DNA of 63,720 nucleotides, filler included, from Octopus bimaculoides (Eukaryota): the NCBI RefSeq assembly GCF_001194135.2. It is 7 parts of 7 records of this genome, joined end to end, with 100 filler letters (N's around TTAATTAATTAA, not from the genome) between each part and the next. Parts side by side here need not be neighbours in the genome. Positions count along the whole stretch, not along the records: positions 60,889 to 62,600 come from NW_026421013.1; 6 more parts are not named here. One strand, 5' to 3'. Within the stretch, counting starts at the first letter, position 1, and every line of letters starts with the position of its first letter. Below the pieces are notes generated by a model. That model saw only the letters and a program-made list of their open reading frames with translations. It made no database searches and was not told where the DNA came from. Position numbers and translations under genes: made by a program. Shown here piece after piece: positions 1 through 63,720 of the stretch.

Positions 1-69
1 CCCTCAAGCATTCACATTGCTCTGTTCCAAACTATTAGTATCTAGAAAATCAGTATTAAAATAGAAATA

Positions 70-129
<60 letters not shown>

Positions 130-594
130 TCAATAGGAAACGGTGTTTCCTAGGGCTAAATAACAGTAGCATTCTTCCCTTTCATGGGACTGTCACATTA
201 AATTGACAACATGTTATCACTTTAGTATTAAACCTGTATTACATTTCTGCTCCTCACCATTCTTTGTCCCTGTTTCAGGTCTTCTACATGGTTGTACAGT
301 ATTTGTTTTTCTGGGAGAGTTACACATTCCTTCCATTTGTAAGTATTTGTTCTTGATTGGTTGTTCTTGTCTCTTTTTAACGCATTACCTGCTCTCGACC
401 AGTCTAATTTTTATCTTCTTTTTGCGAATATGCCATAGATGCAGAGGTAATATCAGCTCTGTTATGCTATGTTTGGTACATTCATGGCTGTGGAATTAAG
501 AAGTTTGCTTCCAACTGTCTGTTGCTGGTTTCAACCCCACAGTGTAGTACCCAGGGTGTCGTCTTCTGTTAATACATAATGGGTCTCCACTAAT

Positions 595-980
595 CCTTAA
601 TACACAATTTATGTTCCTGAAACTAGCTTAATGATAACTAAGTTATTTTACTAAATTCTTTGTTATATTTAAAGTAATTGAAAGAAACACAAAACATCTC
701 AACAGAAATACAGTAACGAAAGGGTTAAAATATATAATAAAGAAATAATTCTTAACCATTTTGATACCAACCTGGTTGAAACTAGCTCTGGCTCTGTAGT
801 ACAAATGTCTTGTTTTCATAAGTTTTGAATTAAAATCTTCCACCAAACCTTAGTCACAATTTATGTTCTTAACACTAGTTCAATGATAACTAAATTATTA
901 TACTAAATTCTTTGTTATATTTAAAATTAATTGAAAGAAACACAGAGCATCTCAACAGAAATACAGTAACGAAAGGGTTA
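595..980. mobile_element. Two tandem copies of a TTAA-bounded non-autonomous DNA element (piggyBac/Kolobok-like ends)
   Basis: Directly repeated ~120-bp block (606-727 and 858-980) ending AAAGGGTTA(A). The second copy starts TTAACCATTTTGATACC at 752. Confidence 0.55.
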
Positions 981-1686
981 GTTGGTGATGATGATGATCT
1001 GCTAAAACACTGAACTATTTGCTTGTGTATGATTTTTTTTTTTCTTTTCCTTTTTCTCCTTCTNNNNNNNNNNNNNNNNNNNNNNNNNNNNNNNNNNNNN
1101 NNNNNNNNNNNNNNNNNNNNNNNNNNNNNNNNNNNNNNNNNNNNNNNNNNNNNNNNNNNNNNNNNNNNNNNNNNNNNNNNNNNNNNNNNNNNNNNNNNNN
1201 NNNNNNNNNNNNNNNNNNNNNNNNNNNNNNNNNNNNNNNNNNNNNNNNNNNNNNNNNNNNNNNNNNNNNNNNNNNNNNNNNNNNNNNNNNNNNNNNNNNN
1301 NNNNNNNNNNNNNNNNNNNNNNNNNNNNNNNNNNNNNNNNNNNNNNNNNNNNNNNNNNNNNNNNNNNNNNNNNNNNNNNNNNNNNNNNNNNNNNNNNNNN
1401 NNNNNNNNNNNNNNNNNNNNNNNNCACACACACATCCACACTCACGCACACTCACATACACACAGCCACTCTCTACTTCATTGTAGTTATTTTTTTTCTT
1501 CTCCACCTCCTTCCTCTCCTGCATCTCCTCCTCCTCCTGTTACCTCTTCTTCTCCTTCCCCTCCTCCTTTTTCTTCTCCTCCTTCTTTGTCTTCTTCTTT
1601 ATCTTTCTTCTTCATTTTCCTCCTCCTCCTTCTTCTGCTGCTACTCACATTCTTCTTTTTCTCTCTGTTTCCATATCACCCTTTTT

Positions 1687-1760
<74 letters not shown>

Positions 1761-2094
1761 AATTACAGAATATAAACTGTGACTATAATGGCAGAGAAAA
1801 TGCTAACAACACAGCTCTCTAACAATGCTGCTTGCTTGCTGGCTTAATAATAATATGATGGTAATTCCTTTTAATTTTGGCAAAAGGCCAGAAATTTTGA
1901 GGAGAAGGGACATCAATTATATCAACCCCAGTGATCAACCAGTACTTATTTTATCAACCCCAGAAGGATGAAAGGTAGAATTTGAACTTGGGATGAAAAG
2001 CCAAAAGTGCTGCTAACCATTTTGACCAATATATTAACAATTCTTCTAGCTTGTCACCTTGCTTTCAGTAATAATAGTAATAACAACAAAAACA

Positions 2095-2210
2095 CCAGGA
2101 CTTACAAGTATATATAACATACAGAAGATTGCACTACTGGGCACTGCACACATCCTACGCAAAACACTTTCATTACAGTAACCATAAGAGCATCACAAGA
2201 TGCACACACA
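2095..2210 (+). mobile_element. 3' end of an RLE-type (R4/Dong-like) LINE
   Basis: Encodes GLTSIYNIQKIALLGTAHILRKTLS*; same family as 47930-48085; preceded by a (TAA)-like tract. Confidence 0.65.
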
Positions 2211-2468
2211 CACACACACACTTACAAACTTTTTTAAATACATAACAGACATGCTGCTGATTTCATGGCCATTCAGGCCTTAAATCTTGCCAAATAGAAA
2301 ACTCTGATGATTATTTTCCCTTATACCTCCACCCCTGCCTCTCCTAATTTTCCTCTTCATCCCCATCTCATCTTACTCATCCATCTCCTCCTATATTATA
2401 CAGAATTTACTTGTCATACTAATCTAGATATTTTGTTTTTTTTTTTCCTCCCATTTCTCTCTTTGTAG

Positions 2469-2553
2469 ACACAGTAAAGACTTGATTCTAATGACCTGCA
2501 TCGTACAGATCCTGAGTTTAATTTCAAACTACTTTTGGCTCTTATGGCTAGTG
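2469..2553 (+). CDS. TMEM208: TMEM208 (SND2/hSnd2) penultimate coding exon: (E)HSKDLILMTCIVQILSLISNYFWLLWLV
   Basis: Long polypyrimidine tract with TTTGTAG acceptor and GTG|GTGAGT donor; 85 nt, phase 2 to 0. The peptide aligns by eye with human TMEM208 [29 protein letters not shown]. Earlier exons are not in the window. Confidence 0.93.
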
Positions 2554-3080
2554 GTGAGTTGGTCACGTGTTACCTTTTCTGTTTCCACCCTTAACATTTC
2601 TTTCTCATTTTTGATCTGGGCAAATGGCTTCTGATTATACCCTCAGGCTCACTCAATTTCTGCTTCAACAAGCTGGCATGGATTGGATGGTTTGACAGGA
2701 GCTGACCAATTGAAAAGCTGCCCATGTTCCATGTCTGTTTTGACATGTTTTCGATGTCCTTCCTAATGCCGGCCACTTCACAGAATGTACAGGGTGCTTT
2801 TTCACAAGGCATTGGCATGGGTGCTTCTACATGGCCCTGGCACTTTTATGTGACACCAGCATGAACACCTTTACATGACACTGGCATGGGCCTTTTTATG
2901 TAGCACCATATATAATAACATAAAATGGGCTTTTCCAGTTTGCATCTACCAAATCCATTCACAAGGCCTTAATTGTCCTGAGACAAAAGTAGAAGACAGA
3001 CACTTGCTCAAAGTGCCATCCACTGGCACTGAACCTTAGACCACACCTACACCTATGATTTTTGATATTCTTGCATTTTA

Positions 3081-3300
3081 AGGCAGTGAGCTAGCAGAAT
3101 GGTTAGCACACCAGGTGAAATACTTAGCAACTTTTCATCTGTCTTCACATTCTGGGTTCAAATTCTGCCAAGGTTGACTTTGTCTTTCATCCTTTCAGGG
3201 TCGATAAACTAAGCACCACTGAAACCCTGGGGTCAATGTAATCAACTCATCTTCCCCCCCCCCCAAAAAATGCTGCCCTTGAGGCAAAATTTGAAACCAT
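3081..3300 (+). mobile_element. SINE family B (AGGCAGCGAGCTGGCAGAATCGTTAGC... type) with an (ATT)n tail
   Basis: Recurs many times in the window, e.g. 1860-2065(-), 12869-13015, 23340-23558(-), 28985-29190, 42645-42866(-), 47228-47640(-), 49215-49443(-), 53270-53475(-) and three copies in 54470-55130(-). Confidence 0.8.
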
Positions 3301-3319
3301 TATTATCATTAATATTATT

Positions 3320-3857
3320 AGCAGGAGTGGCTGTGTGGTAAGTAGCTTGTTTACCAACCACACAGTCCCGGGTTCAGTCCCACTGCGTGGCACCTTGGGC
3401 AAGTGTCTTCTACTATAGCCTCGGGCCGACCAAAGCCTTGTGAGTGGATNNNNNNNNNNNNNNNNNNNNNNNNNNNNNNNNNNNNNNNNNNNNNNNNNNN
3501 NNNNNNNNNNNNNNNNNNNNNNNNNNNNNNNNNNNNNNNNNNNNNNNNNNNNNNNNNNNNNNNNNNNNNNNNNNNNNNNNNNNNNNNNNNNNNNNNNNNN
3601 NNNNNNNNNNNNNNNNNNNNNNNNNNNNNNNNNNNNNNNNNNNNNNNNNNNNNNNNNNNNNNNNNNTATATATATGTGTGTGTATGTTTCTGTGTCTGTT
3701 TGTCCCCCCAGCATCGCTTGACAACCGATACTGGTTTGTTTTTGTCTCCATAACTTAGCAGTTCGGCAAAAGTAACTGATAGAATAAGTACTAGGCTTAC
3801 AAAGAATAAGCTCGAGGGTCGATTTCCTCAACTATAAAGGCTGTGCTCCAGCATGGC
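3320..3857 (+). mobile_element. tRNA-derived SINE family A (internal (TA)n(TG)n tract, gapped)
   Basis: A-box-like TGGCTGTGTGGT and B-box-like GGTTCAGTCCC head; conserved 3' body ending GCTCCAGCATGGCC. Confidence 0.85.
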
Positions 3858-4050
3858 CGAGGTCGACTGTGCCTTTCATCCTTTCAGGGTCGATAAATTA
3901 AGTATCAGTGGAACACTGGGGTCGATGTAATCGACTTGTTCCCCTCCCCACAAATTTCAGGTCTTGTGCCTAAAGTAGAAAGGATATTCTTGCATTTTGA
4001 ATGCTGCACAGTATCTTTAATTTCTTTCTTTTTCTTTTCTATTTGTTTAG

Positions 4051-4173
<123 letters not shown>

Positions 4174-4597
4174 CAGCAGTGCTGGATATATATTTCCTTA
4201 TATGCACCCACACATTCACGCACATGTATACGCATATACATACACACACCTTCAGAAATGCATGCTCGCAAACATACACAAGTCTGAATTATATTGAAAT
4301 AAATAAATAAGTTTATATATATATATATATATATATACATTTGTACTATACATTCATACCTGCAAGCATAAAGAGAGAGAGAGCTGTGTGTCGTGGAGGG
4401 TGTTGATAAATCCTGCAAAGGTCAACTTTGCCTGTCGTCTTTTCGGAGATGATAAAATAAGTACCAGTCATATACTGGGGTCAATGCAATCAACTTTCCT
4501 CTCCTTTCAAAATTATTGGCCTTGTGCCAATATCAGAAAGAGTTACCATTATATTTTTTATTGTTGTCATTGCTTTTTTTTTATATATATATATATA

Positions 4598-4918
4598 TGG
4601 TAAGTAGCTTGCTTACCAACCACATGGTTCTGGGTTCAGTCCCACTGCGTGGCACCCTGGGAAAGTGTCTTCTACTATAGCCTCGGGCCGACCAAAGCCT
4701 TGTGAGTGGATTTGGTAGACGGAAACTGAAAGAAGCCCATCGTATATATATATATATATATATATNNNNNNNNNNNNNNNNNNNNNNNNNNNNNNNNNNN
4801 NNNNNNNNNNNNNNNNNNNNNNNNNNNNNNNNNNNNNNNNNNNNNNNNNNNNNNNNNNNNNNNNNNNNNNNNNNNNNNNNNNNNNNNNNNNNNNNNNNNN
4901 NNNNNNNNNNNNNNNNNN

Positions 4919-4949
<31 letters not shown>

Positions 4950-5166
4950 GTGTGTGTATATGTTTGTGTGTCTGTGTTTGTCCCCCCAACATCGCTTGAC
5001 AACCGATGCTGGTGTGTTTACGTCCCCGTAACTTAGCGGTTCGGCAAAAGAGACCGATAGAATAAGTACTAGGCTTACAAAGAATAAGTCCTAGGGTCGA
5101 TTTGCTTGACTAAATGCGGTGCTCCAGCATGGCCGCAGAGTCAAATGACTGAAACAAGTAAAAGAG
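4598..5166 (+). mobile_element. tRNA-derived SINE family A
   Basis: Same head and body as the other copies; the gap falls in the internal microsatellite. Confidence 0.85.
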
Positions 5167-5581
5167 TATCTATATATATATATATATATATCTATATATA
5201 TATATATTAGCTGTTCTAAGTCTCACCCAGAGACCTCAAGCAACAGCAAGTTGGATGTTTTTCTGTGGCTGTTCCGGATGAATTGCAGACGAGAGAAACC
5301 AAATAATGAGAATCAAAATTCTGGTACGTTTCTAAGACTTCAATTTCAAAAGAGTTTTAAGAGAATCAAGTGTTTTCCGGTTGACAGTAGTTTTCTTAGA
5401 ACGTGGGCAGTACTCCTGAGAACAACTTTTATAGTTTTGATACTTCTGGGTTTTCTAGTGCTTAACCATGATATATAAGAGTACCATTTGATATCATCCC
5501 CAAAACTCTGATTAATCACAGCTACAGTTGTTATTCTTTGATACCACATTTCTGAGACCTTTATTTCAGGTTCCTTGTATG

Positions 5582-5982
5582 TACTGTAAATCCTCAAGTA
5601 TAATCCGCATTTTTTTCCCAAAATTTCCAATGCGTACTATATACAATGGTAAAAAGGAAAAATATTTTCTAAGTGATAATTATGTAAAGGCAATTTACTT
5701 AATATTTATTTTTCACTGACGTTATTGCTGTTATTTCTTTATTTTCTGCAAACAAAGTGCACAAAAAAGCTACACCTTTGCATTATGTTGTATATACAAT
5801 AATAATAAAGGACGTTACCGTATATATGTTTACAAACCAAGGACGTTATATAGACCTCCTTGACTCAAGTTAGAGAAGGGGTGCGTATTATACACAAGGT
5901 TTAGGTTTTTCAGAGGTACAGCCCCCTAAAAATCCCCTGTATATTATACTCAAGGGCAGACTATACTCGAGGATTTACGGTA
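5582..5982. mobile_element. Tc2/pogo-like MITE
   Basis: TIRs TA-CTGTAAATCCTCAAGTATA ... TATACTCGAGGATTTACGG-TA with TA flanks. Confidence 0.75.
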
Positions 5983-6404
5983 CTTAACTTTTCAAAGATG
6001 TTGCAGTCTGCTAGGATTGACATATCAATAAGCAAGCATGTTTTGTCAGTGTGACTTTACATCTGGTCTAATGGTCTGAATAGCTCAATCAGTTTCAGTA
6101 CTAATCTTGCAAAGAACAGTTGTGTCTTTATTTTCTAGTAAATTTGCAGGTTTATGTTCCCACCAGTTCTTTTCATGTAAGAGTCTAAGCTAATGGCTTA
6201 TGATCCAGTGTAAGCACTGACCAAATCTGTCATGGCAATTATTATATTCAGCTGAACCACAGATGAGATGGTTAACTGTTTCTCTAGTTGTACCACAAAT
6301 ACAACTGTTTTTAAGAATGTTGGTTTGAGAATTTCAAGTGGGCTGACACCATTCTTGTTTCTTATTTATGTCGAGATTCCTTCGGAAGCCCTCTGTTTCT
6401 GATT

Positions 6405-6985
6405 TACAAGGAAGGGCTGAGAAGTTCATAGGTTGACTAAGAAGGAGTGAAGCTAGAACTGTGAAGACTTCCATACATTAATTCCAACTCTTCTTATTAA
6501 TAACAGCATTGTTTCTTTCCAGGTAAACTGACATCTGACTGTTCAAAGAGGACTTCAAATGTAACTAGTAATGACTTCTCTTGAAAAGCAACAAAATTTG
6601 ACATCATGCTTTTATCAAGTACCTGCAGGTTAAGATTTTAGCCCCCAAGGTCATCCATACTGACATGGTTGCTACATTAGGGGATGATACTCCAGCTTTA
6701 TCAACTGTGCAAAAGTGAGCAGCTGAATTTTGGAGGGGAAGGGAGAGTCTTTAAGATGACTCAAAGTCTGGTCATCCTGCAACTGTTACTGCCAAAGAAA
6801 ACATTGATCATATCCATCACCTGGTGGTAAATGATTGGCAATTGACTATAAATCAAACAGCTGATGCTATTAGAATATCCTTTGAAAGAGTTGGGAATAT
6901 TCTGTGCAATGGAATGGCATAATGAAGGTCTCTGCTAGGTGGGTGTGATGTCTTATGACACCAGGCTGATCACATCTCAGAAAAA
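6405..6985 (+). mobile_element. Mariner relic: 5' TIR plus a degenerate transposase HTH region
   Basis: TIR-like TACAAGGAAGGGCTGAGAAGTTC; broken reading KVIHTDMVATLGDD...DDSKSGHPAT...VSARWV with stops. Confidence 0.75.
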
Positions 6986-7158
6986 TCTGACAGTGTCAAG
7001 TGCTTTACCTTTAAGCTAAACTGCCCAGTAACGAACTGTTCTGTAACTTTAGGATTTATAAATCTAGCTTTATAAGATGCTAATGTTAAATTCAACTTAA
7101 GATGAAAGTAAACAAAGTTTGCTTCAGAGGCTTTGAGATGTATTGATAGAGAAATAGA

Positions 7159-7212
<54 letters not shown>

Positions 7213-8223
7213 GTACCACAGCTTCAGGTTGAAACAAGCCAAAGTACAACATTAAAAGCTCATATTGTTCTCAAATTTAAACTCTTGTATGCTGCAATAA
7301 AATCAGGAATTCAAAAGTTTCAAGAAATACCTTTCTATGAAGAAATGCAAAAGACAAAAGAAAAGAGCAATAAAAAGAAAAAAAATGAAAACCAAAAGTG
7401 TTCATTGATAATGCTCAGTAAATAGGTTACAAAGCTATTTATTCAGTATTGTCAAAAAAATATTTCATGTTATTATTTTCGTTCTGAGAAAGAACTCACC
7501 TCCGAAACGTCATTGGTATTCCACATCTCGATCACAGGGTAGAAATATATTCATGTTCTCAGATTTTATTTAATCTCTCTTTCATTTTCTCTTTTTAATA
7601 TTTATTTATTTATTTATTTATTTTTGGTAGCAGCAGGTTACTGTCAGTTATTATTGGAGATGGGTTATATACATGTGTGCGTGAGTGTTTATATACATAC
7701 ATACATACATACATATATAATGTATATATGCATATATACATAAATTTATATATATATATATATATATGCATATATATGTATATGCATATACTTATATACA
7801 TATGTACATATCTGTGTGTGTGAGTGTGTGTGTATTTCAGTTTTGAAATTAATCAGTCACATTTATTGTTGGAGTTGCAAATATGAGTAAAGAGGTCATA
7901 TCGATTCTGGGGGAAAGGAAACATACAGAAACATATATGTGATTCAGGATGTTTTAAATATTATCCTCAAAATGAACTGAGAGTAGCTCAACAAAGTGAA
8001 ATAATAAAGATGAACATTGACTGCACTCCCCGCTCACCAGTGGCTTATTTTTGATTCTGTGATTATCACAAAACCTCCATGATGATAATTATCATTTAAA
8101 TTTGCAGGAAGATAGAACCTTGTCTTTCAGAACTTTTCCAAATATATAGCAGTGTAACTGCGCTCAATGTTGTTATCTTGAGTTCAAATCTGCTGTAATT
8201 AAATCCTCACCATACATAACAAT

Positions 8224-8435
8224 TTAATCCTTTAGTGTTTAAACTGGCCATATTTTTTTATATTCAAACTGGCTAGATCTGGCTTCTCACACTTAACCCA
8301 CAATATCATTCTAAAAATGAACGATTACACCATCAAAATCTTGACATTACAAGATAATGCATGGTTAATTCAAAACCTTATGAATAAATAAGCATCACAT
8401 TTGACAGTAATCTCAATGCGTAATGGTTGGGTTAA
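8224..8435. mobile_element. TTAA-flanked non-autonomous element abutting the formin stop codon
   Basis: TTAA-TCCTTTAG ... GGGTTAA. Homologous copies lie at ~11300-11514 and ~11515-11714. Confidence 0.65.
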
Positions 8436-9557
8436 ACAGCCATATATGCCATATTCTCGTGGGCGTGAACAATTCTTTTGTTAGATTCTGATGTCGAAGG
8501 ATAACCATTTACTTGTAAACCATTAACTTTGTCCGAGAAGTAAGAGTTTTGTGGGATTTCTCTAAATTGATGATTGTATATGTTATTGAAAGATTCAAAT
8601 TCATTTGGTTGATATTCAGTCTGTAGATAAGCATTATTAGTGATGTTGTTTGCTATCATATCCAACTTGTTTTGGGACGCCATTTTGTTAATCTTCATGT
8701 TGTGTGTCGCTGATTCTGGAAACGTACTTGCCCGTTTGTTGAACCTGTCGTAGCTGTCGGAGTATTGGTGTATGGTAGGATAACTGTGTAGTGGTTCGAC
8801 AGCAGCAATAAAGTCATTGTGATGATTAAGTCGCAAAGCATATTCCTCTTCTTCACTGCTAGCATTGTCGTAATAATCTGCCATCTTTAACGGAAGCGAT
8901 ATTGGTGTTGTTGTTGTTGTTGGTATTGGTGTTGATGTTGTCGGTTTTGAAATGGCAGTTGTTGATGAGAAGAGGTTTCTCCGTGACGAAGCCACTGGTG
9001 GAACAGACATTACTTGCTTTGCATCGGAAACAGGTTCGTTTGACCTGGAAGGTGTTGCTAATTCACAGGTGTCCTTAGCTTTTTCAAACCGTTCTATGAG
9101 TGAACTTATTGATGGAGCACTGAGAGGAATTTTCTCATTAGGCGTTCGCTGCCTTGATACCTTTTCAGTTGGATCAATATCTCTCGTTCGGCTACTTTCA
9201 TCTGGGTGAAGGTCTCTCATTTGGTTACCTCCATCACGCATCTTCATTTGAGAGTAATTGTAAGCACTTGAGCTTCGATACTGGCCGTTAGATGACGCTG
9301 TACTCATCAAAGGTACTTTTGAATGAGTTAGTGAGCTAATCCAATTCTTACTTTGGCTATTCTTCGAAACGGTGATGCCACTTATGTTATTAACTGTTGA
9401 TAAGTGATTGTTGTTTGTGGTAAAGTATTTTCGGCTCTTATTTTGAAGTTCTTGAGCGTAGCTTCCAATACCAAATGACTGTCCACCGTTACCAACGTTC
9501 ATCCGAGGGTCTTGATTCTTTTTCTGCTGCTGTTGTTGCTGTTGCTGCTGCTGTTGT

Positions 9558-9589
<32 letters not shown>

Positions 9590-11047
9590 TTGAGAATGCA
9601 GTTGCTGGTTGCTAGCAGTTGTGTAGGGCAAAGATTTACTTGGGGCAGGAGCACATTTCAACCAGTTCGTGGGTACCTGGTTATCTACGCCATACAAATC
9701 TAAATGGGGGTTTTCAAAACTATTGATATCTTTATCGACTGATATCAAAGTTCGATCACTGGGTCGACTGGAATTGAATGCTTCATGACCGTCTGCAAAC
9801 TGTTTTGTTGTAGAAACGAGTTCGTTCTCATTCTGGTAATTCAGATTAATTTTTCCCTCGTTTCTAGTCTTCCTACCAGGATCTGAACAGCTTTTATGTG
9901 CTAAGGAATTAGACTGATGGTGAACCAATGGTCCATTGAGGGGTGGCTTCACACAGTTTTCGATCTTAGATTCTGCAGGAAATGTATGGTTGTTCGTCAG
10001 TGAGTTTCCTTCATAGCGTAGATTAATTTCTTTTGAGGGAGCAGATTTTGTTGAGTGATTCGAAACTGGGTGCGACTGATAAAGATGATCTTGATGTGAA
10101 GGGAGATGTTTCTGGTTTGGTAAAGCTTGCTGGGGGTTTGATTTTGATGAAATAATTGTAAAATTTGGATTTGTCTGAATTTGTTCCTGATTAGCTGAAG
10201 TCTGGACTGGCCCAGTCGATAATGTTTTAGAATCCCGACATTTCGTGTAAATTTTAGGGGCTCGCACAGTTTCCTCACCTGTGTTGCCTGACTGGGTAGG
10301 TGGTATGGATTTAAATGCCATCATTTTTGTTTTGTCTGCATTGAGTTTTGTGTTTGCCTGGTTGTGTTCAGTCGAGTTTTGTTTCGTTTGCTCTCGTTTC
10401 AACCACGATTTAAACAAATGCTGTGTTGACCTTTTGAGAAAAGGCTCCGTATTAGCTGATGGAACCTCTGCCGTGGACATTGGTGACATTACTTGAGAAG
10501 AATAAGCCTCTTTGAGGTTATCATTGATGACTTCCGTGGGTGCGGTATTCATATGGAGAGTATGTGATGATCCAAATGGGCTTTGGTTTATATAGTTATG
10601 CACTACACCATTTGCTGTGAGCTGGTTACCCCCAAACCTTGAAGGACTGCTCTCAAAACTATTTGGAAGAGGGTTCATTGGTTTTGGTTTATGAATATCA
10701 GACGTATTTGGTGGACGCGATGTTAAGGGTTTTGGTGGGGACTGAGTAGGGATTTCATGTAAATCATCTCTAGTTTTGAAAGTCTTTAGATGTATTGCGG
10801 AAGGATTAGCATGTGTGTGTTGATGAGGGTGACTCCGCCTGTCTGCTTTGCTTAGTTTCGGAGGTAAATTATGGAATCTGTTGGATGCATTGTCAGAGGA
10901 GAGACACGCTTCTTCAGCGCTGTCTTCCCAGTTTTTAGGTGGGATGGATGGGGGGTTTTCTAACTTCTCTTTCGGTTTGCGACTCCTGGGGGGCAAATCT
11001 GGACCACTATGGCATTGTGGAGCTCTGGTCAATCTGTTGCCACTGAT
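8432..11047 (-). CDS. Formin gene: giant terminal exon, 871-aa low-complexity tail (ISGNRLTRAPQ...ENMAYMAV*) with PxxP motifs and an H7/Q15 run
   Basis: 2.6-kb stop-free frame. Acceptor TATTCTGTCTATTTGCAG|ATC at 11048/11047, phase 0. The link to the FH2 exons is inferred because the preceding exon ends inside an N gap. Confidence 0.8.
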
Positions 11048-11299
11048 CTGCAAATAGACAGAATATAAATTACTACTACTACTACTATTACTACTGCTGC
11101 TACTACTACTGCTGCTGCTGCTGCCACTACTACTACCACTACTACAACTACTGCTCCATTTACTATCCAGCATCAGAACAACAGATTTTTATTCCAAGAT
11201 TCCCAATAAAGTTATAAAGTTATTCAATCTTTGTTTTAAAATACCAAAATGTTAAAAATCATCGCTGACCAACATGTTTCATATCTCTGATTTGCGATG

Positions 11300-11714
11300 C
11301 ATTTAAACCAGCCATATCCGGCTCAGATATTCAACCTGTTTTATATTCAAACCGGCCAGATCCGGTCTTTTGCATCTTCCTTACAATGCCATTCTAAAAA
11401 TGAACAACCACATCAGCCAAATCTCGAAACTACAAGATAATGTATGATTAATTCAAAGCAACGTGAATAAATAGCATTTCATTTGTCAGAGTAACCTGAA
11501 CACTAAAGAGTTAAATTGCCTAAATCTGACCCAAATATTCTACCTGTTTTATGGTCTGATCTGGCCTCTTACACCAAACCTATAATGTCGTTTTAAAAAT
11601 AAAGAATCGCATCATTGAAATCTCGAAACCACAAGTTAAAGCATGATTAATTAATAGCAATATAAATAAATAAACATTACATTTGACAGAATGATCTGAT
11701 TGCTGAAGGGTTAA
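11300..11714. mobile_element. Two tandem partial copies of the same TTAA-ended element
   Basis: Shared CATTCTAAAAATGAAC...CAAGATAATG.ATG.TTAATT...CATTTG.CAG blocks, ending GAGTTAA (11514) and GGGTTAA (11714). Confidence 0.6.
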
Positions 11715-12626
11715 ACGAATGAACAAGTAGCCTAGATCAGTTGTTTTCCAGATATGACCATCTCGTCTTTCTTCAGTTTAGCATATCTAGTGCCAGACAC
11801 ATTGTTCAATATGCAACATTGCTGTTTGTTTAAGATGGTAGAGTGAAGTTTCATGGAAATTTACCTGCTATTTCTAGCATTCTGAATGAGCAAGAACTGG
11901 CAGTGGAGTATTTAGAGTATGTGCTGTCCTTAAATTCGTTCCCCTCCTCCGCCTCTTATACAAAAGAAGAAGGATCAAAGGTCATTCCCAGGTCAAAGGC
12001 TCATAAAGTCGGTTCCCCGGATTCTGTGGTGTATATATATCTCTTTTATTCTTTTACTTGTTTCAGTCAATTGACCTGCGGCCATGCTGGAGCACCACCT
12101 ATAGTCGAACAAATCGACCCAAGAACTTATTCTTTGTAAGCCTAGTACTTATTCTATCCGTCACTTTTGCCGAACCGCTAGGTTACAGGNNNNNNNNNNN
12201 NNNNNNNNNNNNNNNNNNNNNNNNNNNNNNNNNNNNNNNNNNNNNNNNNNNNNNNNNNNNNNNNNNNNNNNNNNNNNNNNNNNNNNNNNNNNNNNNNNNN
12301 NNNNNNNNNNNNNNNNNNNNNNNNNNNNNNNNNNNNNNNNNNNNNNNNNNNNNNNNNNNNNNNNNNNNNNNNNNNNNNNNNNNNNNNNNNNNNNNNNNNN
12401 NNNNNNNNNNNNNNNNNNNNNNNNNNNNNNNNNNNNNNNNNNNNNNNNNNNNNNNNNNNNNNNNNNNNNNNNNNNNNNNNNNNNNNNNNNNNNNNNNNNN
12501 NNNNNNNNNNNNNNNNNNNNNNNNNNNNNNNNNNNNNNNNNNNNNNNNNNNNNNNNNNNNNNNNNNNNNNNNNNNNNNNNNNNNNNNNNNNNNNNNNNNN
12601 NNNNNNNNNNNNNNNNNNNNNNNNNN

Positions 12627-12684
12627 AATGCTTGCAATCTTGCAAGAACTGAACCCACAACGAGAAGAAGAGCTGGGTTGATTC
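12627..12684 (-). CDS. Formin FH2 last-helix exon, partial (runs into the gap): ESTQLFFSLWVQFLQDCKH
   Basis: TTTATTTTTAG acceptor, phase 0. Resembles FMN2 EVSPNAFFSIWHEFSSDFK. Confidence 0.88.
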
Positions 12685-13127
12685 CTAAAAATAAATGAAT
12701 AAAAATTGAAAAGGAGAGTTAGTAAATTATTCCAGAGTAGGAGAAAGAGAGAGCGAGAGAGAAGAGGGAGAGAGGTGTAAAACAGCAGGCGCTTCAATGA
12801 TGACAACCACCACTTGATTATCATTATCGTTACAACAACGACAAAGATGACGATATCCATTATAATTAAGGCAGCGAGCTGGCAGAAATGTTAGCACGCC
12901 GGGTGAAATGCTTAGCGTCTGCCGCTACGTTCTGAGTTCAAATTCCCCAGAGGTTGACTTTGCTTTCATCCTTTTGGGGTCAATAAATTAAGTACAAGTT
13001 ACGCACAGGATGCGCAACACAGTAAATTATTATTATTATTGCTACATATACGGCAGGAATTGGAGAGATTGAAAATTGGCAGCCAAACAGCAGCGGCACC
13101 AACAATAACAATTTTAAGAATACATAC

Positions 13128-13225
13128 TTTGCTATTATTTTCAAAGGAGAAAAAAATCTGTGTTTTCGAAGTATAGCTTTTGGTATCTTGCAGGAACTTC
13201 TTCTGCTCATCCAAAGTCTCCAAAG
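13128..13225 (-). CDS. Formin FH2 exon: (A)LETLDEQKKFLQDTKSYTSKTQIFFSFENNSK
   Basis: CCTTTCAG acceptor and GTATGT donor; 98 nt, phase 1 to 0, compatible with both neighbours. Confidence 0.88.
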
Positions 13226-13380
13226 CTGAAAGGAATTAAATAAAAACGTAGACAGATTAAGGAAATTAGACTTTGTGTTGGAAATGTCGTTATCAAACAG
13301 TCTGGCAGTATTTATAGCCCTTCCCTCTTGAGGTTCTGAAGTAAAACCCAACCGGTGTGTCAATCTTTAAATTTGTCAGA

Positions 13381-13444
13381 ATGATGTAGACGCCTCTGAT
13401 GAGAATCTAGTAAGGTTCGAAAATCGATTAATGTTGTTCATCAT
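13381..13444 (+). ncRNA. Minimal type I hammerhead ribozyme candidate (Penelope/retrozyme type)
   Basis: CUGAUGA 13396-13402; 6-bp stem II (GAAUCU/AGGUUC); GAAA 13419-13422; palindromic stem III AAUCGAUU; UUA cleavage triplet. Stem I is weak proximally, with a distal AUGAUG/CAUCAU pairing. Confidence 0.5.
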
Positions 13445-13449
13445 TTTTT

Positions 13450-13623
13450 AGGCACGGGAGTGGCTGTGTGGTAAGTAGCTTGCTTACCAACCACATGGTT
13501 CTGGGTTCAGTCCAACTGCATGGCACCTTGGGCAAGTGTCTTCTACTATAGCCTCAGGCCGACCAAAGCCTTGTGAGTGGATTTGGGAGACGAAAACTGA
13601 AAGAAGCCTGTCGTATATATGTA

Positions 13624-13654
<31 letters not shown>

Positions 13655-13701
13655 NNNNNNNNNNNNNNNNNNNNNNNNNNNNNNNNNNNGTCGTATATAT
13701 G

Positions 13702-13734
<33 letters not shown>

Positions 13735-13942
13735 ATATGTTTGTGTGTCTGTGTTTGTTCCCCCAACATCGCTTGACAACCGTTGCTGGTGTGTTTACGT
13801 CTCCGAAACTTAGCGGTTCGGCAAAAGAGACGGATAGAATAAGTACTAGGCTTCCACAGAATAAGTCCTGGGGTCGATTTGCTCGACTAAAGGCGGTGCT
13901 CCAGCATGGCCACAGTCAAATGACTGAATCAAGTAAAAGAGT
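13450..13942 (+). mobile_element. tRNA-derived SINE family A
   Basis: Near-complete copy. Further copies or parts: 17418-17720, 20620-20790(-), 25560-25908(-), 31770-32105(-), 41904-42220, 45087-45464, 52327-52741. Confidence 0.85.
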
Positions 13943-14164
13943 ATAATAAAGGTAGTGTTTTGAATAGACAAACAATAAAGGTTTAAGATTCTGCCATTTT
14001 GTCACCAATGAAATGATTGGTTTCGAACTAATAAATAAGTAAAATGAAAGTTTAAGGAAAAGGATTTAATTGGTTTAGTCACCGCTGAAGACGTTGTCTT
14101 GGCATAGTACGGTGAATGATAAAAAAAAAATCGAATAGAATCTATATATTTTAAACAAGCTCAC

Positions 14165-14243
14165 CAGCCATAAGGAAGCGTTCTACAGCCGTCTGGAAAT
14201 TTTCCACTTGCTTCGAGTTGTTGCTTTGTAATCCGGAGTGAAT
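14165..14243 (-). CDS. Formin FH2 exon: IHSGLQSNNSKQVENFQTAVERFLMA
   Basis: CTCTTCACAG acceptor and GTGAGC donor; 79 nt, phase 0 to 1. Resembles FMN2 HMQPFKENMEQFIIQA. Confidence 0.88.
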
Positions 14244-15208
14244 CTGTGAAGAGAGGAACAAGAAGGATTTGAATTCATCAGTTCAAGGGTAATTTTGATG
14301 GTCTTCGAGACCCATCGTCCCCACATTAAAGGCTGAAACCGAAACTGTTGAGTTGAAATTTTATAAACCGATTGCTGGGATGAATATAAGTGAATGTGTC
14401 AAGTGGGGCTAAATTGATGGAATATGTCGTAATTAGTTCAAAAGTCAGCTCATGAAAGAATTCTGGAAATTAAATTGCAATGAAGAACAGGGAAGTTTCA
14501 AGCCTTTGTCATTTATCCGAGAGGGAGAGAAAGAGAGAGAGAAAGCGGTATTATTTTCGTCATAGGCTTTCTCTTCCTCTCTCCTCCAAAACTTCTAAAT
14601 GCTTGGTGCTTCACTCTTCAAGACAACTGAACTTTTACCAATGTAATCCATCACCGGTTTCCTTAGATGGCAGACAGATAGACAGAGACAACGACAGACT
14701 GACAGACAGACAGAGACACAGAGAAAGAGAGAGAGAGGGGGGAGAGGGAAACAGATAGACAGAGACAGACAGACAGACAGATAGACAGACAGAGAGAGAG
14801 AGAGAACTAGGCGTAGGTAGGAATTATTTGGTAAGGATAATGGAAGGAAATATTTTCAGAATGCGACGCTGGGATTGGAACTAACATGATGATAATCTTC
14901 AAGTGAGAGATGCTTTCGTTGTATGTACCTCGTATATAGGCAATAGGACATTAAGAAACATACATTCATATTGGTAACAGATCGTTGATGGTATATTGTC
15001 AGTCGCATGTAAAATGCATTGTAGATTCGCTTCGGGCACGTTCTAATTGCACTGTAAGCAGACTCTCTGTAAAAACACATGTTGGGTACAGTCTGGGTAG
15101 TTTGTAGCATATTGCGAACAACGTGGTTGCAGTAACATTTTAGATGCTACGTAGATACATTGTAAATATAAGGCAACGAGTAATTAGAATGGAGAGAGAG
15201 AAATATAC

Positions 15209-15277
15209 CTTATTGCGCATGTTAATCAGTTCGTTTTTCCATGAATAAAGATTTTTTGTCATATCATCGAAAGATAC
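15209..15277 (-). CDS. Formin FH2 exon: VSFDDMTKNLYSWKNELINMRNK
   Basis: CTATCTTCAG acceptor and AAG|GTATAT donor; 69 nt, phase 0 to 0. Resembles FMN2 MKFEDFQKDLRKLKKDL. Confidence 0.88.
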
Positions 15278-15387
15278 CTGAAGATAGAAAAAACACACAC
15301 ACACAAATATAGAAAGAATTAAAACATACATGCAAATACGCACACACTTAGTATGAACCACACACACACACACACACACACACATAC

Positions 15388-15434
<47 letters not shown>

Positions 15435-15644
15435 NNNNNNNNNNATTCTGCCGAGGTCGACTTTGCCTTTCATCCTTTCGGGGTCGATAAATTAAGTACC
15501 AGTTACGTACTGGGGTCGATGTAATCGGATTAATCCCTTTGTCTGTCCTTTTTTGTCCCCTCTGTGTTTAGCCTCTTGTGGGCAATAAAGAAATAAGATA
15601 GATAGATAGATAGATAGACAGATAGATAGATAGACAGATAGATA

Positions 15645-15928
15645 GTGCCACGTAAAAAGCACTGGTGCTGGTGCCACGGTAAAAGCACTGATGCTGGTGC
15701 CACGTAAAAAAGCCACTGCTGTTGGTGCGACGTAAAAATATCTAGTACACTGTGTAAAGTGGTTAGCGTTAGGAAGTGCATCCAGCTGTAGAAACCAAGC
15801 CAAAACAGACTATGGACCCTGATGCGGTCCCTGGCCTTACCGGCTTTTGTCAAGCTGTCCACCATCGTCGTCATCATCATCATCATCACCATCTTCATTT
15901 AATGTCCAGCATGGAAAACGGACGTTAA

Positions 15929-15978
<50 letters not shown>

Positions 15979-15990
15979 GATGATGACGAT
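15645..15990 (+). mobile_element. Dispersed repeat with a (GAT)n tail (RTE-type LINE 3' end or derived SINE)
   Basis: GTTAG..GGAAGGGCATCCAGCTGTAGAAAC...CATGGAAA.CGGACGTTAAATGATGATG recurs at 30055-30320 and 41633-41782. Confidence 0.6.
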
Positions 15991-16033
15991 GATGATGATG
16001 ATGAACAGAATGGATTTGAGGGTAGGAACTTAC

Positions 16034-16162
16034 CTGAGATGCCTGCCGAAGCATAGCTGGGTTGGGAAATGGAAACGCCTTCATTGAATAGAAATCAGGT
16101 GTGTTTTCGTACGTTTGGCAGTAAACCATTATTATGTGTTCTAATAAATTTCTTTTGTTAAA
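16034..16162 (-). CDS. Formin FH2 exon: FNKRNLLEHIIMVYCQTYENTPDFYSMKAFPFPNPAMLRQASQ
   Basis: TTCTCTGCAG acceptor and CAG|GTAAGT donor; 129 nt. FPFPNP..L.QASQ matches the FMN-subtype FPLPEPQDLFQASQ. Confidence 0.92.
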
Positions 16163-16616
16163 CTGCAGAGAAAAGAAAACAGACCAAAATAAGTAGATTG
16201 AAATTCAAAACTAAAATCTGGCTACAACTTTAGATAAATTTTCAATGAGAAATTCCTCATTTTTGATCCAATTGTCTTTAAAAGCAAAAGTGGGGACTTC
16301 TTTTTTTATTGGGTTGTTACATAAATTCGTTACTTTTCTTTTGTTTATTCTGTGTGTGTGTGTGTGTGTGTTTGCCCCACACCACCGCTTGATAACCGGT
16401 GTTGATTTATTTACATGCTCGTAACTTAGTGGTTCGGTAAATGGCCCCGATAAAAAAAAAGTTCCTAGCTATAAATCAATAAGAACTGGAAGGGATTTCT
16501 TCAACTAGACGGTACTCCAGCATGGCCGCAGTCCAATGACTGAGACAAATAAATAAGTCAACGACAAAAGATAAATGATAAAAGATGGAAGGTGTTTTAT
16601 TTTATTTATTACTTAC

Positions 16617-16746
16617 TTTTGCGAAAATATCTTTGAGATTTGAAAGAATGTCTAACTGGAAGCCATTTGCTTGACCGAGACAAGAACCTCTGTTGAGATA
16701 GTTTCCAACGCTTACAATGGCACTCAGAAGATTCTTCAATGGTAAA
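16617..16746 (-). CDS. Formin FH2 post exon: (S)LPLKNLLSAIVSVGNYLNRGSCLGQANGFQLDILSNLKDIFAK
   Basis: CTTTTTCAG acceptor and GTAAGT donor; 130 nt, phase 2 to 0. Contains the diagnostic GNYLN...GQAxGF.L..L..L.D motif of FH2 domains. Confidence 0.95.
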
Positions 16747-16887
16747 CTGAAAAAGACAATGGGAATGGATGAATGGTTAATACGAACACAAGAATAAGCT
16801 GCTCCAACAATTTCACTAACATTTCTAAATTAAACAAGAATTTCGAAAGATTTACTGAAATCACTCAAAAGCATTTCGTTTACGGGT

Positions 16888-16929
<42 letters not shown>

Positions 16930-17455
16930 NNNNNNNNNNNNNNNNNNNNNNNNNNNNNNNNNNNNNNNNNNNNNNNNNNNNNNNNNNNNNNNNNNNNNNN
17001 NNNNNNNNNNNNNNNNNNNNNNNNNNNNNNNAATTTTTTTTTTAATCGTTCCGATCACTGGACTGTAGTCATGCTGGGGCACAGCCTTGAAGGGTTTTAG
17101 TCGAACAAATCGATACCCAGTAATTATGTGGGTTTTTTTTTTCTTTTAAGTCTGGACCTTAGTCCCTTTTGCTGAACCACTTTGTTACGGGGACATCGAC
17201 AAATCAACGGGTTGGGGAATAGACACACACACTCACATTAATGATTGCAGATTCAGTACTACACCTGAATAAGGATCTACTTTTGGATGTTGCTGGAAAT
17301 TTAATGATATACGTACGTTATTTCCACAACAACCCCACTCAATACTTCATTTCAAAAGTCTGCGTTATCAATAAACCCTGAGTCGTTAGCGAACACTTCA
17401 GGAATTTTAATATAGAAAGGCGCAGGCGTGGCTGTGTACTAAGAAGATTGCTTCC

Positions 17456-17491
<36 letters not shown>

Positions 17492-18589
17492 GTGTGTGTG
17501 CGCGCGCGCTTGTCCCCACCGCCACCACCACCGCTTGGCAACCGGTGTTGGTGTGCTTACGTTCCCCATAAATTAGCGGTTCCAGAAAAGTGACTGATAG
17601 AATAAGTTCCAGGCTTTAAAGAAAGCATGTACTGGGGGTGATTCACTTGACAAAAATACTTTCGAAGGCGTTGCTCCAGCATGGTCGCAGTCGAATGACT
17701 AAAACATGTAAAAGATAAAAAATAAAAGGTATTTCCGACTAGATTATTTATAACAGATTTCGAGTGGTTAGACAACCTGTGAATGTAATGCAGATGTTCA
17801 TTAGGTTCACGGTAAGGATAGATTAAGCCAGTGATAACATCAAGAGATACACTGAGAAATGTAAACTTAGAGATCATTTCTAAATAAATACAAATATCAA
17901 AGTCTTTAAAGAGTTCGTGTAATCCTTAAGTAGCCTTCTGAAGATTAAGTAGTTAAAATTAGTGACAGTAAGAGCATTGTTTCGGCATAAACTTCCGCTA
18001 AAACCTCGAATTTATCTTTTAACTGGTACAATATAAGTAGTCCAGCACATACATACATACATACATACATACATACATACATACATACATACATACATAC
18101 ATCGCATCACAAGTAATTAGCTTATTTGATTTTTCTCCATCCATTAATTCAAGAGTTAACCTTTGCTGCATTTCTCATAGCTATACTGAAGAGCTCTAAT
18201 AAAGCCTAAACGTGTCTAAAGTTGTCACCGCACTTTCCTTGCTCCACACTGACATTTTTAAATCTATTTGAAGTATGTGATTGCCTTCTTTGCTTCAATA
18301 CATACGTTATTTGCCTTTCTTCATATGTAATCATCAACATTAATCAATTTTCTCATCATTACTGATCTAATTAAAATTGATTAAATATTTTGTTGTTCCT
18401 GTACAAACATAATCCTTGCTAGACTTATCCTATGAAAGTTTAGTGTTTTCGACCACGGACACAATGCGTTGACTGGTGCAGCATGCGAATTTTTGATCCC
18501 TTGGTCCGTTCGTGGGTACCGGACTCTGTCAGACATGCTAGTTGTAAGTCCACTGGATATTACTGTCCCGAGATAGGGACTCATAGGGC

Positions 18590-18810
18590 CGGTTACCTGA
18601 TTTCCAAGATGCATAAGTGACCACGATCACAACATACCCGCTGAACGAGACACCCGTCCGACGCAGGGGACAACCATTTAGAGCTGAGTGGAACGGGACT
18701 GGAGCAATGTGAAACGAAGTGTTTTGCTCATGGACACGACTTTGGGGGTCGAAACCACGATTTTGCGATCGTGAACGCGACGCTCTAACCACTAGACCGC
18801 GCGCAATCAC
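18590..18810 (-). mobile_element. tRNA-derived SINE family C with a conserved central domain
   Basis: Head GCGCGCGGTCTAGTGGTTAGAGCG...GGTTTCGACCCC, then GAGCAAAACACTTC.TTTCACATTGCTCCAGT. Related copies at 28043-28305(-), 44190-44520(-) and 53544-53770(+). Confidence 0.7.
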
Positions 18811-18917
18811 CAAGCAAATACCCTCTCTTTAGAAATGAGACAGTTCTTATAGTTTCTCAATCGTTTTCTTTAAATACAGAGCAAGGAGTTTTGAAGGAAT
18901 GTTTTTTAGTCTCATAC

Positions 18918-18966
18918 CTGTTATATAATTCATCACAGGCGGCGTGTACGGCTCGTAGGCGTTGGT
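18918..18966 (-). CDS. Formin FH2 exon: (D)QRLRAVHAACDELYN(S)
   Basis: TTCTTTTCCAG acceptor and AG|GTATGA donor; 49 nt, phase 1 to 2. Gives the canonical L..V..AC.EL..S..L..LL helix. Confidence 0.9.
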
Positions 18967-19231
18967 CTGGAAAAGAAAGAAACAATCGTAAAACAGTCGC
19001 ATGTGATTGATATAATAATTTGTTTATAATTGAGGAACATGAACAGCATCTTTGAGGACAAGAGATTAATTAATATAATCGACCCTGGGATATGACTCGT
19101 AGTATATTTTATCGACCTCGAAAGGATAAAAAGCAATGCTGATCACGGCGGGATTTGAACGTGAAGAGACGGAGTGCTGTGAGTATTTTTGTTCTATGTA
19201 CTGACGATTCCGCACACTTGTCGCCTTATTG

Positions 19232-19282
<51 letters not shown>

Positions 19283-19454
19283 ACATACACGCAAAAGTAT
19301 ACTGACATGCATACAAACACATACACATACATACATACATACATACATACAGACACATACACACATATATACATATATACGTACATGCATACATGTATGC
19401 ATACATACATGCATACATACATACATACATACATACATACATACATACATACAT

Positions 19455-19575
19455 ACAAAAATACCCTGCTGTTGATGTTGAAATTACAGTGAAGGGACCT
19501 TGGATCTAGGTTAGAAACCGGTTCTTTCTCTATTAGCAAGAAATCATGAAATAAACTGAATAATGACATACATAC
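19455..19575 (+). mobile_element. Extremely 5'-truncated 3' end of the (CATA)n-associated R4-like LINE
   Basis: CCTGCTGTTGATGTTGAAATT...AGAAATC.TGAAATAAACTGAATAATGA matches the 3' UTR copies at 26290-26600(-); embedded in (CATA)n on both sides. Confidence 0.6.
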
Positions 19576-19764
19576 ATGCATACATACATACATACATACG
19601 TACATACATACATACATACATACTTACATACATACATACATACGTACATACATACACAGATGCATGAACGGTGGAGATCCTATCAGAAAATAATAATTGT
19701 AAATAACTCTAACGACAATAACAACAGCAACAGTAACAATGCGTGGCGAAGGCCACATACTAAC

Positions 19765-19881
19765 CTGTTTCAAACATTTCTGCCAGTAGTCTTAATTTGA
19801 AGCGTAGAAAATCTAATCTTTCACGTAACAATTCCATACTTGAAAGTTCCGACATGAGGTAATCAGAGCAGTTGATTGGTG
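19765..19881 (-). CDS. Formin FH2 exon: (S)PINCSDYLMSELSSMELLRERLDFLRFKLRLLAEMFET
   Basis: TTTATTTCAG acceptor and CAG|GTTAGT donor; 117 nt, phase 1 to 1. Matches the FH2 coiled-coil EL..I..L.ERL..L.F pattern. Confidence 0.9.
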
Positions 19882-20895
19882 CTGAAATAAATAACATCAT
19901 TTTAAAGTTATCTCTACAGACACTCTATAGAATTTAGAGTATGCACAGAAAGTTACGATGTTTCGTATACGAATACGTATATATATATATATATATATNN
20001 NNNNNNNNNNNNNNNNNNNNNNNNNNNNNNNNNNNNNNNNNNNNNNNNNNNNNNNNNNNNNNNNNNNNNNNNNNNNNNNNNNNNNNNNNNNNNNNNNNNN
20101 NNNNNNNNNNNNNNNNNNNNNNNNNNNNNNNNNNNNNNNNNNNNNNNNNNNNNNNNNNNNNNNNNNNNNNNNNNNNNNNNNNNNNNNNNNNNNNNNNNNN
20201 NNNNNNNNNNNNNNNNNNNNNNNNNNNNNNNNNNNNNNNNNNNNNNNNNNNNNNNNNNNNNNNNNNNNNNNNNNNNNNNNNNNNNNNNNNNNNNNNNNNN
20301 NNNNNNNNNNNNNNNNNNNNNNNNNNNNNNNNNNNNNNNNNNNNNNNNNNNNNNNNNNNNNNNNNNNNNNNNNNNNNNNNNNNNNNNNNNNNNNNNNNNN
20401 NNNNNNNNNNNNNNNNNNNNNNNNNNNNNNNNNNNNNNNNNNNNNNNNNNNNNNNNNNNNNNNNNNNNTATATATATATATATATATATATATATTATGC
20501 TCTCGTCCCTTTTTGTCGAAGAGCGTGGGTTCGAAACATCAAAGACTTTTCCATGATTCCCAGCATCAAACTAATACACCTGCTTCGTCTCACCTGTCTT
20601 CGTCTTTTGTTTTCTATAAATTTGAAGAATATAAATATATGTGGGACGGGTTTCTTTCAGTTTCCATCTATCAAATCCAATCACAAGTCGGCTTGGGGCT
20701 AGAGTAGAAGACTCTAGCCAAGGTGCCACGTAGTCGGACTGAACCCGGAACCATGTGGTTTGGAAGTAAACTTCTTACCACACAGTCATGTTATATGTTT
20801 ACATGTAAGACCTGTCTCAACATATCACATATAACAATGAAACAGTATAATGAATAACGGTTAGAGAAAAGAATCCAGTATGTAAAGCTACTTAC

Positions 20896-20975
20896 AATTG
20901 GACATTTGTCTGTCTCTTCTGTTAATTTGTTCAGGGTCTCTTCCAGTTGACATTAGGTGAAAAAGCTCAGCTAAA
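20896..20975 (-). CDS. Formin FH2 exon: (S)LAELFHLMSTGRDPEQINRRDRQMSN
   Basis: TTATTTTGCAG acceptor and GTAAGT donor; 80 nt, phase 2 to 1, compatible with both neighbours. Confidence 0.87.
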
Positions 20976-21513
20976 CTGCAAAATAAGATTACAACTGTTT
21001 AAATTTAATCAGTATAAGGATTCTACGTGGTCGTTACACCTACCTAAAATGGTAGCAAATTCTCCAACGAATTCCAACTTGGCGTCTTATGAAAAGGAAA
21101 AAAAAAGTAAAGTGGAAATGATAAGAAAGTCGTTGTAGGGATATCTTTGATTATAAATGTTTGTTCGATCAGGCTCAAGTTGGGTGCAATAGTAACAATG
21201 GGGATGACAAGGAAGATTAAAATAAACCTAGATGACAATGAATTTCAACTAATTAACGTTAGTTGTTTGACTTTGACTAATTAGTGCCAGCTGTTGGATT
21301 TCGACCAATTAACGTCAGTTGTTCGATTCCGACCTGTTAGTGTCAGTTGATCTATCAACTAGATGACCTACTCCCTAAATATAAATGTGATATATGTGAG
21401 CATGCGTGTGTGTCCACGTGTATGTATGTATGTATGTATGTATGTGTACATGTAAGAGACAAGGAGAGAGCAGCTTGCTTGTATTGTCTAGTTTGGGTAA
21501 AGAATGAAATTAC

Positions 21514-21650
21514 CTGATAGGATTTGCGAACCGTAGGGTCTCTATGGATAGAGTCAACAAAGCTTGGACTACGTCCCCATAGGTACACTTAATTTGTTTC
21601 ATGTGTAGGACCATTTCTTGATTCTTCACCGGATCCAAGTTTGAGCTCAA
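21514..21650 (-). CDS. Formin FH2 knob exon: LSSNLDPVKNQEMVLHMKQIKCTYGDVVQALLTLSIETLRFANPI
   Basis: ATCTTACAG acceptor and CAG|GTAATT donor; 137 nt, phase 0 to 2. Aligns without gaps to FMN2 [31 protein letters not shown]. Confidence 0.9.
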
Positions 21651-21715
21651 CTGTAAGATTAATATATGGACAGTGAAAATATATATATATATAGACAATT
21701 TTCAACTCTAATATG

Positions 21716-22202
21716 TACCGTAATATCAGCGTTTTACGGTAATATCAGCGCCAAGCAGTGTTTCGGCATAAGCGAACTTTAGGTTAGTTAAAATATGTTT
21801 ATGACATATTTTAACTGCAGTTGATGTGGAGAAAAATTTCTCTACTTGACGCTGATATTACGGTAATTTCCACGACCTCAGCGGTTTACTGGCGCAAATC
21901 AGTCAATGGTGTTCACTGTATTTTAGCTAAAGACATGGCTTTGATAAGGTCTGTTCAGAGTTTCCTCTCTTAGGCATTTCCCATTGACAAACAGCTAAAC
22001 AGCTAGAAACATCAATATTTGGGAATCCGACAGGAGACGACACTGGACAGATATGGTGTTTTTACACCTTTTTACCACAAGAGAGAATTTTTCGCCACGT
22101 AACTGGATTTGCCTTTTAGCAGTTGAAATATGTCACAAATATTATTAAGTAACATAAAAGTCGCTTGCGCCTAAAAACTGCTTGGCGCTGATTTTACGGT
22201 TA
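21716..22202. mobile_element. Nested TA-flanked MITE with long TIRs
   Basis: Perfect 17-bp inverted pair TACCGTAATATCAGCGT at 21716-21732 and 21849-21865, plus an ~90-bp imperfect inverted arm at ~22110-22200. Related sequence at 57120-57170 and 57715-57851. Confidence 0.65.
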
Positions 22203-22363
22203 TAGACAGACAGACAGACAGACAGACAAACGGACGGACGAACGAACGGACGGACAGACGGACGGACGTTCAGACAGACGGACGAACGAACGTTCAGACA
22301 GACAGATAGACGGACGGACGGTCAGACTGACAAACTCATAGATAGATAGATAGATAGATAGGC

Positions 22364-22440
<77 letters not shown>

Positions 22441-22488
22441 TACATACATACATACATACATACATACATACATACATACATACGTATG

Positions 22489-22517
<29 letters not shown>
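22203..22517. repeat. Compound tetranucleotide microsatellite (AGAC/GGAC/GATA/CATA then TATG)
   Basis: Directly visible; (CATA)n is followed immediately by its reverse complement (TATG)n at ~22480. Confidence 0.95.
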
Positions 22518-22520
<3 letters not shown>

Positions 22521-23568
22521 AGGATCAAAAATCTTACTGATATTTCAAAATTTCAGCTTTTGCATTCTACAGCTGTTTCCACAGCTAAAATATTAACATC
22601 GTTGTCTATATAATCATTACATACATACAATTAAGTAAAAAAAAAAGTATATTATGTAGTAGAAGAAGAAGAAGAAGAAGAAGAAGAAGAAGAAGAAGAA
22701 GAAGAAGAAGAAGAAGAAGNNNNNNNNNNNNNNNNNNNNNNNNNNNNNNNNNNNNNNNNNNNNNNNNNNNNNNNNNNNNNNNNNNNNNNNNNNNNNNNNN
22801 NNNNNNNNNNNNNNNNNNNNNNNNNNNNNNNNNNNNNNNNNNNNNNNNNNNNNNNNNNNNNNNNNNNNNNNNNNNNNNNNNNNNNNNNNNNNNNNNNNNN
22901 NNNNNNNNNNNNNNNNNNNNNNNNNNNNNNNNNNNNNNNNNNNNNNNNNNNNNNNNNNNNNNNNNNNNNNNNNNNNNNNNNNNNNNNNNNNNNNNNNNNN
23001 NNNNNNNNNNNNNNNNNNNNNNNNNNNNNNNNNNNNNNNNNNNNNNNNNNNNNNNNNNNNNNNNNNNNNNNNNNNNNNNNNNNNNNNNNNNNNNNNNNNN
23101 NNNNNNNNNNNNNNNNNNNNNNNNNNNNNNNNNNNNNNNNNNNNNNNNNNNNNNNNNNNNNNNNNNNNNNNNNNNNNNNNNNNNNNNNNNNNNNNNNNNN
23201 NNNNNNNNNNNNNNNNNNNNNNNNNNNNNNNNNNNNNNNNNCATAGCAACGGGAGAAATACCACTAAGCATTTCGTCCAGTGCGCTAACGATTCTGCCAG
23301 CTCGCCGTCTTAATAATAATAAGAAGAAGAATAATAATATTTCTACTCTAGGCAGAAGGCCTTGAAAATTTGGGGAGAGGGGGGGATAGTCGATTGCATC
23401 GACTCCAGTGCGTAACTGGTACTTTTTTCATCGACCCCCAAAAGGATGAAAAGGTAAAATCGATCTCGGCGAAATTTGAACTCAGAACGTAGCGCTGGGC
23501 GAAATCCCGCTTAGCATTTCAGTCGGAGTGCTAACCATTCTGCCAGCTCACCGCCCTAAAAGTTAAAC

Positions 23569-23614
<46 letters not shown>

Positions 23615-23816
23615 TCATTACAATTTTGGCACACGAGCAGCAATTTTGATTACATAGAAGCCAGGTATTTGGTCGGTATTTATTTTATCGACCCCCGAGA
23701 AGATAAAAGGCAAATATATGTGAATATGTGTGTAAGCATAAGTAATAAAGGTTTCAGCAGAGTTTTTTTTTTTATCACAAAGGGAAATACACAATATAGA
23801 GAAGTGCTATAGTTAC

Positions 23817-23856
23817 CTATCGATTTCACAAGTGTCGACTTCTGTTTCCACCAATG
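23817..23856 (-). CDS. Formin FH2 lasso exon, partial: LVETEVDTCEID(R/S)
   Basis: AG|GTAACT donor. The 5' part lies in the 23857-23897 gap, which is preceded on the minus strand by a long poly-T tract. Fits the lasso W..L.E..LD..E.E.LF. A phase 2 to 0 exon is missing between this and 21650, probably in gap 22720-23241. Confidence 0.65.
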
Positions 23857-24352
23857 NNNNNNNNNNNNNNNNNNNNNNNNNNNNNNNNNNNNNNNNNAAA
23901 AAAAAAAAAAAAAAAGAAAAAGAAAAGAAAATCAACAACAACAATAATAATAATGATAACAATTGAGAAAATACTTTTATGGTTACTAAGGACGACGACG
24001 ACGACGACGACGAGAAGAACAACAGCAAAAATGTGCAGCAACAGGTAAATAAAACTTGCAGGTACGGACTGAAGAAACGCTTTGTAACGTGACACAGAAG
24101 CTCGGAAACATGAGTCGGCAACAAAATTTTAGATACTGGGCCAATAGGTGACCCTCCCTGATAGAAATAGNNNNNNNNNNNNNNNNNNNNNNNNNNNNNN
24201 NNNNNNNNNNNNNNNNNNNNNNNNNNNNNNNNNNNNNNNNNNNNNNNNNNNNNNNNNNNNNNNNNNNNNNNNNNNNNNNNNNNNNNNNNNNNNNNNNNNN
24301 NNNNNNNNNNNNNNNNNNNNNNNNNNNNNNNNNNNNNNNNNNNNNNNNNNNN

Positions 24353-24384
24353 TAGGGTTAGAGTTAGGGTTAGGGTTAGGGTTA
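24353..24384 (+). repeat. Short interstitial (TTAGGG)n tract at a gap edge
   Basis: TAGGGTTAGAGTTAGGGTTAGGGTTAGGGTTA; its true length is hidden by the N gap. Confidence 0.8.
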
Positions 24385-25229
24385 AAGCAAATTTAAAATG
24401 AAAAAAGCAAATAAAACGAAGAATCGTTTGTTTATGTAGTCGGCACTTAATGTATATCGGCTGAATGGACGTCAGTGATTGGTTGAAATTATCGAAATAA
24501 GACAATTTTTTACATGAAATAAATTCGAATACAAAAATATTTTTCTGTTCTATAACACAAAATAGATAAGTATACGAAGTTTGAAAGTCTTTCGGTACCA
24601 AAAACACTACGTAAAACATTAATGAAAAATGTGGCCCCCGTTTTAAAAAAGATCCGCATTTTTTTTTTCAAATTAATTGTAACATGAGGTCATAGAAAGA
24701 GAAGGATACAATAGCCATAGTGTGAATAATATAACGTCTTTGATCCTTGCATTGTTCAATCACAGGTATTTTTATCATGCTGTATATTGCATGTAGGTCA
24801 CACATACACAAACACATTTATATAATATATATACGTATACATGCATACATGCGCATATGATATACTTTTTTATGACATATATGATATATGATATGCGCGC
24901 GCGTGTGTGTGTGTGTACGTATGAAAAATCAAAATGTAACGTGGAAACGATCCACGGAAAAGGACAAAGGAGTAATAAGCATGGAGAACCCTTCCTCAGT
25001 TATGGAAACCAGACTTACAAGCGCAGTTTCGGCGCATCTGGAAACTTTAATTTTTATCGTTTCGCTCGCCTGGTAGCGCTAGTGATATAGGGTATATAAC
25101 CATACATACTTACATACATACATATATATAACTTAGATAACTTAGCTATATTTCGACCAAAGATTGGCCCAGGCCATGTCTAACTTAACAGCACCACGTG
25201 ATACGATTAGCCAAATCCTTTTAAGTCAA

Positions 25230-25455
25230 GTTTTGTTGTATCATGGTCCATTCGGGTAAGGGGTTCTTTTTGAGTGAGTTGTATCCAGGTATAGGTGGAT
25301 TATCTGGTATTCCTTAAAGAAATTTGCCAGATTTCGTTTCAACGTGTTGGGATCCTTTTTTTCTATGATCTGTTTCGGGACAATGTTAAATAGGGCATGC
25401 CCTGTTGGGGAAAAGGAATTGTGTCACAGTGTATTTTGGTGTCGTGATCCTGAAT
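25230..25455 (-). mobile_element. Degenerate 3' end of a CR1/L2-group LINE
   Basis: Broken reading HNSFS..GHALFNIVPK...FFKE.IPDNPPIPGYNSLKKNPLPEW, the typical C-terminus of CR1/L2-like ORF2. Confidence 0.55.
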
Positions 25456-25555
25456 NNNNNNNNNNNNNNNNNNNNNNNNNNNNNNNNNNNNNNNNNNNNT
25501 TAATTAATTAANNNNNNNNNNNNNNNNNNNNNNNNNNNNNNNNNNNNNNNNNNNN
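25456..25555. other. Artificial 100-bp scaffold spacer (44 N + TTAATTAATTAA + 44 N); also at 31839, 39310, 56543, 60789 and 62601
   Basis: Identical geometry at six sites; the 12-mer gives stops in all six frames. Confidence 0.95.
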
Positions 25556-25909
25556 ATATATATTCTTTAATTCTTTTATTTGTTTCAGTCATTTGATTGT
25601 GGCCATGCTGGAGCACTGCCTTTAGTCAAACAAATCGACCCCATTCTATTGGTTTCTTTTGCTGAACCACTAAGTTACGGGGACGTAAACACACCAACAT
25701 TGGTTGCCAAGCGATAGTGGGGTAGACACACAAATGCACACACACACACATACGACGGACTTCTTTGAGTTTCTGCCTACCAAATCCACTCGCAAGGCTT
25801 TGGTCAGCCCGAAGCTATAGTACAAGACACTTGCACATGGTGCCATGAGGTGAGACTGAACCCGGAACCATGTGATTGGTAAGCAAGCTACTTACCACAC
25901 ACCCACTCC

Positions 25910-25979
<70 letters not shown>

Positions 25980-26289
25980 CGGAGAGAGTGAGCAAAGAGA
26001 GAAAGCAAGCGTTATGTGTCATAGAATAGTTTCATATACTGCCCTCTACCTTTCTCCTAACCTGATATTTGTCATTGAACTAACTCAAGGTTTCTATGTA
26101 AGTTGAGCAATGAAAGACAGAATTAGTGGAGAGGAAAAAGAATTAGAGAAAGATAGAAAGGGGAGAAAGAGATTGAAGTAGAGAAGAAAAAAAGAGTGAA
26201 AGGGGGGAAATGAAATGGACAACCATTAGACTGATAGGGACAATTAGTCAGACAGATAAATAAACATCAGTATTTATCTATATGTATGT

Positions 26290-28000
26290 ATGTCATTATT
26301 CAGTTTTTATGTATGTCATTGTTCAATTTTATTTCAAGATTTCTTGCCAATAGAGAAAGAGTCGGTTTCTAACCTAAATTCAAGGTTCATTTCATTGGAA
26401 TTTCAACATCAACAACAGGGTATTTTTGTTTGTTTGCATGTATGTATGTATGTATGTATGTGTGTGTATGTATGTGTGTATGTATGTTATCAATCAGTTT
26501 CATTTTTGTATTTCTTGTCCAAAGAGAAAGAGCCGGACTCTAGCATAGATTCAAGGCTCCTTTATTGGAACTTTTATCAACATCATCTAGGTATTTGTGC
26601 ATATGTGTGTGTGTGCAGTATTTGGTGTTAGTGTATGCGCAGATTTGTATGTTTGTTTTATGGATGCGTTTTTATGTCTAGATGCATGCATATGTATTTA
26701 TGTGCTAAATTTTTGGAAAGTTTTACATATCTTTACAGTTCCATTGATGGCTTGAATCTGTAGTCTTCTAATCAGCCTTTTTCTTTCAGGTTTTGAGAAC
26801 CCTAATTTTTCCAGGTTTTTGTTGAGGCAGTATGTATGTATGTATGTATGAATGTATGTATGTATGTATGTGTGTGTGTATGCATGTATATATGTATGTA
26901 TGTATATGTGCAGATTTTTATGTTTTGCTTTATGCATGTATTCTCATGCATATAGTTGCATATCAAGAAATGTTCATATATATTTAAATGATAAACTTCT
27001 GGAAAGTTTTACAGATTTTTAATAGTTCCAGTAGTAGATTGGATCTGTTGTCTTCAAATTAACTTTCTCCTTTCTGATTTTGAGAAGCCTAATTTCTCAA
27101 GATTGGTATTTAGGCAGTGTGTTACATATCCCAAGGCCTCAATAATTACAGGTATGAACCTGAACTTGTAATCTGGATAAGGTAACTGCAGATTTCTCAA
27201 TAGTTCAGTATAGATATTCTCTTTTACACTGATCTTCAGCTTTATGTTAACATCTGCTGGGTGGCTAATTTCCACCACTGAGCACAGTTTCTCTTCTCTA
27301 TCCCAAATCATTGTATCAGGTCTGTTGTACTTACATTTTATTGAGGTCTTCCTTTGAACATTCTACCAGTACTCCTTTTCATTATGAGTGGCTATGGTTT
27401 CTACCATAATGTGGGTTCTAATTTCTTTGTCCTGAGGGTTATCTTTCAAACAGATTTCATTATAGAGTGTCCTAGCTACAGCATCATGTCCCATCAGTAG
27501 ATAATACCGTGATGACATTTACAGACACTGCTTATGATGTGGGTGATATCTTCAGTGTTAACTCCACAAAGTCTGCATAGGTTGTCACATTTTCTTGCTT
27601 TTCCCTCATCTCTGTCCCTTTTGTGTATCAGATACTTGGTTGATATTTCCTGTTCCTGGATTGCAAACGCATACCCTTCAAAGTGAGAGGTAGTAAATCG
27701 GCTATTGGTCCATGATAAACTGCTTTGATGATTGATGTTACTATCATCTCGGAGCTTTCTACTAACATATTTATGCATAGTCTTCTGCTCATATAGGCTC
27801 ATCCTTTCATCTGATGATGCATTGTGGTAGAGTCATTGGACTTCTTTGGGCATGTATTCTAGGTTATCAAACAAAGAATGTTGCTCAAGGAGCTGCCTTC
27901 TAAGTCCTATGATGTTATCAGCCTCTTGTATGCAAACTTGGTCAAGGGATGTACTTCGACACTTGTTGGTTAAAAGATGTTGCCAAAGGGATATGATACG
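26290..28000 (-). mobile_element. R4/Dong-like RLE non-LTR retrotransposon fragments in tandem within (TATG/CATA)n
   Basis: CCHC knuckle CRLCGVNTEDITHIISS.C and RLE domain W..EEKLCSVVEISHPADVNI...KENIY..L...IPVIIEALG. A second copy of the C-terminus (LEKLGFSK.ER..LI..KICKTFQKF) lies at 26698-26830, with two 3'-UTR copies below it. Confidence 0.85.
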
Positions 28001-28379
28001 ACATGTATGTATGTATGTATGCATGCATGCATGTATGTATGTTAGACCCCTTCGGTTATGAATAACCATGGGATTGCACCTAGAAAGTTCCCCTCTGAGG
28101 CACAAGTCCAGGCAAGGTTGTTGTATGGAAGACCAGCAGTTGCCCATGCATACCAGCCTCCTCTCTCCGCACCACCGATGTTATCCAAGGGAAAAGCAAA
28201 GGCCAATACAGCTTGGCACCAATGACATCGCAACTCGTTTCTTCAGCTGAGTGAACTGGAGCAACATGAAATAAAGTGTCTTGCTCAAGAATGCAACACA
28301 GCCAAACTCTCCAATAGCACCATCCTAGTGCTCTTAAATATGCGAGTGAGACTCAGGCAACTATGAAGAGGTATAACAT

Positions 28380-28880
28380 TGATTGGTTGCAATGCAAAGC
28401 ACCATGGAAAAATCCATGCTAGGATTATCACTATCAAATCATATTTGAGAACAGAGCAGAGTAAATGATGTTATCACAGAATACTGAAAACACAGGATAC
28501 GCAAATTCCTTATCCTTTGGTCCTCACTTGCACATGCTTTCCGCAACCCAAATTCTTGAATGCATTGTGACCACAGTTCAGTTGTGCATAAAACTTTCAG
28601 ATTTTGTCTTGTCTGACCGTATGAATCAATGTGTTCACTAATTGGTAATCTGTGTTAATAGTTAGTTGACAGTCGTTACAGTGTGGTTTGTTTTCAATGC
28701 TGGCTTCCTTTTTTTTAAACTCCATCTATTTAAGCACATTGGTCTCACATTGCTCTTGTCGATGGTGTTGCCTTTGTAAATGATTTGTAGCCTTCTGTGG
28801 AATGTCAGACAGCCTGCACACTCCTTCATCAAAAACTCAATAACAGCTTGTTACACCTGCTTGGAATCAATTATTTGCCC
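28380..28880 (-). mobile_element. Mariner transposase N-terminal relic
   Basis: Degenerate reading AVIEFL..ECAG.SDI..RL..IYKGNTIDKS.V...FKK..ASIENKP...LG.RK.CA.W, with frameshifts. Confidence 0.65.
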
Positions 28881-31730
28881 GCAATGAGGAAGAACTAGAG
28901 GAAAAAGAAGATAAAGGAAGATTTACTCTACTACTATGTGCAATTTGGATGACTAGTCAGTCAATATAAAAGTCATGACCAAAGTAGCGAGCTAGCAGAA
29001 TCATTAGTATCTGTCTTTACATTCTGAGTTCAAATTCCAAAGGTCAACTTTGCCTTTCATCCCTTTTGGGGTCAATAAAATAAATACCAATTACACACTA
29101 GGGCTGATGTAATCAACTTAGCCCCCATCCCACCCCACCCCAAAATTTCTGGCCTTGTGCCAAAAACTGAAATCAATAGAAAATTCATGCCCACTTTTGC
29201 ATTACTTTTCATATAACATTGCATATGTGTGTATGTGTGTGTGTGTACACACATACACACACTCACATATGCATACCTACATATACAGACAAATCCTTTA
29301 TAAAATACACACAAACGCACACAAATACACACACATATACATTTATGTATATATAATCCAGGCACACACACACTTGTATGTATGTATGTATGTACGTATG
29401 TATGCATGTATGTATGTATGTATGTATTCAGATAGATAGTACAATAAAAATGAAAGATAGATAAGAATAGATTGCAGACATACATAAATCTTGGTAGTAC
29501 GATTCTAGTTCATCCAAGTAATGAACGTAATCATTGCACTAAAAGTAAGTTAGCTAGACTAATTTGCATATATAAAATATTCTTGGCAATTAGTTCAGTT
29601 AATAAATTATTGGTTTTGTTAACAGTGTTTTGTTTCAAAGCTGTTCTCTGCTACAGAATGTGTTTATAATGATTTAAATACCTTCTGTAGTACAATACAG
29701 CACTGAGACAGAGTGCACCAATAACTTATTAATTGAAATAGCTACCAAAAATACTTAATATATGCAAATTGGTCTGTCCAATATATTTAAAATCTTAGTA
29801 ACACTGAGTTTATAACAACTTTCTCTGTATTGAGTTACAAAGGCTGATTGGTTCCTTTTTTTTTTGTCCACAAACATGTTGTATATATAGAGACAAGGAT
29901 TTACATCTGTCTATCTCATACAGTTATAGGATTCGTTAGAATCCATTATTTCAACATGCAGGATACTGGGAACAGTCGGGTAGTAGGTTCAATATATATG
30001 AGTACATGCAGACAAACATGTATTTATACATGTCTTGCAAGTACTTGGTGACCTTCTCAATGCAGGTGCCACTTAATAGCACCCAGTCCACACTGTAAAG
30101 TGGTTGGTATTCAGAAGGGCTTCCAGCTGTAAAAACCTTGCCAAAACTGACCTCGCATGTGCTTGTGTCACGTAAAAAGTACTAAATCAACTCTGCTGAG
30201 TGGTTGGTGTTAGAAAGGCAATCCAGCTGTAAAAATCCAGTGCAGGCTTCTGGCCAGCTCTTGTGAAACTATCCCACCCATGCTAGTATGGAAGGCAGAT
30301 GTTAAATGATGATGATGATGAACACACATATCATATGCATAAATATATACAGCCTACACATACATGTATACACATATATATGCATGTGCATATATATTCA
30401 AACCAACCAATATTTAGGATGCTATACACTATACCACCAGAAACAATTAAAAGATCACCCTAAAAAATTATCCTTTATCAGTTCAGTCAGTGAACCCCAA
30501 CAGCTGATGGCTGTAGGAGCTGTACTTGTTTTCTTCAGTATTCATTGAAGATAGTCATACCTTAAATGAGATTGAAAAAAGGAATGTACTACCCATCCTT
30601 GACATCTGCAGACTGAATAGCAAAATAAGTCTAACATCACCACACATACCCCCATCCCCATATAACTACCATTCCTTCCTCTCTTTCCATCACCTTCCCC
30701 TCCTCCCCACCAAATACACACAGAAATACCTACATCACTCAATCAACCTTTGCCCTGGTCAAAAGGGATAAACAACCCTCTGTTAAGCATCCGTTAATGT
30801 TATATTGCCTGAAGAAATTGATCCATGAAGATGATCGACCTGATGCCCACGAATACTACGGACTACACTGTAATCATCCAAGGAATATGGACCATGATCT
30901 TAAGAGACATGGGATTTGTGGAAACACATATAGTACTGCATTAAGTGTTTATAAATTCCATCCAAGAATTATTTTACTACTACTGTATCTATCCTACATT
31001 ATATTGGTACAGCTCAATGCAACCCCAAAATACAGGTTCACCAATCAGCATCATTAAACTGTGGCCAGCATAATGGAAGAGGAACTTTACTTGCATACTC
31101 AAAACATTTCCTGTAAACACACCATCAATGCACATGTCATTGTGTAGAATATATTTGTCAACACACATGCTTTCTCTCTGACAAAAGAGTTCTCATGTTT
31201 GGCTTGTTACTATGGAAACAGGCATGAACGTGTCTATGGCTTACAATTGGTTAAAATTACCCAAAATTTTCAAACTTTAATTGCTAATAACTCTTTATTT
31301 ATTGATTTATAGCAAAAATGATTTTTACAACATTCATTAGCCTATAAAAGAGTATCATTGCACTGAATGTAAAACCAATGTGAACAGAAATTGATGCTGG
31401 CAGCCAAACCAACTAGATCCATCAATTGAATAAGTTTCAGTCTTAAAAAAAAAAAAAGAAATACAAGGATTGATTCATTCAGCTAAAATTCTTCCAGATG
31501 GCCAGTCTAATGACTGAAACAAATAAAAGATAAAATATATTTACAATGAAAGCAATATTAGTATGGAAGAGCAATTTGTTTATCTAACTTAACATGAATA
31601 TGACATGCAAATAAACAGAAATCACATTATCTAACTGGGCATTTTTCATCTGCTATTGATATTTCTGTGCTTTTAGCACTATATGTGTATATGAGATGCA
31701 TTCTAAGACAAATATTTATCTTGATACACG

Positions 31731-31773
<43 letters not shown>

Positions 31774-32103
31774 TCTTTTTACTCTTTACTCTTTTACTTG
31801 TTTCAGTCATTTGACTGTGGCCATGCTGGAGCACCGCCNNNNNNNNNNNNNNNNNNNNNNNNNNNNNNNNNNNNNNNNNNNNTTAATTAATTAANNNNNN
31901 NNNNNNNNNNNNNNNNNNNNNNNNNNNNNNNNNNNNNNATATATATACACGACGTGCTTCTTTCAGTTTCCGTCTAGCAAATCCATTCACAAGGCTTTAG
32001 TCGGCCCGAGGCTATAGTAGAAGACACTTGTCCAAGGTGCCACGCAGTGGGACTGAACTGGAAACCATGTGGTCGGTAAGCAAGCTACTTACCACACAGC
32101 CAT

Positions 32104-32135
<32 letters not shown>

Positions 32136-34237
32136 CATGTATGTATATACATGTATATAAGTATATATGTATGTGTATATAAATATATATATATATGTAT
32201 ATACATATATGTAATATAACTATGTATATATATGTATGTATATATGTATGTATATATATATAGTTATATTGTGTGCATCTCTCTAACACAAAAATACACA
32301 CACTCACACACACACACACATGTACGTATGTATAAGTAGTGGTTGCATATACCTGTATACTAATCTCACTAGCGCCAGATTGCTGCAAGCGACGGTGATT
32401 TTATGGATAAATACATTAAGAAATACGAACACCAGAATTGCCTATCAAAATAACAAAGTAAATTCTATTTGAACAACAAGATTCTTTGTTGTTTGGAAAT
32501 GTCATTCGGCATGTAAGATGTAACCTTTTAGCTTTGTCTTGCTATAAAGTAATAACAAAGTCTCATTCATTGTATACATACGAACAGATATGTCTTCTAA
32601 GTGTTGTGGTGTATATTTAGACCAAATCAGTCTAAATTGAACAGTTCTATGGCGTAAAGCACTCTAGTGTTCAAAGACGTTGTTTGATGGGAGAACGACC
32701 TGACGGCTATTAAAATGTTTAAACAGCCAATTTTAGTAAATGTTAATAAAAAATACTGCTTTCATTAGTCATTTAATATGATCTTTATATAAATGCTTTA
32801 ACGTTCTCTCTTTATATTTCTCCAGTTCTTTTCGACTGCGATCAACTCCACTATTTATTTTCTCGCGCTGTTTTCAAACTTAGACTCACTCACCAGGATA
32901 ACTTGTGATGGTTTTCGCAATTATAACAATATTGTTACAGCAATTGTCGTCTGATCATTGCCTGCCTTTGATCATAGTTCTGCTCGGACGAGAAATGGCG
33001 TGTGTGTCTGGGTATCAGAGTGGATGAAGAATGAAAGTAGTCAGCTCAGAGGACTAGAGATCACCATGGTATAATGGAAAAGCAAGAAAAAAGAGACAGC
33101 ACATCTGTTATGCATTAGAGTTGATTTCCGAGCTGTCCCATACCAATTAATCGAGTTGATTTTCTTTAGACGCCGTCTAAGATGTCTGTATATGTAGTAG
33201 CAGCATCGTCCACTATGCTGGAGCAGTTCTCTAGTGGATGTCAAGTGTATCTGTTGCTAATGATATATAGGTCTTAGAACATTGACACAATCCATAAATT
33301 TTGAAGAATACAACCGATAAAATCAAATTCTGGACTTTATCTTTATCTTATTTCTACCAGGAGTATGAAAAACATGGTTAACATCGGTAGGATTTGAACT
33401 AAAAATGTTATGAGCTGTAATTATTATAGAATATCGCAAAGCAGTTTGTCCGCTATGCTAACGATTCAACCAGACAAGAGAACGTTGCCTCTAAAAAAAA
33501 ACACAAAGGTTAAAATTTACATATTAATCAAATTGCTTACAGAACAACGAACCCCTAGAAAGAAATATACTGACCAGCAACTTTTGCACTTATCCACATC
33601 CTCTTGAGAAATTCAAAGTAAAAGATATCCTAACGTGGTACATTAATTACCTCTACCTACCAAATACAAACAGGAAATACCCTATATGACAACAACAAGG
33701 AAACTTACTGATCAACTAAAACATACCACCTGCTTACATCCTTTTGTGAACCCTAAAAAATTCCATTCCAAAAATGGCACACCCAATTAAATTTTTCAAT
33801 ATTGGACTCGACTTTGAACTTTGACTTGTACATTGCCAAAGCAAAGGATTAAATTCAATAAAACCAAGATTAGCTAAAACTAATGGCAGATCCGCTGACC
33901 GAAAAACTTTCTCTTCCTACTATTAAAAAAACAATCCTATGACCTGAAGCTAGCGCACCTGAATATACACATCCGTTTACAAAGTTCTACGCGCATGAAT
34001 GAATTTTGAACAATAGCATAAACCCAAGTTAAAAGGAAAATTTCTCTACAACATCTCTCCATCACAACCCATCCAACATTCTAATTACTATAAGAAAGCA
34101 GGTGTTTACCTGGTTTATCCCACTACGGAGTGCCACGGCCAAGTTATTTTCTACCACAGACTCAGTCGACAAAAGCCTTCTGAATAATATTTGATAGGTG
34201 GAAACTTTTTGGAAGCCTGTCGTACATACTCACATAC

Positions 34238-34268
<31 letters not shown>

Positions 34269-35398
34269 AACACACATACACACACACAGACACACACACA
34301 AAGACACACACATACACACACAGGCACATGCACACACATACGCATATACACATACATACAGCGCACACACACACAACACACTCAAACATATATAAACACA
34401 CTTGTGTGTTTATATATGTGTGCGAGTGTGCGAGTGTACTTGTGTGCGAGTGTACTTGTGTGCGAGTGTACTTGTGCGAGTGTGCGAGTGTGCGAGTGTA
34501 CTTGTGTGCGAGTGCGTATATATATATATACACCACAGAAAAAGGAACAGACTTGAAAAGAACTTCCGAACCACACAATCATAGCTTTTAAGTTCTAAAG
34601 AAAATATATATGGCCCGATCAAAACAATTATGTTATTTAAAAAGCTATACTAATTGGTGCCACATTAAATAAACGTTCGAAATCTTTTCTTTTGTTTTTA
34701 TTTCCTTCGTGTTTTTCTATTGTTTTTCATTTTGTTTCTCTTTCTTATTTATTTATTTATTTTTCTTTTTTTTGTATGTTAATGCGAAAATTTAAAATTC
34801 TGTAATGTTTTATTTTCTCGTTTGAAACTAATTTATTGAGAAGTTAAGAAACTATAAATATAATTATAGCCAAATAACGTCAAATAAAATTGTTGCTGCG
34901 CAGCCGGATCGAACATTTTTTTATTTAAGATTTAAGTACATCGCTTTGCAAAACATCATTCATGATTGTCATTATTGATTTCCCACACCATGACGTATCT
35001 GCTGAATGAATTTTTCCCCAGTGAATAACTGGTACTGGTACTGAGTCTCTGATTATATTGGTTTTATTATTTCTATTATTTATTATTTCAGTATTTATTT
35101 TTAGGATTTTTCTAAAAAATATTTCAAAGTTATTTCGCTAATTTATTCATTAACCTTTCATATTTTACTGATTTATATTTTTCGATCTTACTTTACATAG
35201 CAAGGAAGAAGACAAGGAGCAATTTAGTTTTCTCGTGTCTTTTTTTCTTTTTTAAAAGTTTCAGTCATTTGACTGCGACCATGCTGGAGCACCGCCTTTA
35301 GTCGAGCAAATCGACCCCAGGACTTATTCACTTTGGCCGAACCGATAACTTACGGGGACGTAAACGCACCAACAACGGCTATCAAGCGNNNNNNNNNN

Positions 35399-35432
<34 letters not shown>

Positions 35433-35435
<3 letters not shown>

Positions 35436-35591
35436 CAGTTTTACTCAGCGCCGTATTACTTCAAGTTTCATAGGTGCGTAGGACACAGCAATCTCATCAG
35501 ATATGAGAAGAGTCTTCTGATATCTGATGAGACTGCCGCGCCGTACACACACACGAAACTTTAAACCATATAGAGCTGAGTGAAGCTGTTA
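35433..35591. repeat. 159-bp ungapped foldback (79-bp arms, 1-nt centre), TA-flanked
   Basis: Arm comparison by hand gives 60/79 identity, with the inner 20 bp at 19/20. Confidence 0.85.
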
Positions 35592-38500
35592 TTAAAAATG
35601 TGTGTGCACAAGTATGTGTGTGTGTGTTTTTGTTTATCCACCACCACCGCTAGGTGGTACAGGGTTGTTTACGCCTCGGTACATCAGCAGGTTGGCGAAT
35701 AAGATCGATAAACCATGTTAAATATGTACCTGGTTAGATTTGTTTGAGTAAAACCCTTCAATGCGATGCCCCAGTATGACCACGATCCAATAACTAAAAG
35801 ATGTAAAGTATGGCTGAAAGGAGATTAACTAGTAGAAAAGCGTCTGGAGGACGATGTTTCTCTTTGTGTGAATAATAAAAGAAAAGAAACCTGTTTGTTA
35901 AAGAACGCTAAAAATATTCGATGAACCATTAGAATATATATCGGACCCATTATTTTAATTATTTGGAAATAGCAAAGTTTCCATAAATGTAATATGTTGT
36001 TTCAAAAGTGAGTCGTTAATCAGATAATCTTTTGGAATGCAACACACTTATTGAAGTATTGAAACTCTTAATTAAAATTGGCTGTGATTTATCATTGACT
36101 GTAAATAAGAAGAAAGCAATTCCGATGGTTGTAAATATTGATTTTTCTTACTGTTGCTATTTAAACTGTCATTTTAGTTATTTTGAAACAGTTTAAAGAA
36201 CAAGAAAGGAATCTGTCACTGTATATTGTTGTTGTCGTTTAGCCTCCAAGAAAATCCGGTTTAATCAAGTATATGATCAAAGACATTCCAAGCGTGACTA
36301 TCCAGTACAACCTGGACGATATTATTTAAAGTGTAATCCGCATTAGAATGTTAAGATTTGACGAAAGTTTTCGATGCGATTTTTCTAGCAAGTCGAGCTT
36401 ATTGTGTGAAGGCTTTCTTGTTAGCTGAAGATCCACCCGTACCGAGTAGAAACATTTTACCGAATACCATGCGGTGTTTAATGATGAATACAGAAGGATC
36501 TAAGAATATCTACGTTTTTACTTGACCTGTAAGAAACAGCAGCCGAATTGCTATCAAATTACATTCTACTGTATTCTTTTAAGAGACATATTAGATAATA
36601 TAATTAGATAATATATATATATATAATCATAAATATATGAAGATAAATGGTTTTACCGATAAAGGTTTTTTCATACTGAACTACTTGGCAAAATTGTTAA
36701 TTANNNNNNNNNNGAGAGAGAGAAGGAATTAACCAAATATTTCCTAAAACAGTTAAAAACTTGGAAGGAAATTGTTCCAATTGAAAATCTATTAAATTCT
36801 AATTGCTGAAATTTCTGCATGATTGTAACCACTGAACAGAGATTTGTATGGATCCTAATAGTATCTTTTTTCTGTATAGAATACTAAAATAAACAAAAAA
36901 CACTTGATTTGTATTAAATATATATTAAATACGACATTATATTATCGAGATTTTGGGTCAAAATTTAAGAAATTTCCGAGAATAATTGTAGACTGTTGTT
37001 ACACAAATGAATCTTTAATCATAAGCTTTCATCAGATAATCACTTGACATAAACCCCAGAAATTTCAGTAGGGAACTATGTTAATTAAAATTCGTTGTGA
37101 TTTATGACTGGCGAGAGATAAAAAAGTAATTTCCATTATGACAAAAATTCATTTTCTTCTTTTTGCTTTCAATACTGCTTACCATCGTAATTTGTTATTT
37201 ATCTCAATGTACTTTTAGTCTGAAGTATGATTAGTAAGCGAACGTGTTACTTTATAATATTATAAGGCGGCCAACAGGAAGAAGCTTAGCGGCATTTTAT
37301 CCGTCTCCATGTTCGGAGCTCAAATTCCGCCGAGATCAACTTTGCTTTTCGGGTTCGAAAGGCAAACTGCTTGCCGGCATTTCTACCAGCTCTTTAAGTT
37401 TCCAGTCCAAATACCGCCAAGATAACTTTGCCTTTCGTCATTTCAGGATCGATAAAATAAATACCAATGGAACACTGAAGTTCATGTGACTAATCCCATC
37501 TCTCAAAAATTACTTGTCTTGTGCCTGTATTAGAAAAGCTTATTTCATAATACTGTTGCTGTTGCTGTCTGTTGTTCATCCATTTGAAACGCTCCACATT
37601 TATCTTTTACTTTGATGAGATATACTTCTTCTGTAACCTTATTGACATAAGTGATAGAAAATGGCTTTGACCGATGATCTCAACAGACTTCTGAAAATTT
37701 GCCTCATCAAACAGAAGCTTACAACTTGTCCTACCAGACAGAAGCTTGCAGTTTGTTCCACATGGCTTTTCAAAATGTGCAGTTTTTCTTTCCTCTGATA
37801 AAAAAGACAAAGCACTATCTCGGCAGTGATATTGTCGAGATTGCGATGTTCATCATTTTCCAAAGATCATTGGGTTTTTTTCCACTGGAATCTGAAGTCA
37901 GTTGTGTCTGGCGGAATGGCTGGCTGACATAGGTGGCTGGAATCTTACAATTTTATCTGAAGATGGCCGCCACACATTATGATATTTACACATTGGTACA
38001 ATATTATAGCTGCTGTGAGATAGCATAATCAAATAAATGAAGTGAGAGCTTAAAGTAATTTGATCTCATTGAAATTTGAATACAAAATATAGGACAAAAG
38101 TAAATTATAGTCTTACGACAGATTAGTGTTTCTGCCACCCTACCACTTCATTTGACTTCTATAATTATGCTGTATGAAACTATAGAATCATTCTATTTTT
38201 GAACATCGAAGACATAATTAAAATTACAGAGGACAAGAAAATTCTAAGCTCATAATGAAGCTGGGTCTATTGTCGTGTCTGTCAATTAATTTCATTGCTC
38301 ACCAAACTGGTATTAGATAATCTTTCATCTGCTTTCTAATATGTGTGAATGTCTGCCTAATGTAATTCGACAATGAGCGAATATAATCGCTTTCTTTTTA
38401 TCAAACATATACTTTACCACCACCAACACCATTACTGACCGATGATCGAATGCCAGTGAGCAGTGATGCGGCAAATTTAATATCCCTTCTACGTTCGATT

Positions 38501-38764
38501 CTTTGTTGATCAATTTCACTTGCTATTTCCCCACCCCCATAGACACGTATGGAGCCCACCAAATTTACTTGTTTATGATATGTCACATGAAAACAAAATA
38601 ATTCAAATGTAATCTCACGAATTATTCAGAATCACAATATGTTTATGACGATTGTCCAGTTCTGTGATTGAAGTAAATGTGGTAATTCTTTTTCTTTTAC
38701 TTGTTTCAGTCATTTGACTGCGGCCATGCTGGAGCTCCGCCTTTAGTCGAGCAAATCGACCCCA

Positions 38765-38816
38765 GATTATTATTATTATTATTATTATCATTATTATTAT
38801 CATTATTATTATTATA

Positions 38817-38872
<56 letters not shown>
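38765..38872. repeat. (ATT)n microsatellite, ~108 bp
   Basis: Directly visible. Confidence 0.95.
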
Positions 38873-38874
<2 letters not shown>

Positions 38875-40089
38875 TTTTCTCACATTATATCGGCACAGCT
38901 CAATACACCCATAGACAACTGATATTGCCAGTTGGTATCATCAGGCTGTAGCTGTCATAATAAAATAGGAACTTCTATATACATATTAAATAAAAACAGC
39001 GTGTCCCTTAAACGGACTTAAAGGATATATATATATAAATATTTATAACTGAGAATGTGTGTCTGTCTGTATGTGTGCATCACTAAAATTCGAAAACTAC
39101 TTACTCAATGTCTATGCAGTGTCATTTTCAGCTTCTTGCCTAATGCGAGCCCGGAGCAATTTTATATTTCTTACACTATTTCAGTATTATGTGTCAAAAG
39201 TGAAACATTAACTTCGCTATTGTAAAATGAGATACTTTCAATTTTAATAGTTTCACTATTAATCCTTAAAGTATTATCTCATATACATTCATATATATAT
39301 ATATATATANNNNNNNNNNNNNNNNNNNNNNNNNNNNNNNNNNNNNNNNNNNNTTAATTAATTAANNNNNNNNNNNNNNNNNNNNNNNNNNNNNNNNNNN
39401 NNNNNNNNNAAAACAAGCAATGTTAATTCTCTAAATGAAGTATTAACAGTAACTGCACGATAAAGTGTAGTATATTGCCACTTAAGTGTGGCTGACCCCT
39501 AGGGGTGGATGTTACTGTTGCTTTTAGCCCCAGGAGGACATCTCCTCCAGCTGGCTTATCGACACACGACTGTGTCCTGTTTGCCAAGCAAAGTTATCCC
39601 TCTCACCATGGTCTGTAGCACGAACGGATCCGGATTTCAGGGTTATTTCCCTTCGTCGGCGTTCGACAGCCACTGACCTTGGTGAGAGAGACAAAAACCT
39701 GGCAATCTTATATCTACTTTTCCATATATATATATATTCGAAACGTGGAGTAGATGGACAGGGACAACTGATGAAGGGAAATATTCTTTATGTTGCATGT
39801 CTCGTTTCTCTGTTTTTTTTCCGTTGTTCAAAAAAAGTTTGTTTTCATTTCTCATTGTGTTTAACATTTTTTTGTGATGTCCTGTACCCATATATGCATG
39901 TATGTATACATATAGATGTAGGTATGTACATATATGTATGCATATATTTATATATTATTATATTATTACATATATATATATATATATAATCAAAATAAGC
40001 AACAAGTATATCCACAGTTAATGCAGTACGATCGTTTCATGCGACTCCATTTATTTAAGCAATGTGAACATTACATCAAATGTAAAATG

Positions 40090-40530
40090 CTTGGACTCCA
40101 GATGATTTCGAAATCTCTTGCAACTCTTCTGGACAGTCTCTTTGTTTAAATTGGTGAATGCTGCCATAATCCTTGCCTTCAGTTCATCTTTGGTGTTACA
40201 AGGAGTTTTGTTGGTCTCTTACTCAACTGTGCCCCCCACACATAATAATCAAGGGGTTTGCAGTCTGGGGAGTTAGGTGGTCTGATGTTAGGGGTGATGT
40301 GGATGTAGAAATTGTCTGACAGCCATGACTGGGTTCTCCTGCTTGTGTGGCATGGTGCAGAGTCCTGTTGCCAGACATAGGGTCTTCCTGCAATCACACC
40401 TCCTCCAGGCACTTCATGAAGGCCCCCATGTTGAGTCTGAGGCTGTATGGGAAGATGAATGGAGGCGTAATGTCGCCATCACAAGTGATCACTTAAGACA
40501 CCATGATGTTGACTGGATGTTGGATTTTAA
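40090..40530 (-). mobile_element. Tc1/mariner (maT/DD37D-like) transposase catalytic-domain relic
   Basis: RPYVWQQDSAPCHTSRRTQSWL..NF....PPNSPDCKPLDYYVWG. Confidence 0.8.
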
Positions 40531-40599
40531 ATATTTGCAGAAATTGATTTCTCTGTGAAGAAAAATGGACCAATGATCTGAGTACACATCGTCCCACAC

Positions 40600-41310
40600 C
40601 AGACGTTCACCCTAAGACTAGTCATATGGAGCCACATGGGGATGTTCTGATCCCCAGATCCTCACATTATGTGTGTTCAGTTTCCCTGAAACATGAAAGG
40701 TTGTTTCATCACTAAAACAAACTCGAGGTGAGGAATGCTGCATTCACAGAAATTCATTCCAGCATGTTGACTGCAAACTCTTTTCGCCTTGGTTTATCAT
40801 TTGGTTCAAGTGCTTGTAAGAGATGCACTTTGTAAGCATGCAATCACAAGCTCTTGTGGACTTTGTGCACTGTTGATCATAGTATGGACTTTGTAGGAGA
40901 AATAGCAAAGGCTTGTCTTACATGATTGATGTTTTCCTCAGATAATTTTGGTCGTCCACTCTTTCCTTTATTCAACACTGTTCCTATTTCCATAAATTTT
41001 TTGTTCCATGCATGAAATGATGGTGGATGTCTTCCATACTTAATCCTGGGTCTGCATGTTTGATTTTGCTTCAATAAACCGTGACATACACATTGTGCCT
41101 TTTCTTGAGGAGAAGCCATTTTTTTTTAGATCTTTATTTAGCAGAAACTTTTTCATCAATAGGGTACCTGAAAAACACAAATGCAATGTGGTTAGAAACT
41201 TTGATAACCACTGGGTACACAGAACAAAGAGGATAAACATATCCCATAATTTGCCTTTGTATTAAATTTTTGAAATTGTAAAGAAACTTTATGGACATCC
41301 TGCATATGAC
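40600..41310 (-). mobile_element. Tc1/mariner relic: TIR plus N-terminal HTH region
   Basis: TIR-like TATGCAGGATGTCCATAAAGT; MASPQEKAQCV...YGRHPP..W.KKF..IGTV...KSGRP.LSEENI..VRQAF..SPTKS. Confidence 0.75.
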
Positions 41311-44300
41311 CACATGCTAACAAGGTCATATATATCCTCATGCTAACAAGGTCAATAATGAATAGTGGTCAAAAGGAGACAATGCCTTGTTGTTGATAAA
41401 GAGTAAGAAAGTCTTTTCCTCCTCCATTTTCTAAAGAGGCCACTTGTTAGACAAGCCATAGGCCAACAGGCTTAGGGTCTGAAGAAACGCTGTAAGGCTA
41501 AGCGCTTAATGGATGTGAAACCCAAAGTAATGCCATAGACTGGCCATATCTATCTTTATCTATATACTTTGCTGTTCTATAACTCAGAGTGTGCTTCTTT
41601 TTGGGATTTAAGACTCACTGACGATACATACATAATGGTGTTAGGAAGGGCATCCAGCTGTAGAAACTCTGCCAAATTTAGATTGGAGCCTGGTGTTGCC
41701 ATCCGGTTTCGCCAGTCCTCAGTCAAATCGTCCAACCCATGCTAGCATGGAAAGCGGACGTTAAACAATGATGATGATGATAAATATTGAATGACGAGAA
41801 TGAGTGATCAGCATCTTGTTGGTGGATAGAATTTCTTTATTTGTGTATTAAGGCTACCGATAGTTTCATGTTAAGAAAAAATATTTTAATAGGTGATCTT
41901 AATAGGTGCAGGAGTGGCTGTGTGGTAAGAAGCTTGCTTCACAACCACATGGTTCCAGGTTCAGTCCCACTGCATGGCACTTTGAGCAAGTGTCTTCTCC
42001 TATAGCCTCAGGCCAACCAAAGCCATGTGAATGGATTTGGTAGATGGAAACTGAAAAGAAGCCCATCATATATATATATATATACATAGATATGTATGTA
42101 TTTGTGTTTGTCCCCCACCATCACTTGACAACCAATGTTGGTGTGCTTACGTCCCCATAACATAGCGGTTTGGCAAAAGAACCCTATAGAATAAGTACTA
42201 GGCTTACAAAGAATAAAAGAGTAAAATCTTAATAATTTTTCAAACCAATCACATGGAGGTGTGGTGTTCCTCTCCATTTTGGATAAAAACTTTATATATA
42301 TAGATATATATATATATATAGATATAGTTTTTTTTTTTATTACATAGACAGTGCTGTGAAGTGCTCAGGTAGGCAACTTAACATGTTAGATATATCATGT
42401 ATCATATTTAAAAGGAGAATTCAAGTAGGTTCAACAATTTAGAATAAGAATACAACATATACTCAGCCATAAAACCAGTGTATGCAAATTATTAAAATAT
42501 ATTTAATGTATCACTCATTAAAATAATAAAAAAATATTAAAAATTTACTGATACATAAATATATAAAAATATGATAGACATATATGGGTAGAAAAACTAT
42601 AGCGATATATAAAAAAATATATGTATATATATCTGTTTCTTTATTGCCCACAGGGGACTAAACATAGAGGGGACAAACAAGGACAGACAAAGGGATTAAG
42701 TCGATTACATTGACCCCAGTGCATAACAGGTACTTATTTAATCGACCCTGAAAGGATGAAAAGCAAAGTCAACCTCAGCAGAATCTGAACTCAGAAGGTA
42801 ACGGCAGACGAAATACTGCTAAGCATTTCACCCGGCGTGCTAACGATTCTGCCAGCTCACTGCACTTATATATGTATATATATCGAAACCATAATGATAT
42901 CCGTGGGGCAGCTGATGATGGACGTATGTTGGCTTGTTAGTATGGCTGTGGGATAGTATTATAATACATCCTGTTGAGATATATATATATATATATATAT
43001 ATATTAATGTTTGTTTTTATGTTCAGTGATAATAAAAATAATTTTACGTTAATCTGATGGATCACTCTATACTTTTGTAGTGTAGAAATTTAATATTTTT
43101 AAACAAGAAAGTTATTGATAGTGACTTCGAAGTTTCAACCAGCTAAGCAATCAAAGTCATTGTCAATAATATTCTTATTTAAAAACAATAAATATACATG
43201 TGTGTGTATGTATGTGTGTATGTATGTGTGTGCGCGTGCATCTCTATATGTGTTTGTCCCCCACCCCACCACTACTTGACAACTTAGCAGATTGGCAAAA
43301 GGAACCAAGATATTAAGCAGCAGGCTGAAAATCATAAGTATCAGAGTCAATTTAACTAAGAATTCTTCAAGGCAATGCTCCAGCATGGCCGCAGTCTAAT
43401 GACTGAAATAAACAAAAAAGGGTAAAAGACATACATATTATTAACATCTTCATTGTTCTCAAAGCAAAGTATTGTGTCATATGAGGAGTAACTTTAGAAG
43501 TGTACTTTCACAACACCATGGGAAATTTGATACAAGTTGGATTATAATTATTTATGAATGCCATATCTCCTGATATCACCTTTGGTGGTGGAAATGTATT
43601 AATATCGTAGCAGTTGGTAGAGTTTGCTGTAAGGTTTTAAGTTAGTAAATACCCTGGTGATTAATGCAAAGAAAGGGGTGGGGGAATACTCAACTAATGA
43701 AAACCTTATTTGAAAAGCATCTAAGGAAAATTATACATTCCAATTAATATTAATTACTACGGAGCCTTTCTCAGTAATTTCTAACTGCTCTGTCATTTAT
43801 ACCCCCTTCTATCAACCCCCTTTCTCCTCCCCTCTCTGTCATATATGTGTGTGTGTCTTTGTCCCTCACCACTGCTTGACAACTGGTGCTGGTGTGTTTA
43901 TGTCCCTGTAACTTAGCAGTTCAGCAAAAGAGAATCGTAGAGTAAGTACCTGGCTTAAAAGAAAAAAATAAGTGGTAGGGGTGGGGTCAATTCATTAATC
44001 TAGAAATTCTTCCCAGCTGTGCTCCAGTATGGCTGCAATCTAATGACTAAAACATGTAAAAGATAAATGGATTATTGAAATTTTGTAAATGAGAAACCTT
44101 ATCAAAGGGATTTGTACAATTTTAATAGCAAAAATTAACATTTTACTGACTCAATCACTTCTCATCCATATTTCAACTAAAAAAAAAATAGACCCCCTTC
44201 AGTTGTGAATGACCATGGGATTGCACCTAGAAAGTTCCCCTCTGAGGCACAAGTCCAGGCAAGGTTGTTTATGGAAGACCAGCAGTCAACCATGCATACC

Positions 44301-44909
44301 AGTTTCCCCTCTCTATGCTGCCCATGTTATCCAAGGCGAAGGCAAAGGGGCCGATACAGCTTGGCACCAGTAATGCTGCAACTCATTTCTACAGATAAGT
44401 GAACTGGAGCAATGTGAAATAAAGTGTCTTGCTCAAGAACACAACACACAGCCTGGTCTGGGAATCGAACTTACTACCTCATGAGAGTCAGCCCAACGCT
44501 CCAAACACTGAGCCATGCACCTTCATCATATTTCAACTAGAATACTTGAAATTTACAAGATGCTACAATTGTATTTGTTTATTCTTAAATATATCAAAAT
44601 CATTGGAATTATGTCTATATAAGTTGCTGTTATTGATCAGCCATACACTTAGGCAGAAAGAGCTGCTGAAAGGACCTCTAAGTAGCTGCTTAATCTACTA
44701 AAAGTGGCAGTCCAATCTTCAAAATTCACCCTTCCAATCAGCTGTTGTTAATCCATTCCTGGATGGATAAAACTCTTAACCCTTTTGATGCCAACCAGCT
44801 GAAATTGTCCCTGTCCTTTTCATGTAAACTTCTTTTTTTCAAAGCGATCGACTTTTAAAACCTCCCATCTAAGTTTCATGTTAATTCATGTTCCATGCAT
44901 CATCTTAAT

Positions 44910-45082
44910 AATGACAAAATTACAAGGGGGTGCTGAAAAGTTCCTGGCTTTAAGGGTATCATGAAAGGCCTGGTTGGAAGCCCAACCTTCTGAGTTCTTT
45001 TACAGGGCTTAGGAAAACTGAAGGACCACTGCAATAAGTGTGTGAATCTGAGAGGGGAATATGTTGCATAAAATCATAATTA
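44910..45082 (+). mobile_element. Internally deleted mariner derivative
   Basis: TIR TACAAGGGGGTGCTGAAAAGTTCCTGGC joined to the transposase C-terminal GL.KL.D..NKCV.LRGEYV.* segment. Confidence 0.6.
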
Positions 45083-46854
45083 ACATAGGCGCAGGAGTGG
45101 CTGTGTGGTAAGTAGCATGATTACCAACCACATGGTTCCAGGTTCAGTCCCACTGCGTGGCACCTTGGGCAAGTGTCTTCTACTATAACCTTGGGCCGAC
45201 CAAAGCCTTGTGAGTGGATTTGGTAGACAGAAACTGAAAGAAGCCTGTCGTATATATGTATATGTATATATATGTGTGTTTGTCCCCCCCAATATCACTT
45301 GACAACCGATGCTGTGTGTTTACGTCCCCGTAACTTAGCGGTTTGGCAAAAGATACCGATAGAATAAGTACTAAGCTTACAAAGAATAAGTCCTGGGGTC
45401 AATTTGCTCGACTAAAGGCTGTGCTCCAGCACGGCCGCAGTCAAATGACTGAAACAAGTAAAAAAGTAACTTATCTTCCTGTATTTTCTTTTACTCAAAA
45501 CCAGGAACTTTTCAGTATCCTCTTGTATTTAAATTCTTCAATATTTTCAAAATTAATTGAAACAAACTCAGTATGTTTCAACAGAAATATGGTAAGAAGA
45601 AGGTTAACATGACATTGTCAACTTACATATTATGTTGGTTGGTATGTCTGTCCTGTTTATGCTGGCCAGTTGTAAATTAGATGGGATTACGAATGGTAAT
45701 CACCTGTAGTAAGGTGATTGACTCTGGCCATTGGCACCTGCAGTTCACCTGACAGCAGCAGTTCTCAACCATCCATTTGCTGTCTTCTGATGGTTTCTCT
45801 CTATAAATAAAACAAAATTTTTCTTGAATTGATTTATTTACTTATTTTGGTGTGGATCCCTAAAAAAATCCAGGGTTTGGATCTGACCTGGATACTAATA
45901 ATATTTTTAAGTGAGATAATTATTGCAGGAATTTGTAAAAATTAATCCTCTCATAATTTTATGAAACTTTGTTCATAATTTTTGAAATGATGAAATTAGA
46001 TATAAAAAATCTCAAAATCAGGTTTTACAAATTAGTGTTCCATCAATCTGATTCTTCATTAATTCTCATTTTATTCAAAATTATGCTTCCTTTTTCAATA
46101 CTAATTTGTCATTTCAAATTAATTCATCATTGCTTTTAATATCCAGAAAATTATATTTCTTGTCATCTCTCCAAAATGCCATGAATCTAAACTTTGATAA
46201 ATGTATTGTTGTGTTTGCAAATAAGCTTCATTTCTGAATATACCAGTCTTGCTATACAGTCTCTTGGAAAATACATGGTAATCAATTTTAAAGACTTTAT
46301 TCACAAAGTCTTTGCATATTTCGATAAAATATGGAATCTTGCAATATTTTGTGGAAGAATTTGGTAAGTTGAATTGTCATGAAGAATGAAAATTCTAACA
46401 TTCTGGATCCTTACCAATTCTAACCTCCTGAATCCTCCTGAGAGTTAAGAAGAGAAAGAAAGATTAAGTGGTTTTGTTGCTGCTTGCATCCAAAATTACA
46501 ACACTTTCAGATGAAGAGGAAAGGCTCAAAATATTAGATTATCCATGCTTCACATCAATTTTAAAATTCATTCAACAATTTTTTTTTCGTTATATATATA
46601 TAAAGCTGATCTGCTGTTTTTGTCATTACTATGATTTCTTACATAGACACAAAATGATAAATTTGAGGGAGAAACCTTAAGTATTTATTTAACCAAAATT
46701 CCAGCAGGAAGAAAGCCAAAGTTAATCTTGGTATGATTTGAAATCTCTGCATAAAGATTGTAACTAAATGAATATTGCATTGTGAGCTAATGATTTTTGT
46801 CAGCCCACACTACTACTACAACTAATAATAATGATGATGATGATGATGATGATA

Positions 46855-47226
46855 AGCACTCAGAGAGTGCAAACCTCCGCCAAGGCAACGATTAGCCAGA
46901 GGTGATTTTTAACGATTAGCCAGAGATGATTTTTAAAATGAGAATATCTGAAATAAACTCAACTGCTCTCACAAATGAGAATACTAAAAATGAACCCGAC
47001 CGCTCTCAAAAATTAAGTAAAAGAACCGGGAAAATAATCCAGAATCCTTGTTTGGTACCAGATCGATCCCAAATCTACCCAGTTCATGCCAGTCACGAGG
47101 CCAAACATCCCTGAAAGTTTCATCCGAATCCAGCAGTTATTGAGGCATCTTGTCCATAGACAAACAAACAAACAAACAAACACGACTGAAAACAATACCT
47201 CCGCCTTAGCGAAGGCAGAGGTAATA
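46855..47226 (+). mobile_element. Helentron/HINE-like non-autonomous element
   Basis: 5' ACCTCCGCCAAGG, internal ...AAAGTTTCATCCGAATCC..., (ACAA)n, and a 3' hairpin ACCTCCGCCTTAGCGAAGGCAGAGGT followed by AAT. Confidence 0.55.
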
Positions 47227-47659
47227 ATTCTTTCTACTGGAAATAAAAGGCCTCAAATTTGGGGGAAGGGATTAAGTCGATTACAACGACCCCAGTGTGT
47301 AACTGGTATTTATTTAATCAACCCCAAAAGGATGAAAGGTAAAGTCGACCTTGGCAGAATTTGAACTCGGAACATAGCAGCAGATGAAATACCGCTAAGC
47401 ATGCTCACGATTCTGCCATCTTACCACATTAAAACTACTACTACTACAAACAATAATAATCCTTTTTACTAAAGGCAGAAGGTCTGACATTTTGGGAGAG
47501 GGGACTAGTCAATTACATCAACTCCGAAAGGATGAAAGACAAAATCAGCCTCATCAGAATTTGAACTCAGAACGAAATGATGAAGGAAATGCCACCAAGC
47601 ATTTTGCCCAGTATGCTAATGGTTCTGCCAGCTCACTACCTTAATAATAATGATGATGA

Positions 47660-48085
47660 TAATAATAATATGCCAGTAGACACAAATTGAGAAATTAAGG
47701 CCAATAGGTCAGATATAGTTGTTAGAGATCAAGAAAAAAAATACTTTCTAATCAATGTGTCAATACCAACAGATGACAACATTTCTCTAAAAGAAACAGA
47801 GAAACTTTCAAAATACAAAAACCTGGAAATAGAGGCAACTTGAATGTGGAGCCTAAAAACAAACAATTCCAATCATAATAGGCACGTTAGGTATGAAAAA
47901 AAAAAAAATTCAGACAAATACATAACAAAAACAGCAGAACTTACAAGTATATATAACATACAGAAAATAGCACCACTAGGCATCACACACATCCTACACT
48001 TTCAATACAGTAAAAATAAGAGCATCATATCAAACCAGAGCACATACCCAAGATGCACAGAGCTGCAGTGAAAGCACACGATAAA
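47660..48085 (+). mobile_element. RLE-type LINE 3' fragment 1
   Basis: IKANRSDIVVRDQ..YFLINVSIPTDDNISLKETEKLSKYKNLEIE...WSLKT..IPIIIGTLG; (TAA)n on both sides. Confidence 0.8.
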
Positions 48086-48354
48086 AATAAGACTACTAAA
48101 TAATAATAATGATGATGATGATTTCATTTATTTGCCACAAGGGTGAAGGATCAGGGGACAATACAAAGACAAAGTGCGGGGGTTTACATGTAATGAAAGG
48201 ATAAAAAAGAAAGAAAGTATACACTGAAAAAGAAGGGACATATGCATAACATACAAAGGTTTAAAAAAAATAAGTGGCATGGAGGATGATAGAAATGTGA
48301 CCCTCCTGATACAGGAAGGCCTCTAGGGATAATCGAGGAACCCCACTGTCCAAT

Positions 48355-48545
48355 GATAATAAAATTTGAAATGGCAAGAATTTGGAGAATGAAAACTAAA
48401 GGTTGTGCATTGCAGTAATTGATGCATTGGGAATTGTAAGTAAATTTATAGACGAATGATTGATCAAGATTGGAAAAGAATGTCCTTGCCTCTTAGGAAC
48501 AGAAAAGATTATCCGGAGGGTTTTAAGCACTTGAAAGCTTGTGGA
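48355..48545 (+). mobile_element. RLE-type LINE 3' fragment 2
   Basis: AVIDALGIVSK...LIKIG..CLLGTEKIIRRVLST*. Confidence 0.6.
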
Positions 48546-48639
48546 TACATAAGGTTACAGGTAGTAACCCACTACTCACATAAATTCTAACAGGAATAAG
48601 AATGAACAATGGTATGGCACATTGTTAGCAAATGCCCAA

Positions 48640-49212
48640 AATTGACATAATGCGAATATAAATGATGACAATGTGGCAAGAATGACCCACTGGGAGCTCT
48701 GTCGAAATCACGACCTACAAAGAGAAAAGACGTGGTATGAGCAAACCCCAGAAGTCACCAAAAATGAGAATTGCAAAATACTGTGGGATGCAATGATCCA
48801 GTGCGACCAGGCATAGGAAACCAGACATTGATGTTGTGAATAAAAAAGAAAGATAATCAACATTGCATACCCTGGTGACAACAGGATCAACGTGAAAGAA
48901 GAAGAAATAAACAACTATGATAATTTAAAGTGGGAAATAAGAAGGTTGTGGTCAATAAAGAGAGTAGACCTAATACCAATAGTAATTGACACACTTGGAA
49001 GTATCAGCACTGAACTACTAACATAGATGAAAAAGATTGGTGCAAGTGTGGAGGTAGAACACCTGCAAAAACCAGCATTGCTTGGAACTGCAAGAATTCT
49101 TCCCAGGGTTCTTGAAGCAGGACCAGTAAACAAGGGTCACCTTAGTCTGCTGGCTGTGGACAGCTGACACTTTTCATCATACGCAGCTGTGAGTTTTCAT
49201 ATAATAATAGTA
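48640..49212 (+). mobile_element. RLE-type LINE 3' fragment 3
   Basis: KILWDAMIQCD...INIAYPGDNRINVKEEE...DNLKWEIRRLWS..LIPIVI.TLG...LQKPALLGTARILPRVLE; ends in (ATA)n. Confidence 0.8.
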
Positions 49213-49514
49213 ATAATTTTTTTTACTCTAGGCACAAGGCCCGGAATTTTGGGGGATGGGACCAGTTGATTGGATTGACCACAGTACACAACTGGTACAT
49301 AATTTATCAACCCCGAAAGAATGAAAGGTAAAGTTGACCCCCAGCAGAATTTGAACTCAGAATGCAAAGATGGACAAAATACCACTAAGTATACTCGTAA
49401 GTATTTTGCTCAGCATGCTAACCATTCTGCCAGCTCACTGCCTTGATGATGATGATAATAAAAATAAAACAACTGAATGATAATTATAATAATAATAATG
49501 ATGATAATAATGAT

Positions 49515-49875
49515 AAAGAGAACAGTAAGTGCCAGATAATTGACTTTACAGTCCCAAATGAGGAGAAAATCAATATGCAATGTATAGAAAACATAGCAAA
49601 GTACCAGGACCTAATCATTCAATTACAGAGACTATGGAAAGTTTGGGTAAAGTGTATCCCAGTAGTTATAGGTGCATTAGGAACTATCCCTAAATAATTG
49701 ATCAGATGGATAGAGGAAATAGGCATGAAACCCAGTTTAGTACAGCTCCAGAAAATAGTGTTATTAGGGACAGCTAAGATACTTAGGAGGGTTCTTCGCA
49801 TTTAAGGTTATTTGTTGTAGCCCAATGTTAGGAATTTTTTTTTGCAACAGTCTAATCTATATGAATAATAATAAA
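49515..49875 (+). mobile_element. RLE-type LINE 3' fragment 4
   Basis: CQIIDFTVPNEEKI...ENIAKYQDL..QLQRLWKV..IPVVIGALGTIP...LQKIVLLGTAKILRRVL; (TAA)n flanks. Confidence 0.8.
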
Positions 49876-52170
49876 AATAATAAGAAATTGGAAGTGTTAT
49901 CATGTACATGTTTTGTCATGATATAAAAGATGGCCTACAGCAAATATTCTGCTCAATACTACAGATTTGCTTCTTAGTTCTTTGACCTTAAGCAGTTGAG
50001 CATGTCCCTTGGTGGCTGACAATATGTGCATCTCTGATCACAAGCAGAAGTAGTGGGGGAGCATCATAGCCATTTGTTGAGAGGAATTCTTTGTGGTTTG
50101 AATAATTCAGCTCTGGAAACATGGGTGTTTTGCTCAACATCCTTAAACAACCCTTATTCAGGGACCTTTTGAGTATGATGGGCTACTCGACCTGAAGAAA
50201 ATTTTAACTGAGTTCCACCTGCAAGGTTATGTGCTGTTTATCTTGATATAGGATCACCATGTCACACACATATAGTTGTAATGCATGTGACTGGTGTACC
50301 CTTATAAGACAGGTAGTCATGATGGGTATACTGGGCTTTTGATGGCATGTGCTTCTCTCTCACCCAATAATAATAATAATTGTTTGCAATAGAGGCACAA
50401 GGCCTATATTAAACTTGGGGTAAGGTGTAATTAATTAGGACAGGGCTCCGTTGTTGACCGGCATTTATTTTATTGATCCTGGAAAGATGAAAGAATAAAC
50501 TAAGGCTTGCAGGATTCGAATTGAAAACATAAAGAGATGTAACTAAATACCACACTGCATTCATTCCAATGCTGTCTATAATAATAATAATGATAATAAT
50601 AACAACAATGGCAATAATAATAATAACATTGATAAAACTAATAGTAATAATAATAGTTCTTTCTTGCTCTCTTTTCCACTTTCAATAACGATATATTTTA
50701 TTAGTTTTTAAGATTTATCTGCTTTAGGCAGTTCGGTTTTTTTGAATCTATTTTTTTCCTTCAATATTTTATTTGACACTAGTTGTTTTGTCAACATTTA
50801 GTGATTCTAAAGCTGACAGCTGCTGTTACTTTTCTTTTTTTTTCCCCCCTTGTTTTGTTATTTTCTAAAGAAAATCTGTTATATCTACCTGAATAGGTTT
50901 ATGAATTTCAGAAATAAAATAAAAATGTTCTTTTATTTGAAACTATAGCTGTATTGTCTGTTTTATTGAACAAGTTTGTTGTCAAGACTCGTACTAAAAC
51001 GAATGTATCTGATAAAGAGTGAAAGAATGTTTCATAGTATTTTCCGTTAATTGATATACGTTTGGTATTTTATGTGAATCATCATGTCAGATTCTCTACG
51101 AAGTTTTTTACTGGCAGATAGAACAACTTTTGTTTCCTAGTATATCAACTATTTTTAAGTCTCATATGTCTTTGACAATATCTTTAATTTAATTACTTTA
51201 ATGGTAATAACCATACAAATTCTTTAAATTGTTTTAACTCATGAAACTGATCATCATTCAGGAAATTTGCATAATTTGCATGTATTTTAGTTTGCTTTCC
51301 TTTTAATTTTGAATTGCTTTATTTTCTTTTTTTTTGTTCTAAATATTTTTGTAATATATCTTACGTTTTTCTTGAAATTAAATTTATTAAAATGAAGCAG
51401 AAGCTCATGCATACAATTGGAGATACAAATTTCTCCTTTAGGAAGAATTGAAACAAGGCAAAATTAAGATATATTGAAAAGAAGAAACAATAAATACAGT
51501 CTTTTATAGCAGATGAGAAAAATGTGAGATAATTTGAAGAAAATTGGAAAGTAAATGTAAGACAATGTACAACTGTAAATGATGTATAGACTTTGAAATG
51601 GTGTCAGCATCCTGTGAAATAGAATTTGAATAAACACATTGCAAATAAATTTAATTACAATAAACATAAAAATATTTGCTAAATCATTCAACTGGAAATT
51701 TATCAATTTATCAAATATTTCCATAGACCTGAAATGGTAGACTGCATGACAAAATGGCTTATATTATTTTAAACCTGTCTGCCTATATTACAAATTCAAA
51801 CCACACCGGAGCCAATTTCACCTTTTCCTCCATCCCTTCAAAGTGCCCGGCGTATTTTTGGTATTAACAGAACCATTCATACTAACTGCCTGATGAGACA
51901 TCAATACCAGAAGCAATTGCAAACTTTTTATTATATTTTCTGATTGTTATGCAAATGCAAAAAGATATTTTATTCGATACTCAACTAAACTATGGTACAC
52001 AATTAAATAACTATTATCAGAGACTGACGGAATAAGGTCTAAACTTTAAAAAAACTAAGTATTGAGTTTATTTTGTTTGATTAAAACTCTTCAAGCTGGT
52101 GCCCCAGAATGGTCTCAGTCCAATGACCGAAACAAGTAAAAGAGAAGATATAGAATAAGAGCATGCAAGC

Positions 52171-52502
52171 CAGTGTTTCTCAACCTTTTTACCTTTGCAG
52201 AACCCTTAAAATAAATTACAAGTCTCAAGGAACCCTTGAACAAAAAAAAAATTATATACCATATCTTTCTCATATTTTTTTCATTGTAGTGCACATGGTA
52301 AACACCATATATATATATAACATTATAGGCGTAGGAGTGGCTGTGTGGTCAGTAGCTTGCTTACCAATCACATGGTTCTGGGTTCAGCCCCATTGCGTGG
52401 CTCCTTGAGCAAGTGTCTTCTGCTATAGCCTCAGGCCGACCAAAGCCTTGTGAGTGGATTTGGTAGACAGAAACTGAAAGAAGCCCATTGTGTGTGTGTA
52501 TG

Positions 52503-52556
<54 letters not shown>

Positions 52557-53174
52557 TGTCCCCGCAACATTGCTTGACAACCGATGCTGGTGTGTTTACG
52601 TCCCCGTAACTTAGCGGTTCGGCAAATGGAACCGATAGAATAAGTACTAGGCTTACAAAGAATAAGTCCTGGGGTCAATTTACTCAACTAAAGGCAGTGC
52701 TTCAGCATGGCCACAGTCAAATGACTGAAACAAGTAAAAGAATATATATATATTTAAAATAATAAATAATATATATGTATATATAAAATAATAATAAATA
52801 ATATATATATATGCATATATAGGTACAGGACGTCACCAACTGTGTAAACAACATGAAATACATAGACAAATGAGTTAAATACATAAACAACAGAAAAAAT
52901 GGAAAACAGGGCAAGTAAACACAAAGAAACGACCATTCATCAGTTGTTGGCTGTCTATCTACTCATTTCTAGCATTCAATGACAATATGATTCTTCAAAG
53001 GCAGTTAATATATATAATAGGTTAGATAGAATGATGTCTATATTACAATATTAGAAAAACCAATAATATTTTGTGCATGTATAGTAATATTATGATCATG
53101 AAATTAGCATTAGCTTATCTCACTCACTTTTGCGGAACCCTAGGGTTCTGGGAAACCCCGGTTGAGAAACACTG
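52171..53174. mobile_element. hAT-type MITE carrying a nested SINE A and a further repeat
   Basis: Perfect 15-bp TIRs CAGTGTTTCTCAACC / GGTTGAGAAACACTG, GGAACCC subterminal motifs, 8-bp flanks ATGCAAGC / ATATAAAC (5/8 match). Confidence 0.8.
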
Positions 53175-55831
53175 ATATAAACTAACAAAAACACTATGAA
53201 ACATTGCTTGGTTCATTGCCTAAACTGTATTCTGGACCATTCCTCCTTTTGAAAGAAAAGTAATCTTTTCTATTGAAGGCACAAGGCCTGAAATTTGGGG
53301 GAGGAGATTAGTCGATTATATAGACCCCAGTGCGTAACTGGTACTTAATTTATTGACCCCGAAAGGTTGAAAGGCAAATTCGACCTAGGTGGAATTTGAA
53401 CTCAGAACATAACGGCAGACAAAATACCGCTAAGCATTTTGCCCGGCGTGCTAACGTTTCTGCCAGCTCGTCACCTTTTGAAAGAAAAATAATGACTTAA
53501 AACTGGATTGTAACATAAAAGGACTTACATGTATAATATGAAGGTGCATGGGTGAGTGGTTAGGTGCATTGTATTTGTGATTGTAAGATCGAGGTTTCAA
53601 TTCTCAGGTTGGCTGTGTGTTGTATTATTGAACAAAACACTTCATTTCACATTGCTTTAGGCTGGTCAGCTGTAACTGAATAACCGTGTGACGGAGTGGC
53701 GTGCTGACCTAACCAGCAGAGTGGCATCATTCAAAAGCTATAACAATACAAAGTACATTGTGACCAACAACATATAACAACATCCAAATGCCTGGTCGAT
53801 ACTGTTATACTGTTAAATATAAAATGTAACAATGTCAAAAAAAAGAAAAAAAATGAATAAAAAGAAGTTTAGCAAAGTAAAGAAATAAAAAAAGAAAATT
53901 AAAAGAAATATAAACTTTAAAAAAATAAATTGAAAAACAAGTGAATAAAAATTAAAATAGCAATTTCACACACACAGAGGTTAAACTGCTTTTTTTATTA
54001 TTATTATCAGTTAACGAGTTAACTAATTAACTAATCGATTGCTTGACCAATTGTTTGATCACTCAATCAACTGGTTTGTCAGAGTCCTTTCATTGTTGTT
54101 TGTGACGTCATCAATGACATGCCTTCACCTGTTCCAGCCAATTGATTAGTCAAGTGACTGGTCGAGCAATCAATAAGTTGGATAATAATAATAATAACAA
54201 TAATAGGAGTGAAATATAACTAGTGCATGTGTTATTTAATGGCAGGATGACCCCTGGAAGGCATAACATCTGTTTCAACATATAATTTCGCATCAAGGAT
54301 CTTGGAAAACAAATATAAAAATAATACATATAAGTGTGTGTATGTGTGTTTGAGTGTGTGTGTATGCGTTTGTGTGTATGTGCGTATGAGAGAGAAAAGA
54401 GAGAGAGAGAGTTCAAAAATACAAATTAGAAGATTAAATCATTATAACAAAATAAGATGACTAGTAATGGTTTCAAATTTTGGCACAGGGCCAGCAATTT
54501 TTGAGTGGAGGGGAAGTTGATTACATCGATGCCAGTGCTTGACTGGTAATTATCTTATTGACCCCCAAAAGGATGAAAGGCAAATTGACCTTGGCGGAAT
54601 TTGAACACAGAATATAAAAATGGATGAAATGCTGTTAAGCATTTAGCTAAGCTTGCTGATGGTTCTGCCAGCCTTGATAAAATAAATAATAATAATAATC
54701 CTTTCTACTAAAGGCACAAAGCCTGAATTCTCGGTGGAGAGGATTAGGTGATTACATTGACCCCAGTATTTTACAGGTATCTAGTTTATCGACCCTGAAA
54801 GGGTGAAAGGCAAAGTCGACCTTGGCGGAATTTGTACTCAGATTGTAGCGACTGGCAAAATACCGCTAAGCATTCTAATGATTCTGCTAGTTCGCTGCCA
54901 TAATAATAATAGTAATCCTTTCTACTAAAGGCACAAGGCCTGAAATTTAAAGGGAGGGGACTAGTTGATTACATTGACCCCAGTATTTTACAGGTACTTA
55001 ATTTATTGACCCTGAAAGGATGAAAGGCAAAGTCAACCTCGGTTGAATTTGAACTCAGATTGTAGCAACAGGCGAAATATGGCTAAGCATTTCGTCTGGT
55101 GTGCTAACAATTCTGCCAGCTCACCACCTAAATAATAATAATAATATATAAAAGAAGCAGTGTATTTCGTTTTACATATCAGTGTTTCTTCTTATGATTT
55201 GGTTGTGTTGCAAACATGGTCGAATGCTGAAAATGTTCACAACATCGTCATGTGGTCCCAGGCACAGGACCAGTGTTCAACATTTGGGCAAGAATATCTT
55301 TTACCATCGTAAGATGCACTATGGATCTTATAGCAATTGGAAAGGTGTGACCCAACTCAAATAAGCATTAACAATTGTGTGACGTGAGGGTTAAGGGGAA
55401 ATGAAAGTGTCACCTCTGGAGTTTGCCAATGATCACTATGCGGATAGGTAATTGGACAGAATAAATTTGCAATCTATAAATCTCTTTGAATGACCAGTCA
55501 TTTATCTGAGAAGGCCTTGAAATCAATGTTACCATCTGGGGACTATCTCTGACCTAGTGATAATAAAAAGACTGAAAGGAGGTCTGCAACCAAATAACTT
55601 TACTCAACACTTTGCAACTGAATCAGTGGAGGCAAAGATGCCTCTCCTTTACTTGACAATTTTTGGACCACATTGCAGAAATCACAATCTAAGTATATCT
55701 CAAAGCAAAATCTTACACTATTGTACCATTGAATTACAAATAATGCTCATCTTGTATGCTCAGGTGACCCTACAGCTTCCAAGGGTACAACTGTATTCAT
55801 CTTGGCTTAGGCAAAATGACTAAATTGTGCT

Positions 55832-56355
55832 GGTTAAGTCCCCATTAAGGGGGTGTTATTAACTCCTAAGAAGTTGAAATTTTAGAAATATTACTTCATT
55901 GGTGTCTAATATCTTATGGTTAAAATTTCATCAACAGCAAAAATATATGAATTTTCATGGGGGTTATAGCCTCATTCATGCCCCCTCACTTTCAAAGATA
56001 TACTGCATTACATCTACCCTTATGCATAGAATATAATTTCCAAATTTCATAAAGATCCATTCAGTACTTTTGACCTAGTTTTGGATCATAAAAAATGACT
56101 AAAATTTGGGAGTTAAGGCCCCCATTAGAGGGTCTTAGAATCTTCATGAGAAGTGGAAACTTTGGGAATACTTCTTGAGTGTCAATTACGTATGGTTGAA
56201 ATTACATCAACATCGGAAATTTATGAATTTTCATGGGGGGTTCTGCCCCCTTTAAGCCACCTCAAATTCAAACCAAACAAACTGCATTATACCCGCCCTT
56301 ATGCATTGAATCTAAGTTCCAAATATGATAAGGATCCATTCAGTAATTTTGGTCC
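55832..56355. repeat. Diverged direct tandem duplication of an ~270-bp unit (Helitron/Helentron-type internal repeat)
   Basis: TTAAG.CCCCATTA..GGG, TGAATTTTCATGGGG, CTGCATTA...CCCTTATGCAT.GAAT and TAA.GATCCATTCAGTA.TTTTG each occur twice in the same order. Confidence 0.65.
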
Positions 56356-57379
56356 TTGAAATTGTATGAAACATACAGTATTATTCTTCTCCCTAGGCTT
56401 GGATTTTGTGTTCATAAAGACATTGACTTTTGTATAATAGATATAAATATGCACATATACATACATGTATATATGTGTGTTTATTATATATATATATATA
56501 TATATATACATACAAATAATTACAGAGGCATCAAGCTGTTAGNNNNNNNNNNNNNNNNNNNNNNNNNNNNNNNNNNNNNNNNNNNNTTAATTAATTAANN
56601 NNNNNNNNNNNNNNNNNNNNNNNNNNNNNNNNNNNNNNNNNNTTTTTTTTTTTTTTTTTTGTAAAAATAAATATTGCTTTATGTATAAAAATTCATTTCT
56701 TCAAACCGTTTTCTGAACTTCCTGTCTTTGATGTCCTGATGTAGTAACTAAGTTTGAACTTCCTGTATTTGGCGTCCTAACCAGCTATTAGCACACACAT
56801 CATTACAGTTGCACATATATCATTACAAACCAGCTATTTGCACATATATCATTACAGTTGTGATAATTTCTGATAAAGAATTTCAAAAGGTACTTTCATG
56901 TGAGAAAAAAAAAAACTTCATACGGAGATAGACGCCTTTTTCTTGATTTTCCAATACATATTTCGGACATTTTTTACATATTTCGGACAAGATACCTTTA
57001 ACACATAATATTCAATTGTGACGATTTCAGATAAAAAGAACTTCTAAAGGTACTTTCATCCAGTGTCGCCCTCTCTCGGGAATCTCAGACATTGATGTTT
57101 CGAGTTTTTTGACTCTTGTCAATGAGATATACCCAAGGGAGGCAACTCTGAACAAACTGAATAAAGCTTAGAGCTTTAAATATAATTCAGCCAATGCGTT
57201 GACAGTGTAAGAAACATCGTTCTTTTAGTCGGGTCACCAGTGTAAGAAATATCTTCTTCATTCAACCTTTAGGTTAAATAACTAATTCCTCACATCAAAC
57301 TTTAAGGAAAAATTTAAGAACGGATAACGCAGTCTCTAAACCAGAAACCTAACAATATTTATTCAAGGAGGAAAACAGG

Positions 57380-57730
57380 CATGGTTGCTGAGGCGCCGGA
57401 ATGTTGTTGTGAGCTGTCCCCAGAGTTGGAATGTTGGAGAGACAGCTTGATACGACCACGCTCATGTGAGAGAGCTCTGTTGGACCTGTGTTACCTCTTC
57501 GCCGGCCGGCGAGTTAAGAGAATGAAAAGAGCGGGGACGTTTAGATGTTGAATTCCACGCATGCGCATGGGACTCTTCCTGTGTTCCTTCCGGAACTATT
57601 CCCTGCGCATGCGTAGATGAAAACGCAGTAATGGCGACTATTTTGGCGCCAAATGACGTCACTACAACTGCTTTGCGCTAATAGGTCGCCCGATCGACAA
57701 AAATATCGCAGGAATGGCGCAAAGCAGTGT
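57380..57730. promoter_or_regulatory. CpG-rich housekeeping-type (possibly bidirectional) promoter with a minus-strand first-exon donor
   Basis: NRF1-type GCATGCGCA at 57558-57567 and TGCGCATGCG at 57604-57613; ETS TTCCGGAA at 57588-57595; YY1-like AATGGCG at 57630-57636; CRE TGACGTCA at 57654-57661. Minus-strand donor GAG|GTAACA at 57495/57494. CpG-dense against an AT-rich background. Confidence 0.65.
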
Positions 57731-59204
57731 TTACGTGTAATCACAATTTGGGTTAGTTGAAATGTATTTGTCACGTATTTCAATAGCTAAAGGCAAATAC
57801 ACTGCAAATACCGTGGAGAAAAAAATCTGGGTGTTTTCACACCTTTTTACCNNNNNNNNNNNNNNNNNNNNNNNNNNNNNNNNNNNNNNNNNNNNNNNNN
57901 NNNNNNNNNNNNNNNNNNNNNNNNNNNNNNNNNNNNNNNNNNNNNNNNNNNNNNNNNNNNNNNNNNNNNNNNNNNNNNNNNNNNNNNNNNNNNNNNNNNN
58001 NNNNNNNNNNNNNNNNNNNNNNNNNNNNNNNNNNNNNNNNNNNNNNNNNNNNNNNNNNNNNNNNNNNNNNNNNNNNNNNNNNNNNNNNNNNNNNNNNNNN
58101 NNNNNNNNNNNNNNNNNNNNNNNNNNNNNNNNNNNNNNNNNNNNNNNNNNNNNNNNNNNNNNNNNNNNNNNNNNNNNNNNNNNNNNNNNNNNNNNNNNNN
58201 NNNNNNNNNNNNNNNNNNNNNNNNNNNNNNNNNNNNNNNNNNNNNNNNNNNNNNNNNNNNNNNNNNNNNNNNNNNNNNNNNNNNNNNNNNNNNNNNNNNN
58301 NNNNNNNNNNNNNNNNNNNNNNNNNNNNNNNNNNNNNNNNNNNNNNNNNNNNNNNNNNNNNNNNNNNNNNNNNNNNNNNNNNNNNNNNNNNNNNNNNNNN
58401 NNNNNNNNNNNNNNNNNNNNNNNNNNNNNNNNNNNNNNNNNNNNNNNNNNNNNNNNNNNNNNNNNNNNNNNNNNNNNNNNNNNNNNNNNNNNNNNNNNNN
58501 NNNNNNNNNNNNNNNNNNNNNNNNNNNNNNNNNNNNNNNNNNNNNNNNNNNNNNNNNNNNNNNNNNNNNNNNNNNNNNNNNNNNNNNNNNNNNNNNNNNN
58601 NNNNNNNNNNNNNNNNNNNNNNNNNNNNNNNNNNNNNNNNNNNNNNNNNNNNNNNNNNNNNNNNNNNNNNNNNNNNNNNNNNNNNNNNNNNNNNNNNNNN
58701 NNNNNNNNNNNNNNNNNNNNACAAGAAATAATTTTTGTCTCTTTTTATATGGAGACAAAAGAGTTTATAAGACTGCAAAAAAGAAGTGGTCAAATTTAAT
58801 TGAGACAGAGAGAAAAAAAAAGCATTGATCAGAGAACAAACATCAAATTCGAGTCAACGACTTTATATATAACACCAAGCCTCCAGAAACAATTGATCAT
58901 ATATAAATATGGCTCTTAAACATATAAAGTATACACATATATAAAAAAAAACACAGGAGGTAAAAAAATATATATGTGAATGAAAATGCAGGTATATTGA
59001 ACGGCCTATCAAGAAGGTATATACAATTGACTAAAAATTCTAAAGCGTGTCATGTGACTAAACATAAATAAATTAAAATATCAATCAACCAAAGAAACTT
59101 TCTTACTCTCCTCAAACAAAAGAGTACGTCAAAAAAGTTTATTTCATAAAAACCATGGCAGGTTGGAGTCCAGGAGTATAAAAGAGTTCCACAAAAATCA
59201 AGTC

Positions 59205-59282
59205 AAACACATCGATGGCCATTTCGGGAGTTCACTGCCGCGGTTCGATTGCGGCAATGACCCCTTCATCAGGGTGAACAGG
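59205..59282 (-). ncRNA. Minimal type I hammerhead ribozyme candidate (Penelope/retrozyme type)
   Basis: Minus strand reads CUGAUGA-A-GGGGUCAUUGCCGC[loop]GCGGCAGUGAACUCC-C-GAAA-UGGCCA-UC. Stem II ~14 bp, palindromic stem III AUGGCCAU, AUC triplet. The 10.1/11.1 pair is A-C and stem I is degenerate. Confidence 0.5.
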
Positions 59283-59783
59283 AATCTCAACAAATTGTTC
59301 GTTCAAAGCCGCCTGGCTAATTAAAAGATAATTATTCATCGCAGGACCAGTTCAAATTTTATAACACACTAAAAAAAAAAAATTATTTCTTGCTAAATAT
59401 GCAGGTGGCTGCTAATAATAGGAATTGTTACTGTCCGGTTTCAAAACTCCGTAACACTAAATATTATTTAACACATCTAATTTTACCTCTAAATGGTAGA
59501 TTCTTGGCTGTTATTTCTAGCATCACGTGGATCCACCATTCAGGCAATATTTCTACACATGCTTCTTAATGTGTCCTTCAATCTTTCATGAAAATCAATG
59601 CAAAATATAGTGTGTTGAGCTGTTATTTCTAGCATATTGCCAGACCACTTGTAAGACTACATTTTATAGACGCTTCATCAAGTCTCCTATTTTTATATGA
59701 AAAACATTACAAAGTCGTTGTTTGCTGTTTCTCGAATGATGCGAGACAAAAGAGAGGTTAGGGTCTTACACAAAGGCTGAAAT

Positions 59784-59792
59784 GATTTGCAA

Positions 59793-59877
<85 letters not shown>

Positions 59878-60293
59878 TTAAAGGAAGAAAGAATTAAAAC
59901 AAAAAGGGAAGGAAAAGAGAAGCAAAGAAGGAAAGAAAGAAGGGAGGAAGGAAGGAAAAGAAGAAACGTGATTCTGTAATAAAGCAAGACATAAGAGAGA
60001 ATTGGGAAGGAAGGAAGGAAGGAAGGGAGGGAGGAAGAAAGAAGGAAGGAAGAAAGAAGAAAGAAGGAAGGAAGGAAGGAAGGAAGGGAGGAAAAGAAAT
60101 AAACAAACAGAAAGAAAAAAGAAAAGAAGGAAAGAAAGAGAAGAAAGAAAGAAAGAAGGAAGGAAATAATGAAAGAAAGAAAGATAGAAAGAAAGAAAGA
60201 AATAATGAAAGAAAGAAAGATAGAAAGAAAGAAATAAATAATGAAAGAAAGAAAGAAAGAAGTAATGAAAGAAAAGAAAGAAAGAAATAATGA

Positions 60294-60329
<36 letters not shown>

Positions 60330-60437
60330 AATAATGAAAGAAAGAAATAAAGAAAGAAAGAAATAATGAAAGAAAGAAAGAAAGAAAGAAATAATGAAAG
60401 AAAGAAAGAAATAATGAAAGAAAGAAAGAAATAATGA

Positions 60438-60473
<36 letters not shown>

Positions 60474-60725
60474 CAGAAATAATGAAAGAAAGAAAGAAAG
60501 AAAGACAGAAATAAAAAGGAAAGAAATAAACAAACAGAAAGAAAAGAAGGAAAGAAAGAAAGAGAAGAAAGAAAGGAATGAATGAATGAAGGAAGGAAGA
60601 AAATAATGAAAGAAAGAAATAAGAAAATAAAGAAAGAAAGATAGAAATAATGAAAGAAAGAAAGAAAGAAAGAAAGAAATCAAGAGATAAGGAAGGGGAT
60701 AAGGAAAGAAAGAAAGAAAGAATGA
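59784..60725. repeat. ~940-bp purine-rich tract: (GA)n, (GGAA)n, (GAAA)n punctuated by GAAATAAT
   Basis: Directly visible. Confidence 0.95.
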
Positions 60726-60956
60726 ATCATATATTCTTTTATTCTTTTACTTGTTTCAAGTCATTTGACTGTGGCCATGCTGGAGCACNNNNNNNNNNNN
60801 NNNNNNNNNNNNNNNNNNNNNNNNNNNNNNNNTTAATTAATTAANNNNNNNNNNNNNNNNNNNNNNNNNNNNNNNNNNNNNNNNNNNNCAGCAAAACAAA
60901 AGCAACATAAACGGCAATCCAAAAAGTAAGTTAGATATTTTCCTGATAATTTAATA

Positions 60957-62271
60957 ATGGTCGACTCAAATGTTAGAAAATGGGACCAGGTTTTTCAGGA
61001 CGCTATTCATGGAGCTATGCAGCTCCCACCACTCTGTGTAAAGATTATAAATACAACACAATTTTGGAGATTACGTAATATAAAACAATTAAGTTTGGTT
61101 AATTACGTTTATCCATCAGCTTCACATAATAGATTTGAGCATTGTCTAGGAACATGTTACCTAGCTGGGAAAATGGTTCGCCATCTTAAGCAGCAAAATC
61201 CCGATCTGGAAATATCTGATCGAGATATACTTTGTGTCGAAATTGCTGCTTTNNNNNNNNNNATCTGGAAATATCTGATCGAGATATACTTTGTGTCGAA
61301 ATTGCTGCTTTATGTCATGATTTAGGACATGCGCCTTTTTCTCATGTCTTTCAAGAAATTATCAACGAGTATCGAAACAAAAATGGAGGTGAAGAGTGGG
61401 AACATGAAGATGCATCATGTCAAATGTTAGAACATCTTCTTGAAGAGAACCCANNNNNNNNNNNNNNNNNNNNNNNNNNNNNNNNNNNNNNNNNNNNNNN
61501 TGGTAAATCAGAAAAATCTCAGAGACCAAAATTTCTTTACCAAATCGTCAACAATAAATCCTATAACATCGACGTTGATAAATGGGATTACCTGGCTAGA
61601 GATTCTCATTTTCTTGGTTTTGGAAAATCATTTGATCACGAGAGAATGATGAAAATGTCCAAAGTAATAGGTGATAAAATATGCTACAGAGACAAATGTC
61701 TTGATAATTTCTATGATATGTTTTATGCACGATATCGACAACATAAAACTGCTTGCAAACACAAAACTGCTCTTCTGTTTAATACACTGCTTGATAAAGT
61801 TTTCAACTCTGCCAATGAAGAACTCCAAATTTTCGAAAAGGTCGACGATATGAAGGAATTTACTTATTTAACAGATAATATTTTAGAGGAGATATCAAAG
61901 AATGAGGATAATGTAAGTCTCAGAGAGGCCCGGAATAAATTGAAGGATATAATCTATCGGTCTTATAAATACAAAGGAACAAACGAAGATGAAAATGACC
62001 AGGACGGAGAAGAGAGAATATTCTGTAAAGCCAATTTTGATTTTGGAGCTGGAGAAGGAAACCCATTAGAGAATATACCATTTTATAGAAAAGGTGAAAC
62101 CGAATCATTCACTTATAGTCAAGAACAACTANNNNNNNNNNTTATAGAAAAGGTGAAACCGAATCATTCACTTATAGTCAAGAACAACTAGATGAGAGGC
62201 TTTTGCTGCCAAGCAAATTTCGAATGGAAATCAGTCACTGTTTTGAAAAAAGCTGGAAGTCCAATGAGTAG
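60957..62271 (+). CDS. SAMHD1: SAMHD1-like HD-domain dNTP triphosphohydrolase, no SAM domain, apparently single-exon, ~398 aa
   Basis: Motifs DAIHG, QF.RLR.IKQL, HNRFEHCLG, CHDLGHAPFSH, WEHEDAS, IDVDKWDYLARD, FDHER, RDK, NPLENIPFYRK and LPSKF. In-frame TAA upstream at 60927; ataATGG start context. Removing two 49-nt overlap duplicates and counting the 47-N gap at face value gives 1197 nt in one frame, ending at TAG 62269-62271. Confidence 0.93.
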
Positions 62272-63720
62272 GAAACCTTAAGACCAATTAATGAAAACTA
62301 GGAAAGAAAAANNNNNNNNNNNNNNNNNAAAAAAAAAACAATAACAAGAAACAAATAAAAAATAACGAATCAAAGATAAAGCAGTGAAACATTGTGAGAA
62401 TTGAAATGTAACTTCGTAAAAGTTAAAAATGATGAAAATGTTGAAACCACTGAAAAATTCAAAGGTTAAAAATAGTAAAAACAATAATCTTAACGTAAAT
62501 TGAACGCTTTTTTATCTATTTGGAAATATTTGCATTTAATCTTGTAAAAGATTTCTTTTTAACATGTATTTTAACGTATTTTCTACTTTTAAAACATCAT
62601 NNNNNNNNNNNNNNNNNNNNNNNNNNNNNNNNNNNNNNNNNNNNTTAATTAATTAANNNNNNNNNNNNNNNNNNNNNNNNNNNNNNNNNNNNNNNNNNNN
62701 ACATATAGAAAAATTAATAATTAAAAGCACAATAAATGCGTATAATATAATACAAAGTAAATATCATAAGATGTCTTTATCTTATGATATTTACTTTGTA
62801 TTATATTATACTCATTTATTGTGCTTTTAATCATTAATTTTTCAAAATGTGACAGTGGATTTTCATCGATGAGTTCATGAACCTTGGTTCTTTTCCCTAA
62901 AACTATATATATATATACATGCACACACATACACATGTACACACACACGAAAATACATGCATACTAATAGAAAAGAGGAAGAGTGTATGAGAGAGAGAGA
63001 AAGAGATACACTACAATTTATTGGTTGAACATGATTGACAGAGACATTTTCCCTGTCCTTGTGCACATAAAGAGAAATATGGTCACACACATAAACAGAG
63101 GAGAGAGAGAGAGCGAAGAGAAAGAAGAGATAGTGTGAGAGGAGCATAGAAATGAAAGAAATATTGAAGTGTCTCATGTCAGATAAGTCAGTGTTGCCAA
63201 ATAAGAGGTGCTGAAATGACTGTGCCAAAAATAAGGATCTAGACTTTGTATGTGACAGATGTACAGGTGCAGTTGATAGTCAGAGCGTTAGTCAAAATAA
63301 CCTCCCAGAAAATTTCTGGCCTTGTCCTTAAGTTAACAATAATTATCAGTTACAAATATTATTGTTTTGTCTTCTTTTCCTTATCTAAATTTCTTTATCT
63401 TTGGCAAAAGAAAGATTATTGTATAATTTCCATAAGCAAGTGCCGCGAAAGTTCATGCCATTATCTATATTATTACGCATAGGTATTCTATCAGCCACAA
63501 TTTTTTCCTTTATCTAACTCACTTGTCAACTGCAATTCAAGTAATCAGCACTGGATGTTTCATTTGGCTGTGTGGTTAGGAGGTATGTTTTGGAACCAGG
63601 TAGATTTGGGTTTGATCTCACTATGTGGTAACTTGGAATGCTCCATTGAAATAGTCAATAGCTTCTGTTTCCTAGGTAACATAATGACTCATGGAGGAAG
63701 GGGGATCTGAAAGCATAGTT

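Follow-up and report, generated by a model that had tools for sequence, protein, structure and literature searches.

In the window, by which we mean the whole 63,720-nucleotide stretch of Octopus bimaculoides DNA that was analysed, lie the 3' two-thirds of a formin gene that is intact and orthologous to a lophotrochozoan formin family. The gene is on the minus strand, and the part present is composed of ten exons encoding the FH2 domain (21650-12627), which translate to 315 amino acids in one open frame, and of an 871-codon last exon (11047-8435), all read in a single frame. The assembly carries 12 runs of N, and those near the gene are included below.

22720-23241: gap, upstream of the first exon found
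21514-21650, minus strand: FH2 exon A (knob helix), LSSNLDPVKNQEMVLHMKQIKCTYGDVVQALLTLSIETLRFANPI; Leu codon CTA (21608-21606) at the invariant knob Ile
20896-20975, minus strand: FH2 exon A2, (S)LAELFHLMSTGRDPEQINRRDRQMSN(S); in-frame bridge from A to B, collinear with the family segment SFAELLELL..RD.DKI..HVKRKG
19765-19881, minus strand: FH2 exon B, PINCSDYLMSELSSMELLRERLDFLRFKLRLLAEMFET
18918-18966, minus strand: FH2 exon X, (D)QRLRAVHAACDELYN(S)
16617-16746, minus strand: FH2 exon C (post), LPLKNLLSAIVSVGNYLNRGSCLGQANGFQLDILSNLKDIFAK; GNYLN at 16706-16692, Phe codon TTC (16625-16623) at the conserved post Lys
16034-16162, minus strand: FH2 exon D, FNKRNLLEHIIMVYCQTYENTPDFYSMKAFPFPNPAMLRQASQ
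15209-15277, minus strand: FH2 exon E, VSFDDMTKNLYSWKNELINMRNK
14165-14243, minus strand: FH2 exon F, IHSGLQSNNSKQVENFQTAVERFLMA; length and phase equal to 1686-1764 of contig L001
13128-13225, minus strand: FH2 exon G, (A)LETLDEQKKFLQDTKSYTSKTQIFFSFENNSK; length and phase equal to 2458-2555 of L001
12627-12684, minus strand: FH2 exon H, 5' part only, ESTQLFFSLWVQFLQDCKH; ended by the following gap
12190-12626: gap, the only one touching coding sequence; the 3' part of exon H is lost and the frame unread there
13655-13689, 15435-15444, 16930-17031 and 19999-20468: intronic gaps, whose flanking exons join in frame
8435-11047, minus strand: last exon, an 871-residue low-complexity tail with short conserved family motifs in the family order
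10741-10670, minus strand: tail motif SPPKPLTSRPPNTSDIHKPKP, last exon
10420-10382, minus strand: tail motif HLFKSWLKREQTK, last exon
9130-9080, minus strand: tail motif IPLSAPSISSLIERFEK, last exon
8467-8435, minus strand: C-terminal HAHENMAYMAV, last exon
8432-8434, minus strand: stop codon

Integrity of the gene

The first-pass annotation had placed the locus at 8432-23856. The exon chain accounts for 8432-21650 of this interval; no exon was detected between 21651 and 23856, and those for the N-terminal part of the protein (DEP, a coiled coil with YSDNEKQLIEEM, FH1 and the lasso) were not found upstream of 21650 in the window. All 21 readable splice sites of the formin are canonical (AG/GT), and no in-frame stop, frameshift or broken splice site of the kind that marks a pseudogene occurs across the 11 exons (315 + 871 codons). 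The reading is interrupted only where an assembly gap cuts exon H; on the distant cephalopod-like contig L001 the counterpart of this exon (7359-7487) is 24 codons longer, with 71 bases beyond the 58 read in the window, and is followed by a phase-0 splice to the last exon. Exons F, G and H have the length and phase of their L001 counterparts and about 50% amino acid identity to them, at a distance where dS is saturated (dN 0.37) and introns do not align, and the exact C-terminus AHENMAYMAV is retained.

Decay or loss of function of the copy in its host species, within a family that is functional elsewhere, would be in line with its FH2 being the most divergent of the family (34-40% identity to other molluscs, on a long branch), with the lack of a transcript or annotated protein for this gene among the databases searched, and with the N-terminal exons not found in the window. 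The uninterrupted codons and canonical splice sites, the three exons matching L001 despite saturated synonymous sites, and the retained tail motifs and C-terminus speak against this explanation and make it very improbable. The open frame, the canonical splice sites and the agreement of exon lengths and phases with L001 support a gene that is not decaying, in keeping with the earlier reading of its frame, splice sites and GNYLN motif as intact and of the gene as not obviously decaying.

Two altered sites in the FH2 domain

Pfam FH2 (PF02181) matches the window gene in one stretch covering profile positions 78-370 of 372, with 132 bits (E 3.6e-38; gathering cut-off 34.8 bits); positions 1-77, comprising the lasso with its two conserved Trp, are not encoded in the window. 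The motifs of the post region are present as GNYLN (for GN[YF]MN) and GQANGF (for G.ADGF). The conserved knob Ile (Bni1 I1431, INF2 I643) is absent, the minus-strand CTA codon encoding Leu in the context LDPVKNQEMV-L-HMKQIKCT. The conserved post Lys (Bni1 K1601, INF2 K792) is absent as well, the minus-strand TTC codon encoding Phe in the context LSNLKDI-F-AK|FNKRNLL, where the bar indicates the exon junction. To inactivate an FH2, formin biologists mutate these two residues, which are regarded as universal. In a passage of PMC3268721, citing Xu 2004, Bni1 I1431A is stated to abolish actin assembly, and INF2 I643A/K792A is inactive and fails to pull down actin (bioRxiv 10.64898/2026.04.09.717539).

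When the window FH2 was compared by phmmer with PDB chains, the Leu aligned with INF2 Ile643 (LDAKKSLNLN-I-FLKQFKCS) and the Phe with INF2 Lys792 (KLTET-K-SQQNRVTLL) and the DTKS Lys of mDia1, with no gap separating either site from the anchors beside it; INF2 residue numbers are those of the full-length chain 9azp_G. The same register, gapless from the KxSQ and LKD anchors to the sites, was recovered in three alignments (phmmer to PDB, MAFFT of 144 FH2 domains, and MAFFT A1), all of which keep the Phe in the Lys column, a point on which the first-pass annotation had allowed for a profile alignment placing the Lys elsewhere. The FMN2 strings to which both patches had been aligned without gaps are found in bat formin-2 (P0026) as LLSNKRSQAVG[I]LM and LPKLKDV[K]SSDNSRSL. 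The Leu at the knob Ile and the Phe at the post Lys, as first reported, are thus confirmed by codon reading and by alignment to INF2.

A wrong choice of exon, a shifted register or an assembly error behind both substitutions could be suspected in an assembly this gappy, in which a run of N truncates exon H. Both codons lie deep inside exons and far from any gap, no alternative GT donor exists upstream of the Phe codon, the register is shared by the three independent alignments, and the same pattern recurs in eleven independently annotated orthologues, all of which count against an artefact and leave it scarcely credible.

A second group of the FMN subtype

Of 1.84 billion representatives, the 11 that match best are mollusc proteins with a DEP-FH2-tail architecture (E 1e-38 to 1e-27), and those ranked 12-150 are canonical FMN, except Lingula, Tubulanus and one plant protein. 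Among the best 150 representatives, the matches listed with the site all bear the FMN signature DGFxL[DE]IL.KLKDVK; vertebrate FMN2 is among those whose identity was taken from the name or the C-terminus. In a neighbour-joining tree comprising FMN-type FH2 domains only, the window gene and the molluscs group with 100% bootstrap, and the group widened by Lingula and Tubulanus has equal support (100%). The window gene is sister to the gastropods and bivalves (91.5%), a position that fits a cephalopod host without proving it. The table and alignment of Pruyne 2016 list the oyster and limpet members of this family as FMN, the members of a second FMN group there being C. gigas LOC105320770, L. gigantea LOTGIDRAFT_237086 and C. 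teleta CAPTEDRAFT_203277. It is to this second FMN group, which has gone unstudied, that the window gene's family belongs; the FMN-type FH2 first proposed is upheld by the signature and by this placement. An INF-type formin, first suspected from the FHDC1/INF1-like long tail, was rejected, the E-value being about 1e-20 for FMN-type matches versus 3e-7 for INF2, the latter in the much smaller PDB set.

The family is organised as DEP, coiled coil, short FH1, FH2 and a disordered tail of about 540-1270 residues. Its DEP domain scores 25-29 bits in molluscs, under the cut-off of 32.7, and 37.8 bits in Lingula. The tail motifs SPKPLTS..HKP, F.LKSWLKRE and S[IV].SLI.[RK]FEK are present in the window gene in the family order, and the C-terminus follows a hydrophobic-Met-x-hydrophobic pattern (AYMAV in the window; AYMAI, SYMAI, SYMEI and TFMEI in the family; SYMAV in Lingula). 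Members include Patella XP_050397830, Argopecten XP_069113506, Mytilus XP_076111914 and Lingula XP_013404038, and are named 'formin-J-like', 'Formin-2', 'Fmn2p' or 'uncharacterized protein' in databases. The oyster orthologue and P0013 are found on 5-6 kb Logan contigs, each containing the whole ORF of 1583-1685 amino acids, so these contigs represent spliced transcripts.

The nearest canonical FH2 sequences to that of the window are those of canonical FMN (vertebrate FMN1/FMN2, Drosophila Cappuccino), with which the family shares the signature GNYMNGG..RGQADGF.L[DE]IL.KLKD and the segment ..PLPEP....QAS.V.F. FMN-subgroup formins are defined by FH1, FH2 and a C-terminal FSI (PMC11231147). In canonical FMN, the FH2 lies at the very C-terminus and is followed by the basic FSI, which binds the Spire KIND, the matches ending (e.g. 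..DSGIKAKISMKT) 9-45 residues past FH2; FH1 is long and the N-terminus is without a known domain. The window gene, in contrast, has an internal FH2 followed by 871 residues ending in ENMAYMAV, in which no FSI motif was found, and its orthologues begin with DEP; it is not a classical FMN. No prior description of this DEP...FH2...long-tail architecture was found in the papers searched. The FMN subtype includes a second architecture without FSI, databased under misleading automatic names such as 'formin-J-like' and 'Formin-2', and the window orthologue, missing from the protein collections searched, is itself a gain in annotation.

The canonical FMN FH2 domains compared, which are the other best representative matches with the site and all bear the FMN signature, have I at the Ile site in 105 of 105 cases; at the Lys site 124 of 129 (96%) have K and the remaining five R, as compared with Leu and Phe in the window. 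The 11 gastropod and bivalve orthologues with which the FH2 was aligned, a comparison the first-pass annotation had suggested, carry V/S/H/T/F/Y/S/S/T/S/I at the Ile site and S/Q/Q/V/K/Q/Q/E/Q/Q/Q at the Lys site. Both sites are mostly altered (P0013 retains Ile, and oyster P0007 retains Lys); no cephalopod FH2 orthologue was retrieved from the databases searched for comparison of the two codons. The substitutions are no peculiarity of the window gene, being common to gastropods and bivalves and absent from the brachiopod Lingula and the nemertean Tubulanus, whose orthologues retain both Ile and Lys, which dates the event to the mollusc stem.

Among 411 columns, the Ile column ranks seventh for variability within the mollusc clade. 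Canonical FMN has 42 near-invariant columns, and in molluscs the greatest variability among these falls on three: the Ile, an Arg before GQADGF, and the Lys. Nearby knob residues conserved in canonical FMN are lost in molluscs too (K to E/D, G to I/V). FH1 is reduced to one PPP run with 7-9% Pro in the mollusc orthologues, versus a median of 6.5 runs and 29% Pro in canonical FMN, with the proline motif PPPLPPRP retained in nearly all of them. All 11 orthologues retain both lasso Trp, GN.xN and G.ADGF, with Pfam FH2 scores of 182-196 bits, and an AlphaFold model of the Patella FH2 gave structural matches exclusively to FH2 (E down to 2e-13). As judged from the aligned sequences, the fold- and dimer-defining residues of FH2 have been kept in the mollusc branch, constraint has gone precisely from the residues of canonical actin contact (K-R...G-I of the knob, Lys of the post), and FH1 is down to a single PPP run.

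In most orthologues the knob site is preceded by Ile at -1 and -2 (RII or RIV). At the post site Lys occurs at +2 in the window (FAK) and in Patella.

A predicted departure from barbed-end assembly

The loss of Ile and Lys is, on the comparisons made here, an old and conserved oddity of one formin lineage, neither a one-off nor the sign of a dying gene. It is probably best explained by a mollusc FMN-group-2 formin whose FH2 has been kept under selection but released from its canonical barbed-end actin contacts. The protein would no longer be a canonical processive barbed-end nucleator and elongator; FH2, retained as a dimeric module, may bind filament sides, microtubules or another partner, the DEP domain would put the protein at the membrane, and the tail motifs, including the class II PDZ-ligand-like C-terminus, may recruit partners. 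Dimerisation competence of the window FH2 is suggested only through the orthologues, which retain both lasso Trp. The putative loss of polymerisation, as suspected from the outset, is strengthened by the vestigial FH1 and by the relaxed constraint exactly at the contact sites; nothing in particular favours the heterodimerising inhibitor that had also been suggested.

It is rather unlikely, if a serious alternative, that the protein is still a working nucleator and elongator, a merely divergent FMN-type formin whose contact surface was re-wired in molluscs, for instance through Ile at -1/-2 and basic residues close by, so that Ile and Lys became dispensable. Good conservation and high Pfam scores over the remainder of FH2, a hydrophobic residue at the Ile site in the window and in 5 of the 11 orthologues (V, F, Y, I), and the persistence of PPPLPPRP would all suit such a protein; the Ile before the knob site in most orthologues and the window Lys at +2 mean, moreover, that neighbouring residues may compensate. 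The Ile column, however, stands close to the top of the clade in variability and admits S, T and H, unlike a re-wired contact still in use; the loss of the adjacent conserved knob residues, the vestigial FH1 and the inactivity of the equivalent INF2 double mutant all point away from re-wiring. The replacement of Ile by Leu is itself conservative, and the published mutants are all Ala substitutions rather than Leu, Phe or Gln.

Release from the barbed-end contacts is consistent with a history that we put forward tentatively: before the split of gastropods, bivalves and the window lineage, an FMN-type formin may have become a DEP-anchored dimeric pseudo-formin, off barbed ends and with FH1 vestigial, maintained over hundreds of millions of years in a different role, such as binding to filament sides, binding to microtubules, or acting as a scaffold via the tail motifs and the PDZ-ligand-like C-terminus. 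The group-2 molluscs resemble the window gene in their orthologous FH2 (100% bootstrap), tail motifs, Met-x-hydrophobic end and loss of the knob Ile and post Lys; the window gene is more divergent, with Leu and Phe instead of the commoner Ser/Thr and Gln.

FHDC1/INF1, of the INF subtype, retains Ile and Lys; its likeness to the window gene lies in the very long tail C-terminal to FH2, which in FHDC1/INF1 bears microtubule-binding activity. C. elegans FOZI-1 is a precedent for an FH2 retained in a non-actin role. Of FMNL-subtype origin, with zinc fingers, it is nuclear and found only in chromadorean nematodes (PMC5047451), and unlike the mollusc family it has no DEP and no long tail and originated independently. 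An entire old and constrained clade in which both residues have drifted, with sister lineages unchanged, offers a natural experiment in the capabilities of FH2 dimers beyond canonical barbed-end tracking. If the proposed release is correct, the mollusc family would be a second, independent and far more widespread non-polymerising FH2 protein after FOZI-1, and the Lingula and Tubulanus orthologues, unlike the window gene in their retained Ile and Lys, would serve as built-in natural controls.

Exon chain of the formin gene

The formin gene is located on the minus strand of a piece of 25455 bases containing 12 runs of N, and its exon chain was rebuilt by inspection by eye combined with tblastn searches with relatives and a family HMM covering all reading frames.

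Exons of the formin gene in the window
21650-21514, minus strand, FH2 exon A
20975-20896, minus strand, FH2 exon A2
19881-19765, minus strand, FH2 exon B
18966-18918, minus strand, FH2 exon X
16746-16617, minus strand, FH2 exon C
16162-16034, minus strand, FH2 exon D
15277-15209, minus strand, FH2 exon E
14243-14165, minus strand, FH2 exon F
13225-13128, minus strand, FH2 exon G
12684-12627, minus strand, FH2 exon H, running into an N gap
11047-8435, minus strand, last exon, 871 residues
8434-8432, minus strand, stop codon

Joining the ten FH2 exons gives 315 codons with zero stops, all acceptors being AG and all donors, where readable, GT. The spliced product matches the Pfam FH2 profile as a single stretch (profile positions 78-370 of 372, 132 bits, E 3.6e-38). 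The phase misfits between exons A and B and between B and C had suggested two small exons missing in N gaps, an explanation that was rejected when A2 and X were found in read sequence. The frames at 20952 (LEETLNKLTEETDKCPIV) and 18040 (QLKDKFEVLAEVYAE) were also rejected as exons, each being a chance ORF lacking an acceptor site. Above 21650, tblastn and the family HMM in all frames found nothing credible for the DEP, coiled coil, FH1 or lasso exons; therefore FH2 profile positions 1-77 (the lasso), the FH1 and all N-terminal parts lie outside the piece or in the gap at 22720-23241, upstream of exon A. No ORF of note was found downstream of the gene, and a Pfam match of the tail to Imm39 (E 0.033, below cut-off) was treated as chance.

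The gap at 12190-12626, which exon H enters after 58 bases, is the only one hitting coding sequence. In L001, the locus of the only relative with genomic sequence, exon H has a length of 129 bases and a phase-0 end, and the last exon starts in phase 0, as does that of the window's gene; the reading frame from exon H to the last exon is thus plausibly intact across this gap. Four further gaps (13655-13689, 15435-15444, 16930-17031 and 19999-20468) fall within introns, and their flanking exons join in frame.

An interspersed element of approximately 500 nt is present in three copies (3336-3860, 4598-5138 and 13469-13915, the third in the intron between exons F and G; 72-93% identical), each interrupted by an assembly gap at a TA/TATG microsatellite inside the element, and these microsatellites probably explain the gap placement. 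A 94-nt SINE-like unit (GCCGAGGTCGACTTTGCCTTTCATCCTTTCGGGGTCGATAAATTAAGTACCAG...GGGGTCGATGTAATCGAC) occurs four times (3167-3260, 3856-3949, 4415-4508 and 15450-15543), its copies sharing 71-81% identity with the reference copy; no tRNA was detected in the window by ARAGORN. Long intronic microsatellites of the (ACAT/ATGT)n type (15311-15443, 19218-19671, 22343-22499 and also 18050-18110) translate as YVCMYVCM and produce long spurious ORFs. Downstream of the formin gene, a (GA)n/(AGG)n low-complexity stretch at 1490-1760, adjoining the gap at 1064-1424, translates as ERERER... and RRRRK....

Residues at the two actin-contact sites

The first-pass annotation, made from the sequence alone, had described a formin in which both actin-contact residues of the FH2 are replaced, and both codons were recovered exactly where it had put them: a Leu (CTA, 21608-21606) within LDPVKNQEMV-L-HMKQIKCT at the Ile site of the knob, and a Phe (TTC, 16625-16623) within LSNLKDI-F-AK at the Lys site of the post, followed by an exon junction (donor GTAAGT, acceptor CAG) and then FNKRNLL. 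That these are the canonical contacts was borne out by phmmer against PDB chains, which pairs the Leu with INF2 Ile643 and the Phe with INF2 Lys792 (residue numbers taken from the full-length chain 9azp_G); the Phe is also aligned with the lysine of mDia1 DTKS. The register is identical in two MAFFT alignments, of 144 and of 11 FH2 domains, neither of which has a gap from the KxSQ anchor to the Ile site or from LKD to the Lys site; that the substitutions are an artefact is very unlikely.

Both replaced residues are functionally important in formins, since the Bni1 I1431A mutant, in a passage of PMC3268721 citing Xu et al. 2004, has its actin assembly abolished, and the I643A/K792A double mutant of INF2 is reported to be inactive, with no actin pull-down (bioRxiv 10.64898/2026.04.09.717539).

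A mollusc formin family and its phylogeny

A word-indexed homologue search with the first rough exon concatenation returned no match, and an exhaustive search with HMMER across 1.84 billion representatives returned 462. The best 11 of these 462 (P0003-P0013; E 7e-38 to 6e-27, 34-42% identity) are set apart from the others and are mollusc orthologues of the window's gene, originating from Patella, Bulinus, Potamilus, Batillaria, Crassostrea/Magallana, Argopecten, Lymnaea, Physella, Mactra and Mytilus, together with P0013, a Logan transcript clustering in the tree with Mactra, a bivalve. Names given to these proteins in databases include 'uncharacterized protein', 'formin-J-like', 'Formin-2' and 'Fmn2p'. 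The proteins have 1362-2256 residues and comprise an N-terminal DEP-like domain (25-29 bits, below the Pfam cut-off), a common coiled coil (YSDNEKQLIEEMKRMKKEH...), one PPPLPPRPGRG motif and then the FH2, which lies in the first half and is followed by 660-1270 residues of low-complexity tail with short conserved motifs. The same DEP-coiled coil-FH1-FH2-tail plan is found in 'formin-J' of the brachiopod Lingula anatina (DEP 37.8 bits, above cut-off; C-terminus VSYMAV) and in the nemertean Tubulanus. In the remaining matches the FH2 occupies the far C-terminal end, with a short basic tail after it; among them are vertebrate FMN2 (...DSGIKAKISMKT) and canonical FMN proteins of molluscs and annelids. 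One plant match, P0032 (Lactuca serriola KAL7587823), has three separate FH2-like stretches in 1021 residues and His in the Lys column, and is unrelated to the mollusc finding.

In a neighbour-joining tree (309 columns, 200 bootstraps), the window's gene and the eleven molluscs group with 100% bootstrap support, as they do with Lingula and Tubulanus added (100%). The window's gene is sister to gastropods plus bivalves (91.5%), the place in the tree where a cephalopod orthologue would be expected.

Among known kinds, the FMN subtype is the closest, more precisely its second group: Pruyne 2016 lists oyster, limpet and Capitella family members under 'FMN' in its alignment, and reports that the FMN homologues of molluscs, annelids and cnidarians fall into two groups, 'not investigated further', the second of which is the family described here. 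Under another published definition of FMN, comprising FH1, FH2 and a C-terminal FSI (PMC11231147), the window's gene falls outside because it has no FSI. An INF/FHDC1-type identity, suggested by the long tail, by KQIKCT compared with INF2 KQFKCS and by INF2 being the best PDB match, was rejected, as the PDB is without any FMN FH2 and FMN-type proteins score far better in the library search. Within the literature searched, no paper describing a DEP-domain formin or a mollusc loss of the Ile/Lys pair was found, and 'DEP domain' with formin and FH2 returned only Dishevelled/DAAM papers.

Site pattern, selection and possible function

Canonical FMN FH2 domains have I at the Ile site in 105 of 105 cases and at the Lys site K in 124 of 129, with R in the other 5; Lingula and Tubulanus have I, I and K, K. 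The eleven mollusc orthologues have V, S, H, T, F, Y, S, S, T, S and I at the Ile site and S, Q, Q, V, K, Q, Q, E, Q, Q and Q at the Lys site. Based on these alignments, the substitutions are a clade-wide mollusc trait; the observation of the first-pass annotation was right, and, shared by a phylum-level clade with members already present in databases, it becomes more solid (conserved, not decaying) and less singular. Other knob residues near-invariant in canonical FMN are also lost in molluscs (the Lys of KRSQ to E/D, the Gly before Ile to I/V), positions that already vary in Lingula and Tubulanus (N/K and A/S). Measured by entropy, the Ile column shows no variation in canonical FMN and ranks 7th in variability among 411 columns in the mollusc clade. 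Canonical FMN has 42 near-invariant columns, of which the three that vary most in molluscs are the Ile, the Arg that precedes GQADGF, and the Lys. All 11 orthologues retain the two lasso tryptophans, GN.xN, G.ADGF and the majority of the other near-invariant columns. This looks like constraint released at specific FH2 sites rather than general decay.

The orthologues have a vestigial FH1: the 200 residues preceding the FH2 contain a single PPP run (PPPLPPRP) and are 7-9% proline. For canonical FMN proteins the median is 6.5 runs, 39.5 run-prolines and 29% proline, and Lingula and Tubulanus, with two runs, are intermediate. The FH1 reduction thus agrees with the FH2 site pattern.

Pfam FH2 scores fall stepwise from canonical Lymnaea FMN (271 bits) through Lingula (243) and Tubulanus (237) to the mollusc orthologues (182-196), the window's FH2, a partial domain, being the lowest (132). 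Fold and dimerization features are preserved in the orthologues. The AlphaFold2 model of the Patella FH2 (pLDDT 76.5, pTM 0.68) matched no PDB entries other than FH2 structures, with DAAM1, mDia1, FMNL3, INF2, Bni1 or Cdc12 in 31/31 PDB matches at E<=0.001 and TM up to 0.7 on core domains.

The oyster orthologue and P0013 have their whole ORF on single Logan contigs of 5-6 kb and are thus spliced mRNAs. The relatives of the window's gene with DNA come from two assemblies only (P0001 and P0002), and the tail is 37% identical over aligned columns. Exons F and G have the same lengths and phases in L001, and exon H the same start phase, at about 50% identity. Because synonymous sites are saturated between the two loci, dN/dS is not computable and dN only is given, 0.37 for the FH2 exons and 0.32 for the conserved tail blocks. 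The family context shows conservation, in line with the first-pass view that the gene is not obviously decaying, and a pseudogene in the window is very unlikely. The L001 intron between exons G and H contains an RVT_1 reverse-transcriptase ORF of 626 aa (2869-4749, ENA contig ctg103276l).

The tail of the window's gene keeps the family motifs in order (SPPKPLTSRPP..DIHKPKP, FKSWLKREQ, SISSLIERFEK and the final AYMAV). The family C-terminus (P0003-P0013, the further database match P0020, and the window at 8467-8435) is hydrophobic-Met-x-hydrophobic, with the variants AYMAV, AYMAI, SYMAI, SYMEI, TFMEI, AVMDF, TAMDI, TVMHL and TVMNI, SYMAV in Lingula, and TVLHL, with Leu at the Met position. This ending conforms to the pattern of a class II PDZ ligand, a putative role.

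Taking these features jointly, we favour with moderate confidence a protein that would no longer be a canonical processive barbed-end machine, its FH2 being retained as a dimeric module that binds in some other capacity, its DEP domain directing membrane targeting, and its tail motifs and putative PDZ-ligand C-terminus recruiting partners. The main alternative, that the contact surface was re-wired and actin activity persists, draws on the conservative nature of the Leu replacement, on Ile residues at -1/-2 of the Ile site and on a Lys at +2 of the Lys site; we judge it possible but rather unlikely. Functionally, the nearest precedent is FOZI-1 of C. elegans, an FH2 protein without actin interaction (PMC3392944) that originated from the FMNL subtype (PMC5047451).

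The tail exon also contains a His7-Gln15 tract (9589-9524, minus strand), and an (AGY)n poly-Ser run shortly before the acceptor of the last exon (about 11170-11070) is intronic, though in frame with the ORF of that exon.

Follow-up and report, generated by a model that had tools for sequence, protein, structure and literature searches.

A small Octopus bimaculoides scaffold very probably carries an intact member of a tandemly amplified, single-exon SAMHD1-like gene family of octopods

The stretch of DNA analysed here, referred to as the window, has a length of 63,720 nucleotides, filler included, and our data indicate that its NW_026421013.1 part (60889-62600) is very probably real octopus DNA and carries one intact gene of an octopod-specific family, amplified in tandem and made of single-exon genes that encode SAMHD1-like proteins. 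The gene is already annotated as SAMHD1 or SAMHD1-like, and the window contains no new kind of system. What emerges is a clustered octopod family of at least ten intronless genes, whereas this restriction-factor-type enzyme is single-copy in mammals. By searching the literature in full text, no description of an octopod SAMHD1-like family was found, and the only relevant item was a skin-mucus proteome paper (PMC11431876).

Coding sequence on the scaffold

The NW_026421013.1 part is identical to the O. bimaculoides unplaced scaffold LGKD02126151.1, of 1712 nt. The features mapped on it are reported in Table 1. The coding sequence comprises about 400 codons, when the duplicated overlaps described below are counted once and about 18 hidden codons are allowed for; all the analyses of this sequence were run on its four segments as they stand, unjoined over the gaps. 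Specifically, SAMHD1 chains of the PDB matched positions 61502-62131 (E 2.5e-31), 60957-61250 (E 1e-27) and 61265-61453 (E 1e-14), and the last of these segments also matched the Pfam HD family (PF01966) with an E value of 1.6e-8 and 35.3 bits (cut-off 22). The coding sequence is 100% identical to the RefSeq models XP_014790261.1 (P0001) and P0297, and the RefSeq gene range, 69-1383 on the 1712-nt scaffold, corresponds to 60957-62271.

The sequenced portions of the coding sequence contain zero introns, and about 380 codons are read without a stop. The GC content is uniform over the coding portion (0.27-0.36) and drops to 0.20-0.28 in the 3' flank. Neither Rfam matches nor inverted repeats were found on the scaffold, and the longest open reading frame on its minus strand (68 aa, low-complexity) showed nothing of note.

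Table 1. Position of the features of the SAMHD1-like gene and of its scaffold, in window coordinates
Feature	Coordinates	Strand	Evidence
5' flank, untranslated leader or promoter-proximal	60889..60956	+	Within the stretch 60889-61252, 93% identical to O. vulgaris L001 9716-10080
SAMHD1-like single-exon CDS, SAM-less HD-domain protein	60957..62271	+	ATG at 60957, TAG at 62269-62271; matches to PDB SAMHD1 and Pfam HD
First metal-binding His codon (human H167 equivalent), NRFEH motif	61140..61142	+	Residues 11-97 align without gaps to human 116-202 (7ujn_A numbering)
Assembly artefact 1: 49-nt contig-end overlap written twice (61204-61252 = 61263-61311) around 10-N gap 61253-61262	61204..61311		Exact direct duplicate, 59-nt spacing
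HD dyad codons (human H206 and D207 equivalents), LCHDLGH motif	61316..61321	+	PDB alignment, residue table, Pfam HD match
Real gap in the sequence, filled with 47 N (length estimated); about 17-18 codons missing from the helical linker that joins the HD motif to the second domain half	61454..61500		51-54 nt of in-frame coding sequence there in O. vulgaris copies
Last metal-binding Asp codon (human D311 equivalent), IDVDKWDY motif	61577..61579	+	PDB alignment, residue table
Assembly artefact 2: 49-nt contig-end overlap written twice (62083-62131 = 62142-62190) around 10-N gap 62132-62141	62083..62190		Exact direct duplicate, 59-nt spacing
3' flank, probably 3' UTR, A-rich	62272..62600	+	Alignable to the corresponding flank of the O. 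vulgaris orthologue

Breaks within the gene

A preliminary description of this DNA had reported three breaks within the coding sequence, and an HD domain and C-lobe that read without an intron. Both observations hold: two of the breaks are duplicated overlaps and one is a real gap, and the shifts of phase seen in the window are due to assembly artefacts. The reading phase (position modulo 3) is 0 at 60957-61252, 2 at 61263-62131 and 1 at 62142-62271. Since each of the two artefacts adds 59 nt to the sequence, the first accounts for the change from phase 0 to phase 2, and the second for that from 2 to 1. Therefore, two of the three gaps in the gene are unmerged contig-end overlaps, and the frame is continuous once each duplicate is counted a single time. 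Exact overlaps with the same length of 49 nt are what is expected for unmerged graph contigs deriving from one locus.

Where the scaffold has its real gap (61454-61500), the O. vulgaris copies most similar to it are intronless and read in frame over 51-54 nt; the most similar of them all carries the equivalents of the four segments in a single frame and has 54 nt at this point. The residues matching the hidden codons are visible in the paralogues in the multiple alignment. As a separate observation, about 18 codons of the O. bimaculoides copy are unread and, judged from the window alone, an interruption at this point is possible.

The contig breaks may have been caused either by near-identical paralogues or by heterozygosity. 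The homology among paralogues spans about 1.6-1.9 kb, close to the size of both O. bimaculoides scaffolds that carry family copies, and we infer that the scaffold is tiny because the assembler broke at the borders of this repeated family unit.

A multicopy family in octopods

The proposal that the gene belongs to a multicopy family is supported by the single-exon paralogues, which occur as tandem arrays in Argonauta and in three Octopus species. Over its whole length, the scaffold aligns to positions 9716-11318 of the O. vulgaris locus L001, on chromosome OX597824.1. Positional orthologues of the window copy are found in O. vulgaris (L001p) and in O. sinensis (L011d), with flanks conserved at 82-93%, and all four segments of the scaffold are closest to L001p, showing 85-91% amino-acid identity per segment.

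In O. vulgaris, 8 full copies (from five sampled loci, to be read as at least 8) are located between 24.95 and 25.42 Mb of one chromosome, hence within 0.47 Mb, together with a broken one, and one further family copy is located on a second chromosome. In O. sinensis, a stretch of 30 kb holds 4 full copies along with one fragment, and a second O. bimaculoides copy, uninterrupted, is found on a scaffold of 1624 nt. Two family copies were detected in Argonauta, and the one with a fetched locus is single-exon. The O. sinensis and Argonauta copies sit on chromosome-scale contigs. Every family copy examined is a single reading frame and, when 15 reading frames were checked, including that of the Argonauta protein P0032, none (0/15) showed an internal stop. 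Reverse-transcriptase fragments are present in the surrounding arrays.

Selection and protein evidence

The dN/dS ratio of the gene is 0.32-0.36 when compared to its orthologues, about 0.4 when compared to paralogues, and 0.15 when compared to Argonauta, and we conclude that the gene is under purifying selection. In addition, the peptide KDETESFTYSQEELDER was detected in O. vulgaris skin mucus (PMC11431876 supplement). This peptide is unambiguous and, among the sequences compared, it is confined to the orthologue P0002 and the O. sinensis model P0293; the O. vulgaris orthologue of the window copy is thus translated. Considering the dN/dS values obtained with the orthologues together with the peptide found in skin mucus, the gene is probably functional, the protein evidence coming from the O. 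vulgaris orthologue and not from the O. bimaculoides copy.

These data bear on the possibility that the scaffold holds a relic without function, or a chimera assembled from several paralogues, in which the open frame would be fortuitous. Three breaks in 1.3 kb, the distortion of both RefSeq models and a substitution (Q142W) found in the window copy alone could be taken in this sense, and a collapsed family could give mosaic contigs. However, the four segments all have one and the same O. vulgaris copy as their closest relative, the two overlaps match exactly and do not differ in length, the codons that can be read are free of stops with a dN/dS well below 1, and the orthologue is detected as a protein. 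We therefore consider a relic or a chimera to be improbable, and an intact gene of a single locus to be the better account of the scaffold.

Flanking sequences and mode of duplication

Upstream of the gene, a GTAAGT hexamer is located 25 nt before the ATG, and the same hexamer and ATG context are found in O. vulgaris L001. On the opposite side, a 17-N gap (62312-62328), the fourth of the scaffold, falls inside an A-rich low-complexity run of the 3' flank. This run is interrupted, and at least 250 nt of conserved flank continue past it; the alignment with the flank of the O. vulgaris orthologue extends to about position 62568, and a weaker one is obtained with the flanks of the paralogues. Among the O. 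vulgaris paralogues, homology extends for about 300-600 nt ahead of the start codon and, in some pairs, includes a microsatellite. This shared upstream sequence fits a duplication at the DNA level.

The gene had also been proposed to be a retrocopy. In its recent form, this proposal implies a processed copy of a multi-exon octopus SAMHD1 parent, inserted alone and possibly decaying. It is in line with the A-rich 3' flank, with the reverse-transcriptase fragments in the surrounding arrays and with an uninterrupted coding sequence, lacking introns as a retrogene does, over the same region in which a fish relative has 8 exons. Nevertheless, the window copy has positional orthologues with conserved flanks in two other Octopus species, and the copies of this family share their upstream sequence and, in some pairs, a microsatellite, and are clustered in arrays rather than dispersed. 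Moreover, conserved flank continues beyond the A-rich run, which is therefore not a terminal poly(A) tail, and the dN/dS values speak against decay. As for the parent gene, no multi-exon canonical Octopus SAMHD1 appeared among the best 120-150 matches listed per protein search, and the Argonauta protein P0032, the only more canonical octopod SAMHD1 among those found, is itself encoded by a single exon. A recent retrocopy is thus very unlikely, whereas a retroposition in the distant past, at the base of the lineage, is plausible. According to the reading that we favour, that of a tandemly amplified family, the founder would already have been intronless and SAM-less, possibly an ancient retrogene, and the family would have grown by tandem duplication at the DNA level, with the upstream region carried along.

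Relationships to other SAMHD1 proteins

In a neighbour-joining (NJ) analysis, the family was monophyletic in 100% of 200 bootstraps, and the window copy grouped with O. vulgaris L001p and O. sinensis L011d. The octopod family of 400-aa proteins and the bivalve and gastropod SAMHD1 proteins are separate, the octopod family forming a clade of its own with 100% bootstrap. Only the monophyly of the family and the groups within it were used from this tree, in which the plant and fungal outgroups fall inside a long-branch cluster, with obvious long-branch effects. The deep placement was discarded, the sister group being unstable, with brittle star, shrimp, Argonauta P0032 and fungi alternating in this position.

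Outside the family, the nearest relatives are animal SAMHD1 proteins, with 37-41% identity; a full-length open reading frame of the orthologue type gave 37-40% identity over residues 11-408. With a full-length query, the SAMHD1 proteins of fish, echinoderms, molluscs, cnidarians and sponges are about equally distant (37-40% identity, about 270-290 bits), and the nearest tree neighbours carrying an organism name are all animals. A first HMMER list, with some fish and fungal proteins above other molluscs, had suggested that the fish relatives are closer than the molluscs, hinting at a patchy or horizontal distribution. This reading was rejected because the top fish match, P0018 (1171 aa), has two SAMHD1 stretches, whose scores were summed.

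A foreign source, be it a viral or horizontal transfer or the DNA of a contaminant or parasite, as envisaged in the preliminary description, is very unlikely. The scaffold is indeed tiny, unplaced and devoid of linked host genes, and the first HMMER list ranked some fish and fungal proteins over other molluscs. However, it aligns over its whole length to an O. vulgaris chromosome, family copies are located on chromosome-scale contigs of O. sinensis and Argonauta, the coding GC content is uniform, the animal SAMHD1 groups score about equally with a full-length query once the two-unit fish protein is recognised, the nearest organism-named tree neighbours are animals, and neither a single-protein nor a profile scan of 2.9 million viral contigs gave a relative.

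Protein features and predicted activity

The residues known to be involved in SAMHD1 catalysis and allostery, with roles taken from PMC7045340, were compared between human SAMHD1 and the window copy. The metal tetrad H167, H206, D207 and D311 is complete (4/4), and the triphosphate and deoxyribose contacts Q149, R164, K312, Y315, D319 and R366 are all conserved. In the base pocket, L150 is kept and four positions are changed: Y374C and Q375K, specific to the orthologue group of the window copy, and N380L and D383N, common to all the Octopus copies tabulated. At allosteric site 1, which includes the guanine-recognition residues D137, Q142 and R145 and the phosphate clamps K116, R451 and K455, the window copy keeps R145, R451 and K455 and shows D137N, Q142W and K116Q. 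Allosteric site 2 (V156, F157, R333, R352, K354, N358, K523) is kept, apart from the conservative F157Y substitution. Among the dimer-dimer residues, D361 is kept and H364Y and R372T are found.

No match to a SAM domain was obtained in the window protein, which starts 10 residues before the K116 equivalent. The alignment confirms a shortened C-lobe and the lack of the T592 tail, as previously described: the protein lacks about 27 residues between human positions 461 and 496 and stops about 40 residues past the K523 equivalent, without the C-terminal helical region 559-599 and T592. On the contrary, the statement that the SAM domain is commonly missing in non-vertebrate homologues finds no support, as proteins with both SAM and HD domains are carried by molluscs, echinoderms, a hemichordate and a sponge; the loss of the SAM domain is therefore a derived octopod trait. 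The AF2 model of the paralogue P0294 (pLDDT 92.6) superimposes on human SAMHD1 cores with TM scores of 0.88-0.90. With respect to the active human SAMHD1, the altered base-pocket, allosteric and interface residues and the C-terminal loss are such that dNTPase activity is not assured.

The human HD core alone is enough for catalysis, and a human SAMHD1 construct truncated at residue 583 lost tetramerisation and most of its activity (PMC7045340). The octopod enzyme is predicted to hydrolyse dNTPs to deoxynucleoside and triphosphate in a SAMHD1-like manner and, judging from the residues retained, we consider it fairly likely that it would thereby lower the dNTP supply to DNA viruses and reverse-transcribing elements. 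With rather less confidence, vertebrate-style control may well be absent, and oligomerisation and activation may well differ, because the SAM domain, the 559-599 helix and the T592 switch are missing and H364, R372 and the guanine-reading residues of site 1 are changed. A shift in substrate-base preference caused by Y374C and Q375K can be put forward only tentatively.

Comparison with known SAMHD1-like systems

The octopod copy shares with vertebrate SAMHD1 (human, mouse and pig; for instance PDB 4BZC, 7UJN and 6BRG) an HD core with 37-41% identity, the fold (as judged from the paralogue model, TM 0.88-0.90), the metal tetrad, the contacts with triphosphate and sugar, and most of the phosphate-binding residues of both allosteric sites. 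It differs in the absence of the SAM domain and of the 559-599 helix with T592, in four internal loop deletions, and in the substitutions K116Q, D137N, Q142W, H364Y, R372T, Y374C, Q375K, N380L and D383N. Furthermore, the vertebrate gene has many exons and is present in a single copy, whereas the octopod genes have a single exon and are multiplied in tandem.

An architecture limited to the HD core is also found in SAMHD1 of Rhizophagus irregularis (PDB 9MR6) and in C. elegans ZK177.8 (PDB 6PWY). The former is among the best structural matches of the P0294 model (TM 0.88) and was retrieved by sequence with an E value of 6e-23, but its identity, 35%, is lower than that of animal SAMHD1. When compared to both these SAM-less proteins, the octopod proteins have an even shorter C-terminal end. 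The SAM-less homologues of R. irregularis and C. elegans are not known to form tandem intronless families.

Among molluscs, the SAM+HD genes of Haliotis, Mytilus and Mercenaria, for which RefSeq isoforms exist, differ from the octopod genes in that their proteins retain a SAM domain, together with the loops and a C-terminal tail. The Argonauta protein P0032 shows 46-49% identity with bivalve proteins and 41% with the octopod family, with which it shares the lack of the SAM domain and the single exon. Similarly to octopods, some teleosts have lineage-specific, multiplied SAM-less SAMHD1-like genes beside the canonical gene, for example Dallia pectoralis (P0012, which shares a chromosome record with the canonical gene) and Myxocyprinus (the two-unit P0018). 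However, the fish copy examined has 8 exons, and full-length queries indicate no special tie between these genes and those of octopods.

The bacterial and archaeal dGTPase/dNTPase HD proteins (for instance PDB 2DQB, 2O6I and 2Q14) belong to the same HD superfamily and gave weak matches (E 5e-5 to 1e-3). Their characterised members carry out the same chemistry as SAMHD1. These proteins are far more distant than any animal SAMHD1 and are not the source of the octopod gene.

Significance and annotation

A family devoid of the vertebrate regulatory modules is a point of interest for comparative immunology. A conserved subgroup of the family has lost catalytic residues, showing D207N and H215Y, with or without D311N. 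It is conceivable, although we regard it as a speculative scenario, that octopods replaced a single, SAM-bearing and phospho-regulated SAMHD1 by a tandem arsenal of intronless dNTPases, whose substrate pocket and guanine-sensing site would be diversifying, with catalytically dead members acting as regulators, decoys or nucleic-acid binders, and with an antiviral and anti-retroelement role at barrier surfaces such as the skin mucus.

As regards genome assembly, the lesson of this locus is that a multicopy family can end up in orphan scaffolds having the size of an mRNA and resembling retrocopies or foreign DNA. Finally, the public protein models are affected as well: the catalytic HD motif is missing from the RefSeq model P0001, a duplicated overlap has given P0297 two extra residues, and one O. 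sinensis model splices two neighbouring family copies together, so that counts and alignments of cephalopod SAMHD1 proteins based on these wrong models are misled.

Assembly of the Scaffold and Reading Frame of the Gene

The unplaced O. bimaculoides scaffold LGKD02126151.1 (1712 nt, assembly GCA_001194135.2) is identical to window 60889-62600, and the gene called at its positions 69-1383 corresponds to window 60957-62271. The scaffold contains four runs of N. Each of the two 10-N runs is flanked on both sides by an exact 49-nt direct duplicate, so that the left contig ends in the sequence with which the right one begins, and we infer that overlapping graph contigs were joined by a spacer without being merged. 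Each artefact adds 59 nt, that is, 2 modulo 3, and two such artefacts account exactly for the codon-start position passing from 0 to 2 and then to 1 along the gene. With each overlap counted once, the frame is unbroken from the ATG at 60957 to the TAG at 62269-62271.

The 47-N run represents genuinely missing sequence. The closest O. vulgaris copy matched all four window segments in one frame, the second and third matches being separated by 54 nt (51-54 nt elsewhere) and by no intron. The absence of introns proposed in the preliminary description is confirmed; of the three breaks it placed within the coding sequence, all correspond to real N runs, two of them being unmerged overlaps and only one lacking sequence. 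The expected product is about 400 aa long.

Coordinates of features in the window and in the sampled loci
Feature	Sequence	Position	Strand	Remark
N run	window	61253-61262		10 N; 61204-61252 identical to 61263-61311
N run	window	61454-61500		47 N
N run	window	62132-62141		10 N; 62083-62131 identical to 62142-62190
N run	window	62312-62328		
GTAAGT	window	60926-60931		
GTAAGT	O. vulgaris L001	9753-9758		
D207N + H215Y copy	O. vulgaris L001	3845-5086	-	
D207N + H215Y copy	O. vulgaris L003	5924-7093	-	
D207N + H215Y copy	O. sinensis L011	10004-11242	+	
D207N + H215Y copy	O. sinensis L011	26861-28099	-	
D207N + H215Y copy	O. sinensis L011	32424-33662	-	
D207N + H215Y copy	O. bimaculoides L009	229-1437		P0294
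Trinucleotide microsatellites	O. vulgaris L001	9197-9355; 5224-5679		
Trinucleotide microsatellites	O. vulgaris L002	1764-2383; 4452-4690		
Copy in three frames	O. vulgaris L002	2338-5627		
Mobile-element fragments	O. vulgaris L002	16000-16884; 6856-7350		
Insertion copy, first	O. vulgaris L004	9785-11092		
Insertion copy, second	O. vulgaris L004	17176-18150		
SAM-less single-exon gene	Argonauta hians L008	3001-4341		P0032
SAM-less paralogue	Dallia pectoralis L006	6001-8984		P0012

Public models for the family are systematically distorted (L011 10001-39553, L001 10001-11008 and the window gene). XP_014790261.1 (P0001, 333 aa) passes directly from the first segment's end into the third, leaving out the HD motif, while P0297 (385 aa) spans the gaps, with two extra residues from a duplicated overlap and the residues of the second gap absent; gap regions are thus omitted or wrongly joined in both O. 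bimaculoides models. The O. sinensis model P0293 splices two adjacent copies into one over 29.5 kb, and several O. vulgaris models, P0002 being the orthologue at L001, start at an internal Met. A GTAAGT hexamer, resembling a consensus 5' splice site and conserved in both O. bimaculoides and O. vulgaris, lies 25 nt before the start codon. The O. vulgaris orthologue (L001 9797-11008) carries one frame change relative to the window copy, in a homopolymer run near the 5' end, because of which its longest ORF lacks the window's ATG; this could be a true difference or a long-read homopolymer error.

A Multicopy Octopod Family

Protein searches detected at least 11 annotated relatives on O. vulgaris chromosome OX597824.1; a further one lies on another chromosome. 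In the five loci sampled, eight full-length copies and a broken one lie on both strands at 24.95-25.42 Mb; 30 kb of O. sinensis contain four full copies and a fragment, another O. bimaculoides orphan scaffold (1624 nt) carries a second, uninterrupted copy, and Argonauta hians has two. The multicopy reading of the preliminary description is therefore the one we retain. None of 15 reading frames (14 family copies, two of which read only as far as an insertion, and the Argonauta protein P0032) contains an internal stop, whereas a fish relative has 8 exons across the equivalent 279 residues. Paralogues share about 300-600 nt upstream, including a trinucleotide microsatellite in some pairs, and 100-300 nt downstream, which defines a repeat unit of 1.6-1.9 kb. 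Both orphan scaffolds of O. bimaculoides fall in this range, which would explain why the window gene stands alone on a small contig.

Family monophyly and the separation of Octopus from Argonauta copies were each recovered in 100% of bootstraps. Orthologue groups cover O. bimaculoides, O. vulgaris and O. sinensis, and the main duplications are therefore older than these species; they may have followed the Octopus-Argonauta split, or the copies may since have been homogenised. At greater depth the sister group is unstable, and phylogenetic conclusions are limited to family monophyly and within-family groups.

Several copies are preceded, at a distance of 150-450 nt, by long trinucleotide microsatellites, and one O. 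vulgaris copy is in pieces in three frames with trinucleotide repeats between them. Between family copies lie mobile-element fragments: one ORF matches a reverse-transcriptase domain (RVT_1, E 1e-11), another the Pif1 helicase 2B domain (E 3e-12). In some paralogues (P0009 and P0296 among them) about 150 repeat-rich residues, with ESKMQ and GTI/GKI among their motifs, are inserted at the position of the canonical C-lobe loop. The O. sinensis insertion-bearing version (555 aa) is open throughout; in the first O. vulgaris insertion copy the corresponding C-terminal part is in another frame, and the second gave no C-terminal match.

Origin of the Intronless Genes

The family possibly descends from an ancient retroposition. 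The introns are truly absent, but the further marks of a retrogene are either contradicted or out of view, and no multi-exon parent gene was found among the matches listed. P0032 of Argonauta hians is more canonical (446 aa, sharing 46-49% identity with SAMHD1 proteins of bivalves) and retains most loops; since it also lacks the SAM domain and has a single 1341-nt exon, intron loss seems older than the 400-aa family. SAM+HD proteins are common in molluscs and echinoderms and occur in a hemichordate and a sponge, so that SAM loss is derived and not, as had been assumed, ordinary outside vertebrates. Introns and SAM domain were probably lost in one early event, possibly retroposition, the 400-aa family arising afterwards through DNA duplication. 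P0307, from a public read-set assembly, is 64% identical to P0032.

Read as a recent event, the retrocopy proposed earlier is rejected: the A-rich run 3' of the stop is interrupted and not terminal, the surrounding flank, conserved in the orthologue and in paralogues, continuing for at least 250 nt beyond it, and the copies are clustered with upstream sequence in common. A viral or horizontal acquisition is not borne out, given that the entire scaffold with its flanks aligns to O. vulgaris L001 9716-11318 (5' part 93% identical), that all named tree neighbours of the family are animals, and that two scans of viral contigs returned no viral relatives. A search with one full-length ORF of the family placed SAMHD1 proteins of fish, echinoderm, mollusc and sponge origin at about 270-290 bits and 37-40% identity; in other searches the cnidarian protein P0353 ranked beside them.

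In the HMMER list certain fish proteins looked more similar than this, an excess rejected as an artefact of a two-unit protein. Teleosts have SAM-less SAMHD1-like paralogues (P0012, P0243, P0018), one of them sharing a chromosome record with the canonical gene (their locus tags differ by 100), and one cyprinid-type protein holds two SAMHD1 units within 1171 aa.

The window gene is an ordinary, already annotated member of a known enzyme family, and what is new, modestly so, is the octopod family-level pattern.

The Encoded Protein and Its Functional State

The three larger window segments matched solved SAMHD1 structures (E 1e-27, 1e-14 and 2.5e-31), and the second gave a Pfam HD match. Human numbering was taken from the full-length chain 7UJN, checked on the known D311 and Y315 positions, and residue roles from a review (PMC7045340). 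The window copy retains the metal tetrad H167/H206/D207/D311, the substrate contacts Q149, L150, R164, K312, Y315, D319 and R366, and the allosteric phosphate binders R145, R333, R352, K354, N358, R451, K455 and K523. Its substitutions are K116Q, D137N, Q142W, H364Y, R372T, Y374C, Q375K, N380L and D383N; among the copies compared Q142W is found only here, and Y374C and Q375K, both in the pocket, are limited to its orthologue group. The SAM domain and four internal loops are absent, one of these loops being a stretch of roughly 27 residues in the human 461-496 interval, and the protein stops about 40 residues past K523, so that the 559-599 helix and T592 are missing; the shortened C-lobe described before is thus confirmed. 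The AF2 model of P0294, a complete O. bimaculoides paralogue, has a pLDDT of 92.6 and a TM of 0.88-0.90 on human SAMHD1 cores.

The SAMHD1 HD core hydrolyses dNTPs unaided (PMC7045340), and by analogy the window protein would most likely do so at its conserved metal site. Its control, judging from sequence, probably differs from that of human SAMHD1, because there is no T592 switch, dimer-dimer contacts are altered and, in an allosteric site 1 with phosphate clamps present, the guanine-reading residues are changed. The dN/dS of the window copy is 0.32 and 0.36 against its O. vulgaris and O. sinensis orthologues, while comparisons with paralogues give about 0.4 and with Argonauta 0.15; the copy is under purifying selection, a little relaxed.

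The unambiguous peptide KDETESFTYSQEELDER from the published skin-mucus proteome of O. vulgaris was attributed to LOC115217206 (supplement of PMC11431876). Among the sequences compared here it matches only P0002 and the O. sinensis model with its C-terminus; the window protein differs at two residues. A second, insertion-bearing member, A0A6P7U4P1, whose N-terminus is identical to that of P0296, is a master protein in the same proteome (PMC11431876).

A Subgroup of Predicted Inactive Type

A subgroup carrying D207N and H215Y, in some copies also D311N and K312Q, is conserved across the three Octopus species with an open frame in every member. Changes of the D207N/H215Y/D311N type are of the kind that inactivates human SAMHD1, and these copies are predicted pseudoenzymes, SAMHD1-like but catalytically dead. 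A tandem immune-type family under diversification would be the natural reading of these sequences.
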